Part shown: positions 1 to 64,000 of the stretch, in pieces
Layout of the letters: each line of letters starts with the position of its first letter
How positions within the stretch are numbered: the first letter of the stretch is position 1
Assembly (NCBI GenBank): GCA_001780955.1
Contig: MFJR01000007.1
Span: forward strand, 75,053 to 139,052
Direction of reading: 5' to 3'
Source of the DNA: Candidatus Gottesmanbacteria bacterium RIFCSPLOWO2_01_FULL_39_12b
GTDB taxonomy: Bacteria; Patescibacteriota; Microgenomatia; 2-02-FULL-39-11
DNA length: 64,000 bases
The notes under the pieces: model-generated
Seen by the model: only the letters and a program-made list of their open reading frames with translations
Database searches by the model: none
Told to the model about the DNA's origin: nothing
Position numbers and translations under genes: made by a program

Positions 1-250
1 TAGACCAGATTAAGAAATATGTAAATAAATATAAGAATCTGCAATTAATTGGTAGAAATGGAACTTTCCGCTATAACAATATGGATCATTCAATTGAGAT
101 GGGTTTATTTGCGGCTTGGAATATAATTTCTGGAGGCCATAAATATGATATCGAATCTGTCAATATCGAGAGAGAATATTTAGAAGAGAAAAAGATAGAA
201 AACGTCGAAGATGAAACACTAGAGGAATTAAATAATACCCAAACAGAATG
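1..250 (+). CDS. C-terminal fragment (5'-truncated by the window edge) of an FAD/NAD(P)-binding oxidoreductase, UDP-galactopyranose-mutase / amine-oxidase-like
   Basis: Frame 3 is open from position 3 to TGA at 248-250. It translates to ...LIGRNGTFRYNNMDHSIEMGLFAAW..., the G-R-x-G-x-F-x-Y-x-N-x-D C-terminal motif of Glf-type flavoenzymes. It resembles the C-terminus of the ORF at 51942-53291 (VGRFSYFEYINVD). The stop overlaps the next start (ATGA). Confidence 0.5.
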
Positions 251-1003
251 AAAACTAAACCAAGCTTTTTCTTAAAACACAAAGTAATTGTTGTTATGCC
301 TGCTTATAATGCAGAAAAGACATTAGAAAAGACGTATAACGATATCCCAAAAGACGTAGTAGATGAGGTTATAGTGGTGGATGATGATAGCCGGGATAAA
401 ACAGTCATTACGGCCAAACGATTAAATTTGAAAGTCATTGTTCATAAAAAAAACTTAGGATACGGAGGGAATCAAAAAACCTGCTACCGGGAAGCCCTAA
501 ATCTTGGGGCGGAAATCATAGTTATGATACATCCGGATTATCAGTATGATGCTAAATTAACTGGAGAACTTATCAAGCCAATTAAGGATAATCGTGTTGA
601 CATTATGTTAGGAAGTAGGATAAGAAGCAGAGCCGAAGCGTTAAAAGGAGGTATGCCTTTATATAAATATATAAGTAACAGATTTTTGACAGTAGTTGAA
701 AATATAATTCTGGGATTAAACTTATCTGAATACCATACTGGTTTTAGAGCGTATAGGAGAAATGTTTTAGAAACCTTACCTTTAAACGCTTTCTCTGATG
801 ATTTCGTGTTTGATCAGGAAATTCTTATTTCTGCTCATGCAAAAGGATTCAAAATGGGAGAAATCGCCGTACCCGTACGTTATTTTCCTGAAGCGTCATC
901 GATTAATTTTATTCGATCGCTTAGATACGGATTACAGATTATATATACCCTAGTTCTCTACCTTTTACATAATTTAGGTCTAAAGATTAATATATTCAAT
1001 TAA
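248..1003 (+). CDS. GT2 family glycosyltransferase (dolichol-/polyprenol-phosphate sugar transferase-like)
   Basis: VVMPAYNAEKTLEKT...VIVVDDDSRDKT: an N-terminal GT-A Rossmann with a DxD motif. 251 aa, full ORF. Confidence 0.85.
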   Translation: MKTKPSFFLKHKVIVVMPAYNAEKTLEKTYNDIPKDVVDEVIVVDDDSRDKTVITAKRLNLKVIVHKKNLGYGGNQKTCYREALNLGAEIIVMIHPDYQYDAKLTGELIKPIKDNRVDIMLGSRIRSRAEALKGGMPLYKYISNRFLTVVENIILGLNLSEYHTGFRAYRRNVLETLPLNAFSDDFVFDQEILISAHAKGFKMGEIAVPVRYFPEASSINFIRSLRYGLQIIYTLVLYLLHNLGLKINIFN

Positions 1004-1021
1004 ATTTGAGGTGAATAATCC

Positions 1022-2674
1022 TTGATGAAGAAAATTGACTGGCTGATTTTATTCTCCATAATCTTTATATCAGTTGTAGTATTGAAAGATTTGTTCAAAC
1101 CGGGAATGTATACCAGCCATGACGGAATCCATCAGGTGGTTCGCTTTTATTACTTCGATCAGGCATTGCGTGATGGGCAAATTCCTCCCCGATGGGCACA
1201 GGGACTGTTGAATGGTTTTGGCTACCCCTTGTTTATTTTTTCTTATCATTTACCTTGGTTTATAGCCGAATTTGTACATATATTTGGCTCTTCAATTATT
1301 GATAGTGTAAAGCTGACTTTTCTTATAGGGTTTATACTGTCCGGGATAACAATGTACTTAGTGCAAAAAGATATATTTGGCAGATTGCCTGCCATTGTCG
1401 GTACAACTCTCTATCTTTTTGCACCTTACAGATTTTCCAATATATTTGTCCGGGCAGCGATAGGAGACGCAACTACTTTTATTTTCGCCCCGCTGTTTTT
1501 CTGGGCAATATGGAAGTTGAAAGAGGATTGGAATTGGAAATGGGTAATTTTAGGAGGAGTAGCTGTTGCCGGTCTTATATTATCTCACGTCATGGTAGCG
1601 GTACTTTTCCTGGGTGCAATGTTTATCTATTTTTGTCTCTCATTATTCTATGTAAAAAATAAATTTGCATATTTTAAAAGTTTACTCGCTGTACTAATTT
1701 TGGGTGGAGGAATATCGGCATATTATTTGATCCCGTCTGTTCTAGAAAGAGAAAATACACAGTTTTATGCTCTTATGAGCCAGATTTTTCTCGGCTCATA
1801 TTTTCCGAATATTTCTGATTTGATTTACTCTAAATGGGGATATGGAGTATTCCACGCAAAAGAAGGCGCAATGTCGGTACAATTGGGTTTAACACAGTGG
1901 CTCGCGTTCATACTTACGGTGGTGGGGATATTTATATTGCCGTTATTATCCAAAAAACTATCGATAAAAAATAAAAAATTGTTAAGTGACGGAAAAAATA
2001 TTATTTTGGTATTTGCTTTTACTATTTTTATGATGTTAGATGTCTCACTACCAATTTGGAAGTTTGTTAGCGGAATAGTATTTATTGATTTTCCCTGGAG
2101 ATTTTTGGCCGTATCGACCTTTTTAGTATCTTTGTGTGCAGGATTGTTGGTATCTTTATCAGGCAAAGTAAAAACTGTTTTAGCAATTTTATTAATTCTT
2201 TCCGCAATTTATTTCAACCGTAATAATTTGCATATCAATCAATCGCTACCTTGGGATTTAGCGTTTATCTTGAAGCTTGAAAGAACTACCAATACTTACG
2301 ATGAATATACTCCAAAATGGGTTAAATCTGAGTTGGTAAAAGAAAACGCTCCGAGAGTAGAATTGTCTGATTTGAAGTCCACATTCAGTATAAATAAAAA
2401 TACCACAAATAAATTAGATTTATCCATCAGTTCACCATCGGGAGGCAATTTGTTTGTCAACACAATCTATTATCCAGGTTGGGAAGCGACAATAAATGGA
2501 GTCAAAAGCAAAATCAGTTATGATAATGGTTTCATAAAATTGCCTCTGGTAAAGGGTGAGTCAAAAGTAGAGTTACGCTTTCAAGAGACGCCTTTGAGAG
2601 TCTTTAGTGATATTTTATCGATTTTAAGTATTTTTGTGGTTATTGTAGGGTTGATTAAACTGAGAAAACTATGA
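1022..2674 (+). CDS. Polytopic integral membrane protein, putative GT-C-fold glycosyltransferase
   Basis: 550 aa with about 12 hydrophobic segments. A conserved loop SHDGIHQVVRFYYFDQALRDGQIPPRWAQGLLNGFGYPLF follows TM1. It has a C-terminal soluble region. GAGGTG RBS-like sequence at ~1005. Family not identified. Confidence 0.5.
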   Translation: MMKKIDWLILFSIIFISVVVLKDLFKPGMYTSHDGIHQVVRFYYFDQALRDGQIPPRWAQGLLNGFGYPLFIFSYHLPWFIAEFVHIFGSSIIDSVKLTFLIGFILSGITMYLVQKDIFGRLPAIVGTTLYLFAPYRFSNIFVRAAIGDATTFIFAPLFFWAIWKLKEDWNWKWVILGGVAVAGLILSHVMVAVLFLGAMFIYFCLSLFYVKNKFAYFKSLLAVLILGGGISAYYLIPSVLERENTQFYALMSQIFLGSYFPNISDLIYSKWGYGVFHAKEGAMSVQLGLTQWLAFILTVVGIFILPLLSKKLSIKNKKLLSDGKNIILVFAFTIFMMLDVSLPIWKFVSGIVFIDFPWRFLAVSTFLVSLCAGLLVSLSGKVKTVLAILLILSAIYFNRNNLHINQSLPWDLAFILKLERTTNTYDEYTPKWVKSELVKENAPRVELSDLKSTFSINKNTTNKLDLSISSPSGGNLFVNTIYYPGWEATINGVKSKISYDNGFIKLPLVKGESKVELRFQETPLRVFSDILSILSIFVVIVGLIKLRKL

Positions 2675-3444
2675 ATAGGATTTCTTTGGCTATAGCTACA
2701 TTTAATGAGGAAGAAAATATTGGAAAATGTTTGGAAAGCGTTGCTGATTGGGTTGATGAAATTGTGGTAGTGGACGGATCATCTACAGATAGAACTGTTG
2801 AGATTTCCAATAAATATAAAGCCAAAGTTAAAGTGGTTGATAATCCACCTAATTTTCATTTAAACAAACAAAAAGCCATTGATTTTTGCAGTGGAGAATG
2901 GATACTTCAATTGGATGCGGATGAAGTTGTTTCTGAAGAATTAAAAAATGAAATACTTTCGGTTATAAACCCACAACCGATTAATGGTTATTGGATTCCC
3001 AGACAAAATTATTTCTTGGGAAAATTCTTAAGTAAGGGTGGTCAGTATCCAGATTACACTCTTAGACTTTATAGAAGAGGAAAAGGAAAGTTACCTTGTA
3101 AGAGCGTGCATGAACAAGCACAAGTAGAGGGTGAAGTCGGGTATCTAAAAAATCCGCTTTTGCATTATCCCTATCCTGATTTTACCCATTACCTTGAACA
3201 TTTTAATAGATATACTGATATTTTTGCAGAAGAATTGCGAGTGCAGAATCTGAAAATATCGATAATTCAGACTTTGAATTATCTATTGTTTAAACCTGCA
3301 TTTTGGTTTCTGAAAACTTATTTCAGGCATAAAGGATTTATGGATGGGTTTGCCGGTTTCCTATTCAGTTTTTTTTCGGCACTTCGATTTCCAGTCGCCT
3401 ATTTTAAATATGGGAAAAAATTAATTCGTAAATCGAAATTATAA
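2671..3444 (+). CDS. GT2 family glycosyltransferase
   Basis: ISLAIATFNEEENIGKCLESV...IVVVDGSSTDRT...LQLDADE. ATGA overlap with the upstream gene. Confidence 0.85.
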   Translation: MNRISLAIATFNEEENIGKCLESVADWVDEIVVVDGSSTDRTVEISNKYKAKVKVVDNPPNFHLNKQKAIDFCSGEWILQLDADEVVSEELKNEILSVINPQPINGYWIPRQNYFLGKFLSKGGQYPDYTLRLYRRGKGKLPCKSVHEQAQVEGEVGYLKNPLLHYPYPDFTHYLEHFNRYTDIFAEELRVQNLKISIIQTLNYLLFKPAFWFLKTYFRHKGFMDGFAGFLFSFFSALRFPVAYFKYGKKLIRKSKL

Positions 3445-4490
3445 TGAAACAAATTAAAATAGCTTTGGTTAATCCGCCACTGCCTGGTCATAAGCAAAGG
3501 GGAACCGGAACATACCTTGAGGAATTAATTAAAGCCTTAAATAAGTGCACAGAAATAGAGGTTACTTTGGTCAGGATCAATTCTGATATATCGAAATTTG
3601 ATTTAGTACATTATCCCTATTACGATCCATTTTTTTTAACTCTTCCGCTTATTAAGATCAAGCCAACAGTTGTAACAGTCCATGATATGATTCCCCTTAA
3701 ATTTCCAAATTATTTCCAGAAAGGTTTGAGAGGAGAAATAAAGTGGTTAATCCAAAGACAATCATTAAAAGGAGCAAAAACCATAATCACTGATTCTTAT
3801 GCATCAAAAAAAGACATCGTGAAGTTTACCGCGATTAGTGAGGAGAAAATCAATGTAATTTATCTGGGAGTAAGAGAGGAATTTAAAGTCATCAGTTCTC
3901 AGAAGGAATTGGATGAAGTGAGAGTGAAATACAGCTTGCCGTCAAGTTTTATCCTGTATGTAGGCGACGTAAATTACAATAAAAATATTCCCGGTATTAT
4001 TAAGTCATTCCTTTCTGCTACCCAAAAATTCGAAAATATTTATCTGGTTTTGGTAGGAAATGGTTTTATAAATAATTCTATCCAATTATCAGATATTAAT
4101 AATTTAATTTCTAAACTTCGATTGGAAGAAAAAGTGATAAAACTGGGTTTTATCGATCTCTCTGATCTAGCGGGAATATATAATCTGGCCAAAGTCTATC
4201 TGCAACCCTCTTTTGCTGAGGGGTTCGGTTTACCCATACTTGAAGCAATGGCATGCGGATGTCCTGTAGTGACAACTAATACGTCAAGCCTGCCGGAATT
4301 AACAGGAGAAGCGGCAATAAAATTAGATCCAAAAAATTATCAAACACTGGCTAGATCTATCATTGAACTTATTGAAAATGCTTCATTAAGGGATCAATTA
4401 ATAAAAAAAGGTATTGAGCGAGCCAAAAAATTCAGTTGGGATAAGTGCTCTCAGGAAACAATTAAAGCGTACAAAAAGGCCTTAGAATGA
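3444..4490 (+). CDS. GT4 family (GT-B) glycosyltransferase
   Basis: C-terminal EX7E region FAEGFGLPILEAMACGCPVVTT. 348 aa. Confidence 0.85.
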   Translation: MKQIKIALVNPPLPGHKQRGTGTYLEELIKALNKCTEIEVTLVRINSDISKFDLVHYPYYDPFFLTLPLIKIKPTVVTVHDMIPLKFPNYFQKGLRGEIKWLIQRQSLKGAKTIITDSYASKKDIVKFTAISEEKINVIYLGVREEFKVISSQKELDEVRVKYSLPSSFILYVGDVNYNKNIPGIIKSFLSATQKFENIYLVLVGNGFINNSIQLSDINNLISKLRLEEKVIKLGFIDLSDLAGIYNLAKVYLQPSFAEGFGLPILEAMACGCPVVTTNTSSLPELTGEAAIKLDPKNYQTLARSIIELIENASLRDQLIKKGIERAKKFSWDKCSQETIKAYKKALE

Positions 4491-5650
4491 ATATATTTAT
4501 AATCTCTATTTTTTTCTTTTGGAGAGTATTTCTTTTTTTTGTAGCCTGGACAGGCGAGAAATTTCTCCCATTTTCCCCAAGATTTCCTTATTCAGATATA
4601 TTGCTCATAACGTCCCATCTGCCTAGTTGGTTATGGTCTTTTGCTAATTTTGACGGTGTGCATTATTTAACAATTGCTAAATCGTCCTATTCAGCCCAGT
4701 TTACACAGGTTTTTTTCCCGCTCTATCCTATCCTTGTTGGAATCATATCGAAACTATTCCCTATCTTGAATTTAATTACGGTCGGCTTGATCGTATCAAA
4801 TCTATCCTTTTTTTTGAGTTTAGAAATCTTTTTTAAACTATTAAAACTTGATTATAAAAAGAGTGACATAAAAATTATCTTATTATTTCTAATCAGTTTC
4901 CCAACCTCTTTTTACTTTGGGAGTTTTTATTCCGAAAGCGTTTTCTTATTTTTTATTCTTTGTTCTTTTTATCTCGCTCGTACAAAAAGATGGTGGTTGT
5001 CTGGATTTTTTGGCGCGGCCGCGTCTGCTACAAGACTAGTTGGGATATTTTTACTGCCGGCCTTACTTTGGGAATGGCATCAAAACGAATTCAAAGTTAA
5101 AAGTTCAAAATATAAAGTTTCCAATTTCCATTCTCTATTATCTATTTTCCGTTCTCCAATTACATATCTAGTTCCTCTTGGATTAATAATATATATGCTT
5201 TATTTGCAGATTAATTTCGGAGACTTTCTATATTTCTGGCATTCTCAACCGATTTTTGGGGCAGAAAGAAGTGGGAGTTCAATCATATTACTTCCTCAAG
5301 TAATCGTAAGATATATAAGGATTTTAATATTAGTAGACTACACTCAGGAGATATATTGGATTGCACTTTTAGAACTATTGATAACTGTTTTTGCTTTTAC
5401 CGCGCTTATCATCGGACATATTAGAAAAGTTAGGCTATCATATCTAATTTTTTCCTGGTTGACAGTACTGACCCCTACACTTACCGGTACGTTTTCTAGT
5501 ATGCCTAGGTATGTACTGCTAGCGTTACCGATGTATATCGTTTTAGGATTGATAAAGAACAGATTATCAAAAATATGTATTTTAGCCGTTTTTATTAGTT
5601 TGCTTCTTTTTCTGACCGTATTATTTACTAGAGGTCATTGGGTGGGTTAA
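4487..5650 (+). CDS. Polytopic membrane protein, putative GT-C mannosyltransferase-like (PIG-V/DUF2029-like)
   Basis: 387 aa, about 10 TM segments, FFPLYPILVG motif, conserved R/W-rich loops. Family assignment is tentative. Confidence 0.4.
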   Translation: MNIFIISIFFFWRVFLFFVAWTGEKFLPFSPRFPYSDILLITSHLPSWLWSFANFDGVHYLTIAKSSYSAQFTQVFFPLYPILVGIISKLFPILNLITVGLIVSNLSFFLSLEIFFKLLKLDYKKSDIKIILLFLISFPTSFYFGSFYSESVFLFFILCSFYLARTKRWWLSGFFGAAASATRLVGIFLLPALLWEWHQNEFKVKSSKYKVSNFHSLLSIFRSPITYLVPLGLIIYMLYLQINFGDFLYFWHSQPIFGAERSGSSIILLPQVIVRYIRILILVDYTQEIYWIALLELLITVFAFTALIIGHIRKVRLSYLIFSWLTVLTPTLTGTFSSMPRYVLLALPMYIVLGLIKNRLSKICILAVFISLLLFLTVLFTRGHWVG

Positions 5651-5678
5651 AGATCAATAAATTTGTTATAATCATCCT

Positions 5679-6461
5679 ATGTTTAAAGATATAGTAGTTT
5701 TTTTGCGCTATAAGGATTTGTTAATTAATCTGACAGAGAGAGAAATTAAAGCTCGCTATAAACAGTCCATACTGGGCTATTTTTGGGTTATTCTTAACCC
5801 TTTTTTGCAAATGCTGGTAATGACTTTTATCTTTTCTATTGTTATGAAAGTACCCTCATTAGGAGTACCTTACCCAATATTTTTATATGTAGCTCTCCTA
5901 CCATGGAACTTTTTTTCCAACTCGCTTTCTTCTTCAATGAATAGTTTGGTTGCAAATAGTTCATTGATTACAAAAATATATTTCCCAAGGGAAATCTTGG
6001 TTTACTCTACGGTTTTTGCGAAAGTAATCGATCTTATACTGGCAGTATCTATACTTGTGATATTTATGATAATTTATAGAATACCAGTTTCAACTAGAAT
6101 TCTATGGGTCCCGGTTATATTTATAATCCAACTTATTTTTACCACCGGCCTCTCTCTGATACTGTCAACTTTTAATCTATTTTACAGAGATATACAGTAT
6201 TTAGTAAGTTTAATGTTAATGTTATGGATGTATTTAACACCCGTAATCTATCCGGTTGAAATAATTCCAAACGAATACAGATTCATTCTCTCCTTAAACC
6301 CTATGGCTGTATTTGTTAATGCATATAGACAGGTTATTCTAGGCGGCGGCGATCCAAACCTTAATAGTTTAATAATAGGTGTGATTGTATCTTTATTTGT
6401 TTTCCTGGCAGGATTTTCGATATTCAAGAAATTAGAGGGAATTTTTTCTGATGTAGTTTAA
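5679..6461 (+). CDS. ABC-2 type polysaccharide/teichoic-acid export permease (Wzm/TagG/KpsM-like)
   Basis: 260 aa, 6 TM. N-terminal LTEREIKARYKQSILGYFWVILNPFLQM is the classic ABC-2 signature. It lies immediately upstream of the ATPase. Confidence 0.85.
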   Translation: MFKDIVVFLRYKDLLINLTEREIKARYKQSILGYFWVILNPFLQMLVMTFIFSIVMKVPSLGVPYPIFLYVALLPWNFFSNSLSSSMNSLVANSSLITKIYFPREILVYSTVFAKVIDLILAVSILVIFMIIYRIPVSTRILWVPVIFIIQLIFTTGLSLILSTFNLFYRDIQYLVSLMLMLWMYLTPVIYPVEIIPNEYRFILSLNPMAVFVNAYRQVILGGGDPNLNSLIIGVIVSLFVFLAGFSIFKKLEGIFSDVV

Positions 6462-6465
6462 ATTT

Positions 6466-7215
6466 ATGGATAATAATCAGTCAAATCATACTCAAGTACT
6501 TAATATTAATAGAGTTTCTAAAAAATATTTCCTTCAGAAGCAGAAAACTTTTAAAGAATTCTTACCCTCATTAGTGTTAGGAGGTACTTGGGCTAAGGAT
6601 TTTTGGGCTTTGAAGTCAATCAATATCTCCCTAAACAAAGGAGATTCATTAGCGGTGGTTGGTAAAAACGGCGCTGGTAAATCTACACTGTTAAAACTTA
6701 TTGCCGGCGTTACCTCTCCGACTGTAGGTAAAATTATGGTTAAGGGCCGTGTAGCTCCCCTGATTGAATTGGGTGCAGGTTTTCACCCTGAACTGACGGG
6801 AAAAGAGAATATCTATCTGAATGGGTCGATTTTGGGTATGAAAAGGGGCGAAATTGACAAAAAATATCATGAGATCGTTGAGTTTTCAGAACTGCGAGAG
6901 TTTATAGATCAACCGATCAAGCATTATTCTTCTGGAATGTATATGAGGTTAGCCTTTTCAGTGGCCATTGCGGAAATGCCGGAAATACTGCTTATCGATG
7001 AAATCTTTGCGGTTGGGGATGCTGATTTTCAAAAAAAATGTCTTGACAAATTGAAAGAATTTCAAAAGAACAAAGTTTGCATGATTATTGTTAGTCATTC
7101 CCTTGAACAAATAAAGAATTTTTGCAATTTGGGTATGGTTCTTAGGAAAGGTGAGCAGGTATTTTTCGGTGAGATTAATCAGGCAATTGAGACTTATAAG
7201 AAGTTATTAGATTAA
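6466..7215 (+). CDS. ABC transporter ATP-binding protein (Wzt/TagH/KpsT-like), short form without C-terminal carbohydrate-binding domain
   Basis: Walker A GKNGAGKST, ABC signature YSSGMYMRLAFS, Walker B ILLIDE, H-loop IVSH. 249 aa. Confidence 0.9.
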   Translation: MDNNQSNHTQVLNINRVSKKYFLQKQKTFKEFLPSLVLGGTWAKDFWALKSINISLNKGDSLAVVGKNGAGKSTLLKLIAGVTSPTVGKIMVKGRVAPLIELGAGFHPELTGKENIYLNGSILGMKRGEIDKKYHEIVEFSELREFIDQPIKHYSSGMYMRLAFSVAIAEMPEILLIDEIFAVGDADFQKKCLDKLKEFQKNKVCMIIVSHSLEQIKNFCNLGMVLRKGEQVFFGEINQAIETYKKLLD

Positions 7216-7218
7216 CTT

Positions 7219-8571
7219 ATGAATATAGCCTTTGATATTAGTCCTTTAATTTCGGCATCAGGATCATTTGGGGATAAATCTGGGGTATATCGGTACACTT
7301 ACGGTCTAATTTCTAGTCTGAGTAGTCTCCTATTAAGGATAGATAAAAAGTCGAAAATCTTCTTATTTTCTTTTAATCGCGATCTTCTGACCTATCCTTT
7401 AAATCCAGATATCTTGCAAGTCTTATCCGCTAGAAATATTACTTTTTTTAAAAAAGTCCCCAAATTTAAATTAGATGAATCAGGCGACTTTTTCACAGAT
7501 AGCTACGTTTTCAAATCTATCCATACTCTTGTAAAAAACCTATTTAAGTTGAATATGAAATCTATGTATGAAAATTACATCAATAACATCCGTTTTAAAA
7601 AATATATTAAGTTTTTACGAAACGAGTTTGCTAGACTAAAAATAAATATAATCTATCATTCAGAGACCGCTTTTTATCCATTACAAGAGTATATTAATGT
7701 TATGACAATATATGATTTAACTCCAATTATTTCTCCTGAAATGCATAGAGATGAAAATATTGACCTGCAAAAAAGAAAGCTTAAATTCGCCAGTAAATAC
7801 TGTCAGGGAATAGTTTGCATCAGTAAATCAACAAAAAACGATTTGCTTAGAAATTCAAACATCTGGAAAAATAAAAAAATTATTGTGGCTTATCCCGGAT
7901 TAGATCAGGTATTTGCTAATGCATCAAAAAAACCGGTAGATTCAAACAAACTATTTCGCAATCTTAATTTGATTATTAAGTCAAGAAACCAAAAAATCCA
8001 AAAAAATAAATATTTACTATACTATGGAACTTTTGAACCTCGTAAGAACTTAATTTATCTGATTAAAGCCTTTATAAATTTACAAAACGAAAGAGAAATT
8101 CCGTCTAATTATAAGTTGATATTAATTGGAGGAGAAGGATGGGGAGGAGTGAAAGGATCGATAAATAATTATATTGACGAACAATTTCCAATTGACAAGG
8201 ATAAAAATATCATATTATTGGATTATTTAAGTGATAAATACGTGATCGAATTCATCAAAAATTCATACTGTGTCATATATCCCAGTTTGTATGAAGGATT
8301 TGGCTTGCCTGTTCTGGAAAGTATGTCGTTAGGAAAGGCGGTAATTTGTTCTGATAATTCATCTTTGCCTGAAGTAGGAAATAGATCAGTTTTATACGTT
8401 GACGCTTCGGATTATTATGATATTAAGCAAAAAATAAAATACCTGATCAATAATCCAGAGATTGCTAAATCAATGGGTCTTGAAGGGATGGAACAAAGTA
8501 ACAAGTTCAGGTGGGAAAAAACGGCAATAAAAGTATATAAATTTCTTACTGAGTTAAGTAATGAATATTAG
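7219..8571 (+). CDS. GT4 family glycosyltransferase
   Basis: YEGFGLPVLESMSLGKAVICSDNSSLPEV in a 450 aa GT-B. Confidence 0.8.
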   Translation: MNIAFDISPLISASGSFGDKSGVYRYTYGLISSLSSLLLRIDKKSKIFLFSFNRDLLTYPLNPDILQVLSARNITFFKKVPKFKLDESGDFFTDSYVFKSIHTLVKNLFKLNMKSMYENYINNIRFKKYIKFLRNEFARLKINIIYHSETAFYPLQEYINVMTIYDLTPIISPEMHRDENIDLQKRKLKFASKYCQGIVCISKSTKNDLLRNSNIWKNKKIIVAYPGLDQVFANASKKPVDSNKLFRNLNLIIKSRNQKIQKNKYLLYYGTFEPRKNLIYLIKAFINLQNEREIPSNYKLILIGGEGWGGVKGSINNYIDEQFPIDKDKNIILLDYLSDKYVIEFIKNSYCVIYPSLYEGFGLPVLESMSLGKAVICSDNSSLPEVGNRSVLYVDASDYYDIKQKIKYLINNPEIAKSMGLEGMEQSNKFRWEKTAIKVYKFLTELSNEY

Positions 8572-8583
8572 CTTATAATCGCG

Positions 8584-9705
8584 ATGAAGATAGGAATTGA
8601 TATCAGCATGCTGGCATACACAGGAAGTGGGGTAGCAACATACACCTATAACTTAGCAAAGAACTTGCTAATATATGATAAGAAAAATGAATATATTCTC
8701 TTCTACAGCTCATTTAGAAAGCCAAGGGGTTTTTATTACCTGATAGAATTGGAGAGACTGGGAGGGAAAATAATTAACCTCATCCTTCCGCATACATTTC
8801 TCAAATTATGCTGGAATAAATTTAGTTTGCTTCCTGTTGAGCGCTTTATAGGTAAAGTCGACGTTTTTCATTCTTCTGATTATCTTAGACCACCTTTATT
8901 TAAGAATACTTTAGGAATTACGACGATTCATGATCTGACCTGGAAAATATTCCCTGAATTTCATACCAAAGAAATAATAGAAGCTCATGAAAATAAACTG
9001 GAAAAGACAGTAATCTTTGGTGATATAATTATCGTTGATTCTTATAACACTAAAAAAGATCTTATTAAATATTATCCTCAATTGCACCCAAAAAATATTT
9101 TCGTTATCTATCCCGGAGTCGATAATAAGTTTAAACCCATTAAAGATGAGCAGTTAGTAAAAAAGAAATTGACTAAGTATGGTATTGATACCAGAAATAG
9201 ATTTTTGCTCTATGTTGGAGCAATAGAACCGCGTAAAAATTTAGTTACCGCCATAAAGTTATATTACGAGTTGATAAAAGACAGAAGCTATTCCGATTTT
9301 AATTTTATTATAGTCGGCCGGGCTGGTTGGAAAAACGAAGAGGTTTTCCAAACAATCAATAATTTAAAATTAACTGATAAAGTGAAGATTATTGGCTTTG
9401 TTGAGGATCAAGATCTGCCATATATTTATAACGCGGCGCAGGTTTTTATTTATCTATCAAAATACGAAGGATTTGGATTGCCGCCTCTGGAAGCAGGCAA
9501 ATGCGGGATTCCTTCCCTGATTTACCTTAATTCTTCGCTTCAGGAAATTTTTCCTTCCGATTATCCGTTTGCCCAAAAAGGTAGCGAATTGGAAACTTTA
9601 ATTGATTTAATTAAAATACGGTACAAACCGTATCAAAAACATTTGGAAAAATTTAGCTGGAAATCTTACTGCGATATATATCTAGATATCGTCAAAAGTC
9701 ATTGA
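8584..9705 (+). CDS. GT4 family glycosyltransferase
   Basis: YEGFGLPPLEAGKCGIPS plus an N-terminal GT-B domain. Its 3' end overlaps the convergent gene by 7 bp. Confidence 0.8.
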   Translation: MKIGIDISMLAYTGSGVATYTYNLAKNLLIYDKKNEYILFYSSFRKPRGFYYLIELERLGGKIINLILPHTFLKLCWNKFSLLPVERFIGKVDVFHSSDYLRPPLFKNTLGITTIHDLTWKIFPEFHTKEIIEAHENKLEKTVIFGDIIIVDSYNTKKDLIKYYPQLHPKNIFVIYPGVDNKFKPIKDEQLVKKKLTKYGIDTRNRFLLYVGAIEPRKNLVTAIKLYYELIKDRSYSDFNFIIVGRAGWKNEEVFQTINNLKLTDKVKIIGFVEDQDLPYIYNAAQVFIYLSKYEGFGLPPLEAGKCGIPSLIYLNSSLQEIFPSDYPFAQKGSELETLIDLIKIRYKPYQKHLEKFSWKSYCDIYLDIVKSH

Positions 9706-11915
9706 AATTTTATCCACCGGAAATTCACAGCCAGATCTCGATTATCCAGACGACTTAATACCTGCGACGGTTTATAAGTATTTGCGTAAGTAAATCTTAT
9801 TTGATGGACATCTTTTGATATACCGTTTGGGATAGGCAAGTCATATTGTTGCCATTTTGTTGAAAGTAGTTTAGTTGCTAATAGTTTTCCGTCAATAAAG
9901 ACTGTAATTGTTTGCGGCTCTGCAAGAGTTTGCGCTTCAAATGAAAGCTTTTGATAATCATTATTCTTCGCTACCAATCTTAAGGTTGACTCTTTTCCTT
10001 GCGTCCACCTATTGGCACTTTCTTTCACACTCCAGCCGGTTAGGAGTAAACTGTCCTCAGCTTCGCTTTTTCCTAAAGTAATGCTTGAAAGGTTTTCTGA
10101 TCGATCAAGGAGACAAGAAGTACTATCACAGAGTCTTCCCATGAGATAATATGGATTTTCCCAGACGATATTATTTAGTAAAATTTTTGGGGAATTGTAT
10201 ATAATTGACACCTTTGGTATTAGAACAAGACTATTATCTGGTATTATTTTTTTTGTTTTGTCATATTGATAAGGTGAGTAAACAGGGAGCGGATACAAAA
10301 AATATTCAGTCCAAATTTGTCTCCAGTAGCTTTCTAAACCGGAAATAGCCTGATCTGTATAAATCAATTCTTTCAAATTCTTTAGATTGTGAATTTCACC
10401 AAGAGAGATAAGAGATCTGTCAACAATAATGCGTTCTTTGATAAAACGCCGGTTTAGCTTGACAGCAAAAAGAATCTCTAAAGAAAGTAGAATCGTAAGA
10501 ATTCCCATTAAGAGTTTCCTTTTTTTGCTTAAATATTCCAGTAATCCGATAGAGAAAAGTACGATGAAAAATGGAAGAGAATAGGTGAGTGATCTATTAT
10601 ATGCAAAGAAATTATGATGTAAAATCGCTGTCCATGTAAAAAAGAAACTATAAAGAGCTAAAAAACTTACTGCCAGTAATTTATATCTTATAGTAAGAAA
10701 TCCCTTCAGGATAATAAATAAGGTAAGAAGGCTTAATATAGAAGCTGCAATTAAACGCATAGGTTCCATCGCGTGAATACTGTAAAATCCCATTGCTTCA
10801 AAAGGATTAGCATAGGGAATTTTGGTTCGAAATAGTGCCCATCCAATTGGATCGTCAATTTTTGAGGCTTGTATGAAATCAACAACGAAAGACTTTACTA
10901 TGGAAATAGAAGCTGTAATTGCAATAATGATACATATCCTAATTACGGGCAATATTAGTTTTACGCTTTTTTTCAAAAGAGAATAAAGTATTATAAATAA
11001 GATTAGCGGGGGGATAATAAGTATTACGGCTTCGTGATAGGCAAAGTAAAAAACAGTTGTAGTAAATCCAATGATATAATCAAATCTGGTAAAGTTTTTT
11101 TTGAAAGGTTCTGAAGAAGAAAAATATGAAAAGAGAAAAATCAGCAAGAAAAGTTCAACACCCCAGAAAAAAACTTGACCGAAAAAATCATGATATAACA
11201 TATACAGGAGATTAGAATTGAACATAAACAGAAAGGTCGATAAGATAAGACCTAAAATTTTTGGTTTATAGAGGGTTGAAAACAGGATATAAATAAGTGG
11301 AATGGTTAAACCGAATAAAATGGTCTGAAATAAATACGTGTATTGATATCCCTTTATTTGGAAAATGTTGAGGAAGAAGGACGAAAGTAAAGGGGTACCC
11401 CACCTAAATCCACGAAATAATAAATTTCCAGTGACTTCATCTGTTGGTTTTAGATCGATTACTTTTGTCTGAAAATACTCAAAAATTGAATGGTTAACCA
11501 GATATTCAGGTGTTTGTGCGTATACAATAACATCATTATTTCCCATTGAAATAGTTGTGAGTATTTTGTCATTACGTATAAGTGGAGACAAATTGAAAAC
11601 AATACTTGTGGCAATAAGTAAACCAATCAATATATCCTCCTTCAAACGAAAATTATATCGTAATTTCTTCTTCCAGAATGCGTAAAAATTCAAAAAAAGC
11701 AAAAATCCTATAAGATATGGACAAATCTGATTTACCGAAAGACCAGCCAGGCTAAAAATAGTAAGAAAAAATATGAGAAAAACGACTGTAAACCACGGGG
11801 TAAGCCAAAAGGTATAAGGATGCAATTGCTTTGGAGCTAACAGCAAGGTAAGTCCGAAGCCCAAAAAGAATAAAATGAAAATAGTTAGGATTGAATATAG
11901 AAATATTAGAATCAT
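9699..11915 (-). CDS. Large polytopic membrane protein, paralog family 1 member a: ~500 aa TM domain plus a ~230 aa C-terminal extracytoplasmic domain. Candidate GT-C glycosyltransferase or polymerase, unassigned family
   Basis: 738 aa. N-terminus MILIFLYSILTIFILFFLGFGL...WLTPWF and first-loop motif GNNDVIVYA. C-terminal block LLLTGWSVKESANRWTQGKESTLRL...YKPSQVLSRLDNRDLAVNFRWI. Clear paralog of 11925-14144 and 14152-16362. Confidence 0.6.
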   Translation of the reverse strand: MILIFLYSILTIFILFFLGFGLTLLLAPKQLHPYTFWLTPWFTVVFLIFFLTIFSLAGLSVNQICPYLIGFLLFLNFYAFWKKKLRYNFRLKEDILIGLLIATSIVFNLSPLIRNDKILTTISMGNNDVIVYAQTPEYLVNHSIFEYFQTKVIDLKPTDEVTGNLLFRGFRWGTPLLSSFFLNIFQIKGYQYTYLFQTILFGLTIPLIYILFSTLYKPKILGLILSTFLFMFNSNLLYMLYHDFFGQVFFWGVELFLLIFLFSYFSSSEPFKKNFTRFDYIIGFTTTVFYFAYHEAVILIIPPLILFIILYSLLKKSVKLILPVIRICIIIAITASISIVKSFVVDFIQASKIDDPIGWALFRTKIPYANPFEAMGFYSIHAMEPMRLIAASILSLLTLFIILKGFLTIRYKLLAVSFLALYSFFFTWTAILHHNFFAYNRSLTYSLPFFIVLFSIGLLEYLSKKRKLLMGILTILLSLEILFAVKLNRRFIKERIIVDRSLISLGEIHNLKNLKELIYTDQAISGLESYWRQIWTEYFLYPLPVYSPYQYDKTKKIIPDNSLVLIPKVSIIYNSPKILLNNIVWENPYYLMGRLCDSTSCLLDRSENLSSITLGKSEAEDSLLLTGWSVKESANRWTQGKESTLRLVAKNNDYQKLSFEAQTLAEPQTITVFIDGKLLATKLLSTKWQQYDLPIPNGISKDVHQIRFTYANTYKPSQVLSRLDNRDLAVNFRWIKFQ

Positions 11916-11924
11916 TGGTAAATA

Positions 11925-14144
11925 TCAATTCTGTGTAAGCCAAATCCTACGAAAATTCAAAGCGAGATCTCTTGTATCCTGAGTTTTTAAGATTTCAGAC
12001 GGCTTATATGAATATGAGTATGTGAGACGTATTTGGTGAACACCTTTAGGTATTCCTTCCGGAATGTAGAAAGTATACTTTGACCATTGAGTCAAGGCCT
12101 GTTTTGTTCCTAATAGTTTTCCATCAAAATAGACAGTAACAGTTTGTGGCTCCTTTAGTGTTTGAGCTTCAAAAGATACTTGATTAAAGCCAGAATTCCT
12201 AGTAATTAATCGAAGAGTTGATTCTTCCCCTGTCGCCCATCTATTCGTCATCTCTCTTACGCTCCAGCCGGTTAGAAGTAAACTATCCTCTGCTTCACTT
12301 ACCCCTAAAGTAATACTTGAAAGGTTTTCAGGTCGATCAAGAAGACATTCTGTGCTGTTACAGATTCTTCCCAGTTTATAATATGCATTTTCCCAGACGG
12401 TTGATTTAAGGAGTATTTGAGGAGGTTTAAACCATGGTGTAGGTTTAGACAGCAGTATAAGACTATTATCAGGAATTCTATTTTCGAAAGGAGTTACGAT
12501 AGAAGTTAATGAGGGTAATGGTTTACCATTATACAGGAAATAACTTGTCCATATTCGTTTCCACAGAGGAATATTATCATCAATTAATCCCTCCATAAAT
12601 ATCGGTTCGGAAAAAGAATTCGAAGAGGGTAATTCTTGCAGAGAGATTAACGATTTATCAACCACAAGATGTTCACTGCGAAATCTCTTGTTGAGTTTAA
12701 TAGCAGAAAAAAGTTCTAAAATGATAATACCGGCTAAAATATATCTTTTCAGTAAAATACGGTTTTTGACGATCTGTGTAATACCGATAGAAAATAAGAC
12801 AAGAATAAGCGGTAAATTAAAGGTGAGGCTTCTGTTATAAGCCCAAAAATTTGGATAAATAAAGGAATAGAGGAAGAGAATAAAAGAATAAAAAGCTATG
12901 TAGCAAAAGAGAAAAAGTCGATTTTTTGACTTAAATAAACCATAAAAAATGATTACGATCGTTCCTAAGCTCAAAAGAATAGCAATAAAGATCGGAAGAG
13001 GTTCAAAAGAGTGAATACTATATAAACCTATCATTTCAAATGGATTTGCATACGGAATGCTATTGCGGAAAAGTGTCCATCCGATAGGCTGATTTGGATT
13101 TGCGCCAATAGATTGATAATAATTAACAATAATAGATTTTATGATAGTAGAGAAACTGGTTAGACCTGTAATTAACATTACTTTAATTAGTGACCAAAAA
13201 TTACCCGATTTGCCATTTTTGAGGAGTAGTTGAATTACATAGAACAATAAAAGAGGGAATAAAACAAAAATGGCACCTTCATGATAGGAAAAAAATAGAA
13301 CACTAATACTTATTCCCAAGGTAATATCATATAAATTTATTAATTTAGTTTTAGTTTTAGCCCCAAAGATATAAGCAATTAAAAATATTAAAATGAATAA
13401 CTCAAGACCCCAATACAATATTTGTCCTGAGAAGTTATGGTAAAGTATATAAAGTAGATTTGAATTGAATGCCGTAACGGTCAGAATCAATACTAGAGAT
13501 ATTAGTGATGGCCTAAAAATGATTTTGGCTAAGATATACCCTAAGGGTAACATCAGAGAATAAATAACCGCGTGAAAAATTGATATATACTGATAAGCTT
13601 TTAAATTAAAAATCATTTGAAAAAATGAGATGACGATTGGAGGTCCCCATCTGTTTCTTTCGACTAATAAATCACCGACTTCAGTTGGTATATTTCCTTT
13701 AACACTATCAGTTATTGGGTGCTTTATAAGATAATCGGAATTGACTGCATAATCGATAATATCATTATTTCCCAGAGACAGGCTTGTCGGATATCGGTAA
13801 TACCTAAATAAAGGAGACAGGTTAGATAAGATACTAATGATTATTATTGCTCCGATGATAAAATCTTCTTTTAAATTGATTTTAAATATTGTTTTATTTT
13901 TAATAAATACATAAAAATTGGTAAATGATAATAGAACAAATAATGGAGCTATTATTTTTGAAATACTGAAACCCATCCGTCCAAAAATCACCAGAATAAA
14001 TATCAATATTACAATTGCATACCACGGTGTGAGCCAAAGCCTGTGTTTTTTAAGAGCTCGGGGCGTTAACAGGTATCCTAGTCCGTATCCTGAATAAAAC
14101 AGGATAAAAATTGTAGCAAAAGAATAAAATAGTATCGATATCAT
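11925..14144 (-). CDS. Large polytopic membrane protein, paralog family 1 member b
   Basis: 739 aa. MISILFYSFATIFILFYSGYGL...WLTPWY, SLGNNDIIDYA. C-terminus LLLTGWSVREMTNRWATGEESTLRL...YKPSEILKTQDTRDLALNFRRI. Confidence 0.6.
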   Translation of the reverse strand: MISILFYSFATIFILFYSGYGLGYLLTPRALKKHRLWLTPWYAIVILIFILVIFGRMGFSISKIIAPLFVLLSFTNFYVFIKNKTIFKINLKEDFIIGAIIIISILSNLSPLFRYYRYPTSLSLGNNDIIDYAVNSDYLIKHPITDSVKGNIPTEVGDLLVERNRWGPPIVISFFQMIFNLKAYQYISIFHAVIYSLMLPLGYILAKIIFRPSLISLVLILTVTAFNSNLLYILYHNFSGQILYWGLELFILIFLIAYIFGAKTKTKLINLYDITLGISISVLFFSYHEGAIFVLFPLLLFYVIQLLLKNGKSGNFWSLIKVMLITGLTSFSTIIKSIIVNYYQSIGANPNQPIGWTLFRNSIPYANPFEMIGLYSIHSFEPLPIFIAILLSLGTIVIIFYGLFKSKNRLFLFCYIAFYSFILFLYSFIYPNFWAYNRSLTFNLPLILVLFSIGITQIVKNRILLKRYILAGIIILELFSAIKLNKRFRSEHLVVDKSLISLQELPSSNSFSEPIFMEGLIDDNIPLWKRIWTSYFLYNGKPLPSLTSIVTPFENRIPDNSLILLSKPTPWFKPPQILLKSTVWENAYYKLGRICNSTECLLDRPENLSSITLGVSEAEDSLLLTGWSVREMTNRWATGEESTLRLITRNSGFNQVSFEAQTLKEPQTVTVYFDGKLLGTKQALTQWSKYTFYIPEGIPKGVHQIRLTYSYSYKPSEILKTQDTRDLALNFRRIWLTQN

Positions 14145-14151
14145 AGCGAGG

Positions 14152-16362
14152 CTACGTTTTTATGAATCGTATCCATCTGAAATTCACCGCAAGATCCCGT
14201 GCATCTTGATTTTTAAGTATCTCAGAAGGTTTATACGTGTGTGTGTATTGAAAGCGTACAGTATGTATCCCCTGGGATATTCCTCCGGGAATCTGAAATG
14301 TATAAGTTGACCAGTTCGTTGTGAGCGGTTGTGTTCCGGCAAACGTATCATCAATAGAAACACTGATAGTTTGTGGTTCAGAAAGGCTATATGCCTGGAA
14401 GGCTAACTGTGTATACCACTCTTTCGTAACAAGTCGAAGAGTAGATTCTTTACCAGTTGACCATCTGCTGGTTGACTCTTTGCCGCTCCAACCCGAAATG
14501 AGAAGACTATCTTCAAAAGTTGTTTCTCCCATAGTAACACCAGAGAGATTTTCCGGTCTATCCAAAAGGCACTCTCGGCTGTTACAGAGGCGTCCTAAAA
14601 CATAATATTTATTTTCCCAGATGAGAGGAGATTTGAGGAGGATTTGTGGGGGATTGGACCGTGGTGCGGGTTTAGAAAGAAGAATAAGACTGTTATCCTG
14701 AGGTTTTTTTTGGGATTTTTTTGGATGCAGGAAATATTCTGTCCATAATGCTTTCCATAAAGGAATTTCTCCAATGAGTTCGTACTCAGTATACATTGGT
14801 TCATTTAATAAACCTAAGTCTTTTATATTTAATTGGGTAAGTGATACAAAAGATTGGTTGACTGATACATATTCCTGATTCATTCGTTTATTTAATTTTA
14901 CAGCAGAAAATAGTACTAAACTGATAAGTGCAATAGCTATGACCGTGGTGGATTTCTTTTTTATCAAAAAAAATTCGTTTAAACCGATAGTAAAAAGAAC
15001 TAATATGAATGGTAAGGTATATGTCACTGCCCGATAATAATCAAAAAAATTATGTTGAACTAGAGACGTCCAATAATACAAAAACACATAGACGATCAAA
15101 AAACTGGTTAAAAGAAGTCTGTTTTTAGATTTCAGGAGACCAAAGAGTATGGTTATGACGACTAATAAACTTACCAATATCGCAAGAATAACCGGTAGAG
15201 GTTCGAAGGCGTGCATGCTATAGAAACCCATCATTTCAAATGGATTTGGATACGGCACGTTGTTTCTAAATGCCTGCCAGCCAATAACTGCATTTTTATC
15301 CGTGTAATTCTTAAGAAATCGAGTGATAGTTTCATTGGCCCCAAAGAAAAAAGGGATAGAGCTGGTAATAATGGTAATAATAAATATTTTAGATAAGGCC
15401 GGCCAGTAATCGAAAGTAAATTTTTTTAAAAAAAATCGTAACAGAACAAATACCGCCAATGGACCAATAACAAAAATTCCTCCATAGTAATATGAATAAT
15501 ATATAACTGCTAATGTTATACCGAGGATAATATCGTATAGAGCCACCTCTCTTTTTGCTGGTTCGTTTGAACCAAAATATAAAAAGAGAAATATAAGAAA
15601 AAAAGTATAAAGCCCGAGGAATAAAATATGGCCAAAAAAGTTGTGGTAAAGAATATACAGTAAATTGACATTAAAAGTAGCGAATATAAGGATTGAGAAT
15701 AAGCTAAAGAGAGTTGGTTTATATAGGATTTTCAGAAGAATAAATACTAAAGGAATGTGTAAGGCATATAATATTACTTGGGATAAGTACGTGTATTGAT
15801 ATCCCTGCAGGTGGAAAAGGTTTTGAAAAAAAGCAGCAAAAATTGGAGGTCCCCAACGGTAGATATTGTGAAACATATCATATACATTCGCATTTGCATT
15901 TAATACATTCTGACGCAGTAATGCAACATTTTTATACATAAGGGTATCTATAATATAATCAGAACTGGCTGCATAATTTACCGCATCATTATTTCCTAGA
16001 GATACTGTGGTGAGAAATTTTTCGTATTTGATCAAAGACATAAGATTAAAGAAAATACTTACCAGAACAAAACAAGCAATAATCACATCTTCCTTATTTA
16101 CGCGAGGGCCCTTAGTTTTTAAAAAAACGTATATGTTAAGTAATAGAAGAGAACCGATGATAATAGGTGATGCCTGGCGAACTGTAAATCCAAGCAGATT
16201 AAGAATAATGAGGATAAATACAAGAAAGATTATAGTAAACCAGGGCGAAAGCCAAAGTGCGTATAATTGAAGTTTTTTTGGTAGAAAAAAGTGAGTTATG
16301 CCATATCCCAAGAAGAATAAAACCAAAATTGTCGCGAGTGAATAGAAAAATATCGAAATCAT
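14152..16362 (-). CDS. Large polytopic membrane protein, paralog family 1 member c
   Basis: 736 aa. MISIFFYSLATILVLFFLGYGI...WLSPWF, SLGNNDAVNYA. C-terminus LLISGWSGKESTSRWSTGKESTLRL...YKPSEILKNQDARDLAVNFRWI. Confidence 0.6.
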   Translation of the reverse strand: MISIFFYSLATILVLFFLGYGITHFFLPKKLQLYALWLSPWFTIIFLVFILIILNLLGFTVRQASPIIIGSLLLLNIYVFLKTKGPRVNKEDVIIACFVLVSIFFNLMSLIKYEKFLTTVSLGNNDAVNYAASSDYIIDTLMYKNVALLRQNVLNANANVYDMFHNIYRWGPPIFAAFFQNLFHLQGYQYTYLSQVILYALHIPLVFILLKILYKPTLFSLFSILIFATFNVNLLYILYHNFFGHILFLGLYTFFLIFLFLYFGSNEPAKREVALYDIILGITLAVIYYSYYYGGIFVIGPLAVFVLLRFFLKKFTFDYWPALSKIFIITIITSSIPFFFGANETITRFLKNYTDKNAVIGWQAFRNNVPYPNPFEMMGFYSMHAFEPLPVILAILVSLLVVITILFGLLKSKNRLLLTSFLIVYVFLYYWTSLVQHNFFDYYRAVTYTLPFILVLFTIGLNEFFLIKKKSTTVIAIALISLVLFSAVKLNKRMNQEYVSVNQSFVSLTQLNIKDLGLLNEPMYTEYELIGEIPLWKALWTEYFLHPKKSQKKPQDNSLILLSKPAPRSNPPQILLKSPLIWENKYYVLGRLCNSRECLLDRPENLSGVTMGETTFEDSLLISGWSGKESTSRWSTGKESTLRLVTKEWYTQLAFQAYSLSEPQTISVSIDDTFAGTQPLTTNWSTYTFQIPGGISQGIHTVRFQYTHTYKPSEILKNQDARDLAVNFRWIRFIKT

Positions 16363-18170
16363 GGAAGGTCATCTATTCTTTTCATAGGAGTAATTGTACC
16401 TAATTGATAATAATCATTCTCCCAAATTTTATTTGTATATATTAACTTCTTCCCTTCTCGCTCCAGATAATTTTTTTCAGCAAGAACTAATCTGATATTC
16501 GCTACATTATCTTTTTCTGTTACAAGGTTTTGCAAAGTAACAATATCTCTATCCATTAAAAAATATTCACGCCACAGTCTTTTCCACAGATTGTCTTCTC
16601 CAAGATACACATCAGAGGTAAAAAATGGTTCTATGATGTCTTTCTTCTTATTCAGTTGCGTGAGTGAAATAAGTGATTTATCAACAACTTGCGCATGCCA
16701 ATATAATTGATAGAGAGTTCTCTGTGCTGACCGAAAAGATAAAAAAAGAAAAAGTACAATAATAGTGAACTTTATCATTTTATTTTTTATCAGTGAGAAT
16801 AGAAAGCACATCCCTATACTAAAAAGAGCAGAATAAAGAAAAAGAGTATAGGTGATTGCTCGATGGAAACTAAAAAAATTTGGGAAAATCCATCTTAAAC
16901 TTACATAAAATGGTATCCATGCTAAAAGAAGGGAGAGAATAAAAAGTTTCTTTCTTAAATTTATAATTCCCAGTAACCATATAACCGCTATAGGAAAACC
17001 AAAAATGATATCAAGGAAGACAGGTAAATCTTTGGAGTGATAAAGGTTGTAAAATCCTGTCATATCGAGCGGGGAAGCAAAAGGAATATGTTCCCACCCG
17101 ATAAAGGAGCTTTGTGTCGAGGAAGTAATTATCTTCACATTTTGCCCAATAGCAGTGCCTGCTGTTATAGGGTTAATAACCAAAGTCAAGAGAAGGATTT
17201 TGAGAAAATATATTCCGTGTATCGGATTCCTATCTTTAAGGAGGCTCAAAATTCCAAAAACAAGAAGCGGCAGGATGGCAAAAATGAGTCCTTCAGGATA
17301 AATTGTTGTTATTGCAGATAATGCAAGAGCGATTAATAAATCATACGAATTAAAGTTCCTCAGATCTTTTTTTTCTTCAGAAATATATGCATGAAAGAGG
17401 ATGACCACAAGAATAAAAATCCCGGTGAAAATAAACTGAGCGTAGAAAACGTTATAGAGCATGTACAGGAGAGTAGCATTTAAGGAAAAAGTAATAAAAG
17501 AAAAAGAGAGAATATGCATATTGTGCTTTTGGCTTAATCGTTTTGCCAATATGTATACCAGCGGAAAAGAAAAAGTGAAAAAGATAGTGATAATGGTAGA
17601 ATAAATCTGATAGGATTTAAGCCTGAAAACGTATGAAAAAAAGCTTAACAGGATGGGGCTTCCCCAACGAAAACCTGCATGAAGAAGGTCTCCTGTTGCT
17701 CCAAGATAGGGTTTATAATGCTCAAACGTTCCTCCTTCCAAGACGGTGTGGTTGATAAGGAAATCTCCAACGGGGGTATAAGAAAGAGGATCGAGATTGC
17801 TTAAGGAAATAGTAGTTGGGAACCCAACTTTTGTTAACAGAGGAAATAAATTAAAGAAAAGAGTAAATCCAACAAGAAGAGTCGTAAAAAGAAATTCGAG
17901 GGTCAAAAAAGGAAGGGTCTTTCGCGCAATGAGACTAGCAATAAATAAAATGCCGGCACAAGCAAGAATAAAATATGCACTTTTTGCAACAGGAATTTGG
18001 GCAAGATTAAAAATAATACTCAGAACTGCAATAAGAATAGTTCCCACCCATGGAGTAAACCAAATAGCGTCTTTTCGTAGATTTTTGGGAATAAGCAAAG
18101 CTGTAAATCCATATCCAACAAAAAATAAAACAGCAATGATTTTTACTAAAAGTATAATAATGTCAATCAT
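16359..18170 (-). CDS. Polytopic membrane protein, paralog family 1 member d, lacking the C-terminal soluble domain
   Basis: 603 aa. MIDIIILLVKIIAVLFFVGYGF...WFTPWV, SLSNLDPLSYT. It ends soon after the TM region. ATGA overlap with member c. Confidence 0.55.
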   Translation of the reverse strand: MIDIIILLVKIIAVLFFVGYGFTALLIPKNLRKDAIWFTPWVGTILIAVLSIIFNLAQIPVAKSAYFILACAGILFIASLIARKTLPFLTLEFLFTTLLVGFTLFFNLFPLLTKVGFPTTISLSNLDPLSYTPVGDFLINHTVLEGGTFEHYKPYLGATGDLLHAGFRWGSPILLSFFSYVFRLKSYQIYSTIITIFFTFSFPLVYILAKRLSQKHNMHILSFSFITFSLNATLLYMLYNVFYAQFIFTGIFILVVILFHAYISEEKKDLRNFNSYDLLIALALSAITTIYPEGLIFAILPLLVFGILSLLKDRNPIHGIYFLKILLLTLVINPITAGTAIGQNVKIITSSTQSSFIGWEHIPFASPLDMTGFYNLYHSKDLPVFLDIIFGFPIAVIWLLGIINLRKKLFILSLLLAWIPFYVSLRWIFPNFFSFHRAITYTLFLYSALFSIGMCFLFSLIKNKMIKFTIIVLFLFLSFRSAQRTLYQLYWHAQVVDKSLISLTQLNKKKDIIEPFFTSDVYLGEDNLWKRLWREYFLMDRDIVTLQNLVTEKDNVANIRLVLAEKNYLEREGKKLIYTNKIWENDYYQLGTITPMKRIDDLP

Positions 18171-20416
18171 TATTTTATTTCCTCCAAAGAGATATGCGTA
18201 AATTTTGCAGAAAGTAATCTATTATCAAAATTGCCAGGGATTACTTCAGAAGGTCGATAGTCGGAAGAGAAAAGAAAATAGACAAAATTAATACCTTCAC
18301 TTAGTTCTTGATTGATTGGTATAGAGAAATTTTCTAAATTAGTAGTTAGTTTTATTTCTGTAATCTTTTTTTTGTTTAAATATATTTTCGTTTTTAGATC
18401 TTTATAAAAAGCCGCAGCTCGAAAATTCAAGTTAAATTTACGTGGTTTTAGCACTTTGAACATAATTGAAGCGTTCTTCCAAGACCAACGAAAACCCTCT
18501 TCTCTAACATTCCACCCGGCACCTAAAAACATATCATCATCTAAAGATCCGATATCAATAGCTAAATATTCCTTTTTATCCGGATTTCTTTGCCAAAGAG
18601 AAAAATGGTTATCTGTAAGCGTTTTATTAAATCCTAAGCTGGTGAGTCCTGCGGAAATAGTGCCAGCAAAGGTTCGATTATCATCAAGAAGAAAATACTT
18701 CAAATCAAGAAAATTAATGCTGTCAATACTTCTCTTATAATCCAATGTTTTCCAGCGGGATAGGTCACTTTTATCAACTCCTCCATTATATTCCAAATTA
18801 TCATCCATTAATCTTCCCATATATCCCAAAAACGGATTTCTTTTATAATAATCCGATTTAAAATAAGGTATTCTTCCCATATATCCAGCTAAAACGGGTT
18901 TTTTATGTATATTTTGTCCTTCTACAAACTCCAATCCATTACTATTACCAAAATAAGTAAATCCGTCTCTTACTACAGATGGAGCCTCCATAACAGTTAT
19001 GTTACTAGGATCGTTTGCAATAGCTTTATATGCATTATATGGAATATATCGCTGAGGCGGAACAGGTATTTTGAAATAATGGTCGAGAAAAAAAATAGCT
19101 ATGAAAATAAAGAAAAAAATAGTTTTTATTTTTTTCCCTTTACCCGATAACAAATAGTCAAATAAATACGCGCAGATAATATAGGAAAAAAATATGAAAG
19201 CTACAATTAGACGACCCGGAATTCTAATGTTTGCCATAAAAGGAAGATAATGGAAGATAACAAACGGTAATGGGATAACTATTCGGATTTCATCATCCAG
19301 GGTAAATCCCCATTTACCTAATATATGAAGAAATGGTCCAAGAGTGAGAATCCAAAAAACTCCGGAAATATATAAATATGGTCTAATAAGCAGATAAAGC
19401 TTAGGTGGAAGTTTATTTTTTAATTTTAGTATAAATAAAGTGATAAAAGTAAAAATTATAAAAAGTCCCGGGTAACTAAAATTTTCAAAAATTCGCGAAG
19501 CAAATTTGAAATGAGTACCCCAGAAACCCGCTATTGGACTTAGAAAGTAGCTATAAATACTCGGGATAAAAAATCCAAACAGATCAGAAGAAAATTCTAT
19601 TGCGCCTCCCCACCCGTTAGTTTTAGGTAGCCCTTCAAATAGGTATGTTTCATATAGGACTTTGAGCCATGGAATAAGAAAGGTTACAATCAAAAGAATA
19701 CTAAGAAGTATATATTTCAGATTATCTTTGACTACATGAAGAAAAGATTTTTGTGAGAATATAAGACCATAAATTGCAAATAGAGAAATAGATAAGACAA
19801 TCATTATGAAATAATATAAATTTAAATAAAGAGAGAGAACAAAAAATAATGCAGTCCCAGCTGAAAATAGAAATTTGGTCTTTTGGTCAAATTCTTTGAA
19901 TAATGAATACCCACAAAGGAAAAACCAGGGAAATACATAAGTTGACATGAAATTTAAATGACCCACACGTGGCGTGAGAAATGTCATATAACCGAACGCC
20001 AATCCTAATAAGTATGAAGTCATTTGCGAAATTCCCAGTTTCCGCAGTAACAGATACATTCCAATGTTGGAAAATATTAAGCCTGCAGCGACTATAATGG
20101 CTAAAGATTGGTGCTCCGAAAAGAAAGGCCTAAGTAATACAAAATAAAATCCATTTCCTGAATCTGTAGAAGTAAAATCTAATCCGAAAGGATACAAGAC
20201 TGCGTTTGAGTGTGCAAAGGGATTTTTCCCACTCATAATGTTCTGATAGACTTTATCCATTGCCCATTCCGCAACAAACACCTCTCCATATCTTGCTCCT
20301 ACTTTTGAATTATCAAAAAAAATTTCTGCCCAAAAAGAATGAAAAAATACAAGATTCACTAAAAAATATCCGCAAAGGAAAAAAATAGAGGTATATTTGT
20401 TTAGAATTTGTTTCAT
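18170..20416 (-). CDS. Large polytopic membrane protein, paralog family 2 member a, with a C-terminal extracytoplasmic domain related to that of family 1
   Basis: 748 aa. Motifs NPFAHSNAVLYPFGLDF, GWGGAIEFSSDLFGFFIPS, PLPFVIFHYLPFMANIRIPGR. C-terminus GAGWNVREEGFRWSW...YRPSEVIPGNFDNRLLSAKF. Confidence 0.6.
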   Translation of the reverse strand: MKQILNKYTSIFFLCGYFLVNLVFFHSFWAEIFFDNSKVGARYGEVFVAEWAMDKVYQNIMSGKNPFAHSNAVLYPFGLDFTSTDSGNGFYFVLLRPFFSEHQSLAIIVAAGLIFSNIGMYLLLRKLGISQMTSYLLGLAFGYMTFLTPRVGHLNFMSTYVFPWFFLCGYSLFKEFDQKTKFLFSAGTALFFVLSLYLNLYYFIMIVLSISLFAIYGLIFSQKSFLHVVKDNLKYILLSILLIVTFLIPWLKVLYETYLFEGLPKTNGWGGAIEFSSDLFGFFIPSIYSYFLSPIAGFWGTHFKFASRIFENFSYPGLFIIFTFITLFILKLKNKLPPKLYLLIRPYLYISGVFWILTLGPFLHILGKWGFTLDDEIRIVIPLPFVIFHYLPFMANIRIPGRLIVAFIFFSYIICAYLFDYLLSGKGKKIKTIFFFIFIAIFFLDHYFKIPVPPQRYIPYNAYKAIANDPSNITVMEAPSVVRDGFTYFGNSNGLEFVEGQNIHKKPVLAGYMGRIPYFKSDYYKRNPFLGYMGRLMDDNLEYNGGVDKSDLSRWKTLDYKRSIDSINFLDLKYFLLDDNRTFAGTISAGLTSLGFNKTLTDNHFSLWQRNPDKKEYLAIDIGSLDDDMFLGAGWNVREEGFRWSWKNASIMFKVLKPRKFNLNFRAAAFYKDLKTKIYLNKKKITEIKLTTNLENFSIPINQELSEGINFVYFLFSSDYRPSEVIPGNFDNRLLSAKFTHISLEEIK

Positions 20417-20447
20417 AATATGGTAAAAATTACCTTATTGTATTACA

Positions 20448-22307
20448 TTAATCTATAAATTTCCTCTCATATAAATCATAGACCCCATCATTCATGATCT
20501 TTTTGAAATCTACTTTTGAGATTATAGAAGATATTGCCGGGGTATATTTTTCATTATTTTTAAGGATTATATATTTCACATTTAAACTATTTAGTTCTTG
20601 GAGGACTAGAGAAGAAGTTATAGCGAATGGTATTATATTCGGCTCCTTTGGTTTTTCTGAATAAGGATTATAATTCCCTTTATCTATTATCTTCGCTATA
20701 TAATTTATAAATCTCATATTCTTGTAACCAATAAATACTTCTTCTGGTACTCGGGCAAGATATCCGCCGATGATCGGTTTTCCGTGAATAAGCTGTCCAT
20801 ACATAGGGAGTATTCCATGGACAAAACCAATATAATTAAAACCATCTCTTACTGTAAAAGGAACATCTAATACTGTCTTTTGGTCATTTTGATTTTTTAA
20901 ATACTGGTAAATTTTTACAGGGGCATTCTCAACCATCTTTTGGGAAATAGTATAAAATTGATCAAAAAAGAAAATAACAAACAAACATACTAATAAAATT
21001 ATCTGTTTTTTCTTACTTATCCTTGTCAATACAAAATTAATCACATAAGCAGTGACAATGCAGGCAAAAAATACGAAAGCCGGAGTAAATCTGGCGGTGG
21101 CTCTAATAGTTGATAAGCCTGGAATATAATGAAGTAATAAAAAGGGGAGAGGTAAGACAACGGAGACACCATCAAGATTGATAAACCAGCGATTAAATAT
21201 TTTCAAAAATGGACCCAACATCAAGATATAAAAAAAACTACTAACTATAAAATAGGGTTTTATCAGTTGCCATAATTTTTGAGGAAATCTATTGAAGATT
21301 TTCAATATAGTAACAGTTAGATAAATCAATACGATGATGATTCCTGGATAACTAAATCTTTCCAGGCTGTTAAGGAAAAAGTATTGATATTTTACAAATA
21401 ACGGAACAATTGAGGTGATTTTATTGAAAATAATATTATACAGAGGATTAAATTCACTCGGTGTTATAAAACTTGCCAAGTCAGATGATAAAGTTATTGA
21501 TCCTCCAAATCCGGGAGTTTTAACTAGTCCTTGGGTTTTGATTAAATTATAAACTGATAATATCCAGGGAATAAGGAAAAAAATTGCTGAAATAATAGAT
21601 AAAAACAAATAGGTGACATTTCTTGATAAAAGTTTTAAAAACTCCTTTCTGTCAGTAAAAAACCAGTATCCTGCAGAAAATAACAATCCAAGCACTATTG
21701 TAAAAAAGTAATAGAAATTACTCAAAAGAACCGTTGCCATGCATAATCCTAAAACCAGACAAAAGATAAATCTTTCTATTGTTTTATTTGATTCAAATAA
21801 TTTTTTTAGTGCTATAAATACTAAAGGAAAAAAGTATATAGATATATAAGCATAATGACCCAGAACTCTATGAGATAAAAATGGTGTGAATCCAAAAATT
21901 AAACTAACTAATATTGATAAGTATTGATCGATCTTTAATTTTCTTAGTAATAAATACATAAAAAAATTATTTAAGAAAAATCCAAATAAGATAATAATCA
22001 GTAGAGATTTATGGGAATTAATAAGTGGCCGGAAAATAAAAAACGGTAAAACATAAGCAGTATTGGGATCATTCAGGGAAAAATTAGTAGTAAATGGGTA
22101 TAGAATAGATTTTGTGACAAAAGGATTTTTAAATTGAAGTATATTTTGGTAACTTGTCTCAATTAAATATTCTGTAACGATATTATCACTGACCATTATC
22201 CTATTTCCAAAAAGTTCACCCCAGAGAGAAAAATTAAAAATTAAATTAATAAAAAGGAAAACAAAAATAGGCAATATAAAACGAAGTTTTTTCTTCATTT
22301 TAAGCAT
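20448..22307 (-). CDS. Polytopic membrane protein, paralog family 2 member b, C-terminal domain absent
   Basis: 619 aa. NPFVTKSILYPFTTNF, GFGGSITLSSDLASFITPS, PLPFLLLHYIPGLSTIRATAR. Terminates where member c's C-domain begins. Confidence 0.55.
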   Translation of the reverse strand: MLKMKKKLRFILPIFVFLFINLIFNFSLWGELFGNRIMVSDNIVTEYLIETSYQNILQFKNPFVTKSILYPFTTNFSLNDPNTAYVLPFFIFRPLINSHKSLLIIILFGFFLNNFFMYLLLRKLKIDQYLSILVSLIFGFTPFLSHRVLGHYAYISIYFFPLVFIALKKLFESNKTIERFIFCLVLGLCMATVLLSNFYYFFTIVLGLLFSAGYWFFTDRKEFLKLLSRNVTYLFLSIISAIFFLIPWILSVYNLIKTQGLVKTPGFGGSITLSSDLASFITPSEFNPLYNIIFNKITSIVPLFVKYQYFFLNSLERFSYPGIIIVLIYLTVTILKIFNRFPQKLWQLIKPYFIVSSFFYILMLGPFLKIFNRWFINLDGVSVVLPLPFLLLHYIPGLSTIRATARFTPAFVFFACIVTAYVINFVLTRISKKKQIILLVCLFVIFFFDQFYTISQKMVENAPVKIYQYLKNQNDQKTVLDVPFTVRDGFNYIGFVHGILPMYGQLIHGKPIIGGYLARVPEEVFIGYKNMRFINYIAKIIDKGNYNPYSEKPKEPNIIPFAITSSLVLQELNSLNVKYIILKNNEKYTPAISSIISKVDFKKIMNDGVYDLYERKFID

Positions 22308-22366
22308 TATACTACGAAAATGTCTTAATCCTAGAGAACGAATTAAATCAATTTATTTCAAAATTC

Positions 22367-24625
22367 TCACTCGATTTTTAAAGAATAAAATTTCAGTCCA
22401 AGTTCTCTTTCATCTTTATTGTCAGGAAAAACTGTAGATGGTTTATGAGTTTTTGAGAGTTTAAATGTAATTCTATGTATTTCTGGTTCTAAAGAGTATG
22501 GAACATCTATACGATACACCCCTTTTTGGGAGAGTACTCGTATCTTATCAATATAGACTTCGTCTAGATAAACTTGCACGTACTGTTCATTTTGGAATGA
22601 CTCTGTTTCAAAAATTATCGTTGGTTTTATCCTGTTGATCGTTTTGACAAAGACTGTAGCTATTTTCCCATAAGTCCATCGAAACCCATCTTCCGCAACG
22701 CTAAATCCAGAAACGATAAATAATTCGTCTCCTGTCGTCCCGAAGCGTATATCTGTAAATAGCACTGCGCGCAATTCTCGTTTCAGAAGTATATATGGTG
22801 TCTCGCTTGACACTATTTTATATCCGATTTCTTCAAGTGTTTGTCGTATAAGCTGCGAGTATAGTTCGTCATTCTTAAGAACAACATATTTAATATCTAA
22901 AAAATCTAGTTCTTTCTGCAGAGTTGTCACGTTGGCATTATAAACTGTGACGATCGGGAGAGTCGGCTGCTCCTTATATAGATCGTAGTTGCCTTTATCG
23001 ATTATTTGCGCAGTATGACCGATAAACGGAAGATTAGAATAGTAAGAAAAAATTGATGAATCTACACGAGAAAGGTATCCGCCAATAATCGGCTTATCAT
23101 GTATCAATGTTCCAATGGTGGGAGTATTCGCGTGAATGCTGCCAATATACTTAAAGCCATCCCTTACAGTAAATGGAATTTCCAGAACAGTTGACTTGTC
23201 AGGATCTTTTTTAATATAGTCGTAAATTTTTAGAGGAAGATACTTATCAGATCTTTGAGGTATAAAATATGCTTGATCAATTACCACAACAATAAATAAA
23301 AGTGTAAAAATTGTGAAATAAAATTTTCTATTTAATCTGCTAAACACAAAGGATAATAAATAAGCAGTGACGATAGTGGCGAAGAACACAAAAGCAGATA
23401 TAAATCTTGCTGGGGCTCTTACAGTGGTAAGTCCGGGAAAATAGTGAAGAAGTAGGAATGGTAAAGGAAGAAAAATATGAATTCCTTCATCAAGAGTGAT
23501 AAACCATCTGTTAAATATCTTTAAAAAAGGACCTAAGGTAAGAAGTGCAAAAAATAGACTCGCTAAAAAATGAGGTTTTAATTTATACCATATTTTTTTA
23601 TGTATTTTATTTTTGAAAAGGAAAATTAAGATATATGCAGTAATGATAATCAACCCAGGAGAGACGGACCTGTTATTGTTAAAGAAAAAAGAATTTGCTA
23701 ATTTGGCAAAAAAAATTGACTTACCCCTAATATCGTTCATGATAGATGCATAAAATGGATTATACTCACTTGGCGTGACAAAATTTATCAGATCCGAAGA
23801 TAATTCTATTGCGCCTCCAAAACCGGCTACTTTATATTCTTCATTAAATAAGCGTAGATTTAATACTGTTAAAAACCAAGGAGTAAGGATAACAAAAAAG
23901 GAAAGTAATGAAAGTAGGAGATAGAATACATTCTTTATAATAAATTGATAGAAAATTTGCTTGAAAGATAAAAAGAGATAATAAACACAGTAAAAAAACA
24001 TAGCTAATACGACCATCAGGAAATAATAAGGATTAGCAAAATAAGTTAGAGCCAATAGTATTCCATAGGTTAGAGAATAAATAGATTTTTTGATAGTTGA
24101 GTTTGATTCTAGAAAAAACAAAATATTTATAAATAAGAGAGGAAAGAAGTAGTAAGTAGTATACGTATAGTGTCCTAATATTCTGTATGATAGAAAAGGT
24201 GAAAAAGCAAATATTAGGCTGCAAAATGCAGAAACATAACTCCTTATTTTCAGTTTTCTTAAAAGTAGATACATACATATATTTGCCCAAAATATATTAG
24301 TAAGAACGATAATAAGAGTTGATTGGTGAATATTAAAGAAAGGGCGTAAGATAGTTAATGGAAAAAAATTGATTAACCAAGTATCATCCAATGAGAGATT
24401 TGTTTTAAATGGATAAAAAATACTGTCGGTTATAAAAGGATTCTCAAATTTTAATATCTTTTGATAAGCGTTTTCCGTAAAAAATTCATAATTTATACCA
24501 TCATTGATGCTAATTCTTTGAGGGTAGTAATTTAAAAAAATATCCTGAATAAAAGGTAAATTAAAAATTATAATAAGAAGAATTACTCCAGCAAAAAAGA
24601 GGTATAAAAATTTTTTACTTCCCAT
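22367..24625 (-). CDS. Large polytopic membrane protein, paralog family 2 member c, with C-terminal extracytoplasmic domain
   Basis: 752 aa. NPFITDSIFYPFKTNL, GFGGAIELSSDLINFVTPS, PLPFLLLHYFPGLTTVRAPAR. C-terminus VSGFSVAEDGFRWTYGK...HKPSTVFPDNKDERELGLKF. Confidence 0.6.
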   Translation of the reverse strand: MGSKKFLYLFFAGVILLIIIFNLPFIQDIFLNYYPQRISINDGINYEFFTENAYQKILKFENPFITDSIFYPFKTNLSLDDTWLINFFPLTILRPFFNIHQSTLIIVLTNIFWANICMYLLLRKLKIRSYVSAFCSLIFAFSPFLSYRILGHYTYTTYYFFPLLFINILFFLESNSTIKKSIYSLTYGILLALTYFANPYYFLMVVLAMFFYCVYYLFLSFKQIFYQFIIKNVFYLLLSLLSFFVILTPWFLTVLNLRLFNEEYKVAGFGGAIELSSDLINFVTPSEYNPFYASIMNDIRGKSIFFAKLANSFFFNNNRSVSPGLIIITAYILIFLFKNKIHKKIWYKLKPHFLASLFFALLTLGPFLKIFNRWFITLDEGIHIFLPLPFLLLHYFPGLTTVRAPARFISAFVFFATIVTAYLLSFVFSRLNRKFYFTIFTLLFIVVVIDQAYFIPQRSDKYLPLKIYDYIKKDPDKSTVLEIPFTVRDGFKYIGSIHANTPTIGTLIHDKPIIGGYLSRVDSSIFSYYSNLPFIGHTAQIIDKGNYDLYKEQPTLPIVTVYNANVTTLQKELDFLDIKYVVLKNDELYSQLIRQTLEEIGYKIVSSETPYILLKRELRAVLFTDIRFGTTGDELFIVSGFSVAEDGFRWTYGKIATVFVKTINRIKPTIIFETESFQNEQYVQVYLDEVYIDKIRVLSQKGVYRIDVPYSLEPEIHRITFKLSKTHKPSTVFPDNKDERELGLKFYSLKIE

Positions 24626-24765
24626 TCTTTTTTTTGATGATTTTATTTCTTATCGAATGAGGTTTGACGATTGGTTCTTGATCTCTTGGAATAGGCATCG
24701 TATGCTAGCGTTAGTAATAGTCAATATTATACTATAGAAATGGGGATTATTTACATTCAGATAGT
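24626..24765. promoter_or_regulatory. Divergent intergenic region, likely carrying promoters for the minus-strand 7-gene membrane-protein operon and the plus-strand acetyltransferase
   Basis: 140 bp AT-rich spacer between divergently oriented genes. TTGACG (24664-24669) and TATACT/TATAAT-like hexamers are present. Exact boxes were not resolved. Confidence 0.3.
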
Positions 24766-25416
24766 ATGTATAATAAATGGAGATTACTCCGTGAAATGAA
24801 AAGACGCATTGTTAATCAATTTCTTATCCGGAAGACTTCAAAGAAAAAACATTGTTATCTAAAACTCGGCAATAATGTTTATCTTCCCATTTTATCTGAC
24901 ATTAAGACTGCAGTTACTATTGGCAACGGTACCGGTATAAACGGAAAAATCACTATCATGGGAGGATCAAAGGTTTCCATAGGGAAGTACTGTGCTATTG
25001 GATCGGACGTGAAAATAATTTCCTCTAATCATGATGTACGATATGCGAATTTACAATCTAAGTTTCAACTAGAATATTTTGCAATGAGTTTAGATAGTAC
25101 CAAAGGTGAAGTAAAAATTGGAAATAATGTTTGGATAGCAGATTCTGCAATCATTCTATCGGGAGTAACTATTGGGGATGGAGCAGTTGTTGCGGCAGGG
25201 GCAGTTGTGGTAAAGGACATTCCCCCGTTTTGTATAGCTGCAGGAATTCCCGCTGTGATAAAAAGAGAACGATTCTCAAAAAAGATCGTAGATAAGCTTT
25301 TGGCGATTCAATGGTGGGATTGGGATGAAAAGATGATAAAACGAAATAAAGATTTTTTTACGCTAGATCTCACTAAAAATCCCAATTTTTTACTAGAAAA
25401 GATTATTCATAATTAG
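24766..25416 (+). CDS. Left-handed beta-helix (hexapeptide-repeat) sugar O-acetyltransferase (LacA/NodL/WbbJ-like)
   Basis: IGNNVWIADSAIILSGVTIGDGAVVAAGAVVVKDIPPFCIAAGIPA: typical LbH repeats plus the C-terminal cap. Confidence 0.8.
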   Translation: MYNKWRLLREMKRRIVNQFLIRKTSKKKHCYLKLGNNVYLPILSDIKTAVTIGNGTGINGKITIMGGSKVSIGKYCAIGSDVKIISSNHDVRYANLQSKFQLEYFAMSLDSTKGEVKIGNNVWIADSAIILSGVTIGDGAVVAAGAVVVKDIPPFCIAAGIPAVIKRERFSKKIVDKLLAIQWWDWDEKMIKRNKDFFTLDLTKNPNFLLEKIIHN

Positions 25417-27236
25417 GGTCGAGAGAATAGTGTTTTTATTCTTCTTATCTTCTCAGAAGCCTTAAAAAGTTTAGTCGAGGTAATTCTTTCCATATCTTCG
25501 CGTAATCTTATGATTTTGCTACTCAAGTTTCTATTCTTTTCTTCCAACTCTGTTAATTTTTTTGCCGAGAGAGATTTTTCCATAACATCTTCAACGTTAC
25601 AATGTTTCACAAGTTCCAGAAGATTGCTTTGATTTTTTATAGTTTGCTGCAAAAAACCCTGAATGTTTTCAAGTATACGTTTCTTACTATCCTTGGTTAG
25701 AATGTGCTGGTAGGCAGATTCTTCCTCAATAAAATTTTCGATATCGTTCTGCGTACAGACAATTCCTGTCGATTCCCGCAGGAAATCCACAATTGCATTT
25801 TGACAAGGAATACGATCATATATTTTATAAAGGTGGGGTAAGTTCATACTGAAAAGATAGGCGACATTTCTCAGAAAAACAGATAGAAGTGGAATTGGTT
25901 TCCTCTTGATATTCTCTACATCAAAGTAGACGAATTTATTATGTACAAGCGATACATTAGAAAGAGTTGCTTCATAATACCGATGACCTATAAATCCCTT
26001 AGGATCTGTATGGCGTTGCAGGAACTGGTAAAACCTGCTGAAAAGTGCAACCCATTCGCCTTTAAAATTTTCTGAGAGTGCCGCTCGCATGAATGAAAAA
26101 ATATAGGGTTCCGGATAAAGGTCTTGGTAGAGAGCTTTCTTTTTTCCATATAAGTATTTCTTACGCACTTTGAGCTCTTTATCTTTTTCTCCTATCGATA
26201 TTTCACTTTGTCGATTCACGCTACGGCTCAGCTGATAGCGCTTAATAACCCAATCAGCTTTCGGAAGATTTTTCTTTCCCTTGCTTGCAAAAACTAAAAA
26301 GGAGTTAGAGAAACTTTCTAGAAGATCATTCTTGAAAAACTCAGAGAGAAGAAGAAATTCATCTATTATCCGGATCGGTGCTCGATAATAATCTCTGGAG
26401 TATTCCTTAAAGAGGAAATGACTTAAATCTGTTGTGTTTTTCCACTGCAGGGGATGATGAAAAAGAGCAAAGGGTGTTTTATAATCCGGAAAAGGAAAGA
26501 ACCATTCTTGGTAACGTAAATTGTTTTCGTTAAACAAATTTATAAGCTCCTTTCGGCTGAAAGTTTTTGGCCCTTTCTTGTTAGGGAAATTGTGAAGGCT
26601 CTCCAGAAATAGAGATGTATGATCTTCGGTAAGTGGGACAAAATAGCGCAATCCAAGTCTATTTTCGATAGCGAGAATCAATACTCCATCGTCCTTGAGA
26701 AAGGAAGCAGCCGTATGAATAAAAGATGAGGCGGGAGAAGGCGACACAGCAATATTTTTCATAAGGGCTGCATATTCTAATACTCCTACAACGACAACAA
26801 AATCAAACTTTTTGGATGGATATAAATTGAATATATCCTCGGCAATAACTTTCACATTACGAAGTCCTCTGCAGCGTTTTGCACATCCAAGGGCTCTTAT
26901 TAGTGGGGGTTCTACTGCATATACTTCTTTTGCGCATTCGCCAAGTAGCCGTGTTAATCCTCCAAAACCTGCACCAATCTCCAATACACTTTTCTCCGTA
27001 AAAAGTTCTTTAAATGGCAGAAGGAGAGAGTTTCGATATTTGGAAAAATGAGATTCTGTAGACCAATCTACGATTTGGGAGTGTAACTCTTCGCTGAGAG
27101 CGGATACGTCTTTTGCCTTATCGAGAACTTCTAGGATTATTTTTTCTTTTTCAGTTCCCTCATTGTACCAAAAATTGGAAGATTGATTATTTGATGCAGA
27201 AGAGATAACGGATGCTTTATCTATTGGAATACTCAT
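25413..27236 (-). CDS. Multidomain protein: class I SAM methyltransferase domain, a ~300 aa uncharacterised region, and a C-terminal predicted coiled coil. Candidate glycan chain-terminating or chain-modifying enzyme
   Basis: 607 aa. MTase motif I VLEIGAGFGGLTRLL with post-I acidic AVEPP. C-terminal heptad-like KKLTELEEKNRNLSSKIIRLREDMERI. Confidence 0.65.
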   Translation of the reverse strand: MSIPIDKASVISSASNNQSSNFWYNEGTEKEKIILEVLDKAKDVSALSEELHSQIVDWSTESHFSKYRNSLLLPFKELFTEKSVLEIGAGFGGLTRLLGECAKEVYAVEPPLIRALGCAKRCRGLRNVKVIAEDIFNLYPSKKFDFVVVVGVLEYAALMKNIAVSPSPASSFIHTAASFLKDDGVLILAIENRLGLRYFVPLTEDHTSLFLESLHNFPNKKGPKTFSRKELINLFNENNLRYQEWFFPFPDYKTPFALFHHPLQWKNTTDLSHFLFKEYSRDYYRAPIRIIDEFLLLSEFFKNDLLESFSNSFLVFASKGKKNLPKADWVIKRYQLSRSVNRQSEISIGEKDKELKVRKKYLYGKKKALYQDLYPEPYIFSFMRAALSENFKGEWVALFSRFYQFLQRHTDPKGFIGHRYYEATLSNVSLVHNKFVYFDVENIKRKPIPLLSVFLRNVAYLFSMNLPHLYKIYDRIPCQNAIVDFLRESTGIVCTQNDIENFIEEESAYQHILTKDSKKRILENIQGFLQQTIKNQSNLLELVKHCNVEDVMEKSLSAKKLTELEEKNRNLSSKIIRLREDMERITSTKLFKASEKIRRIKTLFSRP

Positions 27237-27245
27237 TCAAGAAAT

Positions 27246-28508
27246 TCAAATTTTCTTCACGATGAATCCTAGGATTACCTTTTTAATATACGTGATATGT
27301 TCGAAGCTTATTCCTGGAAAAACTCCGAGCCAAAAGGCTCCATTGAGAGCCACATCAGAATTTTCTACACTACCTGCTATTCTGTATTTGGTATGTTTAT
27401 ATGCAGGATGCCGAAGTAAATTACCAGAAAAAATTGTCCGAGTCCCAATTTTGTTTTCTTCTAGGTATTGAGTAAATTCATTTCGAGTAAATGGTGCGTT
27501 TTCTTTTACTATTGCCGGGAATCCAAACCAACAGGGATCTTCTTTCTCGGAAAGTTCCGGCAGGATAAAATATTTTTTGTACTGATCAAAAAACGCTCGC
27601 AGCTGAGCGTAATTTTCTTTCCGTTTTTTGATAAATTGGGGAAGTTTTTTTAGCTGTGCGACACCTATTGCGGCTTGAAAGTCGGTTAATTTCAGATTGT
27701 ACCCAATTTGGGTATACGTATACTTGTGATCGTACCCGAATGGGAGATCACCAAATTGCCAGCCGAAACGTTTTCTACATGTATTATCTTTTCCCGTATC
27801 ACACCAGCAATCTCTACCCCAATCTCGAAATTGCCTGATAGATCTATGAATAAGAGGATTATTGGTGATAACGGCTCCTCCTTCTCCCATCGTGATTTGA
27901 TGAGCAGGATAAAAGCTGTATGTTGCAATATCACCATACGTGCCGACAAGTTTTCCATTCCATCGGGAACCAAGAGCATCACAGCAATCCTCGATAACCC
28001 AGAGATTGTATTTCTTCGCAATTCGCGTTATCTGGGTAAGGTTGTACGGAATTCCCAGAGTATGAGCTACCATGATAAGTTTCGTCTTTTTCGTAATTGC
28101 TTTTTCAATTTTTCCAATATCGATATTGAATGTTTTAACATCGATATCAATAAAAACCGGTGTGAGTCCATATTGAATTCCGGGATTAACGGTCGTAGGG
28201 AAAGCAAGAGGTATGGCGATGTATTCATCACCACTTTTGAGGGCTCGATCCTTAAAAACGTTGGAGGTGAGAGAAGCTAGAGCGACAAGGTTGGCAGAAG
28301 AGCCAGAGTTGACTAGAGAAACGTATCTTATTCCCATAAAATTTCTGAAGTCCTTTTCAAACTGTTTCCCGAATTCTCCCTCTGTCCACCAGCCGTCACG
28401 GGCTACTTTTATAGCGTTGTTTATCTCTTCTTTGTCGAAAACTTTACCCGAAACGGGAATGTAGGTTCGACCTGGTATAAACGTTTTCTTCATTATTGAA
28501 ATCCCCAT
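27246..28508 (-). CDS. ddhC: CDP-4-dehydro-6-deoxyglucose 3-dehydrase (E1; RfbH/DdhC/AscC family, PMP- and [2Fe-2S]-dependent)
   Basis: 420 aa with near-collinear similarity to RfbH. SGSSANLVALASLTS, FPTTVNPGIQYGL, SFYPAHQITMGEGG (His replaces the PLP lysine), and cysteine cluster RDWGRDCWCDTGKDNTC (C-x-C-x7-C). Then YDHKYTYTQIGYNLKLTD. Confidence 0.85.
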   Translation of the reverse strand: MGISIMKKTFIPGRTYIPVSGKVFDKEEINNAIKVARDGWWTEGEFGKQFEKDFRNFMGIRYVSLVNSGSSANLVALASLTSNVFKDRALKSGDEYIAIPLAFPTTVNPGIQYGLTPVFIDIDVKTFNIDIGKIEKAITKKTKLIMVAHTLGIPYNLTQITRIAKKYNLWVIEDCCDALGSRWNGKLVGTYGDIATYSFYPAHQITMGEGGAVITNNPLIHRSIRQFRDWGRDCWCDTGKDNTCRKRFGWQFGDLPFGYDHKYTYTQIGYNLKLTDFQAAIGVAQLKKLPQFIKKRKENYAQLRAFFDQYKKYFILPELSEKEDPCWFGFPAIVKENAPFTRNEFTQYLEENKIGTRTIFSGNLLRHPAYKHTKYRIAGSVENSDVALNGAFWLGVFPGISFEHITYIKKVILGFIVKKI

Positions 28509-28575
28509 GTAATGATATTGATTTTTCTATTATATCAGTTACTACAAGTATTTGATAAAATAGATTTGATTTAAT
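28509..28575. promoter_or_regulatory. Divergent promoter region between ddhC and the WbqC-like gene
   Basis: 67 bp AT-rich spacer between divergent starts. TTGATA...TAATAT-like elements are present. Confidence 0.25.
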
Positions 28576-29277
28576 ATGAAAATTGGGATAATGCAACCAT
28601 ATTTATTTCCGTATATAGGTTATTTCCAATTGATAAAAGCTGTCGATAAATTTGTGATACATGATGATATTCAGTATATTAAAGGAGGCTGGATAAATAG
28701 AAACCGGATCCAAATTAACCATAAAGAACATCTGTTTACATTTAGCCTAAAAAGGGATAGTTCACTAAAAAATATCAATACTCGATTATTTTCAGATCAA
28801 TTTACCAAAGAGAGTGCTAATTTTTTAAGAATAGTTCAAAATACTTATAAAAAGTCCCCCTTTTTTATTTATATATACGATTTATTATCAAAAATATTAG
28901 CTTACAAAGAATTAAATATTTCATTATTCATAACAAATTCTCTCAAACTGATCTGTAATTACCTTGAAATAAAAACTCCTTTTTATCTGTCATCAAAGCT
29001 TTACAAAAATAATCAGTTAAAGGGTCAGGATAGAGTCATGAATATTTGCCAGACATTAGATGCCGAAGTCTATATCAATCCCATCGGCGGGAAGATTTTA
29101 TACTCAAAGGAAATATTTAAGGAAAATAATATTTCATTATTCTTTTTGCAAACCAAAGATATGAGTTTTGAGTTTAAAAAAGAGTGCTATATTCCCAACT
29201 TATCGATAATTGACGTAATGATGTTTAACTCTATTATAAAAATAAAAAAAATGTTAGACAGCTACGAATTAATATAA
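28576..29277 (+). CDS. WbqC-like family protein (O-antigen cluster associated, function unknown)
   Basis: N-terminus MKIGIMQPYLFPYIGYFQLIKAVDKFVIHDDIQYIKGGWINRNRI matches the WbqC-like signature (MQPYFFPYIGYFQLI...DDVQF...W.NRN). Confidence 0.7.
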   Translation: MKIGIMQPYLFPYIGYFQLIKAVDKFVIHDDIQYIKGGWINRNRIQINHKEHLFTFSLKRDSSLKNINTRLFSDQFTKESANFLRIVQNTYKKSPFFIYIYDLLSKILAYKELNISLFITNSLKLICNYLEIKTPFYLSSKLYKNNQLKGQDRVMNICQTLDAEVYINPIGGKILYSKEIFKENNISLFFLQTKDMSFEFKKECYIPNLSIIDVMMFNSIIKIKKMLDSYELI

Positions 29278-29291
29278 ACAGAAATAAAAAA

Positions 29292-30254
29292 ATGTTTAAA
29301 TGGAAAAAATTAGGAAGAGTTTTTAACCCTACGAAATATAAGGATAAAAGTTGGATGCGCGAATTTGCACAAGCACCTTCTGTTCTAATTTTTGATAAAT
29401 TTGTCAGGGTTTTTTTTGCCTGCAGACCTCTACGTGATAAAAACAGACAATACGTCAGCTATACAGGTTTTGTTGACTTAAATAGATACAATTTATTTGA
29501 AATAATTAATATCTCTAAAAGGCCGATTTTACAGTTAGGGGAAAGGGGAACTTTTGATGAATTTGGTACTTATCCTGTGTCAGTAATAAGAAAAGATAAT
29601 GAAATAATAGCCTATTATGGTGGATGGACAAGATGCGAATCAATTCCTTATACCGTATCCATTGGAGTGGCTAAAAGCCATGATAATGGAGTACATTTTA
29701 CTAAATTTGGCAGAGGTCCATTACTATCCTCCAATATTCTTGATCCATATGTCGTAAGTGGTCCAAAAGTCAGAAGGTTTAACGAGCGATGGTACTTGTG
29801 GTATGTGGCTGGAACGAAGTGGTTAGAGACTAATAGTAAACCAGAGGCAGTCTATAAAATCAGAATGGCATATTCAGTTGATGGAATTAATTGGACAAGA
29901 AATGGTAAGAATTTGATTGAGAATAAAATAGAAAAAAATGAGTGTCAGGCAAGTCCGGATGTAATTTATTATAAAGAAAAATATCATATGTTTTTTTGCT
30001 ATAAATATAGTCTGAATTTTAGAAATAACAAGAGAGGTTATAAAATTGGTTATGCATATTCTGATGATCTGACGCATTGGATAAGGGATGATACAAAAGC
30101 AGGTATAGATATATCAAGAAAAGGTTGGGATGGTGAGTCAATCGCTTATCCCCATGTTTTTGAACTCGACAATAATCTTTATATGCTTTATTTAGGAAAT
30201 CAAGTTGGTAGATATGGTTTTGGATTGGCACAACTAGAAGATTATAAACAATAA
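29292..30254 (+). CDS. Beta-propeller glycosidase/phosphorylase-superfamily protein (GH130/GH43-like, DUF377-like), tandem copy 1
   Basis: 320 aa. WKKLGRVFNPTKY...FAQAPSVLIFDKFVRVFFA with recurring W/Y-rich blade-like segments. Paralog of the next ORF. Confidence 0.4.
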   Translation: MFKWKKLGRVFNPTKYKDKSWMREFAQAPSVLIFDKFVRVFFACRPLRDKNRQYVSYTGFVDLNRYNLFEIINISKRPILQLGERGTFDEFGTYPVSVIRKDNEIIAYYGGWTRCESIPYTVSIGVAKSHDNGVHFTKFGRGPLLSSNILDPYVVSGPKVRRFNERWYLWYVAGTKWLETNSKPEAVYKIRMAYSVDGINWTRNGKNLIENKIEKNECQASPDVIYYKEKYHMFFCYKYSLNFRNNKRGYKIGYAYSDDLTHWIRDDTKAGIDISRKGWDGESIAYPHVFELDNNLYMLYLGNQVGRYGFGLAQLEDYKQ

Positions 30255-30258
30255 AAAT

Positions 30259-31221
30259 ATGAAATGGAAAAAATTTGGCAAGATATTTGATCCTACAAGA
30301 CACAAATTATCAAATAATTGTGTTGAATTTGCTCAATCACCACAAGCATTAGTTTTCGATGATTATGTCAGGATTTATTTCTCAACAAGAGAAAAAGATA
30401 AAACCGGAAAATATTTAAGCCATATATCATTTATTGATATCGATAAAAAATTCAAGAATATAATCAATGTTTCTTCAGATACAGTAATTGAATTGGGTAA
30501 TTTAGGCTGCTATGACGAACATGGTATATTTCCATTAAATATTCTAAGAGATAGTAACAAAATACTTGGATATATTGGTGGTTGGAACAGGAGAGTTTCA
30601 GTGCAAACAGATGGTTCTATAGGTTTAGCAGTCAGCAATGATCAGGGTTTAACTTTTAAACGAATCGGAGATGGTCCTGTGCTAACATCATCACTTCATG
30701 AGCCTTTTATGATGGGTGATCCGTTTGTTCAAATGTATGATGGTATTTATCATATGTGGTATATATACGGTACTCAGTGGATAGAAGCTTCAAAGGAGAA
30801 GGAACCACAACGTGTGTATAAAATTGGACACGCTACATCACATAATGGAATTTCATGGCAAAAAGAAGGTAGGCAATTGATCGCTGACAAGCTGAATTTC
30901 AATGAATGCCAGGCCCTTCCTACGGTCATAAAAGTTAAAAATAAATATCACATGTTATTTTGTTACAGACAGGCAACTGACTTTAGAAAAAATAGAGAAC
31001 GTAGCTATAGAATTGGGTATGCTTTTTCAAAAGATTTAAAAGAGTGGACGAGAGATGATGATACTGTTGGAATTGATGTTTCGGAAGATGATTGGGATTG
31101 TGATATGCTTTGTTACCCTCATGTTTTTCGATGCGATGGGAAGATATATTTATTGTATAATGGAAATGAATTTGGACGATTTGGATTTGGTCTTGCAATA
31201 TTGGAAGATGTTGAAAATTAA
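30259..31221 (+). CDS. Beta-propeller glycosidase/phosphorylase-superfamily protein, tandem copy 2
   Basis: 320 aa. WKKFGKIFDPTRH...FAQSPQALVFDDYVRIYFS. Collinear with copy 1 (the NECQA, KYHM(F/L)FCY and AYPHVF / CYPHVF motifs are shared). Confidence 0.4.
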   Translation: MKWKKFGKIFDPTRHKLSNNCVEFAQSPQALVFDDYVRIYFSTREKDKTGKYLSHISFIDIDKKFKNIINVSSDTVIELGNLGCYDEHGIFPLNILRDSNKILGYIGGWNRRVSVQTDGSIGLAVSNDQGLTFKRIGDGPVLTSSLHEPFMMGDPFVQMYDGIYHMWYIYGTQWIEASKEKEPQRVYKIGHATSHNGISWQKEGRQLIADKLNFNECQALPTVIKVKNKYHMLFCYRQATDFRKNRERSYRIGYAFSKDLKEWTRDDDTVGIDVSEDDWDCDMLCYPHVFRCDGKIYLLYNGNEFGRFGFGLAILEDVEN

Positions 31222-31259
31222 ATATCAATTCAAAGATAATAAAACAAAGAAAAATACCA

Positions 31260-31817
31260 ATGAATATTAAAGGGAAAATAGTAACTTTAAGAGCTATAGA
31301 AGAGACTGATCTCAATCTTCTTCATAAATGGGCAAATGATCCTGAAATACAGGATATTATGGGCGTTATTCACTTCCCAAGTTCCATGGATTTCCATAGA
31401 TTATGGTTTCAAAACCTTAAGAGTGATCTTTTAAATCAACGGTTTGCTATTAATATGTCTGGTATTGGTTTGATTGGAATTTCAAGTCTAATGAGTATTG
31501 ACTGGCGAAATAATCATGCATGGCATGGAATAATGTTAGGAGACGCAAAAATTCGGGGAAAAGGATATGGTGTTGATGCAGTTATGGCTACGATGCGGTA
31601 TGCGTTTGAAGAATTACATTTTGAACGGCTTGATGGTTCAATAATTGAAAATAATAACATATCTTATTCCTTTTATTGTAATAAGTTAGGTTGGAAAGAA
31701 GAGGGTTTGAGAAGAAACTGGTATTTCAGGAGAGGTCGGTATTGGGATCAAATAATTGTAGGTATCACAAAGAAAGACTATGAGCAACTTGTGCAAAAAA
31801 CGAGATATTGGGACTAA
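31260..31817 (+). CDS. GNAT family N-acetyl/acyltransferase (RimJ/RimL-like)
   Basis: 185 aa. KIVTLRAIEETDLNLLHKWANDPEI...LHFERLDGSIIENNNISYSFYCNKLGWKEEGLRRNWYF: GNAT fold motifs. Confidence 0.75.
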   Translation: MNIKGKIVTLRAIEETDLNLLHKWANDPEIQDIMGVIHFPSSMDFHRLWFQNLKSDLLNQRFAINMSGIGLIGISSLMSIDWRNNHAWHGIMLGDAKIRGKGYGVDAVMATMRYAFEELHFERLDGSIIENNNISYSFYCNKLGWKEEGLRRNWYFRRGRYWDQIIVGITKKDYEQLVQKTRYWD

Positions 31818-33115
31818 GCAGCTGAAAAAAAGAAGGAAAAAGGTAATAAGTCTAAAAACAGTTGCCATTATCGGTGCAAATGGGACAATGGGTGCAATGA
31901 CAGGAGGACTTTTTGCGCAATGTGGTTTTAGGGTCTACTTTATCAGTAAAACAATTGAAAAATCCAAAATTGGAATGCAAAAAGCATTCCATCAGGCACA
32001 ATCTGAAATAATCGGCAAAAATATAATTTGTTCTGGCTATTCAGAAATTTCGCACATACTTCCCAAATGTAACTGGATTATCGAGTGTGTCAAAGAGGAT
32101 ATTGACGTAAAAAAAGCAACGTATAAAGTAATTGATACCTATAGAAAAAAAGGGTCCGTAGTTAGCTCAATGACATCAAGTCTTCCTTTACCAAAAATAA
32201 TCGAAGGCACGAGTGATGATCTAAGACGAAACTTTATCGGATTTCATCTATTTAATCCTCCAAATAAATTAACGCTTTGTGAAATTGCCCCAATAAAAGA
32301 TACAGATAAAGCAGTTGTAGATCTTGTTTCAAAAATTGCTCAGAAATATCTTTTTCGTACAGTAATTCCTGTTCGTAATGTAGCTGGTTATGTAGGAAAT
32401 AGAATAGGATTTAAATTTTTCTCAGATGTCACTAAAGAAGTACCCAAATATGGTGTTGAAATGATAGATTATTTACTTGGTCCATATATTGGAAGAGCTA
32501 TGTCACCACTTGCGACATTAGATTTAATTGGCATAGACAATTATACGTAGTCTTATGACTCATATTGTTGACGGTAAATCAGATGAATTTATGCTTCCCC
32601 ATTTTATTAATACGATGGTAGAATTAGGACGCTTAGGAAATAAAACTCCAGATAAGGGCGGATTTTATAAACGTAAATACGATAAGTCAAAAACAGTTCT
32701 TAACATTAAGTCTTTTACTTATGCAAGTGTTTCATGTGTCAAAATTCCTTTTGTGGAACAAGCAAAACAATATATAAGAGAAGGCAGATATTTTGATGCT
32801 TTCACTGAAATTAAAAAAAGCAGTGAAAAAAAAGCTGATTTTATTCGCAAAATTTTATGTTCTTACGTAGCTTATTCTTTTGCGTGTGTGGGTGAAGTAA
32901 CACACAAAAAATATGGAATAGAATTGATTGATAAAGCCATGGCGTATGGCTTTAATTGGGCTCCTCCTACTCTCATTATGCAATTGTTTGGAGGAAAAAA
33001 AGAAATCATACCATTGCTTAAACACTACTCTATAGAAATCCCAAACTCCTTACTGGAATTTTCTGAATTGCCTTTATTTAACCCACGTCATGGTATATAC
33101 TTTCTTGCCAAATGA
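31780..33115 (+). pseudogene. 3-hydroxyacyl-CoA dehydrogenase (Hbd/FadB-like) split into two ORFs (31780-32550 and 32555-33115) by a frameshift plus stop inside the conserved LDLIGLD motif
   Basis: ORF 1: AIIGANGTMGAMTGGLFAQCG (NAD-binding GxGxxG) ... ATLDLIGIDNYT*. ORF 2 is in a different frame: MTHIVDG...LGRLGNKTPDKGGFYKRKYD (3HCDH C-terminal domain motif LGRKSGKGFYDY). Together they are collinear with an intact enzyme. Confidence 0.6.
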
Positions 33116-33128
33116 AAAACTTAAACCT

Positions 33129-34361
33129 ATGAATCAGAAACCTGTATACATATTGGGTGGTTATCAAACGGATTTCGCAAGAAATTGGTCTAAAGAGAAT
33201 AAACATATCGTTGCGATGATACGCGAAGTTCTTGAAGGAGGGATAATGGAGACGTTGCTTCCTATAGAGGATATTAATGCTGCTTTTGTCGCTAACTTTG
33301 CTGGAGAACTTTATGTAAATCAAGGATTACTCGGCGCATTCCTGGTTGAAGCAGATTCACGACTTACGGGTATTCCTTCTACGAGAGTGGAAGCTGCTTG
33401 TGCGTCTGGTTCCGTAGCAATATTAAATGCAATCGCATTTATTCAAGCGGGAATTTATGATGTAGTGTGGGTAGTTGGAGTTGAACAGATGAAAACTGTC
33501 GGTGGGCAAGAAGGTTCTAAGTATTTAGGCAGAGCTGCTTGGTATGAAAAAGAAGCTAAAGATATTGATTTTCCATTCCCAAAACTTTTTGGAAGGCTTG
33601 TTGATGTATATGATAAGCGGTATGGCATAGAAACAAAATATTTAGCAGCTATAGCAGAGAAAAATTATGCAAATGCAAAGAGAAATCCCAATGCGCAAAC
33701 CAGGAATTGGTACATGAGTTTTGATCATGCGAACACTATTGGAGAATATAATCGTATTTTGTCTGGAAAGTTGAGATTAACTGATTGTTCTCACGTTACC
33801 GATGGGGCAGTTTCGCTCTTTCTAGCCTCATCTGATTATACTAAAAAGCATGCAAAGAAACATAATAAAAAACTTGAATCTATTCCCCGCATATTGGGAT
33901 GGGGACAAACAACCGCTCCTGTGGAATTCGATAAAAAAATTCGGGAGTCAGAGAAAGATAACTATGTTCTCCTTTATACTCGTAAAGCTATACTTCATGC
34001 CTTCAAAAAATCTGGAGTTAAAAATTGTTGGGATTTAGATCTTGTTGAAACACATGATTGTTTTACCTCAGCAGAATATATGGCGATTGACCATTTTGGT
34101 TTGACAGCGCCTGGAGAATCATGGAAGGCGATAGAGAATGGAGTTGTTAATTTCAATGGTAAACTTCCATTTAATCCATCAGGGGGACTGATAGGCGTTG
34201 GACATCCGGTTGGCGCCACAGGTGTTCGTCAAATACTGGATGCTTTCAAACAGGTAAACAATACGGCCAAAGATTATCAAATTGAAAACGCCAGAAAGGT
34301 TGCCACTCTAAATATTGGTGGATCAGCAACAACCAATGTGTGCATGATTATCGGAAAATAA
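33129..34361 (+). CDS. Thiolase-family protein (SCP-x / archaeal-type acetyl-CoA C-acyltransferase-like)
   Basis: Active-site region VEAACASGSVAILNA and C-terminal GGLIGVGHPVGATGVRQI...NIGGSATTNVC. The ORF track starts at 33090. An ATG at 33129 (MNQKPVYILGG) just after the upstream stop looks more likely. Confidence 0.75.
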   Translation: MNQKPVYILGGYQTDFARNWSKENKHIVAMIREVLEGGIMETLLPIEDINAAFVANFAGELYVNQGLLGAFLVEADSRLTGIPSTRVEAACASGSVAILNAIAFIQAGIYDVVWVVGVEQMKTVGGQEGSKYLGRAAWYEKEAKDIDFPFPKLFGRLVDVYDKRYGIETKYLAAIAEKNYANAKRNPNAQTRNWYMSFDHANTIGEYNRILSGKLRLTDCSHVTDGAVSLFLASSDYTKKHAKKHNKKLESIPRILGWGQTTAPVEFDKKIRESEKDNYVLLYTRKAILHAFKKSGVKNCWDLDLVETHDCFTSAEYMAIDHFGLTAPGESWKAIENGVVNFNGKLPFNPSGGLIGVGHPVGATGVRQILDAFKQVNNTAKDYQIENARKVATLNIGGSATTNVCMIIGK

Positions 34362-34375
34362 AATCTTTCTTTAAT

Positions 34376-35119
34376 ATGAAAATAAGAAGAGACTACGACA
34401 AAGAACTAAAAAATGCGAATGGTTATAAGTATGCATATAATTTTGATTTGGATGTTATGCACCCATTTATGATCCGAGCCTTTGAACCTTTTTTAAGACA
34501 AGGAAATTTACTGGAGTTAGGAAGTTACCAAGGGAATTTTACAAAAAGACTTTTACCGTATTTCAATGATATAACTTGTGTGGAAGCATCAGATGAAATA
34601 ATTGCTCTTGCAAAAAAAAGATTAGGGAATAAAGTTAAGTTTATACATTCAATTTTCGAAACAGCAAGTTTACCTTCAAAATACGATAATATCATACTAA
34701 CTCATACGCTTGAACATCTTGATAATCCTGTGCTGGTTTTAAAAAGAATAAATAATGAGTGGTTGTCAGAAAAAGGCAGATTCTTTTTGGTTTGCCCCAA
34801 TGCCAATGCACCTTCCAGACAAATTGCCGTCAAAATGGGTTTAATAAGCCATAATACGGCGGTAACTCCGTCAGAAGTAAAACATGGTCATAGAACCACG
34901 TACACTCTTGATACATTAGAGAGAGATGCAAAGGCCGGGGGACTAAATGTAGTTTATCGTTCTGGTATTTTTTTTAAAGCTTTTGCAAATTTTCAATGGG
35001 ACAGGCTGCTTAAGACAGATATTATTTCCCAAGAATATTTAGAAGGATGCTACGTATTAGGACAACAATACCCGGACTTATGTTCCAGTATTTTTTTACT
35101 GTGTGAAAAAGGAAAATAA
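34376..35119 (+). CDS. Class I SAM-dependent methyltransferase
   Basis: LLELGSYQGNFTKRLLPYFNDITCVEASDEIIALAKKRLG (motif I/II). The track ORF starts at 34340. The ATG at 34376, after the thiolase stop, is preferred. Confidence 0.7.
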   Translation: MKIRRDYDKELKNANGYKYAYNFDLDVMHPFMIRAFEPFLRQGNLLELGSYQGNFTKRLLPYFNDITCVEASDEIIALAKKRLGNKVKFIHSIFETASLPSKYDNIILTHTLEHLDNPVLVLKRINNEWLSEKGRFFLVCPNANAPSRQIAVKMGLISHNTAVTPSEVKHGHRTTYTLDTLERDAKAGGLNVVYRSGIFFKAFANFQWDRLLKTDIISQEYLEGCYVLGQQYPDLCSSIFLLCEKGK

Positions 35120-35120
35120 T

Positions 35121-36041
35121 ATGAAAATATCCTTCTCTATCGCGGTGTATCGTAATGAAGGATCAATTAGGAAAACATATGAAAAAATCAAGAAGATTTT
35201 TGCTACTACGCTTAAAAATTATCAATACGAGTTTGTTTTTGTAGATGACGGTTCAGGCGATAATTCTTTAAAGGAAATACTAGATATTAAGGAGCATGAT
35301 TCAAAGGTTAAGGTAATTGCGTTTACGAGGAATTTTGGTCAAATGGCTGCCATGCTTGCGGGACTGAAAGAAGCAAGTGGGGATGCGGTTATAAACATAT
35401 CAGCAGATATGCAGGATCCTATTAGCCTTATTCCTCAAATGGCGGAAAAATGGAAAGAGGGATCAGAGATAGTTGTTTGCTACCGTATTAACAGGCAAGA
35501 TAATTTTGCCGCCAAATTATTTTCGCGTTGTGCCTATTCACTGTTAAGATTATCTATTCCTCAAATACCGGTAGGAGGGTTTGACTATGTTCTTATGGAT
35601 AGAGCGGTATTAGATGTGTTTAATTCTATTGATGTGCGCAACAGATTTTTCCAGGGTGATTTACTTTGGGCGGGTTTCAGAACGAGTTTCATTCCATACG
35701 TTCGTCTTAAACGGTTAATTGGTAAATCACAGTATAGTTGGGGAAAAAAGCTTAAAAATTTTTTAGATGCTTTTCTTGATTCTTCATACCTTTCAATCCG
35801 CCTTATTTCACTCATTGGTATTCTTATATCGTGTTTGGGTGTGATATATAGCATAACTATTGTTTATAGCTGGCTCAGGGGCGGTACGCCTTTTACTGGT
35901 TGGGCTCCGATTATGATTTCTATTTTATTTGTAGGCGGATTGATTATGGTGATGCTTGGTGTAATTGGTGAATATATCTGGCGGATATATGACGAGGTTC
36001 GTAAGAAGCCAAATTACATTATTAGAAAGAAATATCTATAA
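35121..36041 (+). CDS. Polyprenol-phosphate glycosyltransferase, GT2 with C-terminal TM helices (GtrB/ArnC/CsbB/DPM1-like), copy 1
   Basis: MKISFSIAVYRNEGSI...FVFVDDGSGDNSL...FTRNFGQMAAMLAGL...ADMQDP, plus two C-terminal hydrophobic helices. AGGA-like RBS 8 nt upstream of the ATG at 35121 (the track start at 35103 overlaps the upstream gene). Confidence 0.8.
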   Translation: MKISFSIAVYRNEGSIRKTYEKIKKIFATTLKNYQYEFVFVDDGSGDNSLKEILDIKEHDSKVKVIAFTRNFGQMAAMLAGLKEASGDAVINISADMQDPISLIPQMAEKWKEGSEIVVCYRINRQDNFAAKLFSRCAYSLLRLSIPQIPVGGFDYVLMDRAVLDVFNSIDVRNRFFQGDLLWAGFRTSFIPYVRLKRLIGKSQYSWGKKLKNFLDAFLDSSYLSIRLISLIGILISCLGVIYSITIVYSWLRGGTPFTGWAPIMISILFVGGLIMVMLGVIGEYIWRIYDEVRKKPNYIIRKKYL

Positions 36042-36043
36042 GT

Positions 36044-36057
36044 CTTGTAGCTACAAG
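36044..36057. other. Perfect 14-bp palindrome CTTGTAGCTACAAG (extends imperfectly to ~19 bp) immediately after the GtrB-like gene stop
   Basis: Read directly from sequence. Possible operator or weak terminator hairpin. No downstream T-tract. Confidence 0.2.
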
Positions 36058-36083
36058 GACAGAAACGACATAGATATACAGAA

Positions 36084-37208
36084 ATGAAACCATTCTCAAA
36101 ACCTATTTATATTACCCGGCCTCTGATGCCCCCGTTGCATAAATTTACCGCCAAACTACGGCAAATTTGGAAAAGTAAATGGCTATCAAATAACGGAATA
36201 CAGCTTCAAACGCTAGAGAAAAAAATTCAGAGAGTTCTAAAAGTTCCCCATATATCCTTATTTAATAACGGAACTATTGCACTGCTTACTGCTATTAAAA
36301 GTTTGAATCTCAAGGGAGAAGTTATTACAACACCTTTTACATTTCCGGCGACTCCTAACTGTCTTACTTGGTGCAATATTACACCTGTATTTTGTGATAT
36401 TGATTCCGTAACCATGAACATTGATCCTGCGAAAATAGAAAAAAATATAAATAAGAAAACTACCGGGATTTTGGCGGTTCACGTATTCGGATCACCATGT
36501 GATGTACCTACGATTCAGAAAATAGCTGAAAGAAATAGTTTAAAAGTTGTCTATGATGCCGCCCACGGCTTTGAAATCGAAATTAATAATATTGGAATCG
36601 GAAATTTTGGAGACATTTCAATGTTTAGTTTTCATCCGACAAAATTATTTCATACAGGAGAAGGTGGGGCACTTACCTGTAAGGACAAGATTCTTAAAAA
36701 GAAAATTGATTTACTGAGAAATTTTGGGATAAAAAATGAAGAGGAAGTTCTATTACCCGGGATAAACGGTAAGATGAACGAATTGATATCTGCGTTTGGA
36801 CATGTTCTTCTTCCGCTTGTTAAGGCTGAACAAAAGAGGCGAAAACGAATAAGCGAACTCTATAAACGCTATATAGATAATATACCTGGAGTTACCTATC
36901 AGAAAGATATACCCATGGTAAAAACTAATTATCAATATTTTGTAATCAGAATTAACAGTAGAATATTTGGGCGTTCGCGTAATGACGTATATAATATTTT
37001 TCGAACATATAACATATATGCAAGGAAGTATTTTTTTCCTCTTTGCAGCCAGTATCCATATTACAAGCATTTACCCTCTTCCAATCCGAAAAATTTACCA
37101 AACGCCCATAGGATAGCCGATGAAGTTCTAGCTCTGCCATTTTACGGACAGCTATCAATAAGTGAAGCGGAAAAAATTATTTCACTCTTAAAGTCATTAG
37201 GGAAATAG
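36084..37208 (+). CDS. DegT/DnrJ/EryC1/StrS-family PLP-dependent sugar aminotransferase
   Basis: 374 aa. LFNNGTIALLTAIKSL, DAAHGFE, and FSFHPTKLFHTGEGGAL (lysine retained). Confidence 0.85.
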   Translation: MKPFSKPIYITRPLMPPLHKFTAKLRQIWKSKWLSNNGIQLQTLEKKIQRVLKVPHISLFNNGTIALLTAIKSLNLKGEVITTPFTFPATPNCLTWCNITPVFCDIDSVTMNIDPAKIEKNINKKTTGILAVHVFGSPCDVPTIQKIAERNSLKVVYDAAHGFEIEINNIGIGNFGDISMFSFHPTKLFHTGEGGALTCKDKILKKKIDLLRNFGIKNEEEVLLPGINGKMNELISAFGHVLLPLVKAEQKRRKRISELYKRYIDNIPGVTYQKDIPMVKTNYQYFVIRINSRIFGRSRNDVYNIFRTYNIYARKYFFPLCSQYPYYKHLPSSNPKNLPNAHRIADEVLALPFYGQLSISEAEKIISLLKSLGK

Positions 37209-37209
37209 T

Positions 37210-37959
37210 ATGGATAAGAAGGATAAATATGTGCATAGTATGGATTGGACACAAAAAGCAGGAAACTACGAACTGCATAATTATCGAAAATATCAATACG
37301 ATCTTATTGCCAAATATATCGGAAATAATATTCTAGAGGTAGGAAGTGGAGAAAAAGGATTCACGAACGAAATAGTAAAAAATGCTAAAAATATTAAAAG
37401 ATTAATCTCAATAGAACCGTCTAAAACTCTTTTTTACCTTCATAAAAATAAACACCAATTTCCTGATTATGTTTCTTTTCATATGAAAGACCTTTTTGAT
37501 CTGAGTCTCAAAACATTCGGATCTTTTGATACAGTATTGTTTATCCATACACTGGAACACATAAAGGAAGATAAAAAAGCTTTGGATAAAGCCTGCGAGC
37601 TTCTGAGATCCGGGGGCTTTATCTTAATTGAAGTCCCGGCACTGCAATTTTTATTTTCTTCTCATGACAAAGCCTTGGGTCATTACCGCAGGTACAGAAA
37701 ACAACATTTACTATCTTTGATAGACAAAAAAAAATTAACAGTAGTAGATATGTGGTATCAGGATTTTTTGGGCATGTTAGGATCATTATTATTTTTTAAA
37801 TTTAAGAAGATAACCCTGAACTCAAGCTCCGGAGTCAATCTTGTAAAGAACCAAGGAAGATTGTACGACAACTACGTAGTTCCTCTTCAATGTTTCATCG
37901 AAAAACACGTTAGATTACCTATAGGATTAAGCTTAACCGCAGTACTTGAAAAAAAATAA
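37210..37959 (+). CDS. Class I SAM-dependent methyltransferase
   Basis: ILEVGSGEKGFTNEIV...LISIEPS...VLFIHTLEHI. Confidence 0.7.
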   Translation: MDKKDKYVHSMDWTQKAGNYELHNYRKYQYDLIAKYIGNNILEVGSGEKGFTNEIVKNAKNIKRLISIEPSKTLFYLHKNKHQFPDYVSFHMKDLFDLSLKTFGSFDTVLFIHTLEHIKEDKKALDKACELLRSGGFILIEVPALQFLFSSHDKALGHYRRYRKQHLLSLIDKKKLTVVDMWYQDFLGMLGSLLFFKFKKITLNSSSGVNLVKNQGRLYDNYVVPLQCFIEKHVRLPIGLSLTAVLEKK

Positions 37960-37988
37960 TTATCAATATTGATATGTATGAATGATCT

Positions 37989-39875
37989 ATGAAGCATTTG
38001 TTTAAAAATTCGAAAAAATATTTTTTCGTTACATTTTTCTTATTCATTTTAAGCCTGCTGTGGATTTTTTATACATATAATGACAAATTTCAGTATCAAG
38101 TCATCAAGAATGTCACATATAACAATATTGATAGTCAAAAGGAGTATTCCGAAGCGGTTAGTTCAAACTATAAAGACGTTGATATCAGTTTTTCACTTTT
38201 CGTTGATTCGAAGGATAATATCGTTGATATCTTCCAAACGGGATCTTTAGGCACAGGTTTGATCATGAGATTTTCTCAACCAGGATTATTACAAATAATC
38301 ATCGGTTATGACAATCTTCTGGGAAATAAAGTTTATTCGCTCACTGATTCGTTTGAATACAATAAAGCGCATGCTATAAAAGTCATAGTTACCAAAGAAA
38401 AACATCTTTGGGTTGCATACGATGACATACTTGTTATCAACACATATGACAAAAATATAAACTTTGATGTCTCTAAATTCCGATTAGGACAGTTTTTCCA
38501 TGATGAAAAGATAACCAAGAGTACTATAAGTAATTTAAAATACACGTACACTCTGTTTCGTACAGTTCCAGCATACTCAATTGTTAAAAAAATAATGACT
38601 TTGATATTTTTTGTCTTAAGCTTCCAATTATTGAAAAAAAATATCAGAATTTTTTCACGCGAGGAGAGAATCAAATATACGGCATTTATACTGGTTGTTG
38701 GATTCTTGATGGCAGTTTTTTATCTCATAGGCCAAAGTATATTAGGATATACCTATCCGAAAAATACATTCCTTTTTAACCCGGGTAATATGTTTAGTGA
38801 TTTCATCGGCCCGGTAAATAATCCGGATATAATCACCTATTCATTTTTCATGGCGAGTATAAAACTTTTCTTTTATCATTTTGGTACTGAGATTAGCTTA
38901 GTGCTATTTCTTGTAGGATCGATTGCATTTCTGACACTTATAAATATCAAGGAAATTGCCGGCAAAAAATTTAACACGACTTCAATATTCTATGCTGCCG
39001 TTTTTTCATTACTTAGCTATCCTGTCCTTTTTGCTATAAATAGGGGCAATTTTGAACTATGGGTTTTTGTTTTATTGTATTTATTCTCCTATTACTTAAA
39101 TCAGAAAAGATTTATCAGAAGTGCAATATTCCTTTCCCTCGCAATATCACTGAAAATATTTCCCGCAGTTTTTCTCATAGTTATGCTATCTTGTAAGAAG
39201 TTTAAGGCCGCTATATATGCTTGTTTATTCACATTATGTACTACATTGATATCCTTAGCTGTATTTGCAAGTAGATCATCCCATAATGTAAGCAAATTAA
39301 TTTCTCAATACGTCAATACCTATACTATTGGATACGTAAAGGAATATGTTGTGGATAATAGAGGACTGGACTTTGGGCACAGTCTTTATGGACTTCTTAA
39401 ATTGCGTATTTTTAGTTTCTACAAAACGACTAACATTACCGACGTTACTCTCAAGAAAATTACAACCCTTCTCAATTCGTATACCCGGATTCAAATATCG
39501 CTTCTTGTCATACTTTCGGCGTATATTCTTTTCATAGAAAAAGAATTATGGAAAAAAATTACTCTCATGGTAATTGCGATGAATTTACTGCCTTTTGTGT
39601 CTGCCGATTATAAACTAATCAATTTCTTTATCCCTTTATATCTATTTATTAACAAAAAAGAAAAAAGCAGAATTGATTTTCTTTATATCATTCTCTTTTC
39701 TTTACTTTTAGTACCGAAAAATTACTACACAGTACTCTTGAATTTACCGGATACCAGTTTATCGGTTTTATTGAATCCTTTAATAATGATTATTCTGGCA
39801 CTGTTTATCTTATTTGAGGGATTCAAAAATATGTATGTTAGGAAGCGAAGTTCGTATGTCTCCTCCGTGATATAA
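37989..39875 (+). CDS. Polytopic membrane protein with an N-terminal ~170 aa extracytoplasmic domain after TM1. Putative GT-C-like glycosyltransferase
   Basis: 628 aa. One N-terminal TM, then a beta-rich soluble segment, then about 10 TM segments (GNFELWVFVLLY, LAISLKIFPAVFLIV). Confidence 0.45.
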   Translation: MKHLFKNSKKYFFVTFFLFILSLLWIFYTYNDKFQYQVIKNVTYNNIDSQKEYSEAVSSNYKDVDISFSLFVDSKDNIVDIFQTGSLGTGLIMRFSQPGLLQIIIGYDNLLGNKVYSLTDSFEYNKAHAIKVIVTKEKHLWVAYDDILVINTYDKNINFDVSKFRLGQFFHDEKITKSTISNLKYTYTLFRTVPAYSIVKKIMTLIFFVLSFQLLKKNIRIFSREERIKYTAFILVVGFLMAVFYLIGQSILGYTYPKNTFLFNPGNMFSDFIGPVNNPDIITYSFFMASIKLFFYHFGTEISLVLFLVGSIAFLTLINIKEIAGKKFNTTSIFYAAVFSLLSYPVLFAINRGNFELWVFVLLYLFSYYLNQKRFIRSAIFLSLAISLKIFPAVFLIVMLSCKKFKAAIYACLFTLCTTLISLAVFASRSSHNVSKLISQYVNTYTIGYVKEYVVDNRGLDFGHSLYGLLKLRIFSFYKTTNITDVTLKKITTLLNSYTRIQISLLVILSAYILFIEKELWKKITLMVIAMNLLPFVSADYKLINFFIPLYLFINKKEKSRIDFLYIILFSLLLVPKNYYTVLLNLPDTSLSVLLNPLIMIILALFILFEGFKNMYVRKRSSYVSSVI

Positions 39876-39877
39876 TA

Positions 39878-41713
39878 ATGCAATTTACTATGCAGCAGAA
39901 ACTGTCTGATTTTGTCGTCCAGTTTATTGAAGAATTAGGAGTAAAGCATATTTTCCTTGTATCAGGTGGGGGGAATATTCATCTGATTGATTCAGTTGGA
40001 AAGAGTAAAAAATTTGACTACGTTTGTAATCATCACGAGCAAGCCTCAGCTACCTCAGCTGAAAGCTATGCTAGAGTTACAGGAAATATAGGTGTATGTT
40101 TGACTACAACCGGTCCGGGAGGAACGAATGCCATAACAGGTGTTCTTGGTGCCTGGCAAGACTCAATTCCTATTTTGGTTATTTCCGGTCAAGTAAAAAG
40201 AGAACTTCTTTCCTGGAAAGTTGATAAAAATCTGCGGCAGCTGGGAGACCAGGAAGTGAATATCGTTGAGATGGTGAAATCTATCACAAAATACAGCGTT
40301 ACGGTAATGGAGGCTTCGGATATTCGTTATCATTTGGAAAAAGCGGTTTACTTGGCAAGAAGTGGCAGACCCGGTCCGGTTTGGCTGGATATACCTCTTG
40401 ATATCCAGGGATCATTTATAGACCCAGCGAGTTTGCGAGGATTTGGTCCAAAAGAATTAACTCCTTCTTATCAGACGAACAAACAAAAAATTAAGGAATT
40501 AGTAAAAGTTGTAGTTCAAAGACTAGAAAAAGCAGAAAGACCCGTTCTTTATGCAGGTCATGGTATCCGGTTAAGCGGGGCGGAAAAGGAATTTTTGGAA
40601 TTTGTAAACAAGTTAAAAATTCCGGTGCTTTTAAGCTATGCAGGCTATGATTTACTTCCAAATGAGCATCCGTATTATTTTGGCAGAGCTCATGCTTTTG
40701 GACAACGAGCGGCAAATTTTATTATCCAAAATAGCGATTTATTAATCTCAGTTGGAGCCCGTTTTGATGTTCGAACCATAGGATTTACTTACAAAGCGTT
40801 TGCGAGGGCCGCGTATAAAGTAATGGTGGATATAGATAGGGGAGAACTTGAGAAACCCATTCTATCGCCTGACTTTCCCATTAACTGTGACGCAAAAGAG
40901 TTTATCTTGGAGATGATAAACCAACTTAAACAAAAACCGTTCAAAAAAAATATTTCAGACTGGCTAAATTATGGTAGAAGTTTAAACAAAAAATATCCAG
41001 TTGTTTTACCCCAATATTGGCAGGAAAGGAAGTATGTGAATCCTTACTGTTTCATAGAAACAATAGGCAAATATCTGAAACCGGATGAGATCATTGTATT
41101 ATCGGATGGTGTAGGACCTTTAAATTGTATGTATCAAGCTTTTGTAGTAAAAAAGGGGCAGAGAATAATTTTGAATAACGGGTGTGCTCAGATGGGGTAT
41201 GGTTTACCTGCGGCAGTAGGGGCGGCTTTTGCAGCCGGTAAAAAGAAGCGAATAGTTTGTTTTGAAGGTGATGGGAGTCTGCAGTTAAATATCCACGAAC
41301 TTCAAGTGATGAAACATCATAACCTTTCCATAAAACTTTTCATTTATAGCAATGATGGTTATCTCTCAATCCGCAATACGCAAAATAATCTTTTTGAGAA
41401 GAGACATGTTGCGGTTGATTCACACAGTGGTGTAAGTTCTCCTGATTTTGTGAAAGTAGCCAAAGCTTACGGTTTTCCTGCAGAACGCATATACAATCAT
41501 AAGGATATGGAAGAAAAAATCCAGAAAGTATTAAATTTTCCAGGACCCATAGTTTGTGATATAAATGCAGTGCGTGAGCTTATGCTCAGGCCTAAACTCA
41601 TGGCCAAAAAACTTCCAAACGGACAATTTGTATCGCCTCCTCTTGAAGATATGGGTCCGTTTCTGCCCCGAGACGAATTTAAACAAAATATGCTTATACC
41701 TATATGGGAATAA
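39878..41713 (+). CDS. Thiamine-diphosphate-dependent acetolactate-synthase-like enzyme (YerE-like candidate sugar C-branching enzyme rather than IlvB)
   Basis: 611 aa. N-terminal Pyr domain GGGNIHLIDSVGKS...CLTTTGPGGTNAITGVLGAWQDSIPILVISGQV. C-terminal PP domain GDGSLQLNIHELQ. No small-subunit gene nearby. Embedded in the sugar locus. Confidence 0.75.
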   Translation: MQFTMQQKLSDFVVQFIEELGVKHIFLVSGGGNIHLIDSVGKSKKFDYVCNHHEQASATSAESYARVTGNIGVCLTTTGPGGTNAITGVLGAWQDSIPILVISGQVKRELLSWKVDKNLRQLGDQEVNIVEMVKSITKYSVTVMEASDIRYHLEKAVYLARSGRPGPVWLDIPLDIQGSFIDPASLRGFGPKELTPSYQTNKQKIKELVKVVVQRLEKAERPVLYAGHGIRLSGAEKEFLEFVNKLKIPVLLSYAGYDLLPNEHPYYFGRAHAFGQRAANFIIQNSDLLISVGARFDVRTIGFTYKAFARAAYKVMVDIDRGELEKPILSPDFPINCDAKEFILEMINQLKQKPFKKNISDWLNYGRSLNKKYPVVLPQYWQERKYVNPYCFIETIGKYLKPDEIIVLSDGVGPLNCMYQAFVVKKGQRIILNNGCAQMGYGLPAAVGAAFAAGKKKRIVCFEGDGSLQLNIHELQVMKHHNLSIKLFIYSNDGYLSIRNTQNNLFEKRHVAVDSHSGVSSPDFVKVAKAYGFPAERIYNHKDMEEKIQKVLNFPGPIVCDINAVRELMLRPKLMAKKLPNGQFVSPPLEDMGPFLPRDEFKQNMLIPIWE

Positions 41714-42630
41714 TTAAAAGGAAAAACATTTTTATTACCGGCGGGTCAGGATTTATTGGCAGAAATTTACAGGAATATTTACATTCAAAATACACAATTT
41801 TTGCTCCATCTCATGTTGAACTTGATCTTCTGGATACAAAAAAAGTTGAACGCTTCATCCAGAATAACAATATTCAGATTATCATCCATGGGGCAAATAT
41901 TGGTGGAGGAAGGGATACGATAGATCAAAGAGATGTAGTTCAAACAAATTTGACGATTTTTTTTAATATCGTACGAAATCTTGATAGCCTTGAAAAAGTA
42001 ATTCATCTAGGGTCTGGAGCTGAATACGACAAGAGCAGGCCACTTATAGATGTGAAAGAAGGGGATTTTGATAAACAGATACCTCAGGATGATTATGGAT
42101 TTTATAAATATGTTTGTTCAAAGTATATCGACAAAACGGATAAAATCATATCTCTGAGGTTGTTTGCAGTATACGGTAAATATGAAAATTATCTCTTTAA
42201 GTTCATCTCAAATGCAATTCTCAAGAATTTATTTCACTTACCAATTATTATTAGCCAAAACGTATATTTTGACTATTTGTATATTGAAGATCTTATAAAA
42301 ATTATTGATTATTTCATAAACCATACTGCAAAACATAATGCATATAATATTTCAAGCGGAAAAAGAATTGATCTTCTTACGATTTCAGAAACTATTAATA
42401 ATATAAGCAATTTCAAATCAAAAATTATTCTTCTCAATAAAGGGTTAAATCACGAATATAGTGCAGATAATCATAGATTAACTAAAGAAATAACTGGTTT
42501 AAGTTTTACTTCTATAGAAGAGGGAATTAGAAAACTGTATGATTGGTATAAAAGTAATTTATTCAAAATAAATAGAAATGAAATAAAACAAGATCGTTAT
42601 ATTAAGTATATAAATGTGAAAAGGGATTAA
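41704..42630 (+). CDS. NAD(P)-dependent extended-SDR sugar epimerase/reductase (YerF / RfbJ / RfbS-like candidate)
   Basis: IFITGGSGFIGRNLQEYL glycine-rich N-terminus and a YxxxK region (YKYVCSKY). 308 aa. Overlaps the ThDP enzyme by 10 bp. Confidence 0.65.
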   Translation: MGIIKRKNIFITGGSGFIGRNLQEYLHSKYTIFAPSHVELDLLDTKKVERFIQNNNIQIIIHGANIGGGRDTIDQRDVVQTNLTIFFNIVRNLDSLEKVIHLGSGAEYDKSRPLIDVKEGDFDKQIPQDDYGFYKYVCSKYIDKTDKIISLRLFAVYGKYENYLFKFISNAILKNLFHLPIIISQNVYFDYLYIEDLIKIIDYFINHTAKHNAYNISSGKRIDLLTISETINNISNFKSKIILLNKGLNHEYSADNHRLTKEITGLSFTSIEEGIRKLYDWYKSNLFKINRNEIKQDRYIKYINVKRD

Positions 42631-42637
42631 AATCTAT

Positions 42638-43609
42638 ATGGTTAATAAAAGTTTGTCGGTGGTCGTACCTTGCTTTAATGAGGCAAAGAATATCCTCGAG
42701 ATGTACCGAAGGTTAAAAGAGGTATTAAGGAAAAATATTTCGGGTTACGAAATAATTTTTGTAGATAACGGAAGCACCGATCAATCTAGTAAAATATTTC
42801 AATCTATTGTAAAAAAGGATCCACATGTGGGAGTTTTAGTATATTCGCGTAATTTTGGTGCTCATGGAGCTTACACAGGAGGATTGGATTACGTAAAAGG
42901 AGAAGCTGTTGTTTTTATAGACGGTGATCAGCAAGATCCACCTGAGCTTATTGAAGAAATGATTATCAAGTGGCAGGAGGGTTATGATATTGTATATGGA
43001 ATAAGAAAAAGAAGAAAAGGAAATGTTTTAAGAAAATTATTTACAATATTCTTTTATAGAATTCTTAATAAACTCTCTTATGTAAAAATACCTCTGGACG
43101 CGGGTGATTTCTCATTAATGGATCGAAAAGTAGTTGAACTTATTAAAAATATGCCCGAACATAATAAATACTTTACAGGACTTAGAGCGTGGGTTGGGTT
43201 CAGACAAATAGGCATTGAGTATAGTAGAGCAAAAAGAAATGCAGGGGTAACGAAATTCAGTTTTATTGACTATATTAAGTGGGCTCTGCATAGCATTTCA
43301 TCTTTTTCATATAAGCCTCTTGAACTAATTTCTTATCTTGCTACTTTGGTGTTTCTTGTATCCTTTTTTGGAATTTTTGTCTATATTTTAGATTTTTTCT
43401 TTTATCCTAATAATCCTCGGGGTTTCATCACGCTTATTTTGGTTACCTTATTTCTTGGTGGTGTACAGCTATTGTGTCTTAGTATTATTGGGCAATATTT
43501 GGCAAATATATTCGAAGAAGTTAAAAATAGACCTAAGTATATTGTTAAAGAATCTTTTGGAAAGACGCTTCTTTTCAAAAAGAGCGTTCATGGTCAGGAA
43601 TATTCTTAG
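42638..43609 (+). CDS. Polyprenol-phosphate glycosyltransferase, GT2 with C-terminal TM helices (GtrB/ArnC-like), copy 2
   Basis: LSVVVPCFNEAKNI...IIFVDNGSTDQS...SRNFGAHGAYTGGL...DGDQQDP and a C-terminal two-helix anchor. Confidence 0.8.
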   Translation: MVNKSLSVVVPCFNEAKNILEMYRRLKEVLRKNISGYEIIFVDNGSTDQSSKIFQSIVKKDPHVGVLVYSRNFGAHGAYTGGLDYVKGEAVVFIDGDQQDPPELIEEMIIKWQEGYDIVYGIRKRRKGNVLRKLFTIFFYRILNKLSYVKIPLDAGDFSLMDRKVVELIKNMPEHNKYFTGLRAWVGFRQIGIEYSRAKRNAGVTKFSFIDYIKWALHSISSFSYKPLELISYLATLVFLVSFFGIFVYILDFFFYPNNPRGFITLILVTLFLGGVQLLCLSIIGQYLANIFEEVKNRPKYIVKESFGKTLLFKKSVHGQEYS

Positions 43610-43664
43610 TTTCAATTTTCACTAATTATTGTAGTAATGAATCCAAGATGATATTCTAAGTAAA

Positions 43665-44654
43665 ATGGATAAAAAATTTTGGAAAAAAAGAAATGTTTTT
43701 ATAACTGGAAGCACTGGTTTACTGGGTTTCTGGATAGCAAAATATTTATCGGATTATAAGGCAAACATAATTGCTTTAATTCACAACGATATTCCTCAAC
43801 CATTTATTAAAACCTTTTCTCGCATTACTGTGGTGAAAGGTGAGGTGACAGATTATAAAAAAATTCTTTCTTTACTAAACAAACATAATATAGAAATTGT
43901 TTTTCCGCTTGCAGCACAGACCATTTCTCCAGTTGCTAATACAAATCCAATTCATACTTTTGAAACTAATATAAAAGGAGCATGGATTACTTTAGAAGCT
44001 TGCAGAAACTCAAAGACAGTCAAAAGAATTATTTTTCCTTCAACCGATAAGGTATACGGTGAAGAAGAACGTCTTCCTTATACTGAAAATTCCAGGTTAA
44101 CTGCAAAGAGGCCATATACAGTTTCCAAAAGCTGTGCTGATCTTATAGCACAGGCTTATCATGCAAGTTATAATTTGCCTATTTGCATAACACGGTTTGG
44201 CAATTTTTTTGGAGGAGGAGACTTACGTTTTGACAGGCTTGTTCCATCCGTTATTTATTCAGCATTATATAATAAACCACTTGTCGTACGAAGCGATGGG
44301 AAATATATGAGAGATTTTATATATGTAGAAGATGCAGCAAGAGCTTGTATTGAATTAACAGAAGTAATGGATAGCCTAAAAATCCTTGGAAACGCCTTCA
44401 ATTTTAGTTACGAAAAACCGTTTGAGGTTTTAGAGCTCGTTGAACTGATTCTAAAAAAAATGGAATCTCCTGTTAAACCGAGAGTATTGGGACTTACATT
44501 AAATGAGGTAAGAGATCAATATCTATCTTCCAAAAAATCAAGAACACTGCTTGGCTGGAAACCTTCTTTTACTGTTGAACAAGGAATAGAACGGACAATT
44601 AAATGGTATAGAGATTATTTTAAACATATACGCCAGGATAACGACTCAATATGA
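43665..44654 (+). CDS. CDP-glucose 4,6-dehydratase-like (RfbG/DdhB family) NDP-sugar dehydratase
   Basis: N-terminal FWKKRNVFITGSTGLLGFWIAKYL (RfbG FW.GKRVFVTGHTGFKGSWL), PLAAQTISPVANTNPIHTFETNIKG, STDKVYGE, YTVSKSCADL (RfbG SKGCAEL). Confidence 0.65.
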   Translation: MDKKFWKKRNVFITGSTGLLGFWIAKYLSDYKANIIALIHNDIPQPFIKTFSRITVVKGEVTDYKKILSLLNKHNIEIVFPLAAQTISPVANTNPIHTFETNIKGAWITLEACRNSKTVKRIIFPSTDKVYGEEERLPYTENSRLTAKRPYTVSKSCADLIAQAYHASYNLPICITRFGNFFGGGDLRFDRLVPSVIYSALYNKPLVVRSDGKYMRDFIYVEDAARACIELTEVMDSLKILGNAFNFSYEKPFEVLELVELILKKMESPVKPRVLGLTLNEVRDQYLSSKKSRTLLGWKPSFTVEQGIERTIKWYRDYFKHIRQDNDSI

Positions 44655-45319
44655 ATAAGAAAACAGTACTTATAACCGGAACTTCACGTGGAATAGGATT
44701 TGCAATTAGAAAAATTCTTGAAAAGGAAAAATACGTTATTGTTGCTCCTAATCGACAGGAATTAAATTTAGCAGATAAGCATTCTGTTGAATACTTTATT
44801 CATAAAAATAGAAATTTAAATATTGATATCCTGATCAATAACGCAGGTATTAACAATCCTGAGTGGATCCAAAATCTGGACGATAAAAATATTGAAGAAT
44901 CTATGGAGGTAAATTTAATTTCCCCTATCAAGTTGATAAAAGCATTTGTTGGGCATATGATACAAAATAAATGGGGACGGATTGTAAATATAAGTTCTAT
45001 ATTTGGTGTTGTTGCCCGGGGAAAACAAGTCATGTATGCCGCTACAAAACATGGCCTGAATGGAGTTACAAAAGCTCTTGCGTTGGAACTAGGACCGTAT
45101 AATATTCTTGTGAATTCGGTCTGTCCCGGTTTTACCAATACTGATTTGGTGAAGAGAAACTCAAAAGAAAAAAATGCAGAAATAGCTTGCGATATTCCTC
45201 TTGGTCGTTTTGCAGAGCCAGAAGAAATTGCAGAATGTGTTCTTTTCCTTATTTCAGAAAAAAATACTTACATGAACGGAGCCAATATCATGATTGACGG
45301 CGGTTTTACCTGCAGATAG
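44651..45319 (+). CDS. Classical short-chain dehydrogenase/reductase (FabG-like)
   Basis: VLITGTSRGIGFAI, NNAGI, catalytic YAATKHGLNG. Confidence 0.8.
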   Translation: MNKKTVLITGTSRGIGFAIRKILEKEKYVIVAPNRQELNLADKHSVEYFIHKNRNLNIDILINNAGINNPEWIQNLDDKNIEESMEVNLISPIKLIKAFVGHMIQNKWGRIVNISSIFGVVARGKQVMYAATKHGLNGVTKALALELGPYNILVNSVCPGFTNTDLVKRNSKEKNAEIACDIPLGRFAEPEEIAECVLFLISEKNTYMNGANIMIDGGFTCR

Positions 45320-45321
45320 TC

Positions 45322-46419
45322 TTGTCTATGGATGAATTAGTCATCAAATCAAAAATAAAGGATTTTAAAGTTAAATTCGTTGATAATACAAATTTCCTTA
45401 AGGAAATGTTTACTATTCCTCATTATGTCGTTTTCGTAGGATCAATAGTCCACGAGTTTTACAAAGAAAAAATATTCGATCGGTTTCCCAACGAAAAAAT
45501 GATCGTTATGAAGCTTGATGAGGAAAAAAAGACAATCGATACTGCCATTAAACTTTATAAAAAGCTGATGACTAAACAAGGAAAGAAAAACCTGACCATG
45601 ATCTCTTTCGGCGGCGGCATAAATCAGGATATTGCTGGATTTGTTGCTTCCACTCTTTATCGGGGTATAAATTGGATTTATGTACCTACTACGCTTCTTG
45701 CTATGGCAGACAGTTCGATAGGATTGAAAACCTCCCTCAACTTTGGCTCAATTAAAAACATGATCGGTTCGTTTTATCCCCCGACTGAAGTTTATATCGA
45801 TATAAATTTCCTAAAAACGCTAAAAAGGCAAGATTATGCCAGTGGAGTCGGAGAGATAATGAAGCTTCTTCTGATGAAAGAAGATTCATCTAAGAACTTG
45901 GCTAAAATAGTGGAAAAAGTAGAAATATTAGACTGCCAAGAAGATAAAAAAAGGATGATAGAGATCATCAAAGAAGCCATGCAGATAAAATTAAGCTATA
46001 TGGAAGGTGATGAATTTGATAAAGGGAGAAGAAATTTGCTCAATTACGGGCATGAATTCGGGCATGCGCTTGAGCCAGCCTCCGATTATCAGGTCCCACA
46101 TGGGATTGCTATAGTAATTGGTATGATTTTTGCAAACTATATTTCAGTAAAAAGAAAATGGATGAGGAGTAAACTATTTGACTACCTGAATGAGAATATA
46201 TTTATTCCGTATATGAGAAGGAGTATGATAAAATTGAAAAAAGATTTTTTTAAACCGAGTACGCTTTTAGCGAATATGAAAAAGGATAAAAAAAGAGAGT
46301 CAAGCGATCTTGTACTCATTTTGCCCAAAGAAAATTTGAATTTGTGTAAAGTCCAAGATTTAACGATACAAGAATTTGAAACAGGGCTTAGAGAAGTGCA
46401 AAAAATATTAATATTTTAA
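45322..46419 (+). CDS. 3-dehydroquinate-synthase-like sugar-phosphate cyclase family protein
   Basis: GGGINQDIAGFVASTLYRGINWIYVPTTLLAMADSSIGLKTSLNF...KNMIGSFYPPTEVYID...NYGHEFGHALE...VPHGIAIVIGM: collinear DHQS motifs. Confidence 0.7.
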   Translation: MSMDELVIKSKIKDFKVKFVDNTNFLKEMFTIPHYVVFVGSIVHEFYKEKIFDRFPNEKMIVMKLDEEKKTIDTAIKLYKKLMTKQGKKNLTMISFGGGINQDIAGFVASTLYRGINWIYVPTTLLAMADSSIGLKTSLNFGSIKNMIGSFYPPTEVYIDINFLKTLKRQDYASGVGEIMKLLLMKEDSSKNLAKIVEKVEILDCQEDKKRMIEIIKEAMQIKLSYMEGDEFDKGRRNLLNYGHEFGHALEPASDYQVPHGIAIVIGMIFANYISVKRKWMRSKLFDYLNENIFIPYMRRSMIKLKKDFFKPSTLLANMKKDKKRESSDLVLILPKENLNLCKVQDLTIQEFETGLREVQKILIF

Positions 46420-46436
46420 TAGCAAAAGGAGAAATT

Positions 46437-47231
46437 ATGAACGATTTAGAGAATAAAATGGTTGAATCGTTGATTAACTTAAGAGATAAACATGGGGTAA
46501 TAGAGGTTAAGGCAGAGTTTGAAGCAGAAGCTTCCCGCATGAATGAACTCATGCGGTTAAAAGAGGTAGCGGATAAAGCAGGCTTAGGTTTAGTATTAAA
46601 AGTAGGAGGAGCTGAAGCGATTACCGATATGTTTGAAGCACAGCATATCGGAGTGACGGGACTTATTGCTCCCATGATTGAAAGTGCTTATGCCATGAAA
46701 AAATATCTTGAAGCAATAGGGAAATATTTTCCGCAGGATCTTAGGAAGACTATTCATTTTGGAGTTAATATAGAGACGTATCAGGCGTATAAAAATCTTG
46801 AAGAAATGCTTAATTTGCAAAAGATACACTTTATTGACACAATAACCTTGGGAAGAGTAGACATGTGTGGCTCTCTCAATATCTCAAGAATGGATATTAA
46901 CTGCGACCAAATTTTTGATATTGCTCTTGATATATTTACCAAAGCAAAGAAAAAAGGCATGCGGACAACTATGGGAGGAGGAATAGCCAAAGAAGCAATT
47001 CCGTTTATAAAGAAATTAGCTTCAAAAAAACTTTTGGATAGATACGAAACAAGGAAAATTGTGTTTCCTGTTGCAAAAAGTTTAACAAATATCAAAGAAG
47101 GGATCATTGCCGCAAATTCTTTTGAACTTCTTTGGCTGGAAAATAAAAAAAATTACTATTCCCTTATTTCTACCGAGGATGATTTAAGAATAGTAATGTT
47201 GAATAGCAGAATACCCCAAAAACAGGCATGA
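46437..47231 (+). CDS. HpcH/HpaI-aldolase / CitE-like TIM-barrel protein (tentative)
   Basis: GVTGLIAPMIESAYAMKK and DTITLGRVDMCGSLNI resemble the PMVE...and GxxDL motifs of HpcH/CitE aldolases. Weak. Confidence 0.4.
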   Translation: MNDLENKMVESLINLRDKHGVIEVKAEFEAEASRMNELMRLKEVADKAGLGLVLKVGGAEAITDMFEAQHIGVTGLIAPMIESAYAMKKYLEAIGKYFPQDLRKTIHFGVNIETYQAYKNLEEMLNLQKIHFIDTITLGRVDMCGSLNISRMDINCDQIFDIALDIFTKAKKKGMRTTMGGGIAKEAIPFIKKLASKKLLDRYETRKIVFPVAKSLTNIKEGIIAANSFELLWLENKKNYYSLISTEDDLRIVMLNSRIPQKQA

Positions 47232-48205
47232 AAAAAATAGTTTCAGTTGTTATTCCAACCTATAACGAAGAGGAAAACATAGAATACGCGTATGGTGAAA
47301 TAAAGAAAATATTTCGTTTGTTACCGAAGTATGATTACGAAATTGTCTTTGTAGACAATTATAGTACTGATTATTCAAGAAAGATAATAAAAGAAATAGC
47401 AAAAAAAGACGGTAAAGTAACAGCACTTTTCATGTCAAGAAATTTTACCTCTGAATATTCCTCTCAAGCAGCAATGAAACAGGCAATAGGAGATGCGATA
47501 ACGGTTGTAGACTGTGATTTGCAGGATCCCCCAGAAGTAATCCCGCGGTTCATTGCTGAATGGGAAAAAGGATATCAGGTAATTATAGGAGTAAGAAACA
47601 AAATCAATGATACGTTTTTGATGAGCAAAGTTAGAAGACTATTTTATGTTTTTTTTAAAAAACTAGCCAATATCGATATGCCTCTAAATGCCGGAAGTTT
47701 TTGCCTTTTGGATCGAAAAGTGATGGATGTTATAAATAGTCTTCCAGAGAGAAATCGTTTCTTTCGAGGACTCCGAGCTTGGGTCGGGTTCCGAGTATCC
47801 AAAGTGTATTATGAGAGAAAAGCTCGTCACTTGGGTGAAAGTAAGAATAAATTTTCCGATTACATCAATGATTCAGAGAGAGGGTTGTTGGGATTTTCAT
47901 TTATTCCTTTGGATGTTATGACATCTTTGGGGCTTTTATTAGTATGTGCGTCATTTGTTTTTATAGTAGGATATTTGTTTATGGTCTTTGTCTATGGGAA
48001 TCCAGTAAATGCGTCTATTCCGATTTTAATCGCTATCGTCTTTTTTGGAGGTGTGCAAACGCTTGCTATCAGTATCGTTGGGAAATATATTCAAATTATT
48101 TTTGAAGAAGTGAAAGGGAGACCTACGTATATAATCGATGAGGTTATTAACGATCATCGTCAGAGTTTAACCTATAAGACTCCAAAATTGCTGTACCAAT
48201 CGTAG
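47228..48205 (+). CDS. Polyprenol-phosphate glycosyltransferase, GT2 with C-terminal TM helices (GtrB/ArnC-like), copy 3
   Basis: VSVVIPTYNEEENI...IVFVDNYSTDYS...SRNFTSEYSSQAAM...DCDLQDP and a C-terminal membrane anchor. Confidence 0.8.
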   Translation: MKKIVSVVIPTYNEEENIEYAYGEIKKIFRLLPKYDYEIVFVDNYSTDYSRKIIKEIAKKDGKVTALFMSRNFTSEYSSQAAMKQAIGDAITVVDCDLQDPPEVIPRFIAEWEKGYQVIIGVRNKINDTFLMSKVRRLFYVFFKKLANIDMPLNAGSFCLLDRKVMDVINSLPERNRFFRGLRAWVGFRVSKVYYERKARHLGESKNKFSDYINDSERGLLGFSFIPLDVMTSLGLLLVCASFVFIVGYLFMVFVYGNPVNASIPILIAIVFFGGVQTLAISIVGKYIQIIFEEVKGRPTYIIDEVINDHRQSLTYKTPKLLYQS

Positions 48206-49164
48206 ATCTGTTTTATAATACCGCATAATGTGAATTTCGGCTTCCAACCTAATTTTTTCTCTATCTTTGCATAGTCAAGAGATTGAAAAGGAATTTCATT
48301 CCGAGCAGTATTTAATATCTTATAGTCGATTTTTTTCTGTAGGGTTTTCTCAATAAGTGTTATTAAATTTAGAACCGATAAATTCTCACTTGACCCGAAA
48401 TTGAACGCTTCTCCTTTTACTTTCCCAATATTTTTAGCAAGTAGTAGATAGCCATGTATCACATCTTTTACATAAATATAATCTCGGATATAAGTGCCAT
48501 CACTCCGTATCTTAAGAGATTCTTTGGTTGCAAGAGATTTCATAATGCCCGGAATAACGCGGGAAAAATTCAGATCTCCTTCGCCGTAAACGTTTCCAAA
48601 GCGTGTTACCACAACTGGAAGTCCGTAGGTCTTGAAGTAAGAATAGCTGATAAGGTCAGCAGCAGATTTAGATACTTCGTAAGGGTGATCACCCCGTAGT
48701 GGAGTATCTTCAACATATTTCTTTTCCGTTTTTCCATAAGCTTTATCGGAAGAAGCGACTATAATACCTTTTACCTTTGGAAAAAGGCGAGCACTTTCTA
48801 ATACATTTGTAGTACCGAGAATATTTGTTTCAAGAGTTCTTTTCGGGTTAGCATAGGCTATATCGACAAGCGGTTGGGCAGCAAGATGGAAAATCAGGTC
48901 GATGTCAAACTTAGTTACTAGATCAAACACGCTCTCAAAATTACAGATGTCTATATATACCAACGTCGTTTGTTCATCCAAGTTTCGGGAATAAAAATAA
49001 GAGTGAGGATTTCTAGTCTGATAAGTACTTATTACGTGGGCTTTTTGTCTTATCAATTCCTCAATCAGGTGAGACCCGATAAATCCTGTTCCACCTGTGA
49101 CTAATATGTTTTTGTCGGTAAAGTTTATTTCCATATTTTCCAGGGCGCGTTTCCTTTTTTCCAA
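48172..49164 (-). CDS. RfbG-like NDP-sugar 4,6-dehydratase (extended SDR). Likely the CDP-glucose 4,6-dehydratase partner of the adjacent cytidylyltransferase
   Basis: ILVTGGTGFIGSHL, HLAAQPLVDIAYANPKRTLETNILGT, SSDKAYG, YEVSKSAADL. Directly downstream of ddhA in the same operon. Confidence 0.7.
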   Translation of the reverse strand: MEKRKRALENMEINFTDKNILVTGGTGFIGSHLIEELIRQKAHVISTYQTRNPHSYFYSRNLDEQTTLVYIDICNFESVFDLVTKFDIDLIFHLAAQPLVDIAYANPKRTLETNILGTTNVLESARLFPKVKGIIVASSDKAYGKTEKKYVEDTPLRGDHPYEVSKSAADLISYSYFKTYGLPVVVTRFGNVYGEGDLNFSRVIPGIMKSLATKESLKIRSDGTYIRDYIYVKDVIHGYLLLAKNIGKVKGEAFNFGSSENLSVLNLITLIEKTLQKKIDYKILNTARNEIPFQSLDYAKIEKKLGWKPKFTLCGIIKQIYDWYSNFGVL

Positions 49165-49904
49165 ATATTATTTAATTCTTCATACTCTTTATTAGTATCG
49201 ACTGCAAACCAAAACCCTTCATGTTTATATAGGGATAACTGATTTATGTTCGCTAATCTTTTTAAAGCTGCATGTTCCAACTCTCCTGGTTTCTGATAAT
49301 CGAAATATCTTTTATCAAACATCATAAATCCTCCATTAACCCAGTCTTTAAGAACTGGTTTTTCGGAAAATTGAGTGACAAGATTGTCGTTATTTGTTTT
49401 AACCGCACCGAATTTAAATTTGGGATGAATACCGGTTATGGTTCCAATAGTTTTCTGTTGGTAGTGAAATTTTACTAGCTCTCCTATATTCACATTTGCT
49501 ACTCCATCACCATAGGTAACCATAAACGACTTATCAGTTTCTGGTAGGTATTTTTGGCACCTGAGTATGCGTTCTCCAGGAAGTGTTTCCAATCCCGTGT
49601 CTACAAAAGTTATCTTGAAGTTATCACGTTTTTCAAAATCATTTAAATAATATTTTGCCTTATGATTTATAGTATTGAGGGTGAAATCAGAGGTAAATGC
49701 TTTTTGATTCAGAAAAAAATCCTTAATGTAGTTAGCTTTATATCCCAAGGCTAAGATAAATTCATTATATCCATAACTGGCATATATCTTCATGATATGC
49801 CATACAATCGGTTGATCACCGATATAAACCATCGGTTTAGGTTTGAATTCCGTTTCTTCTTTCAGCCTGGTACCGATGCCCCCGCAAAGAATTATTGTTT
49901 TCAC
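49125..49904 (-). CDS. ddhA: Glucose-1-phosphate cytidylyltransferase (RfbF/DdhA)
   Basis: MKTIILCGGIGTRLKEETEFKPKPMVYIGDQPIVWHIMKIYASYGYNEFILALGYKANYIKDFF is near-collinear with RfbF (MKAVILAGGLGTRLSEET..KPKPMVEIGGKPILWHIMK.Y). Confidence 0.85.
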   Translation of the reverse strand: MKTIILCGGIGTRLKEETEFKPKPMVYIGDQPIVWHIMKIYASYGYNEFILALGYKANYIKDFFLNQKAFTSDFTLNTINHKAKYYLNDFEKRDNFKITFVDTGLETLPGERILRCQKYLPETDKSFMVTYGDGVANVNIGELVKFHYQQKTIGTITGIHPKFKFGAVKTNNDNLVTQFSEKPVLKDWVNGGFMMFDKRYFDYQKPGELEHAALKRLANINQLSLYKHEGFWFAVDTNKEYEELNNIWKKGNAPWKIWK

Positions 49905-49984
49905 AATTGATAGTATACAGAATATTTCTCTTATTTACCAACTCAAGGTTGGAGTATAGTCGAGTCTCAGTTTTCGGATACTGA

Positions 49985-50914
49985 TCAGCCGTGATTTTTT
50001 CTCCAAAATTCCATGATGTTTTCCAAAGATTGAGTGATCGAGTATTTGGGTTCAAATCCGAGTAAATTTAATCTTTTGGGATCTCCTACCAGATAATTGT
50101 CATCGTAAGCCCGGTATCTTGATTTATCATATCTAACCGGGATTTTAACTTTTGCCATTTTTATCATGATCGCAAGTACTTCTTTAAGTTGTCTTCCACG
50201 GCCTGAGCAAATATTATAAACATCATAGCTGTTGCCGTTTTTTGAGATAATATTTAATGCATTTACAAAATCCCGAATATCAATAAAATCCCTGAAAGAT
50301 GTCAGATTGCCTACAGGTAAATATTTTTCCAGTCCCCTTTCTATGGTCACTATTCTGGAGGCAAAATCTGATACAGCATCTCCATTCTTGCCGGGACCAA
50401 TAATGGCAAATGGCCGTAAGTGGTAGGCTGGTAATAAATAAAGCCTTTTATAAATCGATACTAGATGGCCTTGAGCTACTTTACTGACGCCATAAGGATT
50501 GGACGGGTAAAGAGCTGAATCTTCCGAAAACGACTTGTTTGTCAAGGAGTTTTTTCCGTACTCTGAACTAGATCCAAAGGAAAATAGCTTAATTTTTCTT
50601 TTTGAGATGCGGATCGCTTCCAATAAATTTAAGGTCCCATTTACATTGATTTGCATTGTTTCCTGAGGGTGAATTATGGAGTAAGGGATATTACTTTGGG
50701 AAGAAAGATGATAAATACTGCCAGGTGAGACTTCTTGGATGATATTATTTACTAATTTTGAATCTGTTATATCGCTTTGATACTGGACTATTTTTTTTGG
50801 TAAAGAATTATTTTTTTTTCTCGATAAACCAAACACTTCATGTCCTTTTTTCATTAAGTCGTAAGACAGCCAGTATCCTACAAATCCACTAATTCCGGTA
50901 ATTAAGATTTTCAT
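49985..50914 (-). CDS. NAD-dependent NDP-sugar epimerase/dehydratase (extended SDR)
   Basis: ILITGISGFVGYWLSYDL, YGVSKVAQG. Contains A9/A8 homopolymer tracts at 50791-50819. Confidence 0.75.
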   Translation of the reverse strand: MKILITGISGFVGYWLSYDLMKKGHEVFGLSRKKNNSLPKKIVQYQSDITDSKLVNNIIQEVSPGSIYHLSSQSNIPYSIIHPQETMQINVNGTLNLLEAIRISKRKIKLFSFGSSSEYGKNSLTNKSFSEDSALYPSNPYGVSKVAQGHLVSIYKRLYLLPAYHLRPFAIIGPGKNGDAVSDFASRIVTIERGLEKYLPVGNLTSFRDFIDIRDFVNALNIISKNGNSYDVYNICSGRGRQLKEVLAIMIKMAKVKIPVRYDKSRYRAYDDNYLVGDPKRLNLLGFEPKYSITQSLENIMEFWRKNHG

Positions 50915-51921
50915 TTAGTCAAAAATTCAGTACGATTGGTCTTGGATGACTTATAAATTTTATTTACCACTTCCATCGCATACAATCCGTCTTGTCCGTT
51001 ACCAGTTGGTTCGCGTCGACTGGAAATAGAATTTTTAAATTCATTCCATTCACTTTTCCAGGAGATATCTTCTTGTCTATACTCGATTGTCTTATGATTA
51101 AACGGTGAGGCTGGAGTGTTTAACCCGAAAATGAGTTTTTCTGTGCCATAGCTTCCTCCCAAGCCAGAAACGTTAAGATATCCTTTCTCACCATAAATTT
51201 CAAAGTCAAACAGATTTTTCCATTGGGTTAAACTCGAATGGATACTTATACATGCACCTGAACTCGTTTCGAGAATAGCGAAAGCATTATCCTCAAGCGG
51301 TTGTATAGGCCAATAATTGGTTTTTACAAAACCTGTTACTTTATGAAACTTACCGAGAAACCAATGAAATAAGTCTATTAAATGTATACCTTGTTCCATC
51401 AGCTGTCCTCCTCCTACAATTTTTCGATTCGAGCGCCATTCCTTTTTCAGTCCGATTCTACCCTGGATGCCGTAACGGCCCCTTCCAAATAAAGGTCTAC
51501 CGATTAAGCCTTTGGAAAAAATTTTGTAGGCTTCACAAACGGCCGGATGATAACGATGATTAAATCCGCATTTCAGAATTCGTTTTGTAGAATCGGCGGT
51601 ATTTACCATCAACTTGGCTTGATTTAGATCACGGGCCAAAGGTTTTTCACATAAAACATCCTTTTCTGATTGCATTGCCGCAATCGATATCTGCGCGTGC
51701 GAATCCGGATAGGTTAACACAAGGACTGCATGGGTCTCTCTATCTCTGATAGCCACCTTCCAGTCGGTATCCCACTTCGCGTTATAAAGACTTGCGAGTA
51801 ATTGTGCTTTGTGAGATTGTCTATCTATTACCCAGGATATCTTATAATGTTTATCATCTAGTATAGGAGGTAAACGACGCATTGCCTGTCGTCCGGCACC
51901 GATTACCGCAATTTTTTTCAT
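50911..51921 (-). CDS. Gfo/Idh/MocA-family NAD(P)-dependent oxidoreductase
   Basis: KIAVIGAGRQAMRRLPPIL and the CEKPLA (EKP) motif. Confidence 0.8.
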   Translation of the reverse strand: MKKIAVIGAGRQAMRRLPPILDDKHYKISWVIDRQSHKAQLLASLYNAKWDTDWKVAIRDRETHAVLVLTYPDSHAQISIAAMQSEKDVLCEKPLARDLNQAKLMVNTADSTKRILKCGFNHRYHPAVCEAYKIFSKGLIGRPLFGRGRYGIQGRIGLKKEWRSNRKIVGGGQLMEQGIHLIDLFHWFLGKFHKVTGFVKTNYWPIQPLEDNAFAILETSSGACISIHSSLTQWKNLFDFEIYGEKGYLNVSGLGGSYGTEKLIFGLNTPASPFNHKTIEYRQEDISWKSEWNEFKNSISSRREPTGNGQDGLYAMEVVNKIYKSSKTNRTEFLTK

Positions 51922-51941
51922 ATTATTTAGTCATTCTTGAA

Positions 51942-53291
51942 TTAATAATTGTTATTATAACCTGAAGATCCCGATTTAATAAATTTATTTAAATTTACCG
52001 GTTTTCCGTTTAGTTGACCGGCTGTTTTCAAAGATCGGGAAACTACAGAGTCGACATTTATATATTCAAAATAACTGAATCTTCCAACCAGATGTATTCC
52101 TTGTTTGGGAAACCATTCCCTTATTATTTTTGTGTTTTCCCGGTAGTGAACATCATAAACGACGTAAGCGTAAGGAATTCTTATTATTTTTTTATAGACA
52201 ATATCTTTCTCGTTTGAAATAAAACCTCTTTTTATCAACCCATCTTGAACGTGTTCTAAGATTTGGTTATCATTTTTTTTCCAGGTTTCCGAATTTTTCT
52301 TACAGGTGATATCCGCCTGGATGCTGTAATAATCTTTCGGGCTGTTATAAGGAGAAAGTGTTTTAGGGAAACAAATTCTATTTACCAAGAATTCTTTCTC
52401 GGGAAAATAAACGGCAGTAAACTGATTTTTATCAATACCATGTAGTCCAAAGTAGACAGCAAACATCGGATTAACTATAAGTTTTTTTACGGCTGTTTTG
52501 ACTTTTTGAGGGATTTCTATATCAATAATTTTTATAAGCTCTTGGATAGGAATGGTTGATATGATTTGGTTAAAGCAATAACTTTTATATCCGTTTGAAA
52601 CTCCGAAATTATTTCCATTTTTAGAAATTTTTTTTACTTTAAAGTTGTATTCTACGGGTAATTTTGAGGCCCAAACATCAGAAAGTGTCTGGTACCCTCC
52701 TTTTAATGGATAGTGATAGTATAACTGATGAGTATAGCCTTCCGTTTCAAATCCCAACGAGGATTTTATAATATCTTCAGCCGGAGGCCTGGGAATTCTT
52801 TCAGCCCATATCATTGATAATTTATCTACTGGTATATTCCAAACCTTTTCATTGTAAGGAAAAAGGTATTTCTCACAGATTCCTTTACCGAAGTGGAAAA
52901 GAAGCCATTGTTTAAGGTTTTTAATTCTTTTTATTTTCTTTTTATAAGGATTGAATAAATAACTTTTGAGGCATTGATAGTTATCTTCTAAAGGTAATGA
53001 TTTAAGATCGTTTTCGAAGGGATATTTTATGAGTCTTCCAGAATACCAGATTTTATTTTTTCTTTTGCATCGGTGGACATTTTTACCTAAACAGGATATC
53101 ATGAAATCAAGAATTTCTTTATTTTTAGAAAACATAATATGTGGACCATAATCAAAGGTGAACCCCTTATCCTTAAAAGATCCGGCATGACCACCGGGAT
53201 GATTATTCTTTTCCAATATCAAGTTTTCTGCCTTTAAAAAAAGACCCATGGTTAACCCCGAGGGTCCGGCACCTATTATTCCGTATTTCAT
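51942..53291 (-). CDS. FAD-dependent oxidoreductase (UDP-galactopyranose-mutase / amine-oxidase-like)
   Basis: MKYGIIGAGPSGLTMGLFL (dinucleotide-binding motif). C-terminal VGRFSYFEYINVD. Confidence 0.65.
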   Translation of the reverse strand: MKYGIIGAGPSGLTMGLFLKAENLILEKNNHPGGHAGSFKDKGFTFDYGPHIMFSKNKEILDFMISCLGKNVHRCKRKNKIWYSGRLIKYPFENDLKSLPLEDNYQCLKSYLFNPYKKKIKRIKNLKQWLLFHFGKGICEKYLFPYNEKVWNIPVDKLSMIWAERIPRPPAEDIIKSSLGFETEGYTHQLYYHYPLKGGYQTLSDVWASKLPVEYNFKVKKISKNGNNFGVSNGYKSYCFNQIISTIPIQELIKIIDIEIPQKVKTAVKKLIVNPMFAVYFGLHGIDKNQFTAVYFPEKEFLVNRICFPKTLSPYNSPKDYYSIQADITCKKNSETWKKNDNQILEHVQDGLIKRGFISNEKDIVYKKIIRIPYAYVVYDVHYRENTKIIREWFPKQGIHLVGRFSYFEYINVDSVVSRSLKTAGQLNGKPVNLNKFIKSGSSGYNNNY

Positions 53292-54232
53292 TTTTCTTTC
53301 CCCAATAAAACCCTAACAGTCTTGAGTACTACCCCACGTGAAGAATAATGTTCTCGCCAGCCTAATTTTTTTAATCTTGAATTATCGATTCTCACTTTGG
53401 CAATATCACCTTTCCAGCCAATTTTCCCCCCGCGGTAAAAAATATTTACTTTTTTAAGATTCATCTCTCTTATAATTATTTTTGCGATCTCATTGACTGT
53501 GATGAAGGTATCTGATGATAGGTTGAAAATATTTATATCCCTCTTAGCTTTTTCAAGTATTAGAAACATTGCTTCAATTACATCTGAGACGTAGATATAT
53601 GACTTGCTTTGCCTGCCGTCCCCTAAAATCTCAAGATTAGCGGAATTCTGTCTTAGTTTCATGATAAAATCGAATAGGACTCCGTGAGTTAGGTTGGGCC
53701 CGATAATATTGGCGGGTCTGATTATCCATGCTTGCATATCAAACAGCTTTACAAATGCAGAAATCATGCTTTCAGCCGAAAGCTTGGTCGCTCCGTACAT
53801 TGAGACCGGAAGAAGCGGACCGAGATCTTCAGAGGCAAATTTATCCCCGATATCTCCATAGACGCCGCTGCCCGAGGTATAAAATATTTTTTTTATTCCT
53901 TTTGCTTTCATTTCACAGAGAATGTTAAAAGTGGCCAGAATTGTATTTTGGAAATCGATTTCAGGGCTTTTTGCGCTTTTGGCAATATCCGAGTTTGCCG
54001 CTAAATGAAAAACCAAGTCGATATTCGAAGATAAATTTTCTTGAAGTTGTTTTTTATTAATTAAATCAATCTTTATAAACTTAAATCGGGGGTTTGAAAT
54101 ATATTGGGACAGAAACGATTCTGTTTTCATACTCAAGTTATCAAATACCGATACCCGATGGCCTTTCTGCAAAAGAGAAGCTGTAAGATTGGAACCGATA
54201 AAACCAGCTCCACCGGTAATTAGGATATTCAT
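53288..54232 (-). CDS. NAD-dependent NDP-sugar epimerase/dehydratase
   Basis: MNILITGGAGFIGSNL, YGATKLSAE. Confidence 0.75.
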   Translation of the reverse strand: MNILITGGAGFIGSNLTASLLQKGHRVSVFDNLSMKTESFLSQYISNPRFKFIKIDLINKKQLQENLSSNIDLVFHLAANSDIAKSAKSPEIDFQNTILATFNILCEMKAKGIKKIFYTSGSGVYGDIGDKFASEDLGPLLPVSMYGATKLSAESMISAFVKLFDMQAWIIRPANIIGPNLTHGVLFDFIMKLRQNSANLEILGDGRQSKSYIYVSDVIEAMFLILEKAKRDINIFNLSSDTFITVNEIAKIIIREMNLKKVNIFYRGGKIGWKGDIAKVRIDNSRLKKLGWREHYSSRGVVLKTVRVLLGKEK

Positions 54233-54235
54233 ATG

Positions 54236-55126
54236 TTATTTAGTGGCTATAATAACTAAATTTCCAGGATATATTTTAATTTTTAAATTATCTAGTTTAA
54301 AAAATTTTAATAATTTAACAGTTAAATGTTTAATATTATTCGGGATAGGCATAAGATGTATCCAGTAAGCCAATTTATGAATGTTTAAAGCGCTTTCGAC
54401 CTTTAATACTTTAAAATTATGCTTCTCAAAAATTTTTTTAATTGTTATATGACTGTAAAGATAGGTATGTTCGATATCAATTATCGGGCTTTTTTCTCCC
54501 AAGATTTTTGCAAATAACGATTCTACATCATGGTTAAGAAAAAGCATATACCCGCCTCTTTTTAAGATTTTGTAGCATTCTTTAATAATCTTGTTTGGAT
54601 CCGGGATGTGGTCTAGGGTTTGAAAACAGCAAATAACATCAAAAAAATTCTTATGAAAAAGGCTAGGTTTAAAGATGCCTTCTTTTATATATGTCTTTAG
54701 GTTATGATTAGCTTTTGCAACGGATTTTTTTCCTGGCTCTACACCATAAACTTGCCCATAATTTTGTTTTAGGGCTTCTTCTAGAAAAAAGCCGTTACCA
54801 CATCCTATTTCCAGCAATCTTTCTTTCGAAACTCTATATTTGTCAAGTTGTTTCAAATAATATCCGTAAGTTTCTCTAAGGTTTTCTATTTGTTCATCGT
54901 AGGAGACAAAACTTTTCTGATAAAGGGAGGCGATTTTACCGTATTCAATTACGGGATTTGAATATATCAGTTTACAATTATTACATTGGACGATCCGGTA
55001 ATGAATTCTATCCGGCAGTCTTCTGGCTGAAAATATTTTTTCGTTAATTTTTTTTAGGTCAAAATTTTCTTTGTAGACGACTCGATAGTCACTTTTGTTA
55101 CAGATTGCGCAATTCTGATATATCAT
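54236..55126 (-). CDS. Class I SAM methyltransferase with an N-terminal zinc-ribbon (C-x2-C...C-x2-C)
   Basis: CAICNKSDY...CNNCKLIYS, then LLEIGCGNGFFLEEAL...GVEPG. Confidence 0.7.
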   Translation of the reverse strand: MIYQNCAICNKSDYRVVYKENFDLKKINEKIFSARRLPDRIHYRIVQCNNCKLIYSNPVIEYGKIASLYQKSFVSYDEQIENLRETYGYYLKQLDKYRVSKERLLEIGCGNGFFLEEALKQNYGQVYGVEPGKKSVAKANHNLKTYIKEGIFKPSLFHKNFFDVICCFQTLDHIPDPNKIIKECYKILKRGGYMLFLNHDVESLFAKILGEKSPIIDIEHTYLYSHITIKKIFEKHNFKVLKVESALNIHKLAYWIHLMPIPNNIKHLTVKLLKFFKLDNLKIKIYPGNLVIIATK

Positions 55127-55169
55127 TTTGTCTATATTTGGATTAATCTATTTTTACATAGTATAATGT
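55127..55169. promoter_or_regulatory. Divergent promoter region (methyltransferase operon on -, split transketolase operon on +)
   Basis: 43 bp AT-rich spacer. TTGGAT...TATAAT-like elements. The TATAAT sits only 2 nt from the ATG, so its role is unclear. Confidence 0.25.
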
Positions 55170-55958
55170 ATGCGTCAATTTTCCTTATTTATGCTACAGA
55201 GACAACTAAGGTTAAAAATACTCAAGATTGCGAACCTATCCAAATCCAGTCATTGTCATATAGGATCTTGTTTATCTTGTATTGATATTTTAATCCAAAC
55301 ATTAATTTATGAGATGGGGGAACGGGATAAATTTGTTCTTTCTAAAGGACATGCCTCTCTTGCTTTATACGTCGTTTTAAATTATTTGGGAAAAATTTCA
55401 GATAAAACCCTATCAACATATTTTCAAAACAATACTAAACTAGGAATTCACACACCTTCTACTTTACAAAGAGATATCCCGTTAGGTACTGGAAGTTTAG
55501 GCCACGGACTTTCTTTTTCTTGTGGTCTAGCCTTAGGTAATCTTATGGCAAATAAACAAAATCCTAGGAACGTTTATTGCTTAATTTCTGATGGGGAATG
55601 TAACGAAGGGGCAATTTGGGAAGCAGCACTCTTTGCCACCGCGCACAAATTATATAATCTAATAATCATAGTTGATAAAAACGGGTTACAGGCGTTTGGT
55701 AAAACTAAGGATATTTTAGGCGACGGAGCGGCAATTGAGAAATGGAAGTCATTCGGGTTCAATACTTATGAGTGCGACGGTCATAATTTAAATGAGTTAA
55801 AACGGGTTTTTAACGAAATAAAAATAAATGTCGGTTCCAGACCGAATATTGTCATCTGTAAAACAGTAAGAGGAAAAGGGTTAAAAGTTATTGAGAATAA
55901 AGTAGTATCAAATTACGTATCTGTTGATGAGAAATTATTGAATTCTATTTATTTATGA
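55170..55958 (+). CDS. Transketolase, N-terminal (ThDP-binding) subunit
   Basis: SKGHASLALYVVLNYLG, GTGSLGHGLSFSCGLALG, CLISDGECNEGAIWEAALFA. Confidence 0.85.
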   Translation: MRQFSLFMLQRQLRLKILKIANLSKSSHCHIGSCLSCIDILIQTLIYEMGERDKFVLSKGHASLALYVVLNYLGKISDKTLSTYFQNNTKLGIHTPSTLQRDIPLGTGSLGHGLSFSCGLALGNLMANKQNPRNVYCLISDGECNEGAIWEAALFATAHKLYNLIIIVDKNGLQAFGKTKDILGDGAAIEKWKSFGFNTYECDGHNLNELKRVFNEIKINVGSRPNIVICKTVRGKGLKVIENKVVSNYVSVDEKLLNSIYL

Positions 55959-55965
55959 TTAAAGA

Positions 55966-56877
55966 ATGAAACAACAACTTGCAAGATCATTAAAAAGACT
56001 AGCGATGAAAGACAGGAAAATAATCTTTATAACCGGAGATTTAGGATTTAACGCTTTTGAAGAGTTACAAAAAACGATGCAGGACAGATTCATTAACGCC
56101 GGTGTAGCCGAACATAACATGATTACGCTGGCCGCAGGTTTGGCTTATATGGGTTTTAAACCCTGGATATACAGTATTGCACCATTTATCACAATTAAAG
56201 TATTAGAGGAGATACGTAATGATGTTAGTTTGACAAAGTCAGACATAAAAATTATAGGACTAGGAGCTGGATTTGATTATGGAATAGCCGGACCAACCCA
56301 TCATGCCATACAAGATGTTGGCGCAGTTCTTTCACTGCCTAATATGAAGGTATACGCCCCGGGATTTATTGAAGATGTCGATACGGTTATTGATAAGATA
56401 TACCGTTATAAAGGACCAGTTTACTTAAGATTATCGAAGGAAGAAAAAGCAAAACTAAAAGTTCCCCAATATGCACCTCTTAGAAGGATTAATAGAGGAG
56501 CGAAAGTTACCGTCGTGGCATTAGGTAATATTATTCAGGAAGTAATTAAGGCCTCCTTTCTTCTCAAAGATAATTTAAGAAGCATTGATATTTGGATAGT
56601 TAGTGAATTGCCACTAAAATTTGAACAGAAATTGATCGACTCGATCAAGAGGACGAGAAAATTAATCGTGGTGGAAGAACATGTTTCAACAGGGGGACTG
56701 GGAGCATATTTATCCTCATACCTTATGAAAAATTACCCTATGGTAGTTAAACAGTTTACTCACAAGTGTGTACAGGGATATAAAAGCAGAAATTACGGAG
56801 ATAGACAGTTTCATTTGCGAGAGAATGATTTGGATGCTGAAAGTATTTTTTCAACTTTGAAAACATTCACTTCTTAA
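55966..56877 (+). CDS. Transketolase, C-terminal (pyrimidine-binding) subunit
   Basis: FINAGVAEHNMITLAAGLAYMGFKPWIYSIAPFIT, PTHHAIQDVGAVLSLPNMKVYAP. Confidence 0.85.
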   Translation: MKQQLARSLKRLAMKDRKIIFITGDLGFNAFEELQKTMQDRFINAGVAEHNMITLAAGLAYMGFKPWIYSIAPFITIKVLEEIRNDVSLTKSDIKIIGLGAGFDYGIAGPTHHAIQDVGAVLSLPNMKVYAPGFIEDVDTVIDKIYRYKGPVYLRLSKEEKAKLKVPQYAPLRRINRGAKVTVVALGNIIQEVIKASFLLKDNLRSIDIWIVSELPLKFEQKLIDSIKRTRKLIVVEEHVSTGGLGAYLSSYLMKNYPMVVKQFTHKCVQGYKSRNYGDRQFHLRENDLDAESIFSTLKTFTS

Positions 56878-56883
56878 ATCTAT

Positions 56884-57843
56884 TTGTCAAAAGATAAATC
56901 TTTTATCAATAAACTTAATGGTCCGATTGCAGTCTTTGGCGCAGGTGGATTTATTGGTTTCAATTTACTTCAAAAATTATTGGAAAGACGGCAGGATGTT
57001 TTAGGGTTGTCGCATGACCCAAAAAACTCATGGAGAATTAAGGAATCACCCAAGATACAAAGATATATCCAAAGATGTGATGTCTTAAATATCTTAGAGT
57101 TGAAAACAATACTTAATAAATATAAACCTCAAACAATTTTTAATTTAGCCGCTTATGGGGCGTATTCAGATCAGCAGAATATAGAATATATTTATTCGAC
57201 TAATTTCAACTCGACAATCTCTATAATAGAGATTCTTAAAAGAAATGGGTTTAAGGCTTATATTCATGCCGGTTCCCAATCGGAATATGGGTTAAATTCG
57301 TCTGGACCTTTCGAAGATAACGATCTTATACCGAACAGTCATTATGCGGTAGCTAAGGTAGCATCTCATTATTTGATCAAGTATTACGGATTAGTAGAAA
57401 AATTACCGGTTATTCATCTAAGATTTTATTCAGTCTACGGACCGTGGGAAGAGAAAGGAAGATTAATTAAGACAATCATCGAAAAAGCAAAAAATAAAAA
57501 ATTACCTGATTTTGTTGATCCAAATGTAACCCACGATTTTATTTATATTGACGATGTCATTGAGGCCATAATTATCTCAGCTGTTAAAGTAAACAAAAAA
57601 ATATTTGGAGAAGTATTTAACGTTGCCACAGGCAAAAAAACTTCAATTAAAGAAATAGCGTTTCTTGCTAAAAAAATATTTAGATTAACCGTTCAACCTA
57701 AGTTTAATAGAATGCAAAACAGGCTATGGGATATGGCTGATTGGTACGGAAACAGCAATAAAGCGTTAAAAGTATTAGGGTGGCAGGCAAAGGTTAGCCT
57801 GACGGAAGGATTGATAAAAACCTACCAGCACAAATATGGCTAA
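56884..57843 (+). CDS. NAD-dependent NDP-sugar epimerase/dehydratase
   Basis: IAVFGAGGFIGFNLLQKLL, YAVAKVASH. Confidence 0.7.
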   Translation: MSKDKSFINKLNGPIAVFGAGGFIGFNLLQKLLERRQDVLGLSHDPKNSWRIKESPKIQRYIQRCDVLNILELKTILNKYKPQTIFNLAAYGAYSDQQNIEYIYSTNFNSTISIIEILKRNGFKAYIHAGSQSEYGLNSSGPFEDNDLIPNSHYAVAKVASHYLIKYYGLVEKLPVIHLRFYSVYGPWEEKGRLIKTIIEKAKNKKLPDFVDPNVTHDFIYIDDVIEAIIISAVKVNKKIFGEVFNVATGKKTSIKEIAFLAKKIFRLTVQPKFNRMQNRLWDMADWYGNSNKALKVLGWQAKVSLTEGLIKTYQHKYG

Positions 57844-58549
57844 GAATGTTATTTTGTCTGTTGTTTTTCCTGTTTTAAATCAGGCAGATCATATTAACAG
57901 GGTAATAAGTTCTTATCATAAATCTTTATCAAAGTTAAATATCAGATTTGAACTGATTACAGTAGTTAATGGTTCTTCCGATAACAGTATCGAAATCTGT
58001 AATAGCTTGGCTAAAAAAATAGACAATCTTCGAGTCTATGAAATAAAAGAAAAAGGCTATGGTCTTGGAATCCTTTACGGTATGGATAAAGCTGAGGGAA
58101 AATACCTCTGTTATTTAAATTCAGCAAGAGTATACGAAGATGAGCTGGTAAAATGTGTCAGAATTTTCCTCACCAAACCCGGGCTTTTATTGCAGGCGAT
58201 CAGGGTAAAAAGAGACGTTTATTACCGAAGACTAAGTTCAGTCATTTACAATTTCTTCTGTTGTTTAATATTTGGAATTCGTTCTCCCGATATTAACGGC
58301 AGCCCTAAAATATTTAGCAGAGAAAACTATCATTTACTTAATTTAAAATTTACTGACAGTATGATCGATTTAGAATTATTAGAGAAAGCTAAAGAGCAAG
58401 GACTGAAAGTGCTTGAAGTGCCTATTTACAAAAATAAAAGACACGGTGGCATTTCCACATCGAACTATAACACGATATTAAGACTGATAAGAGAAGTTAT
58501 ACGCTACTTTATCCTGACAAGATTATCTAAGAGAGCTTATAGCCTATAA
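57836..58549 (+). CDS. GT2 family glycosyltransferase
   Basis: ILSVVFPVLNQADHINRVISS...ELITVVNGSSDNS. 237 aa. Confidence 0.6.
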   Translation: MAKNVILSVVFPVLNQADHINRVISSYHKSLSKLNIRFELITVVNGSSDNSIEICNSLAKKIDNLRVYEIKEKGYGLGILYGMDKAEGKYLCYLNSARVYEDELVKCVRIFLTKPGLLLQAIRVKRDVYYRRLSSVIYNFFCCLIFGIRSPDINGSPKIFSRENYHLLNLKFTDSMIDLELLEKAKEQGLKVLEVPIYKNKRHGGISTSNYNTILRLIREVIRYFILTRLSKRAYSL

Positions 58550-58553
58550 TATT

Positions 58554-60116
58554 TCAGTTCTCCAAAATCCTTCTTTTTTCTATGTATATATCCGCGTTAA
58601 ACTTTATTGCATTCATTACAGAAGTATTAGAAAAAGGCGCCAGAAATTCCTCTAACTTCCAGTATTTTATGTCTTTTATGTCTTTCGACTGGATAATGAG
58701 ATAAATGAAATCCTGGTTTCCGGTTTTTTGAAGAGGGGTAAAGGACAACTTATTAGGTACATAGTCATATGTTTGAGGCCGGTAACTGAAATCTTTAGGG
58801 AGTGGCAAATTATTTTTTTGGGCATACCACCAAAACAAGTACTGATAAGGATAGTCATAGACAGAAGGTGAATAGTTATAAACTCTAAATGGGACACCTT
58901 TTGAATCCGAGTAGATCCAGGAGATCGCTTCCAGCTCATTTATTAGACTGCTTGGATCCTGACTGGATAATTTCTGATTGATATTCTGAAGATAATCTGA
59001 GGGTTGACTGTAAACAATAATTAAGAAAATGATTGTAACGAAAGATACAAACCGAATAATTTTAACCCGAAAAGAGAAAAATAGGCCAAGGCAGATTAAT
59101 AAAACATAGAATGATGGAAAACTGGCAAAGTACCATGATTTGATCCCTGGGGGGAAAAGGAAAGTATAATATAAAAACGGTATTAACCATAACAAAAAAC
59201 TATAGTAGCATATCAAACTGACCGTTTTATTTTTGACGTGTTTTATTTGCAAGAGGCCTCTTGTCAGATAAAAAAATAGAGTTAAAGTTAAAATCAAGTT
59301 ATTTTTACCCATCGTTTGGTAAAATTGCTTTATAAGAAGGAAGAGACGGTCTGGTATTCTAGACCAGAGTGGTAAACTGCCGCCTAAATCTGCGCCCTGT
59401 TTCCCTAATGCCTTCAATATAGAATGAATTTGTAGGAATTCGTGGCGGATATCAAAAATTACTTGAGGTAAAAATGGAATTAACCAAACTATTATCAAAA
59501 GCATTTTATATCTAATATTCAAATTTCTAATCTGTCTGAAAAGAATTATAAATAATGCGAGATTAAAACCTATAGCCACGACCGGTTCAAAGTGAAACGA
59601 CAAACTGGCAACAAGTCCTAGGGCTAATAAAGTTTTTTTATTTTGCGCTGACAAAAGAAGCCATATAGCTATAAGATTAATTAATAGAAAAACGTCCACC
59701 ACAAACCCGTTAGCTGAGATTGAAATCAGGTATGATGAAAATGCGAAAAAGGAAGCTAACAATATTCCGAATATTTTACTTATCCTTTTTCCGAGCATAA
59801 GAGCTAAGATCACACAAAGTGTATTCATGATCGTCGATAAAATTGCCGGACTTCTGGGGTCTCCGTGAAAAACGAAATAGATAAAAGCGATTAAATAATA
59901 CCAAGTAGGCCCAAAAAAAATACCTTTGATGCCCCCTTCGGGTCCAACAAGTCTGAATTTTTTTAACTCAACTATTTCTCTTACTTCCAACATAGTCAGT
60001 CCATGGTCGAAATTAAATGGCACATCGTAACTCAAGATTCTTTGAATCCGGAAGAAAAGGGCGGTTGAAATTATAAATATAGATATCAGGATAAAGATAA
60101 TGCTTGATTTGCTCAT
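58554..60116 (-). CDS. Polytopic membrane protein with a C-terminal soluble domain, putative GT-C glycosyltransferase
   Basis: 520 aa. About 11 hydrophobic segments over the first ~330 aa, then a hydrophilic ~180 aa tail. Confidence 0.45.
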   Translation of the reverse strand: MSKSSIIFILISIFIISTALFFRIQRILSYDVPFNFDHGLTMLEVREIVELKKFRLVGPEGGIKGIFFGPTWYYLIAFIYFVFHGDPRSPAILSTIMNTLCVILALMLGKRISKIFGILLASFFAFSSYLISISANGFVVDVFLLINLIAIWLLLSAQNKKTLLALGLVASLSFHFEPVVAIGFNLALFIILFRQIRNLNIRYKMLLIIVWLIPFLPQVIFDIRHEFLQIHSILKALGKQGADLGGSLPLWSRIPDRLFLLIKQFYQTMGKNNLILTLTLFFYLTRGLLQIKHVKNKTVSLICYYSFLLWLIPFLYYTFLFPPGIKSWYFASFPSFYVLLICLGLFFSFRVKIIRFVSFVTIIFLIIVYSQPSDYLQNINQKLSSQDPSSLINELEAISWIYSDSKGVPFRVYNYSPSVYDYPYQYLFWWYAQKNNLPLPKDFSYRPQTYDYVPNKLSFTPLQKTGNQDFIYLIIQSKDIKDIKYWKLEEFLAPFSNTSVMNAIKFNADIYIEKRRILEN

Positions 60117-60169
60117 ATACTATGATTATAAGGTTCTACCCCAAGTTTACCAGATTATTGCCCTCTTGA

Positions 60170-61102
60170 TTGGGAGAGGTTAAAATAAAACGTATGGGAA
60201 ATCTAAGCGTGGATTTTATTGTTCCAACATTAAATATAAATCCTGAAAGGATAGTCGAGTGTAAAAATTCTATTCTCACTCAAAAAGAAAAATTTAAAAT
60301 AAATATTTTCATAGAGAAAGGTTCTAGCTTTACGAAATCCGTAAACAGGGGTATCAGAAAAGGAAAAGGTCAATACGTTGCCCTTATTAACGATGATGTA
60401 ATATTGACCCCGACTTGGCTGGATGAGGCTATAAAGATTTTAGAGATGAATAAAAGATGCGCGGCAGTTGCAACAAGAGTGCTAAGTTTCGATGGAGTCT
60501 ATATAGACAGTTGCGGTATGGATTATAAGATTATAGGTCGAGCGATTAAACGTGGAAACGGGTTAATAGAAAGTAAACTACTTTTTAGCAAAGTTGAAGA
60601 AGTGTTTGGAGTTCCTTGTTCGGCAGCTTTATTTAAAAGAGAACCTTTAATAAAAGCCGGGTTATTTGATGAGAAATTTTACGCATATTTAGAAGATGTG
60701 GATCTCTCATTCAGGCTTAGACTGATGGGTTACACTCTTTTTTTTGCTCCCAAATCAATAGCCTTCCATTTAGGAGAGGCGACCAGTTCTCTCTTTGGTA
60801 ATTTAAAGTCTATGATGGATGCGAGAAACTGGTTTTATATCATTGTCAAAAACTATCCTCTAAATATTATTAAAAGTAATTTTGACGAAATTTTTCTTGA
60901 GCGACTGAAGAATTTAAGCGGATTGATAAAAGACACGATCCAAAAATACGGTTGGAGATCTGTTTGGGTTTTACCGGTTTCTGTAGCTTTTGTATTTGGT
61001 GCAATTTTGAGAAGATTTCCTAAATTAATAAGCGATAGGAAGAAAATTCAGAATACGAGAAAAATTAGAGATGATGAAATTGAAACTTGGATGAAAGATT
61101 GA
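60170..61102 (+). CDS. GT2 family glycosyltransferase (rhamnosyl/galactosyl-transferase-like)
   Basis: DFIVPTLN...YVALINDDVILTPTWL...GVPCSAALFKREPLIKAGLFDEKFYAYLEDVDLSFRL. The true start may be the ATG at 60194. Confidence 0.8.
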   Translation: MGEVKIKRMGNLSVDFIVPTLNINPERIVECKNSILTQKEKFKINIFIEKGSSFTKSVNRGIRKGKGQYVALINDDVILTPTWLDEAIKILEMNKRCAAVATRVLSFDGVYIDSCGMDYKIIGRAIKRGNGLIESKLLFSKVEEVFGVPCSAALFKREPLIKAGLFDEKFYAYLEDVDLSFRLRLMGYTLFFAPKSIAFHLGEATSSLFGNLKSMMDARNWFYIIVKNYPLNIIKSNFDEIFLERLKNLSGLIKDTIQKYGWRSVWVLPVSVAFVFGAILRRFPKLISDRKKIQNTRKIRDDEIETWMKD

Positions 61103-61111
61103 AATTTAAAT

Positions 61112-62419
61112 ATGACTCCCAAGAAAGCCCAAATTAGTTTACTTCTAAGATTTATTTATACCCACCTGTTTTTTTCCAAAACTGTCAGGAATACTTACTT
61201 TGTTTTTTTGGGAAATTCAATCGCCATAATATTTGCGTTTGTTTATTCGGTCACTGCCTGGAGACTTCTTAGCGAAGCTGACTTTGGTTATTTATCTGCT
61301 CTTCTTGCCTTTTTACTCCTCATATCTGATGTTGTTGACATAGGGATCGGTAGTTCGCTCTCACATTTTTTACCCCCCCTGGAAGGAAAAATATCAAAGC
61401 TCTTCGGTTTTCTCAAGACCGCATTTCTATATCAATTCATAATAGGTCTTTTAGTTGTATTCATAATTTTTAATTTCTCTTTTTTACTTTCAGATGTAAT
61501 TTTTCATAAAAATGAGTTGGAAATATTATTGAAGATTAATTCAATCGGAGTTTTAGGAAATATTATTTTCAATTTCTTTATCTATGCGCTTTCGGCTCGA
61601 CAAAAATTTGTAAGGGTGTCGATTCTCACCGCTTTAAGCGGATTTATGAGATTATTTTCGCTTGCCTTGTTGATGTTAATCTCTGGAGTAATCTTAATAA
61701 ACGTAGTTCTTATACAAACGGTAAGTTTTATTCTTTTGGCGGTAATTGCTTTATGCTTGGCAGATTTTAAATTTTTAGAGGCTTCAGTCAGAATAGTCGA
61801 TCTTAAGAAACTATTTTCATTTTCGAAATATATTGGAATTGCCAGAGGATTTACGGCTATAGCAAACAGGCTTGATGTTTTGATGCTGGTAGCCTTAAAA
61901 AGTCCAGAGGAGGCCGGAATCTACGCCATTGCCTCAAGAGTGATATCCGTATACCCTCTGTTTTCAGGAAGTGTTACAACGGTTATTGCACCTAGGATTA
62001 CGGCTATCAAAAACGCTATGGAACTGAAACGATACATCAATAAAGTAATTTTGCTTACCCTGGGTTTGATTTCGTCAATCATTGTTTTGATCATCATAGC
62101 TTTCCCTTTTATGACTATTTTGTTTGGACAAAAATCTATTCCAGCCGTAGTCGTTTTGCAGCTTCTACTGGTAAGTATGATCTTTTTTGTCGGTTCCATT
62201 CCTTCGGTGGCCGTTTCTATTTACTACCTGAAAAAACCCGGTATTCTAACTTTAAATAGCGTAATACAGTTACTTATAGTAATATTTTGCAATCTATACT
62301 TTATTCCCAAGTACGGAAGATTCGGAGCCGCTTATTCACTGATTATTGCCTTTGGAGCTACTTTCTTTTTGACATCATTTCTCAGTTTGTATTATTTTCG
62401 AAAAACCCTTTCCAAATGA
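61112..62419 (+). CDS. Wzx-like oligosaccharide flippase (polysaccharide biosynthesis protein, MOP superfamily)
   Basis: 435 aa, about 12 TM. N-terminal WRLLSEADFGYLSALLAF...SDVVDIGIGSSL pattern typical of Wzx/RfbX proteins. Confidence 0.55.
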   Translation: MTPKKAQISLLLRFIYTHLFFSKTVRNTYFVFLGNSIAIIFAFVYSVTAWRLLSEADFGYLSALLAFLLLISDVVDIGIGSSLSHFLPPLEGKISKLFGFLKTAFLYQFIIGLLVVFIIFNFSFLLSDVIFHKNELEILLKINSIGVLGNIIFNFFIYALSARQKFVRVSILTALSGFMRLFSLALLMLISGVILINVVLIQTVSFILLAVIALCLADFKFLEASVRIVDLKKLFSFSKYIGIARGFTAIANRLDVLMLVALKSPEEAGIYAIASRVISVYPLFSGSVTTVIAPRITAIKNAMELKRYINKVILLTLGLISSIIVLIIIAFPFMTILFGQKSIPAVVVLQLLLVSMIFFVGSIPSVAVSIYYLKKPGILTLNSVIQLLIVIFCNLYFIPKYGRFGAAYSLIIAFGATFFLTSFLSLYYFRKTLSK

Positions 62420-63132
62420 AACTTTCAATTATAGTTCCGGTTTATAATGAAGAAAAAACTATTAGTTCAGTCCTGGAAAAATTATTTAAGGTAGAATTAT
62501 CCTGTAAAAAAGAAATTGTTGTTGTCAATGATGGTTCAACAGATTCAACCTATAAAAAAATATTGAATTTTGAAAAGCGAAATAAAATAAATGTTATTAA
62601 CCATTCTAAAAACCTTGGTAAGGGTTCTGCCATAAATTCTGGTCTCAAGCAAGCTACTGGTAATTATGTCTTAATTCAGGATGCGGATTTAGAATATGAT
62701 CCTTCCGAAATATCAAAATTGTTAAATCCAATCTTGAAGGAACAGGGAACTAATAAAAAAATAGCCGTCTATGGATCCCGTTTCCTCAATAATAAAATCG
62801 TGATGCCATTTCTATATTATTTAGGTAATAAGTTGCTGACCTTCCTGACAAATATTATCTGTAGTACTAATCTTTCTGATATGGAAACAGGATATAAACT
62901 GATCCCTTTGGATTTTTTTAAAAAAATGAATTTAAGATCATCAAGATTTGATATTGAGCCGGAAATAACTATTAAACTTATTAATCATAAAATACCGATA
63001 ATTGAAATTCCTATTAACTATAAGGGGAGATCACGCCTATCGGGTAAGAAGTTATCAATGCTTGATGCCTATGGAGCTCTTAAAGCTCTTTTTAGATACC
63101 GCTTTTTAGATAGAAATCCATGGTCTATTTAA
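62416..63132 (+). CDS. GT2 family glycosyltransferase (DPM1-like)
   Basis: MKLSIIVPVYNEEKTISSVL...IVVVNDGSTDSTYK...LIQDADLEYDP. ATGA overlap with the flippase stop (the track ORF start at 62287 is an upstream extension). Confidence 0.8.
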   Translation: MKLSIIVPVYNEEKTISSVLEKLFKVELSCKKEIVVVNDGSTDSTYKKILNFEKRNKINVINHSKNLGKGSAINSGLKQATGNYVLIQDADLEYDPSEISKLLNPILKEQGTNKKIAVYGSRFLNNKIVMPFLYYLGNKLLTFLTNIICSTNLSDMETGYKLIPLDFFKKMNLRSSRFDIEPEITIKLINHKIPIIEIPINYKGRSRLSGKKLSMLDAYGALKALFRYRFLDRNPWSI

Positions 63133-64000
63133 TTTTACTATTGGGTCTTATTGTAAGACTGATCAATATCAATCAGTCACTTTGGTTAGATGAGGCTATA
63201 AATGTTTTAGCTGTAAGGGATTTTAAACTTTTTGATCTAATTACTATCTATTCGCCTGGTGATTTTCACCCACCGCTTTACCACGTTATTTTATGGTTTT
63301 GGATAAGACTATTTGGAACCAACGAAATATCCGTAAGATTATTATCTGTTGTTTTTGGACTGGGAACTTTATGGGTTTGTTATCTATTGATAAAAAAATT
63401 CTTTAGCGAAAAACAGGCTATCCTCTCAACAATTCTTCTTGCTACCTCACCACTCCACATCTATTATTCACAGGAGGCAAGAATGTATATGGAAACGGCA
63501 TTTTTTGCGATAGTTTCCGTCTATTTTTTTCTAAACGTGATATCTGAGGGTAAAAAATGTAATTTGGGATCTTATATCGGATTTATTATTTCCACCACGC
63601 TACTTCTCTACAGCGAATATGTTCCTTATTTCTTGGTCTTATCGCAAAACTTAATATACTTACCATTAATTTATACTCATAAACGATTGATGAGAAAGTG
63701 GTTACTTTCCCTCTCTTTTATTCTCCTGATGTTGATACCATGGTTGCCATATTTATGGTTGCAGCTCAACATAGCTATTGGAGTCGCAAGATCCTATCCT
63801 CTATGGAATAGTGTCGTTGGTCAGGCCAGTTGGAAAACAGTTCCCCTTTTGATAACAAAATTTTTGATCGGGCATATCACTATTCAAGATAAATTAATTT
63901 ACGGAATTACGACAATCCCCCTAATTTTATTGGTGGGTATACTTTCATTGAACTATTGGAAGGCGGGAAAAGATAACTGGATAAATAAAGTCGTCATAAA
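63120..64000 (+). CDS. ArnT/PMT-family GT-C glycosyltransferase (GT39/GT83-like), 3'-truncated by the window edge
   Basis: Open frame from ATG 63120 to the window end: MVYLILLLGLIVRLINI...SLWLDEAINVLAVRD (DE motif in the first extracytoplasmic loop) ...HPPLYHVILWFWIRLFG...LYSEYVPYFLV. Not in the ORF track because it lacks a stop. Confidence 0.6.
   Translation, partial: MVYLILLLGLIVRLININQSLWLDEAINVLAVRDFKLFDLITIYSPGDFHPPLYHVILWFWIRLFGTNEISVRLLSVVFGLGTLWVCYLLIKKFFSEKQAILSTILLATSPLHIYYSQEARMYMETAFFAIVSVYFFLNVISEGKKCNLGSYIGFIISTTLLLYSEYVPYFLVLSQNLIYLPLIYTHKRLMRKWLLSLSFILLMLIPWLPYLWLQLNIAIGVARSYPLWNSVVGQASWKTVPLLITKFLIGHITIQDKLIYGITTIPLILLVGILSLNYWKAGKDNWINKVVI

Follow-up and report, generated by a model that had tools for sequence, protein, structure and literature searches.

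Seven tandem minus-strand genes (G1–G7) in the window, the whole 64,000-nucleotide stretch of DNA that was analysed from Candidatus Gottesmanbacteria (Patescibacteria/CPR), a bacterium with a tiny genome, encode two anciently diverged families of GT-C-type membrane glycosyltransferases. By analogy with known systems these probably elaborate an ABC-exported glycopolymer outside the membrane, using polyprenyl-phosphate-linked sugars. The mechanism itself is not new; the families are uncharacterised and the copy number is unusually high.

All seven genes are intact open reading frames of 603–752 aa, located exactly where an earlier sequence-only reading had placed them. Family 1 comprises G1 (9699–11915, 738 aa, CBM-like beta-sandwich tail at ~9702–10115), G2 (11925–14144, 739 aa, tail at ~11928–12344), G3 (14152–16362, 736 aa, tail at ~14155–14568) and the tail-less G4 (16359–18170, 603 aa). 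Family 2 comprises G5 (18170–20416, 748 aa, clade B, tail at ~18173–18592), G6 (20448–22307, 619 aa, clade A, tail-less) and G7 (22367–24625, 752 aa, clade A, tail at ~22370–22780). Spacers from G7 to G1, likewise as first described, are 59, 31, −1 (TAATG), −4 (ATGA), 7 and 9 bp; this tight spacing suggests co-transcription of G1–G7. Promoter and terminator scans of the array gave results no better than shuffled sequence.

The division into two subfamilies is borne out by all-against-all BLASTP. G1–G3 share 45–46% identity (46% between G1 and G2) and are ~31% identical to G4 (E about 1e-70); G5–G7 share 32–46% identity (E 1e-104 to 1e-167). G1 matches the family-1 core HMM at E 9e-250 and the C-domain HMM at E 5e-51. 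The motifs quoted in the earlier reading are all present and conserved in alignments of 54 family-1 sequences (MIxI...GYG...WLxPW; SLGNND..Y) and 59 family-2 sequences (NPF...YPF; GFGGAIxLSSDL; PLPF..HY.P...R). The families are homologous at profile level (hhalign probability 99.6%) and at fold level, with a GT-C fold in both models. All seven copies look functional, to judge from the family-invariant residues, which are all retained in 7/7 copies (D128, Y132, R165 and the remaining invariants in G1; E42, E47, D81, R94, R407, D450 and R488-D489 in G5). NJ trees split the paralogs among different clades, in which genes of other genomes also occur. G4 sits among tail-less family-1 genes from L005, L007, L010, L011, L013, L014, L016, L018 and L020, a clade with at most one full-length copy seen per locus, and G6 groups with tail-less family-2 genes from other genomes. 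The array is therefore not a recent amplification, and the clade structure fits distinct jobs for the paralogs. The proposal of GT-C/YfhO-like extracytoplasmic transferases with diversified specificity gains support from the retained invariants and the separate old clades. It is very improbable that the paralogs are alternative or redundant copies diversifying a phase- or strain-variable surface antigen against phages or host defences. Copy number does vary from 3 to 7 among related genomes, and extracytoplasmic GT-C side-chain addition, a classic mechanism of seroconversion, provides a precedent (PMC11127046); against this, paralogs only 31–46% identical and spread over clades with other genomes' genes are old and retained, and every copy is intact and keeps its putative catalytic residues.

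Description of the array as of unassigned family was overstated. G6 matches Pfam YfhO (PF09586) at E 2.7e-7 (29.8 bits, cut-off 28.5) and is the only copy passing any Pfam threshold; the other six do not match YfhO at E<=1. G2, G4 and G7 carry the UniRef name 'Glycosyltransferase RgtA/B/C/D-like domain-containing protein', and one family-1 homologue is called 'YfhO family protein' by NCBI. At E<=0.01, YfhO is matched by 4/59 family-2 members, which would make family 2 no more than a marginal YfhO outlier. Membership of family 1 in YfhO is rejected (0/54 match), and no family-1 member (0/54) has any Pfam match. Oligosaccharyltransferases (STT3/AglB/PglB, GT66) are rejected too: neither WW[DE] nor W[WFY]D[YWF]G occurs in the seven proteins, and Pfam STT3 is not matched. 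Pfam PMT has no match in the seven. Searched against all PDB sequences (including EmbA/B/C, AftA, AftB and AftD), both family profiles gave only chance-level, unrelated matches even at E<=10; no GT-C chain was matched, so that Emb/Aft membership by sequence is rejected and the likeness lies at fold level only.

The claimed multi-TM domain of ~500 aa is confirmed (residues 1–491 in family 1, 1–451 in family 2). Hydropathy and AlphaFold models give ~14 TM helices in family 1 and ~11 in family 2. Models of the representatives G2 (family 1) and G7 (family 2) are of high confidence (pLDDT 90.5 and 91.2, pTM 0.89). Both show a polytopic GT-C-fold membrane domain, with a soluble domain C-terminal to the last TM helix; family 2 is YfhO-like with 11 TM helices, and family 1 has three additional N-terminal TM helices ahead of the GT-C core. 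AftA and AftD rank among the top structural matches. An acidic residue is kept throughout, D128 in 54/54 family-1 sequences and D or E at position 42 in 59/59 family-2 sequences; the two positions are aligned with each other in hhalign, and in the models each opens the first juxtamembrane helix of the long first loop, which is predicted to be extracytoplasmic (68 residues, containing helices, in family 2). This residue, which follows the first TM helix of the core, is putatively the catalytic hallmark of GT-C enzymes. Topology was predicted by positive-inside K/R counts on model-derived helices. In G2, K+R amount to 11/34 residues in predicted inner loops and 1/49 in outer loops, a bias by which the loop carrying D128, the conserved IGW...PYANPFE loop and also the C-terminal domains are predicted to lie outside; the contrast is weaker in G7 (inner 4/27, outer 4/61).

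The earlier reading had missed the homology of the two families and also the C-terminal domain. This domain, ~135 aa, is common to both families (G1, G2, G3, G5 and G7; BLASTP E 1e-10 to 1e-14) and absent from G4 and G6 by BLASTP and the C-domain HMM. Its fold, as modelled, is a CBM35/CBM6-like beta-sandwich, present in the five copies. None of the Pfam CBM families scores above threshold; the strongest matches, all sub-threshold, are DUF7024 (E 0.034 in G7, 0.0015 in a relative) and CBM60 (E 0.043), and a PDB profile search gave nothing meaningful. In related loci the domain is fused to orthologues of the window's Hexapep acyltransferase; the fusion protein of L001 (4435–5472) is devoid of TM helix and signal peptide. 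With a beta-sandwich on a cytoplasmic acyltransferase, the tail is not an intrinsically extracytoplasmic module, a point against the scheme proposed below.

A glycan island spanning 64 kb or more surrounds the array; it is rich in sugar-nucleotide modification genes and encodes four further GT-C-like proteins beyond the seven. On the plus strand, at lower coordinates than the array, are Wzm, an ABC-2 permease (5679–6461; Pfam ABC2_membrane, NCBIfam galactan-export Wzm/RfbD E 1.6e-22), and the ATPase Wzt (6466–7215; Pfam ABC_tran, NCBIfam TagH E 1e-58, galactan Wzt E 3e-55), a predicted glycopolymer exporter whose best-matching models are galactan and teichoic-acid exporters. Two plus-strand cytoplasmic GT4 glycosyltransferases (7219–8571 and 8584–9705; Pfam Glycos_transf_1) follow, convergent with G1. 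Beyond G7 are a divergent plus-strand hexapeptide-repeat acyltransferase (24766–25416; Pfam Hexapep) and a minus-strand DegT-type sugar aminotransferase (27246–28508; Pfam DegT E 3.5e-95). Three plus-strand, full-length PgfS/ArnC-like GT2 enzymes with two C-terminal TM helices each are candidate polyprenyl-phosphate-sugar synthases for donor supply: 35103–36041 (PgfS E 5e-61, ArnC E 3e-40, full-length; TM helices at residues 230–288), 42638–43609 (PgfS E 2e-75, ArnC E 2.5e-43) and 47228–48205 (PgfS E 4e-68, ArnC E 1.6e-39). The closest model for all three is PgfS, of a protein O-glycosylation system, which counts against a polysaccharide acceptor. A plus-strand Wzx/MOP-type protein (61112–62419; Pfam Polysacc_synt E 1.3e-19, at least 8 predicted TM helices) is a candidate flippase for lipid-linked sugar donors or for a repeat unit. 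The window yielded no initiating phosphoglycosyltransferase and no LCP-type ligase, which also counts against the scheme below. No GtrA-type small flippase was found there, and no UbiA-type or MATE protein among its annotated ORFs.

In the proposed scheme, cytoplasmic GT4/GT2 enzymes would build a lipid-linked glycopolymer backbone, to be exported by Wzm/Wzt. Polyprenyl phosphate would be charged with sugars by the three PgfS/ArnC-like enzymes, and the resulting donors would be carried outward by a flippase, whether the Wzx-like protein or a different one. Each GT-C paralog would then use polyprenyl-phosphate-sugar to attach a sugar at a specific site on the exported polymer, branching or extending it, with the beta-sandwich tail gripping the acceptor; the tail-less G4 and G6 may perform priming steps that need no such grip. 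The paralogs would differ in acceptor or linkage and would not be redundant. Synteny and the CBM-like fold point to a polymer as the acceptor. A novel surface-polymer assembly system, as first suggested, is not required by the data. An alternative judged unlikely, though the strongest of those weighed, is that the seven are protein O-glycosyltransferases (PMT-, PgfM- or TMTC-like) or OST-like enzymes acting on S-layer, pilin or other CPR surface proteins, the paralogs serving different sugars or target proteins. The three donor synthases do match PgfS best, and PgfS of S. mutans works with the GT-C-type membrane proteins PgfM1 and PgfM2 in protein glycosylation (PMC5856776, PMC12041528). However, the seven lack a WWDYG-type motif and match neither Pfam PMT nor STT3, the tails look like the polysaccharide-binding CBMs of Emb, AftD and GT136, and the arrays are syntenic with Wzm/Wzt and GT4 genes in most loci with recovered flanks.

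Related Patescibacteria as a rule carry arrays of 3–7 genes from these two families, and in this respect the claim that the array is exceptional was overstated. GT4 genes are the most constant neighbours: orthologues of one or both of the window's copies lie immediately downstream of the array in 12/16 distinct Patescibacteria-type loci (identity mostly 45–57%; 36–37% for the 7219-type copies in L015), the remaining four being cut by contig ends. Wzm/Wzt orthologues (53–64% identity) adjoin arrays in L001, L005, L006, L007, L010, L011, L012, L014 and L017, and are present in nine of the 12 GT4-bearing loci; DegT orthologues (67–71% identity) do so in L001, L015 and L020. A distant Nitrospinales locus combines both families with Wzm and Wzt. 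Families 1 and 2 co-occur, adjacent or interleaved, in 14/16 loci, the other two being contig-end fragments. G4-like and G6-like tail-less types are found once each in most loci, and a tail-less family-2 gene is often directly beside a tail-less family-1 gene (L007, L010, L014). Pmt1-Pmt2 and EmbA-EmbB are heteromeric pairs, and the co-occurrence of both families, the adjacency of their tail-less members and the ranking of AftA and AftD among the top structural matches could all be accommodated if the array encoded de novo polymerases. Such enzymes, as family-1/family-2 heteromeric pairs, would make a homo- or heteropolymer outside the membrane in the style of Emb-type arabinan or Mpt-type mannan, with the ABC-exported product as a short primer. 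This is judged rather improbable: the family-1:family-2 ratio is not constant (4:3 in the window, 2:4 in L005, 1:2 in L001). From elaboration of an exported polymer it differs only in degree, extension as against branching, and the two are inseparable by sequence.

A bolder proposal, also doubtful, is that obligate family-1/family-2 heteromeric GT-C machines, with Wzm/Wzt and one GT4, form a lineage-defining Microgenomates envelope system, in which a wall heteropolysaccharide specific to CPR is polymerised for the most part outside the membrane. If so, the polymer would be the main surface structure by which ultrasmall episymbionts contact their hosts, and the beta-sandwich would be a dedicated polymer-recognition module serving both membrane faces, outside as part of the GT-C enzymes and inside as part of a cytoplasmic acyltransferase. 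CPR cells spend their lives attached to hosts, with the cell surface as the presumed interface. Almost nothing is known of the surface glycans of Patescibacteria/CPR, and glycans are not mentioned in a 2024 perspective on their biology (PMC11665869). The seven GT-C enzymes take up about 15 kb, and the longest assembled contig of this organism measures 558 kb. Taken with the glycan island, the seven enzymes predict an elaborate, extracytoplasmically built polysaccharide. Across Microgenomates the two-family array recurs beside GT4 and usually Wzm/Wzt, which makes it a concrete, transferable set of genes for reconstitution in a heterologous host. Family 1, which has no Pfam model and matches only 571 cluster representatives among 1.84 billion, is a candidate new GT-C family for CAZy. 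The array is of value for annotation, as a marker of the CPR envelope and its biology, and as a possible source of enzymes for glycoengineering.

Four known systems resemble elaboration of an exported polymer by G1–G7. ArnT/RgtA-D (GT83-type, PMT_2), glycosyltransferases of lipid A and core, share the ArnC-like donor synthase and the RgtA/B/C/D-like UniRef names, but the Pfam scan matched PMT_2 in none of the seven, its only match being a weak one in a distant family-1 relative (E 0.006), and ArnT is without the extra periplasmic domain and CBM tail of the array proteins. To our knowledge, CPR bacteria do not make lipid A. In YfhO/CsbB/GtcA of Firmicutes, a GT-C enzyme working outside the cell moves sugar from C55-P-sugar to teichoic acids or to polysaccharides of the wall, and the GT2 that makes the donor has C-terminal TM helices, as do the window's candidates; single GT-A/GT-C pairs are found there, many paralogs here. 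YfhO/CsbB/GtcA and GacL are multi-component transmembrane glycosylation systems (PMC8035078, PMC5836110). The Emb/Aft arabinosyltransferases of mycobacteria and corynebacteria (embCAB operon; GT53, GT85, GT89 and others) are very large GT-C paralogs encoded in tandem. They end in lectin-like CBMs, the C-terminal domain of EmbC being one (PMC3044687). Outside the membrane they elaborate galactan exported by Wzm/Wzt, with a polyprenyl-phosphate monosaccharide as donor, and the closest NCBIfam permease model of the window's Wzm is a galactan exporter. They differ in size (about 1100–1400 aa there, 600–750 aa here), in phylum and in their DPPR synthase and DprE genes, which are absent here. GT136 ORF12 of Citrobacter youngae O1/O2 has 11 TM helices. 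Its TM1 is followed by a helical domain outside the cytoplasm that holds the catalytic Asp, and a beta-strand CBM at its C-terminus binds unmodified ABC-exported O antigen; the enzyme acts after polymerisation and requires a polyprenyl-phosphate-sugar synthase and a flippase (PMC11127046). Judged by this description, family 2 is alike in architecture, not membership (~11 TM helices, helical first outer loop, C-terminal beta-sandwich); the organism here is a CPR bacterium of monoderm-like type. The window also has Wzm/Wzt, a candidate flippase and candidate donor synthases; these synthases are GT2 enzymes of PgfS/ArnC type in place of UbiA-type phosphoribose synthases, no MATE flippase is among the annotated ORFs, and seven enzymes of two families stand in place of one. 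Tandem paralogous GT-C enzymes with CBM tails are already known from embCAB/Aft and GT136 (PMC3044687, PMC11127046), a further reason to call the claim of an exceptional array overstated.

The sequence-only reading placed seven consecutive minus-strand ORFs at 9699-24625, and the ORF listing bears out their exact positions. These are G1 (9699-11915, 738 aa), G2 (11925-14144, 739 aa), G3 (14152-16362, 736 aa), G4 (16359-18170, 603 aa), G5 (18170-20416, 748 aa), G6 (20448-22307, 619 aa) and G7 (22367-24625, 752 aa), all on the minus strand. Spacers from G7 to G1 are 59, 31, -1, -4, 7 and 9 bp. G1 overlaps a convergent GT4 gene by 7 bp; G7 is separated by 140 bp from a divergent hexapeptide acyltransferase gene. 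Judged from this spacing, co-transcription of the seven is plausible. A promoter and terminator scan of the array gave counts no higher than those of shuffled sequence, and hence no operon evidence. A clear Shine-Dalgarno GGAGG is seen at G4 only. The genome is of the Patescibacteria/CPR (Microgenomates), with about 33% GC; G6 has the lowest GC of the seven (28.3% vs 31-35%). G2 is identical (100%) to OGG26693.1, annotated 'hypothetical protein A2960_00780'; G4 is OGG26695.1 and G7 is OGG26698.1.

The division into two subfamilies is upheld by BLASTP, with identities of 45-46% among G1-G3, about 31% between G4 and G1-G3, and 32-46% among G5-G7; the motifs first read by eye are real and kept in the alignments of family 1 (G1-G4 and homologues, 54 sequences) and family 2 (G5-G7 and homologues, 59 sequences). 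Overlooked at that stage was a C-terminal domain of about 135 aa, the tail, common to G1, G2, G3, G5 and G7 across both families (E 1e-10 to 1e-14). Neither G4 nor G6 has it, and it occurs nowhere else in the window. The two family profiles align with 99.6% probability, most strongly over the tail, and by sequence the families are related to each other. Family-1 residue ~94 lies opposite family-2 residue ~8, so family 1 is read as a GT-C core placed after three extra TM helices.

Sequence libraries say little of these proteins. In the Pfam scan only G6 matches, marginally, to YfhO (29.8 bits vs a cut-off of 28.5); the other six are without any match, and the NCBIfam scan of all seven yields noise only. 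No family-1 member matches anything in Pfam (0/54). Family-2 members match YfhO (4/59) and DUF7657 (8/59). Distant family-1 relatives match DUF6541 (E 7e-11) and, weakly, PMT_2. The UniRef name for G2, G4 and G7 is 'Glycosyltransferase RgtA/B/C/D-like domain-containing protein'. Profiles of family 1, family 2 and the tail find nothing meaningful among PDB sequences. The tail is a sub-threshold sequence relative of Pfam DUF7024 and no more; a homologue search with its alignment, limited by the word index, returned three fragments. A PF19830 (DUF6311) tag is precomputed for many family-2 homologues in the protein database; local Pfam hmmscan of the 59 family-2 members gave no DUF6311 match at E<=0.01, a mismatch owed either to a version or threshold discrepancy or to faint matches. 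The literature search found no publications on DUF6311, DUF6541, DUF7657 or PF19830.

The decisive evidence for the identity of the array proteins is structural and comes from predicted models. The G7 model matches Pmt4 (19.2), STT3B (17.4), AftD (17.3) and Pmt2 (16.7), followed by AglB (14.9), PglB (14.8), AftA (14.7) and ArnT (14.6). D128 is invariant in family 1 (54/54), and all 59 family-2 sequences have D or E at position 42. The two positions align with each other, and each begins the first helix within the long loop that follows the core's first TM helix. Catalytic bases of GT-C enzymes lie at this site. With helices taken from the models, lysine or arginine occupies 11 of 34 inner-loop residues of G2 vs 1 of 49 outer-loop residues; the contrast is weaker in G7 (4/27 inner vs 4/61 outer). 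This distribution would place the catalytic loop, the other conserved loops, the soluble domain after the TM helices and the tail outside. All family-invariant residues are kept in every one of the seven copies, for which reason none looks decayed and a reading as pseudo-enzymes is ruled out. The array proteins are very probably GT-C glycosyltransferases acting outside the membrane. The main rival holds that they glycosylate proteins in a PMT-, Pgf- or OST-like manner. The WWDYG motif is absent, which rules out the oligosaccharyltransferase reading; there is also no PMT or STT3 Pfam match, and the tails and the synteny with the Wzm/Wzt exporter indicate a polymer. Protein glycosylation is accordingly held to be unlikely.

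The entire window is a glycan island. Upstream of the array stand genes for a GT2, a polytopic GT-C-like PTPS_related protein (1022-2674, E 1e-4), a GT2, a GT4, a polytopic, GT-C-like PIG-V-like mannosyltransferase (4487-5650, E 1.5e-7), Wzm and Wzt (5679-7215, plus strand) and two GT4. The nearest NCBIfam models of Wzm/Wzt are the mycobacterial galactan exporter and TagH. Downstream are a hexapeptide acyltransferase, a 607 aa methyltransferase, DegT, WbqC and many sugar-modifying genes. Three GT2 proteins (35103-36041, 42638-43609 and 47228-48205) bear two C-terminal TM helices, the architecture of polyprenyl-phosphate-sugar synthases; PgfS (E 5e-61 to 2e-75) and ArnC (E ~1e-40) match them from end to end. 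A Wzx-type flippase is encoded at 61112-62419. Two further polytopic, GT-C-like proteins are a GT87 member (37989-39875, E 1.6e-12) and, at 58554-60116, a protein of 520 aa that has at least 7 TM helices and matches nothing in Pfam or NCBIfam. With these two and the two upstream of the array, the window holds about 11 candidate extracytoplasmic glycosyltransferases.

In the 607 aa protein (25413-27236), residues 72-242 form a class I methyltransferase domain, and about 365 residues on its C-terminal side are unassigned. Its gene adjoins an ABC-transporter-type glycan locus, and it may be a WbdD-like enzyme that terminates chains or regulates their length. The run at 28576-35119 comprises WbqC, two GH130/GH32-like beta-propeller proteins, GNAT, 3-hydroxyacyl-CoA dehydrogenase, an unassigned 186 aa ORF, thiolase and methyltransferase; it looks like an amino-sugar N-acylation cassette, perhaps for a 3-hydroxybutyryl-type group. 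A TPP-dependent enzyme, a 3-dehydroquinate-synthase-like protein, an HpcH-type aldolase and a split transketolase (39878-41713, 45322-47231 and 55170-56877) suggest synthesis of branched-chain or higher-carbon sugars. The split transketolase pair also adjoins GT-C arrays in four other loci (L001, L007, L018, L026).

HMMs were made for the core of each family and for the tail, and run over 26 fetched loci. The family-1 core profile finds 571 cluster representatives (E<=1e-3) of 1.84 billion, 112 of them at E<=1e-30. For both families, the overwhelming majority of homologues are from Patescibacteria MAGs and metagenome contigs. Families 1 and 2 are adjacent or interleaved in 14 of 16 distinct Patescibacteria-type loci; the remaining two are contig-end fragments with family 1 only. 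Loci uncut by contig ends carry 3-7 array genes: three in L001, four in L014 and L015, five in L007 and L010, six in L005 and L011, seven in L003 and in the window. Seven copies, earlier called exceptional, stand at the top of the observed range, tied with L003, and are no singular event. Directly after the array comes a GT4 gene in 12 of the 16 loci (L001, L003, L005-L008, L010-L012, L014, L015, L017), and nine of these 12 (not L003, L008 or L015) have Wzm/Wzt too. DegT and the hexapeptide acyltransferase are frequent companions.

The common make-up is one tail-less family-2 gene, one tail-less family-1 gene and a variable number of tail-bearing copies; the tail-less pair is directly adjacent in L007, L010 and L014. 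In the NJ trees, tail-less family-1 genes group as a single clade in which no locus has more than one full-length copy, G1-G3 are dispersed among tail-bearing genes from other genomes, and family 2 forms at least three clades, two of them held by the window. As they sit in clades with genes of other genomes, the paralogs are regarded as old and retained. These shared clades and the 31-46% paralog identity rule out recent tandem amplification. An antigenic-variation cassette is at odds with old, widely retained paralogs and is highly improbable.

Short ORFs (200-330 aa) that match only the N-terminal TM helices of family 1, the GNND motif not kept, lie inside arrays of other genomes (L003 9141-10001, L011 9045-10001, L013 4181-5164, L008 4044-4643). 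They may represent either paralogs cut short or accessory subunits in the membrane, and have no equivalent in the window. Loci L008, L014 and L017-L020 come from MAGs titled 'uncultured Gammaproteobacteria bacterium'; they carry typical Patescibacteria-type arrays with 40-45% identity to the window genes, and the labels are probably wrong. Distant relatives of family 1, in single copy, turn up in cyanobacteria, Binataceae, Nitrospinales and Verrucomicrobiota; one Nitrospinales locus unites family 1 and a family-2-like gene with Wzm and Wzt.

The acyltransferase of the hexapeptide type that lies upstream of the array is, in related Patescibacteria, a fusion with the beta-sandwich that forms the tail of the GT-C proteins (L001 4435-5472, L005 1238-2287, L009 4828-5880), the sole additional tail architecture found in the HMM census of the fetched loci. 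The acyltransferase of the window (24766-25416) is without it. Neither a TM segment nor a signal peptide is present in the L001 fusion protein, so the module also operates in the cytoplasm. This is a caveat to every reading of the array; it agrees with recognition of one polymer, a putative ligand, on both membrane faces.

The proposed scheme starts from what the analysis shows: a GT-C fold and a conserved acidic residue in the array proteins, tails that resemble CBMs, conserved ABC-exporter synteny and GT2 enzymes of donor-synthase type. Cytoplasmic GT4 and GT2 enzymes would make a backbone, exported by Wzm/Wzt. PgfS/ArnC-like enzymes would load sugars onto polyprenyl phosphate, and the donors would then be flipped outward. 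Outside the membrane, each GT-C paralog would contribute one particular residue or linkage to the exported polymer, with the tail tethering the polymer acceptor. Extracytoplasmic GT-C transfer to a polysaccharide acceptor, taken as a whole, is favoured with some reserve. De novo polymerisation outside the membrane by family-1/family-2 heteromers differs from it in degree and is distinctly unlikely.

The literature search found no description of two-family arrays and nothing specific on Patescibacteria with GT-C, YfhO or glycan. Modest but real novelty lies in family 1, which is without a Pfam model, and in the array of 3-7 paralogs of two families beside GT4, usually with Wzm/Wzt, recurring across Microgenomates. 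The kind of system is already known. The array is of use to GT-C classification and to the biology of the CPR envelope, and would not surprise a glycobiologist. In GT136, ORF12 combines 11 TM helices with a CBM binding the unmodified O antigen (PMC11127046). Mycobacterial Emb/Aft enzymes build arabinan on Wzm/Wzt-exported galactan, and the C-terminal domain of EmbC is a CBM (PMC3044687). The scheme proposed for G1-G7 shares its logic with both, and with the YfhO/CsbB/GtcA and GacL systems of Firmicutes (PMC8035078, PMC5836110).

What the first reader, a model, noticed from the sequence alone, without database searches (positions are those of the whole stretch)
9699..10420. Shared C-terminal extracytoplasmic module carried by both membrane-protein subfamilies
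**Conserved module**
- The last ~130 aa of the five long paralogs share a common architecture, even though the TM domains of family 1 and family 2 are not recognisably alike.
- Signature: GW(S/N)V.E....RW(T/S).GK..T... , then ...Y(K/R)PS(E/Q)(V/I)....D.R.L(A/G).(N/K)F.

**Gene-by-gene**
- Family 1 (9699-11915, 11925-14144, 14152-16362): LLLTGWSVKESANRWTQGKESTLRL ... YKPSQVLSRLDNRDLAVNFRWI.
- Family 2 (18170-20416, 22367-24625): GAGWNVREEGFRWSW ... YRPSEVIPGNFDNRLLSAKF, and VSGFSVAEDGFRWTYGK ... HKPSTVFPDNKDERELGLKF.

**Interpretation**
A portable beta-rich domain attached to different membrane cores suggests a common substrate- or acceptor-binding (lectin/CBM-like) function.
Basis: seen in the sequence. 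Interest (0 to 1): 0.7.

Follow-up and report, generated by a model that had tools for sequence, protein, structure and literature searches.

The report
CBM-like domain on membrane glycosyltransferases

Summary
The last 131-135 residues of the five long paralogs are homologous. Family-1 versus family-2 pairs give BLASTP E 1e-13 to 1e-17, shuffle z 19-27, and profile-profile probability 99.9% (E 2e-32). The transmembrane cores and the linker domains do not align.

It belongs to a large family: 2142 clusters at 50% identity. Pfam captures this family only partly, as DUF7024, and the window copies score below Pfam's threshold.

Elsewhere the module occurs singly or in tandem on other exported enzymes: PMT_2 and GT22-type GT-C transferases, Sulfatase-type domains, an AlgX-type domain, and lipoproteins.

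The most likely role is binding the exported glycopolymer acceptor. This is inferred, not shown. Organism: Patescibacteria, Roizmanbacteria-like.

The parts
9702..10094 (-). C-terminal module of F1a (residues 608-738)
   Evidence: Translation; module profile hit E 5e-50; AF2 model of this segment pLDDT 96.5, all-beta.
11928..12326 (-). C-terminal module of F1b (residues 607-739)
   Evidence: 63% identical to the F1a module.
14155..14550 (-). C-terminal module of F1c (residues 605-736)
18173..18577 (-). C-terminal module of F2a (residues 614-748)
   Evidence: BLASTP E 1.6e-15 to the F1a C-terminus.
22370..22771 (-). C-terminal module of F2b (residues 619-752)
   Evidence: weak Pfam DUF7024 match, E 0.031, covering profile positions 27-144 of 145.
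10095..11915 (-). F1a GT-C core (14 TM helices, residues 1-494) plus family-1-specific extracytoplasmic linker domain (495-607)
12327..14144 (-). F1b GT-C core plus linker
   Evidence: 42% identical to the F1a core, E 3e-149.
14551..16362 (-). F1c GT-C core plus linker
   Evidence: 42% identical to the F1a core.
16359..18170 (-). F1s: family-1 paralog (603 aa) that ends where the module would begin
   Evidence: Aligns to F1a residues 1-596; no module hit.
18578..20416 (-). F2a YfhO/DUF6311-like GT-C core plus linker
   Evidence: 35% identical to F2s. F2s passes the Pfam YfhO threshold.
20448..22307 (-). F2s: family-2 paralog (619 aa) without the module
   Evidence: Pfam YfhO PF09586 E 2.7e-7, 29.8 bits against a cut-off of 28.5; aligns to F2b residues 19-617.
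22772..24625 (-). F2b YfhO/DUF6311-like GT-C core plus linker
   Evidence: 46% identical to F2s; homologs carry precomputed PF19830 hits.
35103..36041 (+). GT2 with two C-terminal TM helices (GtrB/CsbB-type architecture); candidate maker of the polyprenyl-phosphate-sugar donor (context, inferred)
   Evidence: Pfam Glycos_transf_2; C-terminal hydrophobic helices.
42638..43609 (+). Second GT2 with two C-terminal TM helices (context, inferred)
   Evidence: Pfam; hydropathy.
5679..7215 (+). Wzm/Wzt-type ABC-2 exporter pair; candidate exporter of the acceptor polymer (context, inferred)
   Evidence: Pfam ABC2_membrane and ABC_tran. The same pair lies next to F1/F2 arrays in a related genome.

Best explanation
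Each of the five long genes encodes a GT-C-fold membrane glycosyltransferase. Its extreme C-terminus is a discrete beta jelly-roll domain of about 131-135 residues on the outer face of the membrane.

The domain has the galactose-binding-like fold shared by CBM6, CBM35 and CBM36. It is a divergent member of a large family of exported domains that Pfam catalogues only in part, as DUF7024.

Proposed mechanism (inferred):
1. Cytoplasmic GT2 and GT4 enzymes of the locus build a glycopolymer, and the Wzm/Wzt transporter exports it.
2. The two GtrB/CsbB-type GT2 enzymes charge polyprenyl phosphate with sugars.
3. The GT-C paralogs transfer those sugars onto the exported polymer outside the cell.
4. 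The C-terminal module binds the polymer acceptor and holds it next to the active site. This would raise affinity or fix the register.

What is shown: homology, module boundaries, fold, extracytoplasmic location, portability, and the GT-C nature of both carriers.

What is inferred: glycan binding, the identity of the ligand, and the pathway logic.
For: **Homology and boundaries.**

**Fold.**
- AF2 model of the module: pLDDT 96.5, about ten strands.
- Foldseek agrees: CBM6 and BcsB, E 4e-7 to 2e-5.

**Family size and architectures.**
- 2142 representatives at E <= 1e-3.
- Among the top 150 hits: 48 on family-1 cores, 30 on family-2 cores, and 72 on other or unassigned proteins, mostly with 2-4 tandem copies.
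- Partner domains in 46 scanned proteins: Sulfatase 12, PMT_2 8, Glyco_transf_22 4, and one AlgX/SGNH.
- DUF7024 is the only Pfam family hit repeatedly by isolated modules: 8 of 40, best E 3.7e-7.

**Location.**
- F1: 14 TM helices with K/R-rich odd loops, placing the C-terminus outside. A Cys pair, C596/C601, is invariant just upstream of the module.
- F2: the loop before the last TM is strongly positive.
- Soluble multi-module relatives have lipoprotein signal peptides.

**Carriers.**
- D128 is invariant in the first outward loop.
- F2s passes the Pfam YfhO threshold.

**Accessory nature.** Short paralogs F1s and F2s end exactly at the module boundary. About half of the F2 homologs lack the module.

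**Precedent.** GT-C enzymes with beta-sandwich CBMs that bind their glycan acceptors: EmbC (PMC3044687) and AftD (bioRxiv 10.1101/2019.12.22.885152). A beta-rich C-terminal domain is also described in the GT136 enzyme of an ABC-transporter-dependent O-antigen locus (PMC11127046).

**Local conservation.** Among the three F1 paralogs of this genome, the module (54-63% identity) is better conserved than the TM core (43-44%). This is consistent with a shared ligand.
Against: - No binding data exist for any member of this domain family. A search of the literature library for 'DUF7024' returned nothing.
- No CAZy-type CBM family in Pfam matches at a significant level. No solved structure is a sequence relative.
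- I could not inspect model coordinates. I therefore do not know whether the universally conserved residues (G20, W/F21, E25, W30, Q61, P109, D117, R119) form a surface site or a structural core. They could, for example, form a structural Ca2+ site of the kind seen in CBM6/35; that comparison is from memory.
- The full-length model has pTM 0.90 and only a short connection to the module. This suggests a rigidly packed cap rather than a tethered CBM.
- Family-wide, the module is no better conserved than the core. The local excess between F1a and F1b coincides with raised third-codon-position identity, so it may reflect gene conversion.
Confidence: 0.6

Rival explanations
1. The module is a structural cap. 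It packs on the extracytoplasmic face of the GT-C core and stabilises it, or forms part of the acceptor channel. It has no independent lectin activity.
For: - The full-length model has pTM 0.90 with only a short connection (about residues 603-611) between linker domain and module.
- The universally conserved residues could be a folding core.
- AftD also contains a purely structural beta sandwich besides its CBMs (bioRxiv 10.1101/2019.12.22.885152).
Against: - The same domain occurs in 2-4 tandem copies, and on unrelated catalytic domains and plain lipoproteins. That is hard to reconcile with a role specific to one membrane core.
- Short paralogs without the module are kept next to long ones in many genomes, so the cores do not need it to fold.
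Confidence: 0.2
2. The module is a cell-wall anchoring or localisation domain. It binds peptidoglycan, an S-layer or another wall polymer to position the enzymes, rather than binding the acceptor they modify.
For: Tandem arrays on exported lipoproteins and enzymes resemble the way cell-wall-binding repeats are used. The CBM-like fold fits this equally well.
Against: - In the GT-C carriers the module is already membrane-anchored through 12-14 helices and present as a single copy.
- Its partners are all enzymes of classes that act on glycoconjugates.
- The tools available here cannot separate this rival from the best explanation.
Confidence: 0.12
3. The module mediates protein-protein contacts between the co-encoded F1 and F2 paralogs, so that they assemble into a multi-enzyme complex.
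For: Interleaved F1/F2 arrays are conserved across Patescibacteria genomes. BcsB, a structural neighbour, forms oligomeric crowns according to the PDB entry titles.
Against: - Cyanobacterial and Verrucomicrobiota F1 relatives carry the module as lone genes within the 22 kb inspected.
- The module also sits on unrelated enzymes.
- There is no direct evidence for a complex.
Confidence: 0.05
4. The similarity is an artefact of low-GC composition, or results from recent gene conversion between neighbouring genes.
For: The genome is about 33% GC. The F1a/F1b pair shows locally raised nucleotide identity at codons 600-640.
Against: - Shuffle z = 19-27; hhalign E 1.9e-32.
- F1-type and F2-type modules are only 23-29% identical. 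Each is much closer to its own type in other genomes, for example 66% to P0001.
- The family has more than 2000 clusters in other lineages.
Confidence: 0.01

Closest known systems
Pfam DUF7024 (PF22895), a domain of unknown function
   Same: - It is the only Pfam family hit repeatedly by members of this module family: 8 of 40 diverse modules (best E 3.7e-7) and 4 of 46 full proteins (best E 3e-15).
- The F2b module aligns to nearly the whole model, positions 27-144 of 145.
   Different: - The window copies are below the gathering threshold: F2b scores 14.6 bits against 24.4, and the F1a and F2a modules give no hit.
- Most of the family found by exhaustive search is not recognised by the model.
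- No function is attached to the name.
CAZy-type beta jelly-roll carbohydrate-binding modules (CBM6, CBM35, CBM36, CBM22, CBM29) and the carbohydrate-binding domains of BcsB
   Same: - Appended to carbohydrate-active enzymes, singly or in tandem.
- Conserved aromatic and charged residues.
   Different: - Sequence identity is only 5-17%, and no significant sequence match exists.
- The partners are biosynthetic membrane transferases, not glycoside hydrolases.
- The ligand is unknown.
Mycobacterial GT-C arabinosyltransferases EmbC and AftD, with periplasmic CBMs
   Same: - GT-C core plus extracytoplasmic beta-sandwich modules thought to hold a polymeric glycan acceptor (PMC3044687; bioRxiv 10.1101/2019.12.22.885152).
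   Different: - Different GT-C families, and no sequence relation between the modules.
- Here there is one terminal module, and module-less paralogs are encoded alongside.
YfhO / GtlB-type extracellular GT-C enzymes of three-component glycosylation systems (Bacillus, Listeria); GT136 ORF12 of Citrobacter youngae
   Same: - Family 2 is YfhO-like.
- GtrB/CsbB-type GT2 genes with two C-terminal TM helices are present in the window.
- Published model: a polyprenyl-phosphate sugar is transferred onto a wall polymer outside the cell (PMC5836110, PMC8035078).
- GT136 also has a beta-rich C-terminal periplasmic domain and sits in an ABC-transporter-dependent locus (PMC11127046).
   Different: - B. subtilis YfhO has a 389-residue extracellular loop followed by a final TM helix (PMC5836110). 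F2 ends in a soluble domain plus the module.
- Family 1 matches no Pfam or NCBIfam model.
- No GtrA-type flippase was looked for.

Membership tests
Pfam DUF7024 (PF22895) | Score at or above the curated gathering threshold (24.4 bits) | tested here: not met
   F2b module scores 14.6 bits, E 0.031. The F1a and F2a modules give no hit at E <= 10. Full-length proteins give no hit at E <= 1.
Pfam DUF7024 (PF22895) | Homology to bona fide members through intermediate sequences | tested here: met
   Proteins retrieved with the window's module profile (E <= 1e-17) include modules that hit DUF7024: 8 of 40, best E 3.7e-7, and 4 of 46 full proteins, best E 3e-15. No other family recurs.
Carbohydrate-binding module (beta jelly-roll, CBM6/35-like) | Beta-sandwich jelly-roll fold superimposable on solved CBMs | tested here: met
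   [not shown]
Carbohydrate-binding module (beta jelly-roll, CBM6/35-like) | Sequence membership in an established CBM family | tested here: not met
   Only sub-threshold Pfam hits: CBM60 E 0.11, CBM-like E 0.054. Best PDB sequence hit to a CBM35 is E 0.0075. dbCAN/CAZy models were not available.
Carbohydrate-binding module (beta jelly-roll, CBM6/35-like) | Demonstrated carbohydrate binding | not testable with these tools
   Needs glycan arrays, ITC or affinity electrophoresis with purified domain.
Carbohydrate-binding module (beta jelly-roll, CBM6/35-like) | Located in the same compartment as the glycan (extracytoplasmic) | tested here: met
   F1: 14 TM helices, positive-inside pattern, C-terminus out. 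F2: K/R-rich loop before the last TM, though one segment (382-404) is ambiguous. Relatives carry lipoprotein signal peptides.
GT-C fold glycosyltransferases (carrier, family 1) | Multi-spanning core superimposable on solved GT-C enzymes | tested here: met
   [not shown]
GT-C fold glycosyltransferases (carrier, family 1) | Conserved acidic residue or motif in the first large extracytoplasmic loop | tested here: met
   D128 in the G-N-N-D motif is invariant in 72 sequences, within loop 117-188, which is predicted to be outside. A catalytic role has not been tested.
GT-C fold glycosyltransferases (carrier, family 1) | Uses a polyprenyl-phosphate-linked sugar donor | not testable with these tools
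   Context only: two GT2 genes with two C-terminal TM helices in the window.
YfhO family (PF09586) (carrier, family 2) | Pfam gathering score | tested here: met
   F2s scores 29.8 bits against a cut-off of 28.5. F2a and F2b give no direct hit but are 35% and 46% identical to F2s over about 600 residues. Homologs carry precomputed PF19830 (DUF6311), PF09586 and PF24677 hits.

The most novel reading that the evidence does not exclude
The module defines an unrecognised, very widespread carbohydrate-binding family, with more than 2000 clusters at 50% identity. It would be specialised for biosynthetic enzymes that modify glycopolymers outside the cytoplasm (several GT-C families, Sulfatase-type transferases, AlgX-type enzymes), as opposed to the degradative enzymes that dominate the known CBM families.

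In Microgenomates-type Patescibacteria, interleaved arrays of module-bearing and module-less GT-C paralogs would then form a combinatorial system. That system would decorate one surface polymer at many positions, and the polymer could matter for attachment of these presumed episymbionts to hosts.
Probability: 0.3. Interest if true: 0.6.

Novelty: new member of a known kind. Interest (0 to 1): 0.4.

Why it matters
**A domain definition.** The finding gives boundaries, a signature (G-W/F-x3-E-x3-R-W ... Q ... P-x7-D-x-R-x-L) and a confident fold to a large, mostly unannotated domain family. It links that family to DUF7024.

**Gene annotation.** Seven 'hypothetical' membrane genes of a candidate-phyla-radiation genome can now be read as outward-facing GT-C glycosyltransferases. 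Five of them carry a likely acceptor-binding module. This makes the surface-glycan biology of these uncultured bacteria testable.

**A tractable experiment.** The small soluble module can be expressed easily and screened for ligands. A hit would reveal what polymer this 64-kb locus builds.

**Scope.** The design principle, GT-C plus a CBM-like domain, is already known from EmbC and AftD. The advance is therefore incremental.

Tried and rejected
- **Leptospira guess.** From the low GC and the WbqC/DegT genes I first guessed a Leptospira rfb locus. Homolog names point instead to Patescibacteria, Roizmanbacteria and Daviesbacteria.
- **Word-indexed protein search.** Searching with the five-sequence module alignment found only 2 hits. 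The exhaustive profile search was needed.
- **PDB by sequence.** Nothing significant with profiles A1, A3 or A5. The top CEACAM hits for A5 are chance matches to Ig domains.
- **AlphaFold-database fold search.** The afdb50 library was unavailable.
- **Locus search.** I used the full-length F1 alignment instead.
- **Cluster names.** Looking up ten multi-module proteins gave almost no names or taxa.
- **F1 and F2 as diverged copies of one architecture.** The linker domains show no similarity (probability 0.1%) and the cores only 9-23%. Common GT-C ancestry is likely from the fold, but the module boundary is a real discontinuity.
- **Recent exchange of the module between F1 and F2 within this genome.** Rejected on identity: 23-29% between types, against up to 66% to the same type in other genomes.
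- **F2 topology from hydropathy.** This left one ambiguous segment (382-404).
- **Literature.** Searches found no paper on DUF7024. None of the five papers returned for 'Roizmanbacteria' plus 'glycosyltransferase' appeared, from title and abstract, to concern these gene arrays.
Full report
**1. What is in the sequence**

The window has about 33% GC and is one long glycan-biosynthesis region. It encodes:
- GT2 and GT4 glycosyltransferases and a Wzm/Wzt ABC-2 exporter pair (5679-7215);
- DegT aminotransferases, WbqC, methyltransferases and sugar-nucleotide enzymes.

Seven large membrane proteins are encoded head to tail on the minus strand between 9699 and 24625.

| Name | Coordinates | Length | Module |
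|---|---|---|---|
| F1a | 9699-11915 | 738 aa | yes |
| F1b | 11925-14144 | 739 aa | yes |
| F1c | 14152-16362 | 736 aa | yes |
| F1s | 16359-18170 | 603 aa | no |
| F2a | 18170-20416 | 748 aa | yes |
| F2s | 20448-22307 | 619 aa | no |
| F2b | 22367-24625 | 752 aa | yes |

Within family 1 the cores are 30-43% identical, and within family 2 they are 33-46% identical. Between the families BLASTP finds nothing better than E 0.06.

**2.

The similarity between families is strong and confined to the module.
- The C-terminal 160 residues of F1 versus F2 proteins align at 23-29% identity, E 7e-13 to 2e-17.
- Local alignment scores of 115-169 compare with about 28 +/- 5 for shuffled sequences (z 19-27), so composition is not the cause.
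- I cut larger family alignments (72 F1 and 110 F2 sequences) into TM core, linker and module. The modules match with hhalign probability 99.9%, E 1.9e-32, over 129 columns. The linkers give probability 0.1% and the TM cores 9% (23% with an earlier alignment).

The shared piece is therefore a sharply bounded module:

| Gene | Module coordinates | Residues |
|---|---|---|
| F1a | 9702-10094 | 608-738 |
| F1b | 11928-12326 | 607-739 |
| F1c | 14155-14550 | 605-736 |
| F2a | 18173-18577 | 614-748 |
| F2b | 22370-22771 | 619-752 |

All coordinates were confirmed by translation. The window holds exactly these five copies. The two short paralogs stop where the module would begin: F1s aligns to F1a 1-596 and F2s to F2b 19-617. 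The upper part of the given range (10095-10420) is the F1-specific linker domain, not the shared module.

**3. What the module is**

*Fold.*
- With a 41-sequence alignment, AlphaFold2 gives an all-beta model: pLDDT 96.5, pTM 0.89, about ten strands and two short helices.
- Foldseek agrees.

*Sequence family.*
- No solved structure is a sequence relative.
- An exhaustive profile search of 1.84 billion cluster representatives finds 2142 proteins at E <= 1e-3 and 391 at E <= 1e-10.
- Of the best 150, 48 have an F1-type core and 30 an F2-type core. In both groups nearly all carry one C-terminal module; a few carry two.
- The other 72 are different proteins or core-less fragments, mostly with 2-4 tandem copies.
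- In 46 of those other proteins (including two with weak F1-core matches), the partner domains are Sulfatase (12), PMT_2 (8), Glyco_transf_22 (4) and one AlgX/SGNH. There are scattered sub-threshold hits to galactose-binding-like families and BcsB.

*Relation to Pfam.* When 40 diverse isolated modules are scanned, DUF7024 is the only recurrent family: 8 of 40, best E 3.7e-7. The window's own copies fall below the Pfam threshold: F2b scores 14.6 bits against 24.4, and the F1a and F2a modules give no hit. The module is therefore a divergent branch of a family that Pfam captures only in part and calls a domain of unknown function.

*Conserved positions across all groups* (F1a module numbering): G20, W/F21, E25, W30, Q61, N/D68, P109, D117, R119, L121. 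R29 is conserved in the two local families. F1 modules add an E-D-S-L-L motif at 13-17, and F2 modules add G-I-N at 95-97.

**4. What carries it**

*Family 1.*
- It matches no Pfam or NCBIfam model.
- A full-length AF2 model built from 72 homologs is confident: pLDDT 93.2, pTM 0.90.
- The model has 14 TM helices. Across the family, the odd-numbered loops are K/R-rich and poor in acidic residues, and the short even-numbered loops have almost no K/R.
- This places two regions and the C-terminal domains outside. The regions are the large loops 117-188 (invariant G125, D128, Y132, R171) and 351-387 (invariant G358, W359, R363, E373, G376).
- An invariant Cys pair, C596/C601, lies just before the module. 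This fits an oxidising, extracytoplasmic location (inference).

*Family 2.*
- It is YfhO-like. F2s passes the Pfam YfhO threshold, and homologs carry precomputed DUF6311 and YfhO hits.
- Its positive-inside pattern is clean up to TM9. The loop before the last TM is strongly positive (4.1 K/R, 0.2 D/E), which again puts the C-terminus outside. One segment (382-404) is ambiguous.

*Independent support for location.* Several soluble multi-module relatives begin with lipoprotein signal peptides.

So the 'two membrane-protein subfamilies' are two sequence-unrelated families of one enzyme class: outward-acting GT-C glycosyltransferases.

**5. Organism and conservation of the arrangement**

- The best homologs (up to 55% identity) come from Patescibacteria MAGs, including Roizmanbacteria.
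- A 540-residue fragment 100% identical to F2b is on an ENA metagenome contig.
- In GTDB genomes, the F1 family is found in Patescibacteria (Roizmanbacteria, Daviesbacteria). Distant module-bearing relatives (21-25% identity) occur in cyanobacteria (Coleofasciculus, Potamolinea) and a Verrucomicrobiota MAG.
- Interleaved arrays of F1 and F2 genes, some with and some without the module, recur in these Patescibacteria genomes. In at least one genome they lie next to GT2, GT4 and Wzm/Wzt genes.
- Among F2 homologs, about half are ~610 aa without the module and half ~750 aa with it.
- F1-type and F2-type modules are as distant from each other as from modules on other enzymes. The two fusions are therefore old.

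**6. How it most likely works**

*Shown:* a portable, extracytoplasmic, CBM-fold domain at the C-terminus of GT-C enzymes, which can be dispensed with at a precise boundary.

*Inferred:* the locus builds a polymer in the cytoplasm and exports it through Wzm/Wzt. Two GT2 proteins with two C-terminal TM helices (35103-36041 and 42638-43609) have the architecture of GtrB/CsbB-type polyprenyl-phosphate sugar synthases. The GT-C paralogs then decorate the polymer outside. This follows the three-component model established for YfhO/CsbB and Gtr systems (PMC5836110, PMC8035078, PMC11127046). The module would bind the polymer acceptor.

*Precedents:* the lectin-like C-terminal CBM of EmbC (PMC3044687) and the three CBMs of AftD, which binds complex arabinans.

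*Two cautions:*
- In this genome the three F1 modules are more alike (54-63%) than their cores (43-44%), which fits a shared ligand. Family-wide the difference vanishes.
- The F1a/F1b excess coincides with raised third-position identity at codons 600-640 (78% nucleotide and 69% third-position identity, against about 53% and 37% elsewhere). Old gene conversion is therefore an alternative explanation.

*Confidence:* about 0.9 that the fold, homology and location statements are right, about 0.55-0.6 that the module binds a glycan, and less that the glycan is the enzyme's own acceptor.

**7. Rivals**

- A purely structural cap. This is favoured by the confident rigid packing in the full-length model. 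It is disfavoured by tandem arrays and unrelated partners.
- A wall-anchoring domain. This cannot be separated from the best explanation in silico.
- A contact surface between paralogs. Lone genes in other phyla argue against it.
- Composition or recent conversion. Refuted.

**8. Novelty**

GT-C enzymes with appended CBM-like domains are known, and the domain family is partly catalogued as DUF7024. This is therefore a new member of a known kind.

The useful products are:
- a clean domain definition;
- the link to a very large, functionally uncharacterised family attached to extracytoplasmic glycopolymer-modifying enzymes;
- recognition of family 1 as an unannotated GT-C family.

A dark GT-C family related to YfhO, STT3 and PglB has been reported from AlphaFold-database mining (bioRxiv 10.1101/2023.03.14.532539). 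Whether it is family 1 was not tested.

Noticed in passing
[not shown]
   Followed up: partly
window 1022-2674, 4487-5650, 37989-39875, plus 9699-24625: Besides the seven F1/F2 genes, three more GT-C-like membrane proteins are present (weak PTPS_related, PIG-V mannosyltransferase-like, GT87). That makes ten putative outward-acting glycosyltransferases in 64 kb of what is presumably a very small genome.
   Followed up: no
window ~9995-10115 versus ~12224-12344 (codons ~600-640 of F1a and F1b): Nucleotide identity of 78% and third-codon-position identity of 69% between F1a and F1b, against about 53% and 37% along the rest of the genes. This may be an old gene-conversion tract covering the Cys-pair region and the start of the module.
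   Followed up: partly
window 25413-27236 (-): A 607-aa protein with an N-terminal class-I methyltransferase domain and a weak C-terminal coiled-coil signal (DMPK_coil at residues 559-585). The layout resembles WbdD-type chain terminators of ABC-transporter-dependent polysaccharide pathways. The Wzt here (249 aa) looks too short to carry a C-terminal CBM.
   Followed up: no
window 35103-36041 and 42638-43609 (+): Two GT2 proteins with two C-terminal hydrophobic helices. This is the architecture of GtrB/CsbB/ArnC-type polyprenyl-phosphate glycosyltransferases, which supply donors to GT-C enzymes.
   Followed up: partly
window 29292-30254 and 30259-31221 (+): Two tandem 320-aa paralogs with weak GH130/GH32 beta-propeller matches inside a biosynthetic locus. 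They could be glycoside-phosphorylase-like transferases rather than hydrolases.
   Followed up: no
window 31260-34361 and 39878-47231 (+): GNAT acetyltransferase, 3-hydroxyacyl-CoA dehydrogenase, thiolase, a TPP-dependent enzyme, a DHQ-synthase-like protein and an HpcH-type aldolase sit among the sugar genes. This suggests unusual acylated or branched sugars in the product.
   Followed up: no
P0007 (3570 aa); L006 1205-2254 and L011 4828-5880: One giant protein gives 18 partial matches to the middle of the module profile. Small ~350-aa ORFs (stop-to-stop) with one module and no F1/F2 core lie next to the F1/F2 arrays in two Patescibacteria genomes.
   Followed up: no
L004, L012, L016-L019: Several contigs carrying typical F1/F2 arrays are titled 'uncultured Gammaproteobacteria bacterium' (binchicken/SRP co-assembly MAGs). 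Their genes are 41-51% identical to the Patescibacteria family, so the titles are probably placeholder or wrong taxonomy.
   Followed up: no

What the first reader, a model, noticed from the sequence alone, without database searches (positions are those of the whole stretch)
25413..27236. Methyltransferase with long extension and C-terminal coiled coil: WbdD-like chain-terminator candidate paired with a Wzm/Wzt exporter
**What the sequence shows**
- The 607 aa protein has a canonical class I SAM methyltransferase domain at the N-terminus.
- It has ~300 aa of unassigned sequence.
- It ends in a heptad-like charged segment (LTELEEKNRNLSSKIIRLREDMERI).
- The island also encodes an ABC-2 exporter (5679-7215). 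Its ATPase is the short form, without a terminal-residue-binding domain.

**Established background**
- In ABC-transporter-dependent O-antigen systems (E. coli O8/O9a WbdD) a methyltransferase or kinase-methyltransferase with a C-terminal coiled coil caps the glycan and sets chain length.

**Interpretation**
The domain order here mirrors that logic without the recognisable kinase motifs.
Basis: partly seen in the sequence, partly recalled or inferred. Interest (0 to 1): 0.55.

Follow-up and report, generated by a model that had tools for sequence, protein, structure and literature searches.

The report
Glycan-capping methyltransferase-kinase, divergent CPR variant
This gene encodes a divergent relative of a recently characterised enzyme that stops the growth of cell-surface sugar chains by capping them with methyl-phosphate; here it sits in a tiny-genome 'candidate phyla radiation' bacterium, carries a changed catalytic residue, and is paired with an exporter that lacks the usual cap-reading module.

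Summary
ORF 25413-27236 (-) encodes 607 aa with four parts:
- an N-terminal class I SAM methyltransferase;
- about 300 aa with no Pfam, NCBIfam or PDB sequence match;
- a four-heptad coiled coil (aa 561-585);
- a basic amphipathic tail.

The unassigned region is not featureless. It is the cryptic kinase-like domain of the family typified by Klebsiella pneumoniae O7 ORF6(O7-N). That enzyme is an experimentally proven methyltransferase-kinase that caps a rhamnan with methyl-phosphate (PMC11231755). Query and ORF6(O7-N) share 32% identity over 322 aa (E 4e-44), and both fit one family HMM.

Relatives usually lie directly after wzm-wzt: 19 of 62 loci, and all 19 of those Wzt are long forms.

Three features differ here:
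- The Asp whose D441A mutation kills the O7 kinase is Glu (E422). A small subclade shares this.
- The Wzt is 249 aa without a carbohydrate-binding module. The same is true for 3 of 4 subclade contexts, against 1 of 23 elsewhere.
- The host is Candidatus Gottesmanbacteria, a monoderm, so the glycan is not LPS O-antigen.

The protein is not a WbdD family member, although it probably works like WbdD. I rate it a divergent variant of a known kind, of moderate interest.

The parts
25413..27236 (-). Whole gene: 607-aa stand-alone methyltransferase/kinase-like/coiled-coil protein. It is identical to OGG26700.1, annotated 'hypothetical protein', from Candidatus Gottesmanbacteria.
   Evidence: ORF. 100% identity to P0253/OGG26700.1. 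AF2 model has mean pLDDT 88.4 and pTM 0.85.
26496..27167 (-). N-terminal class I SAM methyltransferase domain (aa 24-247). It includes motif I VLEIGAGFGG, E109, Y155 and the family-invariant AIEN...EDH segment (E191, N192, E204, D205, H206). Y62 of the family (Y66 of ORF6-O7) is Ser here.
   Evidence: Pfam PF13489 covers aa 72-242, E 2.7e-12. The SAM-site residues of ORF6-O7 are given in PMC11231755. Translation checked.
25617..26495 (-). Cryptic kinase-like domain (aa 248-540). It starts with the invariant PFPDYK and continues through NSFLV, R338 and V357-x-K359.
   Evidence: No Pfam or PDB sequence hit. The AF2 model of aa 250-545 has pLDDT 88.7. 48 of the 50 best Foldseek PDB hits are kinase-fold proteins, but all are weak (E at least 0.29; best TM 0.30/0.36 to PRPK 7szc). 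The domain is homologous to the ORF6-O7 kinase domain.
25956..25973 (-). Catalytic-loop motif E422-A-T-L-S-N427, the counterpart of family D-C-I-P-x-N and kinase HRD-x-K-P-x-N. The catalytic Asp is replaced by Glu.
   Evidence: Translation gives EATLSN. Column 422 holds D in 316 rows, E in 12 and N in 3; column 427 holds N in 328 rows. ORF6-O7 D441 lies in KFIDAVP according to the mutagenesis primer and aligns to this column. hhalign places it on D190/N195 of APH(3')-IIa, though the match is weak (E 0.12).
25914..25922 (-). D439-V-E441, the counterpart of family I-D-x-E-W (the metal-binding 'DFG' Asp equivalent). It is conserved in the query.
   Evidence: Translation gives DVE. Column counts are D 320 and E 325. 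The 12-residue spacing from N427 compares with 13 in APH(3')-IIa (N195 to D208).
25479..25595 (-). Predicted long helix (aa 548-586) holding a 4-heptad coiled coil (aa 561-585).
   Evidence: The heptad score beats 300 of 300 shuffles. AF2 predicts helix H548-586. DMPK_coil gives a weak hit.
25416..25478 (-). Basic amphipathic C-terminal tail (aa 587-607, net charge +5/+6). It is a degenerate form of the family's S-x-S-W-R-x-T-x-P-L-R plus basic tail. I infer that it is a membrane- or partner-binding element.
   Evidence: Hydrophobic moment is 0.53-0.56 and charge +5/+6. Family C-termini are shown. The function is inferred by analogy with the membrane-associated amphipathic helix of WbdD (PMC11231755).
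27246..28508 (-). DegT/DnrJ/EryC1-type sugar aminotransferase, 9 bp upstream on the same strand. It is probably co-transcribed with the target.
   Evidence: Pfam PF01041, E 3.5e-95. The 9-bp gap is shown. The best promoter-like site on the minus strand is 28558-28529 (consensus match only).
5679..6461 (+). Wzm-type ABC-2 permease (260 aa).
   Evidence: PF01061, E 2.1e-18.
6466..7215 (+). Wzt-type ABC ATPase, short form (249 aa), without a Wzt_C carbohydrate-binding module.
   Evidence: PF00005 covers aa 49-181 and is the only domain. Long Wzt proteins in family loci carry PF14524.
7219..9705 (+). Two GT4 glycosyltransferases directly after wzt. They are candidate chain-building enzymes of the exported glycan.
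   Evidence: PF00534, E 1.4e-25 and 3.8e-26. Their role is inferred from position.
24766..25416 (+). Hexapeptide-repeat acyltransferase, convergent with the target. Its stop overlaps the target's stop by 4 bp.
   Evidence: PF00132, E 5.7e-14. Coordinates.

Best explanation
The gene encodes a stand-alone member of the MTase-kinase glycan-terminator family whose characterised prototype is K. pneumoniae O7 ORF6(O7-N). That family is probably the 'Lcin_0519' kinase-MTase family predicted in 2022.

Proposed mechanism:
1. The protein oligomerises through its short coiled coil. It sits at the cytoplasmic face of the membrane through its basic amphipathic C-terminus.
2. It acts on the non-reducing end of a polyprenol-linked glycan that glycosyltransferases of this island are extending.
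3. The kinase-like domain (ATP) phosphorylates the terminal sugar, and the SAM methyltransferase methylates that phosphate. The cap blocks further elongation and so sets chain length.
4. The finished glycan is exported by the Wzm/Wzt ABC transporter at 5679-7215.
5. Because this Wzt has no carbohydrate-binding module, the cap is probably not read by the transporter. The cap would then serve length control only.
6. Because the host is a monoderm CPR bacterium, the glycan ends up on a non-LPS acceptor such as an S-layer or other protein, a lipid or the wall. Transfer may use one of the many polytopic membrane proteins in the island.

What is shown: the domain anatomy, homology to the proven terminator, conservation of most active-site residues, and linkage of relatives to wzm-wzt.

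What is inferred: activity on this organism's glycan, the chemistry of the cap (Glu replaces the catalytic Asp), membrane association, and which exporter it serves.
For: - Homology. BLASTP to ORF6(O7-N), reconstructed from SI Fig. 9, gives 32% identity over 322 aa, E 4e-44. That sequence scores 479.6 bits (E 1.5e-147) on the HMM built from the query's family, and its D441 aligns to query position 422.
- Exact primer-encoded peptides. RVLEIGAGCGAITRFLG and KFIDAVP match the family consensus ILELGCGCGAITRYLGE and fvDCiPxN.
- Experimental basis for the prototype. ORF6(O7) converts an acceptor to phospho- and methylphospho-product. D441A abolishes phosphorylation. Orthologs include forms that end after the coiled coil (PMC11231755).
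- Fold. AF2 models are confident (pLDDT 88.4 and 88.7), and 48 of 50 top Foldseek hits for aa 250-545 are kinase folds. The only hhalign match to APH(3')-IIa aligns D422/N427/D439 with D190/N195/D208 (the APH sequence was verified against 1nd4).
- Retained residues. The query keeps K359, R338, N427, D439, E441, R456 and E506, and the MTase invariants.
- Context of the subclade:
  - P0001: wzm-wzt(Wzt_C)-P0001.
  - P0002: wzm-wzt-GT4-P0002-GT2-GT4.
  - P0190: wzm-wzt-P0190, with overlapping stop and start.
- Context of the wider family. In 62 GTDB loci with enough upstream DNA, 19 have wzm-wzt directly upstream and 24 have the pair within 10 kb.
- Coiled coil and basic tail.
Against: - The residue equivalent to the experimentally essential D441 is Glu (E422). 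Y62 (Y66 of the O7 SAM site), P425 and W442 are also changed. Kinase activity, and therefore a methyl-phosphate cap, is uncertain.
- All characterised terminated systems have a Wzt with a C-terminal CBM (PMC11231755). Here Wzt has none.
- The target is 18 kb from wzm-wzt, on the other strand, in a two-gene unit with an aminotransferase. The island also has a Wzx-type flippase. The link to the ABC route in this genome is therefore by family precedent, not by adjacency.
- The coiled coil has only about 4 heptads, so a ruler function like WbdD's is doubtful.
- No glycan structure is known for this uncultured organism.
Confidence: 0.6

Rival explanations
1. Methyl-only terminator. In the Glu-422 subclade the kinase-like domain is catalytically impaired and serves as an acceptor-binding or scaffold module. 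The methyltransferase would cap the terminal sugar hydroxyl directly, as the methyl-only WbdD of E. coli O8 / K. pneumoniae O5 does.
For: - The catalytic Asp is replaced by Glu throughout the subclade (query, P0001, P0002, P0003, P0190), and P425 and W442 are lost in most of its members.
- There is precedent that a methyl cap alone suffices (O8/O5 WbdD; PMC3482155, PMC11231755).
- P0001 still sits next to a Wzt with Wzt_C, so some cap is made in this subclade.
Against: - N427, D439, E441, K359, R456 and E506 remain conserved in the query. That argues for a working nucleotide/metal site rather than a decayed one.
- Glu retains a carboxylate and recurs independently in otherwise canonical motifs (P0160 ECTPYN, P0167 ECMPSN).
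- The prototype's MTase acts on phosphate, not on a hydroxyl.
- Members with truly degenerate motifs (P0203, P0142) lie outside glycan loci.
Confidence: 0.2
2. Non-terminal decorating enzyme. The protein adds methyl-phosphate or methyl groups to internal residues, or to a different glycan or lipid made by this very large island. On this reading it has no role in chain termination or in the Wzm/Wzt route.
For: - The gene is not adjacent to wzm-wzt and is paired with a sugar aminotransferase.
- The island encodes many GTs, several other methyltransferases and a Wzx flippase, so more than one product is likely.
- Wzt lacks a CBM.
- About 60% of family loci show no Wzm/Wzt within 10 kb.
Against: - The only characterised member is a terminator.
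- The three closest relatives with usable context are all inside wzm-wzt operons.
- A C-terminal coiled coil is described as a consistent marker of terminating enzymes (PMC11231755).
Confidence: 0.15
3. Protein methyltransferase resembling the rickettsial outer-membrane-protein lysine methyltransferases PKMT1/PKMT2. The C-terminal domains would recognise a protein substrate.
For: The top Foldseek hits for the full-length model are PKMT1 (5do0) and PKMT2 (5dpl), with E 1.7e-9 to 2.6e-9 and alignments of 559-610 columns.
Against: - TM-scores are only 0.24-0.30 with rmsd above 18 A, so the match is driven by the shared MTase fold.
- The C-terminal-domain profile finds no PKMT in the PDB even at E up to 10.
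- PKMTs are absent from the 60 best profile hits.
- Genomic context is glycan biosynthesis throughout.
Confidence: 0.03
4. Small-molecule kinase/methyltransferase, for example antibiotic modification like the amicoumacin kinase AmiN or the aminoglycoside phosphotransferases, that happens to lie in a sugar island.
Against: Similarity to these enzymes is at fold and motif level only. The family's characterised member acts on a glycan terminus. The coiled coil, basic tail and wzm-wzt linkage have no rationale for a soluble small-molecule enzyme.
Confidence: 0.02

Closest known systems
Klebsiella pneumoniae O7 ORF6(O7-N), bifunctional methyltransferase-kinase terminator (Whitfield laboratory, J Biol Chem 2024, PMC11231755)
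   Same: - Homologous over the MTase and the start of the kinase-like domain: 32% identity over 322 aa, E 4e-44. Both fit one family HMM.
- Same domain order: MTase, unannotated kinase-like domain, coiled coil.
- Shared motifs: GxGxG, AIEN..EDH, PFPDYK, NSFL, D/E-x-x-P-x-N.
- The paper notes orthologs that 'ended after the coiled-coil', like this one.
   Different: - The catalytic Asp (D441) is Glu here, and Y66 is Ser.
- No Ig-like CBM lies between kinase and coiled coil (secondary structure).
- There are no C-terminal GT2 polymerase modules.
- The partner Wzt lacks a CBM.
- The host is a monoderm CPR bacterium, not an enterobacterium.
'Lcin_0519' kinase-methyltransferase family predicted in the Legionella pan-kinome survey (Sci Rep 2022, PMC9758233)
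   Same: - Described as MTase plus an atypical kinase without an alpha-C helix, commonly with a coiled coil.
- Neighbours are Wzt, Wzm and a GT in 27% of neighbourhoods.
- Present in K. pneumoniae, Serratia, Pseudomonas and Xanthomonas.
- My census is similar: 31-39% of loci with wzm-wzt. A Legionella locus (L040) carries a family member after wzm-wzt.
   Different: Identity of the two families was not tested by sequence, because no Lcin_0519 sequence was available. That family was reported with the typical catalytic residues, whereas the query has Glu at the D166-equivalent position.
E. coli O9a / K. pneumoniae O3 WbdD (kinase-methyltransferase, coiled-coil molecular ruler; PMC3482155)
   Same: Same logic and order of parts: N-terminal MTase, then a kinase, then a C-terminal coiled coil and a membrane/partner-binding end. 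It caps a polyprenol-linked glycan made by an ABC-transporter-dependent pathway.
   Different: - WbdD's kinase is a eukaryotic-type protein kinase fold, stated to be quite different from the O7-type domain.
- WbdD is not among the listed hits of any search here.
- WbdD's C-terminal region is about 250 aa (residues 460-708), against about 60 aa here.
- The WbdD system has a Wzt with a CBM.
E. coli O8 / K. pneumoniae O5 WbdD (methyl-only terminator)
   Same: Precedent that a methyl cap without phosphate terminates a chain. This is relevant if E422 disables the kinase.
   Different: It belongs to the WbdD lineage, not this family.
Geobacillus stearothermophilus WsaE (S-layer glycan; N-terminal O-methyltransferase fused to two rhamnosyltransferase domains; PMC2943079)
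   Same: - Monoderm precedent. An ABC-transporter (wzm-wzt)-dependent glycan is capped by 2-O-methylation.
- The terminator gene overlaps wzt.
- The glycan is finally transferred to an S-layer protein by a polytopic membrane transferase.
   Different: WsaE is fused to GT domains, and no kinase is reported. Homology to the query was not tested.
APH / AmiN-type small-molecule kinases (for example APH(3')-IIa 1nd4, AmiN 6sul)
   Same: - Kinase-like fold.
- Catalytic-loop D-x4-N followed 12-13 residues later by the metal-binding Asp, in register.
   Different: There is no significant sequence similarity (hhalign E 0.12; no Pfam APH hit). The substrate class and the domain fusion differ.

Membership tests
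ORF6(O7-N)-type MTase-kinase glycan terminators | Significant full-length sequence homology to the characterised prototype | tested here: met
   32% identity over 322 aa, E 4e-44. The prototype scores 479.6 bits on the query-family HMM over residues 8-446. Caveat: the prototype sequence was rebuilt from a machine-read figure. The primer-encoded peptides are exact.
ORF6(O7-N)-type MTase-kinase glycan terminators | N-terminal class I SAM MTase with GxGxG and the SAM-site residues (Y28, Y66, G91, G93, E112, Y158 of O7) | tested here: inconclusive
   Y24, G88/G90/G92, E109 and Y155 are present. The Y66 equivalent is Ser62 in the query only (family Y in 308 rows).
ORF6(O7-N)-type MTase-kinase glycan terminators | Kinase-like domain with the catalytic Asp (D441; D441A is inactive) | tested here: not met
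   The query has Glu422 at that column. The rest of the motif is present (N427, D439, E441, K359, R456).
ORF6(O7-N)-type MTase-kinase glycan terminators | Coiled coil following the catalytic domains | tested here: met
   Four clean heptads at 561-585, better than 300 of 300 shuffles. AF2 predicts a helix at 548-586. The coil is short.
ORF6(O7-N)-type MTase-kinase glycan terminators | Encoded in an ABC-transporter-dependent glycan locus (wzm-wzt) | tested here: met
   wzm-wzt lie at 5679-7215 in the same island, but 18 kb away on the other strand. Closest relatives are inside wzm-wzt operons.
ORF6(O7-N)-type MTase-kinase glycan terminators | Partner Wzt carries a C-terminal carbohydrate-binding module that reads the cap | tested here: not met
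   The window Wzt is 249 aa with ABC_tran only. Long Wzt proteins next to other family members have PF14524.
ORF6(O7-N)-type MTase-kinase glycan terminators | Phosphorylation then methylation of the non-reducing terminal sugar; loss alters chain length or export | not testable with these tools
   This needs enzyme assays or glycan structure. The organism is uncultured.
WbdD (E. coli O9a/O8) family | Sequence or structural homology to the WbdD MTase plus eukaryotic-type kinase | tested here: not met
WbdD (E. coli O9a/O8) family | Long coiled coil acting as a molecular ruler, plus a C-terminal polymerase-recruiting region | tested here: inconclusive
   Only about 4 heptads plus a 20-aa basic tail, against residues 460-708 in WbdD. 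Partner binding is untestable here.
Protein-kinase-like / APH superfamily (fold level) | Bilobal kinase fold with catalytic-loop D..N and a metal-binding D | tested here: inconclusive
Rickettsial PKMT protein-lysine methyltransferases | Homology beyond the MTase domain | tested here: not met
   Foldseek TM is 0.24-0.30 with rmsd above 18 A. The C-terminal profile finds no PKMT at E up to 10.

The most novel reading that the evidence does not exclude
The Glu-422 subclade (query, P0001, P0002, P0003, P0190; apparently from small, low-GC genomes) may be a functionally distinct branch of the O7-type terminators. In this reading, capping has been uncoupled from export gating. The enzyme would work with CBM-less Wzt transporters (3 of 4 known contexts, against 1 of 23 in the rest of the family). 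It would use an altered active site (Glu as base, Pro and Trp of the motif lost) to install a different cap, such as methyl only or another phospho-substituent. The product would be a non-LPS surface glycan of a monoderm CPR bacterium. That would be the first terminator-controlled ABC-transporter glycan pathway described in the Candidate Phyla Radiation, and a counter-example to the rule that every terminated glycan has a CBM-bearing Wzt.
Probability: 0.25. Interest if true: 0.55.

Novelty: new variant of a known kind. Interest (0 to 1): 0.4.

Why it matters
Chain termination is how ABC-transporter-dependent pathways set the length of surface glycans. So far it has been worked out only in a few Proteobacteria, plus one Geobacillus S-layer system.

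This locus extends the recently validated O7-type methyltransferase-kinase terminator to the Candidate Phyla Radiation, whose cell surfaces are essentially uncharacterised. The record currently calls the protein 'hypothetical', so the result gives it a concrete, testable function.

It also offers a natural experiment on two points of the current model:
- whether the catalytic Asp of this atypical kinase can be a Glu;
- whether a terminator can operate with a Wzt that has no cap-reading module.

If both hold, chain-length control and export gating are separable, which matters for glycoengineering with these modules. If neither holds, the gene is simply one more divergent family member.

Tried and rejected
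1. [quoted passage not shown] Only generic MTase domains matched and WbdD was not among the listed hits.
2. A profile of the middle domain alone (A3) against the PDB and, member by member, against Pfam at E up to 10. Nothing meaningful appeared. Kinase assignment therefore cannot rest on sequence databases.
3. Foldseek of the whole model. The list was swamped by MTases. I judged the top hits, PKMT1 and PKMT2, to be MTase-driven (TM about 0.25) and rejected them as an explanation.
5. P. aeruginosa CPA methyltransferases PA5457 and PA5459 as possible relatives. The paper describes them as smaller, lacking the interaction domains and not behaving like WbdD, so I did not pursue them.
6. Contexts of family members with fully degenerate kinase motifs (P0203, P0142), hoping to see whether kinase-dead forms still pair with Wzt_C. 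They lie outside glycan loci and are uninformative.
7. Similarity of the Wzt ATPase domains, to see whether short Wzt proteins of the subclade form a group. All are 41-48% identical, with no signal.
8. BLAST of the 763-aa membrane protein next to P0001 against the window's seven large membrane proteins. No similarity.
9. The genome-collection scan used patterns that the query's own sequence does not match. It therefore did not recover the source genome or close relatives. The organism was identified through the exact-sequence cluster look-up instead.


Full report
**1. The observation**

- Pfam finds only class I SAM-methyltransferase models (best PF13489, aa 72-242, E 2.7e-12). A sub-threshold DMPK_coil hit covers aa 559-585. 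NCBIfam finds only weak generic MTase matches.
- The quoted heptad segment is aa 561-585. L561, L564, N568, L571, I575, L578, M582 and I585 occupy a/d positions. The heptad score (0.825) exceeds the maximum of all 300 shuffles (mean 0.43).
- An AlphaFold2 model built on a 48-sequence alignment is confident (pLDDT 88.4, pTM 0.85). It shows a helix at 548-586 followed by a helix at 589-605.
- The last 20 residues are strongly basic (+5/+6) and amphipathic.
- The ABC-2 permease (5679-6461) and a 249-aa ABC ATPase with no Wzt_C domain (6466-7215) are also as described.

**2. The 'unassigned' 300 residues**

A homology search returned more than 1,389 proteins, mostly 550-700 aa, annotated only as methyltransferases. 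The best listed hit was 39% identical.

The alignment shows family-wide invariant motifs far beyond the MTase domain:
- PFPDYK (248-253), NSFLV (311-315), R338 and V-x-K359;
- f-v-D-C-i-P-x-N ... I-D-x-E-W at query positions 422-442.

The D-x4-N spacing, followed 12 residues later by a second Asp, is that of the kinase catalytic loop and metal-binding Asp.

Evidence for a kinase-like fold:
- A separate model of aa 250-545 is confident (pLDDT 88.7).
- 48 of its 50 best Foldseek matches in the PDB are kinase-fold proteins (ethanolamine kinase, PRPK, ERK2 and others). Every match is individually weak (E at least 0.29, TM at most 0.36).
- hhalign against APH(3')-IIa gives a single, non-significant alignment (E 0.12). 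It places D422, N427 and D439 on D190, N195 and D208.
- Sequence databases see nothing in this domain.

**3. The known relative**

A literature search led to the 2024 study of Klebsiella pneumoniae O7 (PMC11231755).
- In vitro it phosphorylates and then methylates O-3 of the terminal rhamnose. D441A abolishes phosphorylation.
- The authors note orthologs that 'ended after the coiled-coil'.

The supplementary primers give exact peptides:
- RVLEIGAGCGAITRFLG carries G91 and G93.
- KFIDAVP carries D441. D441 is therefore the first Asp of the family's D-x-x-P-x-N motif.

I rebuilt the first 447 residues of ORF6(O7) from the machine-read alignment figure. A few letters are lost.
- BLASTP to the query gives 32% identity over 322 aa, E 4e-44.
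- The rebuilt sequence scores 479.6 bits on the HMM of the query's family, and its D441 column is query position 422.

The query therefore belongs, by homology, to this terminator family. A 2022 survey had predicted what is very probably the same family ('Lcin_0519'). That family has an MTase plus an atypical kinase lacking helix alpha-C, often a coiled coil, and Wzt/Wzm/GT neighbours in 27% of cases (PMC9758233). I could not test this identity by sequence.

**4. Context in relatives**

In 80 loci from GTDB genomes plus loci of the nearest homologs:
- 19 of 62 loci with enough upstream DNA have wzm-wzt immediately upstream of the family gene, and 24 have the pair within 10 kb.
- All 19 of those Wzt are 408-549 aa. 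Every one checked carries Wzt_C (PF14524).
- About half the family proteins are 1,000 aa or longer (GT fusions like ORF6-O7). The rest are stand-alone proteins of 548-784 aa, like the query.
- Stand-alone members typically end in a helical or coiled segment, an S-x-S-W-R-x-T-x-P-L-R motif and a basic tail. The query has a degenerate version (TSTKLFKASEKIRRI).

**5. What is different here**

(a) The catalytic residue.
- At the column of the essential Asp, the query has Glu (E422, EATLSN).
- Across 349 aligned rows the column is D 316, E 12, N 3. The E rows are 8 distinct proteins.
- Five of these form the query's own subclade: the query, P0001, P0002, P0003 and P0190 (32-46% identity to one another, against about 27% to other members). 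Three others are independent.
- The query also has Ser for the Tyr equivalent to the Y66 SAM-site residue, Leu for P425 and Asn for W442.
- It keeps K359, R338, N427, D439, E441, R456 and E506, and all MTase invariants.

(b) The exporter.
- Wzt is the short form.
- Within the subclade, P0002 and P0190 sit in operons with short Wzt proteins (244 and 250 aa). P0190 overlaps the wzt stop. P0001 follows a 408-aa Wzt with Wzt_C.
- Counting the window, that is 3 of 4 short. The rest of the family has 1 of 23 short (L041). My hand calculation from these counts gives Fisher p of about 0.005. The numbers are small and not phylogenetically independent.
- The 2024 paper states that all terminated examples have a CBM-bearing Wzt.

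(c) The host.
- The protein is 100% identical to OGG26700.1 of a Candidatus Gottesmanbacteria bacterium (Patescibacteria, Microgenomates).
- CPR belong to a monoderm clade (bioRxiv 10.1101/2021.05.31.446380), so the product is not an LPS O-antigen.
- The monoderm precedent is the Geobacillus S-layer glycan. [quoted passage not shown]

(d) Gene position.
- The gene is not next to wzm-wzt. It follows a DegT-type aminotransferase by 9 bp on the minus strand.
- The best minus-strand promoter-like site lies upstream of that aminotransferase.
- The 64-kb window is one large glycan island that also holds a Wzx-type flippase.

**6. Most likely mechanism, and its rivals**

I commit to the following (confidence 0.6). 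This is a chain-terminating cap enzyme acting at the cytoplasmic face on a polyprenol-linked glycan.
- The kinase-like domain phosphorylates the terminal sugar, and the MTase methylates that phosphate.
- The short coiled coil oligomerises the protein, and the basic tail holds it at the membrane or on a partner.
- Export is by Wzm/Wzt, which here cannot read the cap.

Shown: anatomy, homology to a proven terminator, conservation of most catalytic residues, and operon linkage in relatives. Inferred: activity, cap chemistry, membrane association, and which export route it serves in this genome.

Rivals:
- A methyl-only cap with a pseudokinase scaffold (0.2).
- A non-terminal decorating enzyme (0.15).
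- A PKMT-like protein methyltransferase (0.03). This rests only on a low-TM Foldseek hit.
- A small-molecule kinase/MTase (0.02).

**7. Comparison with WbdD**

The protein probably works like WbdD: MTase, kinase and coiled coil in the same order, with the same kind of pathway. Membership fails:
- WbdD does not appear among the listed hits of any sequence, profile or fold search.
- The literature describes the kinase domains as quite different.
- WbdD's C-terminal region spans residues 460-708, against about 60 residues here.

**8. Verdict**

The protein is a divergent relative of a family that was predicted in 2022 and proven in 2024.

It is not categorically new. Three features make it a variant worth a modest follow-up: Glu at the catalytic position, a CBM-less Wzt partner, and a CPR host. 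Interest 0.4.

Limits of this analysis:
- The prototype sequence was rebuilt from OCR text.
- No glycan chemistry exists for this uncultured organism.

Noticed in passing
window 9699-24625 (-): Seven tandem genes encode large polytopic membrane proteins (603-752 aa, 8-14 predicted TM segments). They form two paralog groups: 9699-18170 at 30-46% identity and 18170-24625 at 32-46% identity. The groups share a C-terminal domain of about 130 aa. None has a Pfam hit except a weak YfhO match for 20448-22307. They may be GT-C-type extracytoplasmic glycosyltransferases or glycan transferases.
   Followed up: partly
window 61112-62419 (+): A Wzx-type flippase (Polysacc_synt, E 1.3e-19) lies in the same island as Wzm/Wzt. 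The island therefore encodes two export routes and probably more than one glycan.
   Followed up: no
window 29292-31221 (+): Two tandem 320-aa paralogs give weak GH32-N / GH130 (beta-propeller, mannoside-phosphorylase-like) hits inside a biosynthetic cluster. Their role is unclear.
   Followed up: no
window 31260-34361 (+): A GNAT acetyltransferase, a 3-hydroxyacyl-CoA dehydrogenase, a 186-aa protein with no Pfam hit and a thiolase-like enzyme lie in a row. This looks like a pathway supplying an acyl (for example 3-hydroxybutyryl) group for an amino sugar. The aminotransferases are at 27246-28508 and 36084-37208.
   Followed up: no
window 39878-41713, 45322-47231, 55170-56877: A TPP-dependent enzyme, a 3-dehydroquinate-synthase-like enzyme, an HpcH-type aldolase and a split transketolase are embedded among GT and epimerase genes. 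They suggest synthesis of an unusual (branched or higher-carbon) sugar.
   Followed up: no
loci L081 (P0002), L083 (P0190), L082 (P0001): The nearest relatives sit in compact wzm-wzt-terminator-GT operons on low-GC contigs (26-42% GC). Their neighbours are tRNA synthetases, type IV pilus genes, TruB and MscL. Two of the three have a CBM-less Wzt, and in L083 the wzt stop overlaps the terminator start.
   Followed up: yes
C-termini of stand-alone family members (for example P0007, P0009, P0028, P0077, P0110): A recurrent C-terminal signature follows a coiled-coil-like helix: S-x-S-W-R-x-T-x-P-L-R and then a basic hydrophobic tail. It is degenerate in the query (TSTKLFKASEKIRRI). It may be a membrane- or partner-docking motif. 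I did not find it named in the papers read.
   Followed up: partly
locus L060 (6.7-kb contig, match 1146-2027): A family member (37% identity to query aa 24-318) lies on a contig binned as Candidatus Micrarchaeota archaeon (DPANN). This is either lateral transfer or a binning artefact.
   Followed up: no
full-length model m7e4efabd39b5: The best Foldseek PDB hits for the whole protein are the Rickettsia protein-lysine methyltransferases PKMT1/PKMT2 (5do0, 5dpl; E about 2e-9, aligned over 559-610 columns). TM is only about 0.25. I judged the match MTase-driven, but a distant relation of the extra domains was not excluded.
   Followed up: partly
loci L086 (P0203) and L087 (P0142): Family members whose kinase motif is fully degenerate (ECTPRN...F-x-S, or N-I-I-P-E-N...S-x-N) lie outside any glycan or Wzm/Wzt context. 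One is next to thiamine genes and the other next to a pectate-lyase-like gene. This hints at a different use of the scaffold.
   Followed up: partly
window 62287-63132 (+) versus 61112-62419 (+): The listed TTG-start ORF overlaps the flippase gene by 133 nt. The GT2 domain begins at aa 47, so the true start is probably further downstream.
   Followed up: no
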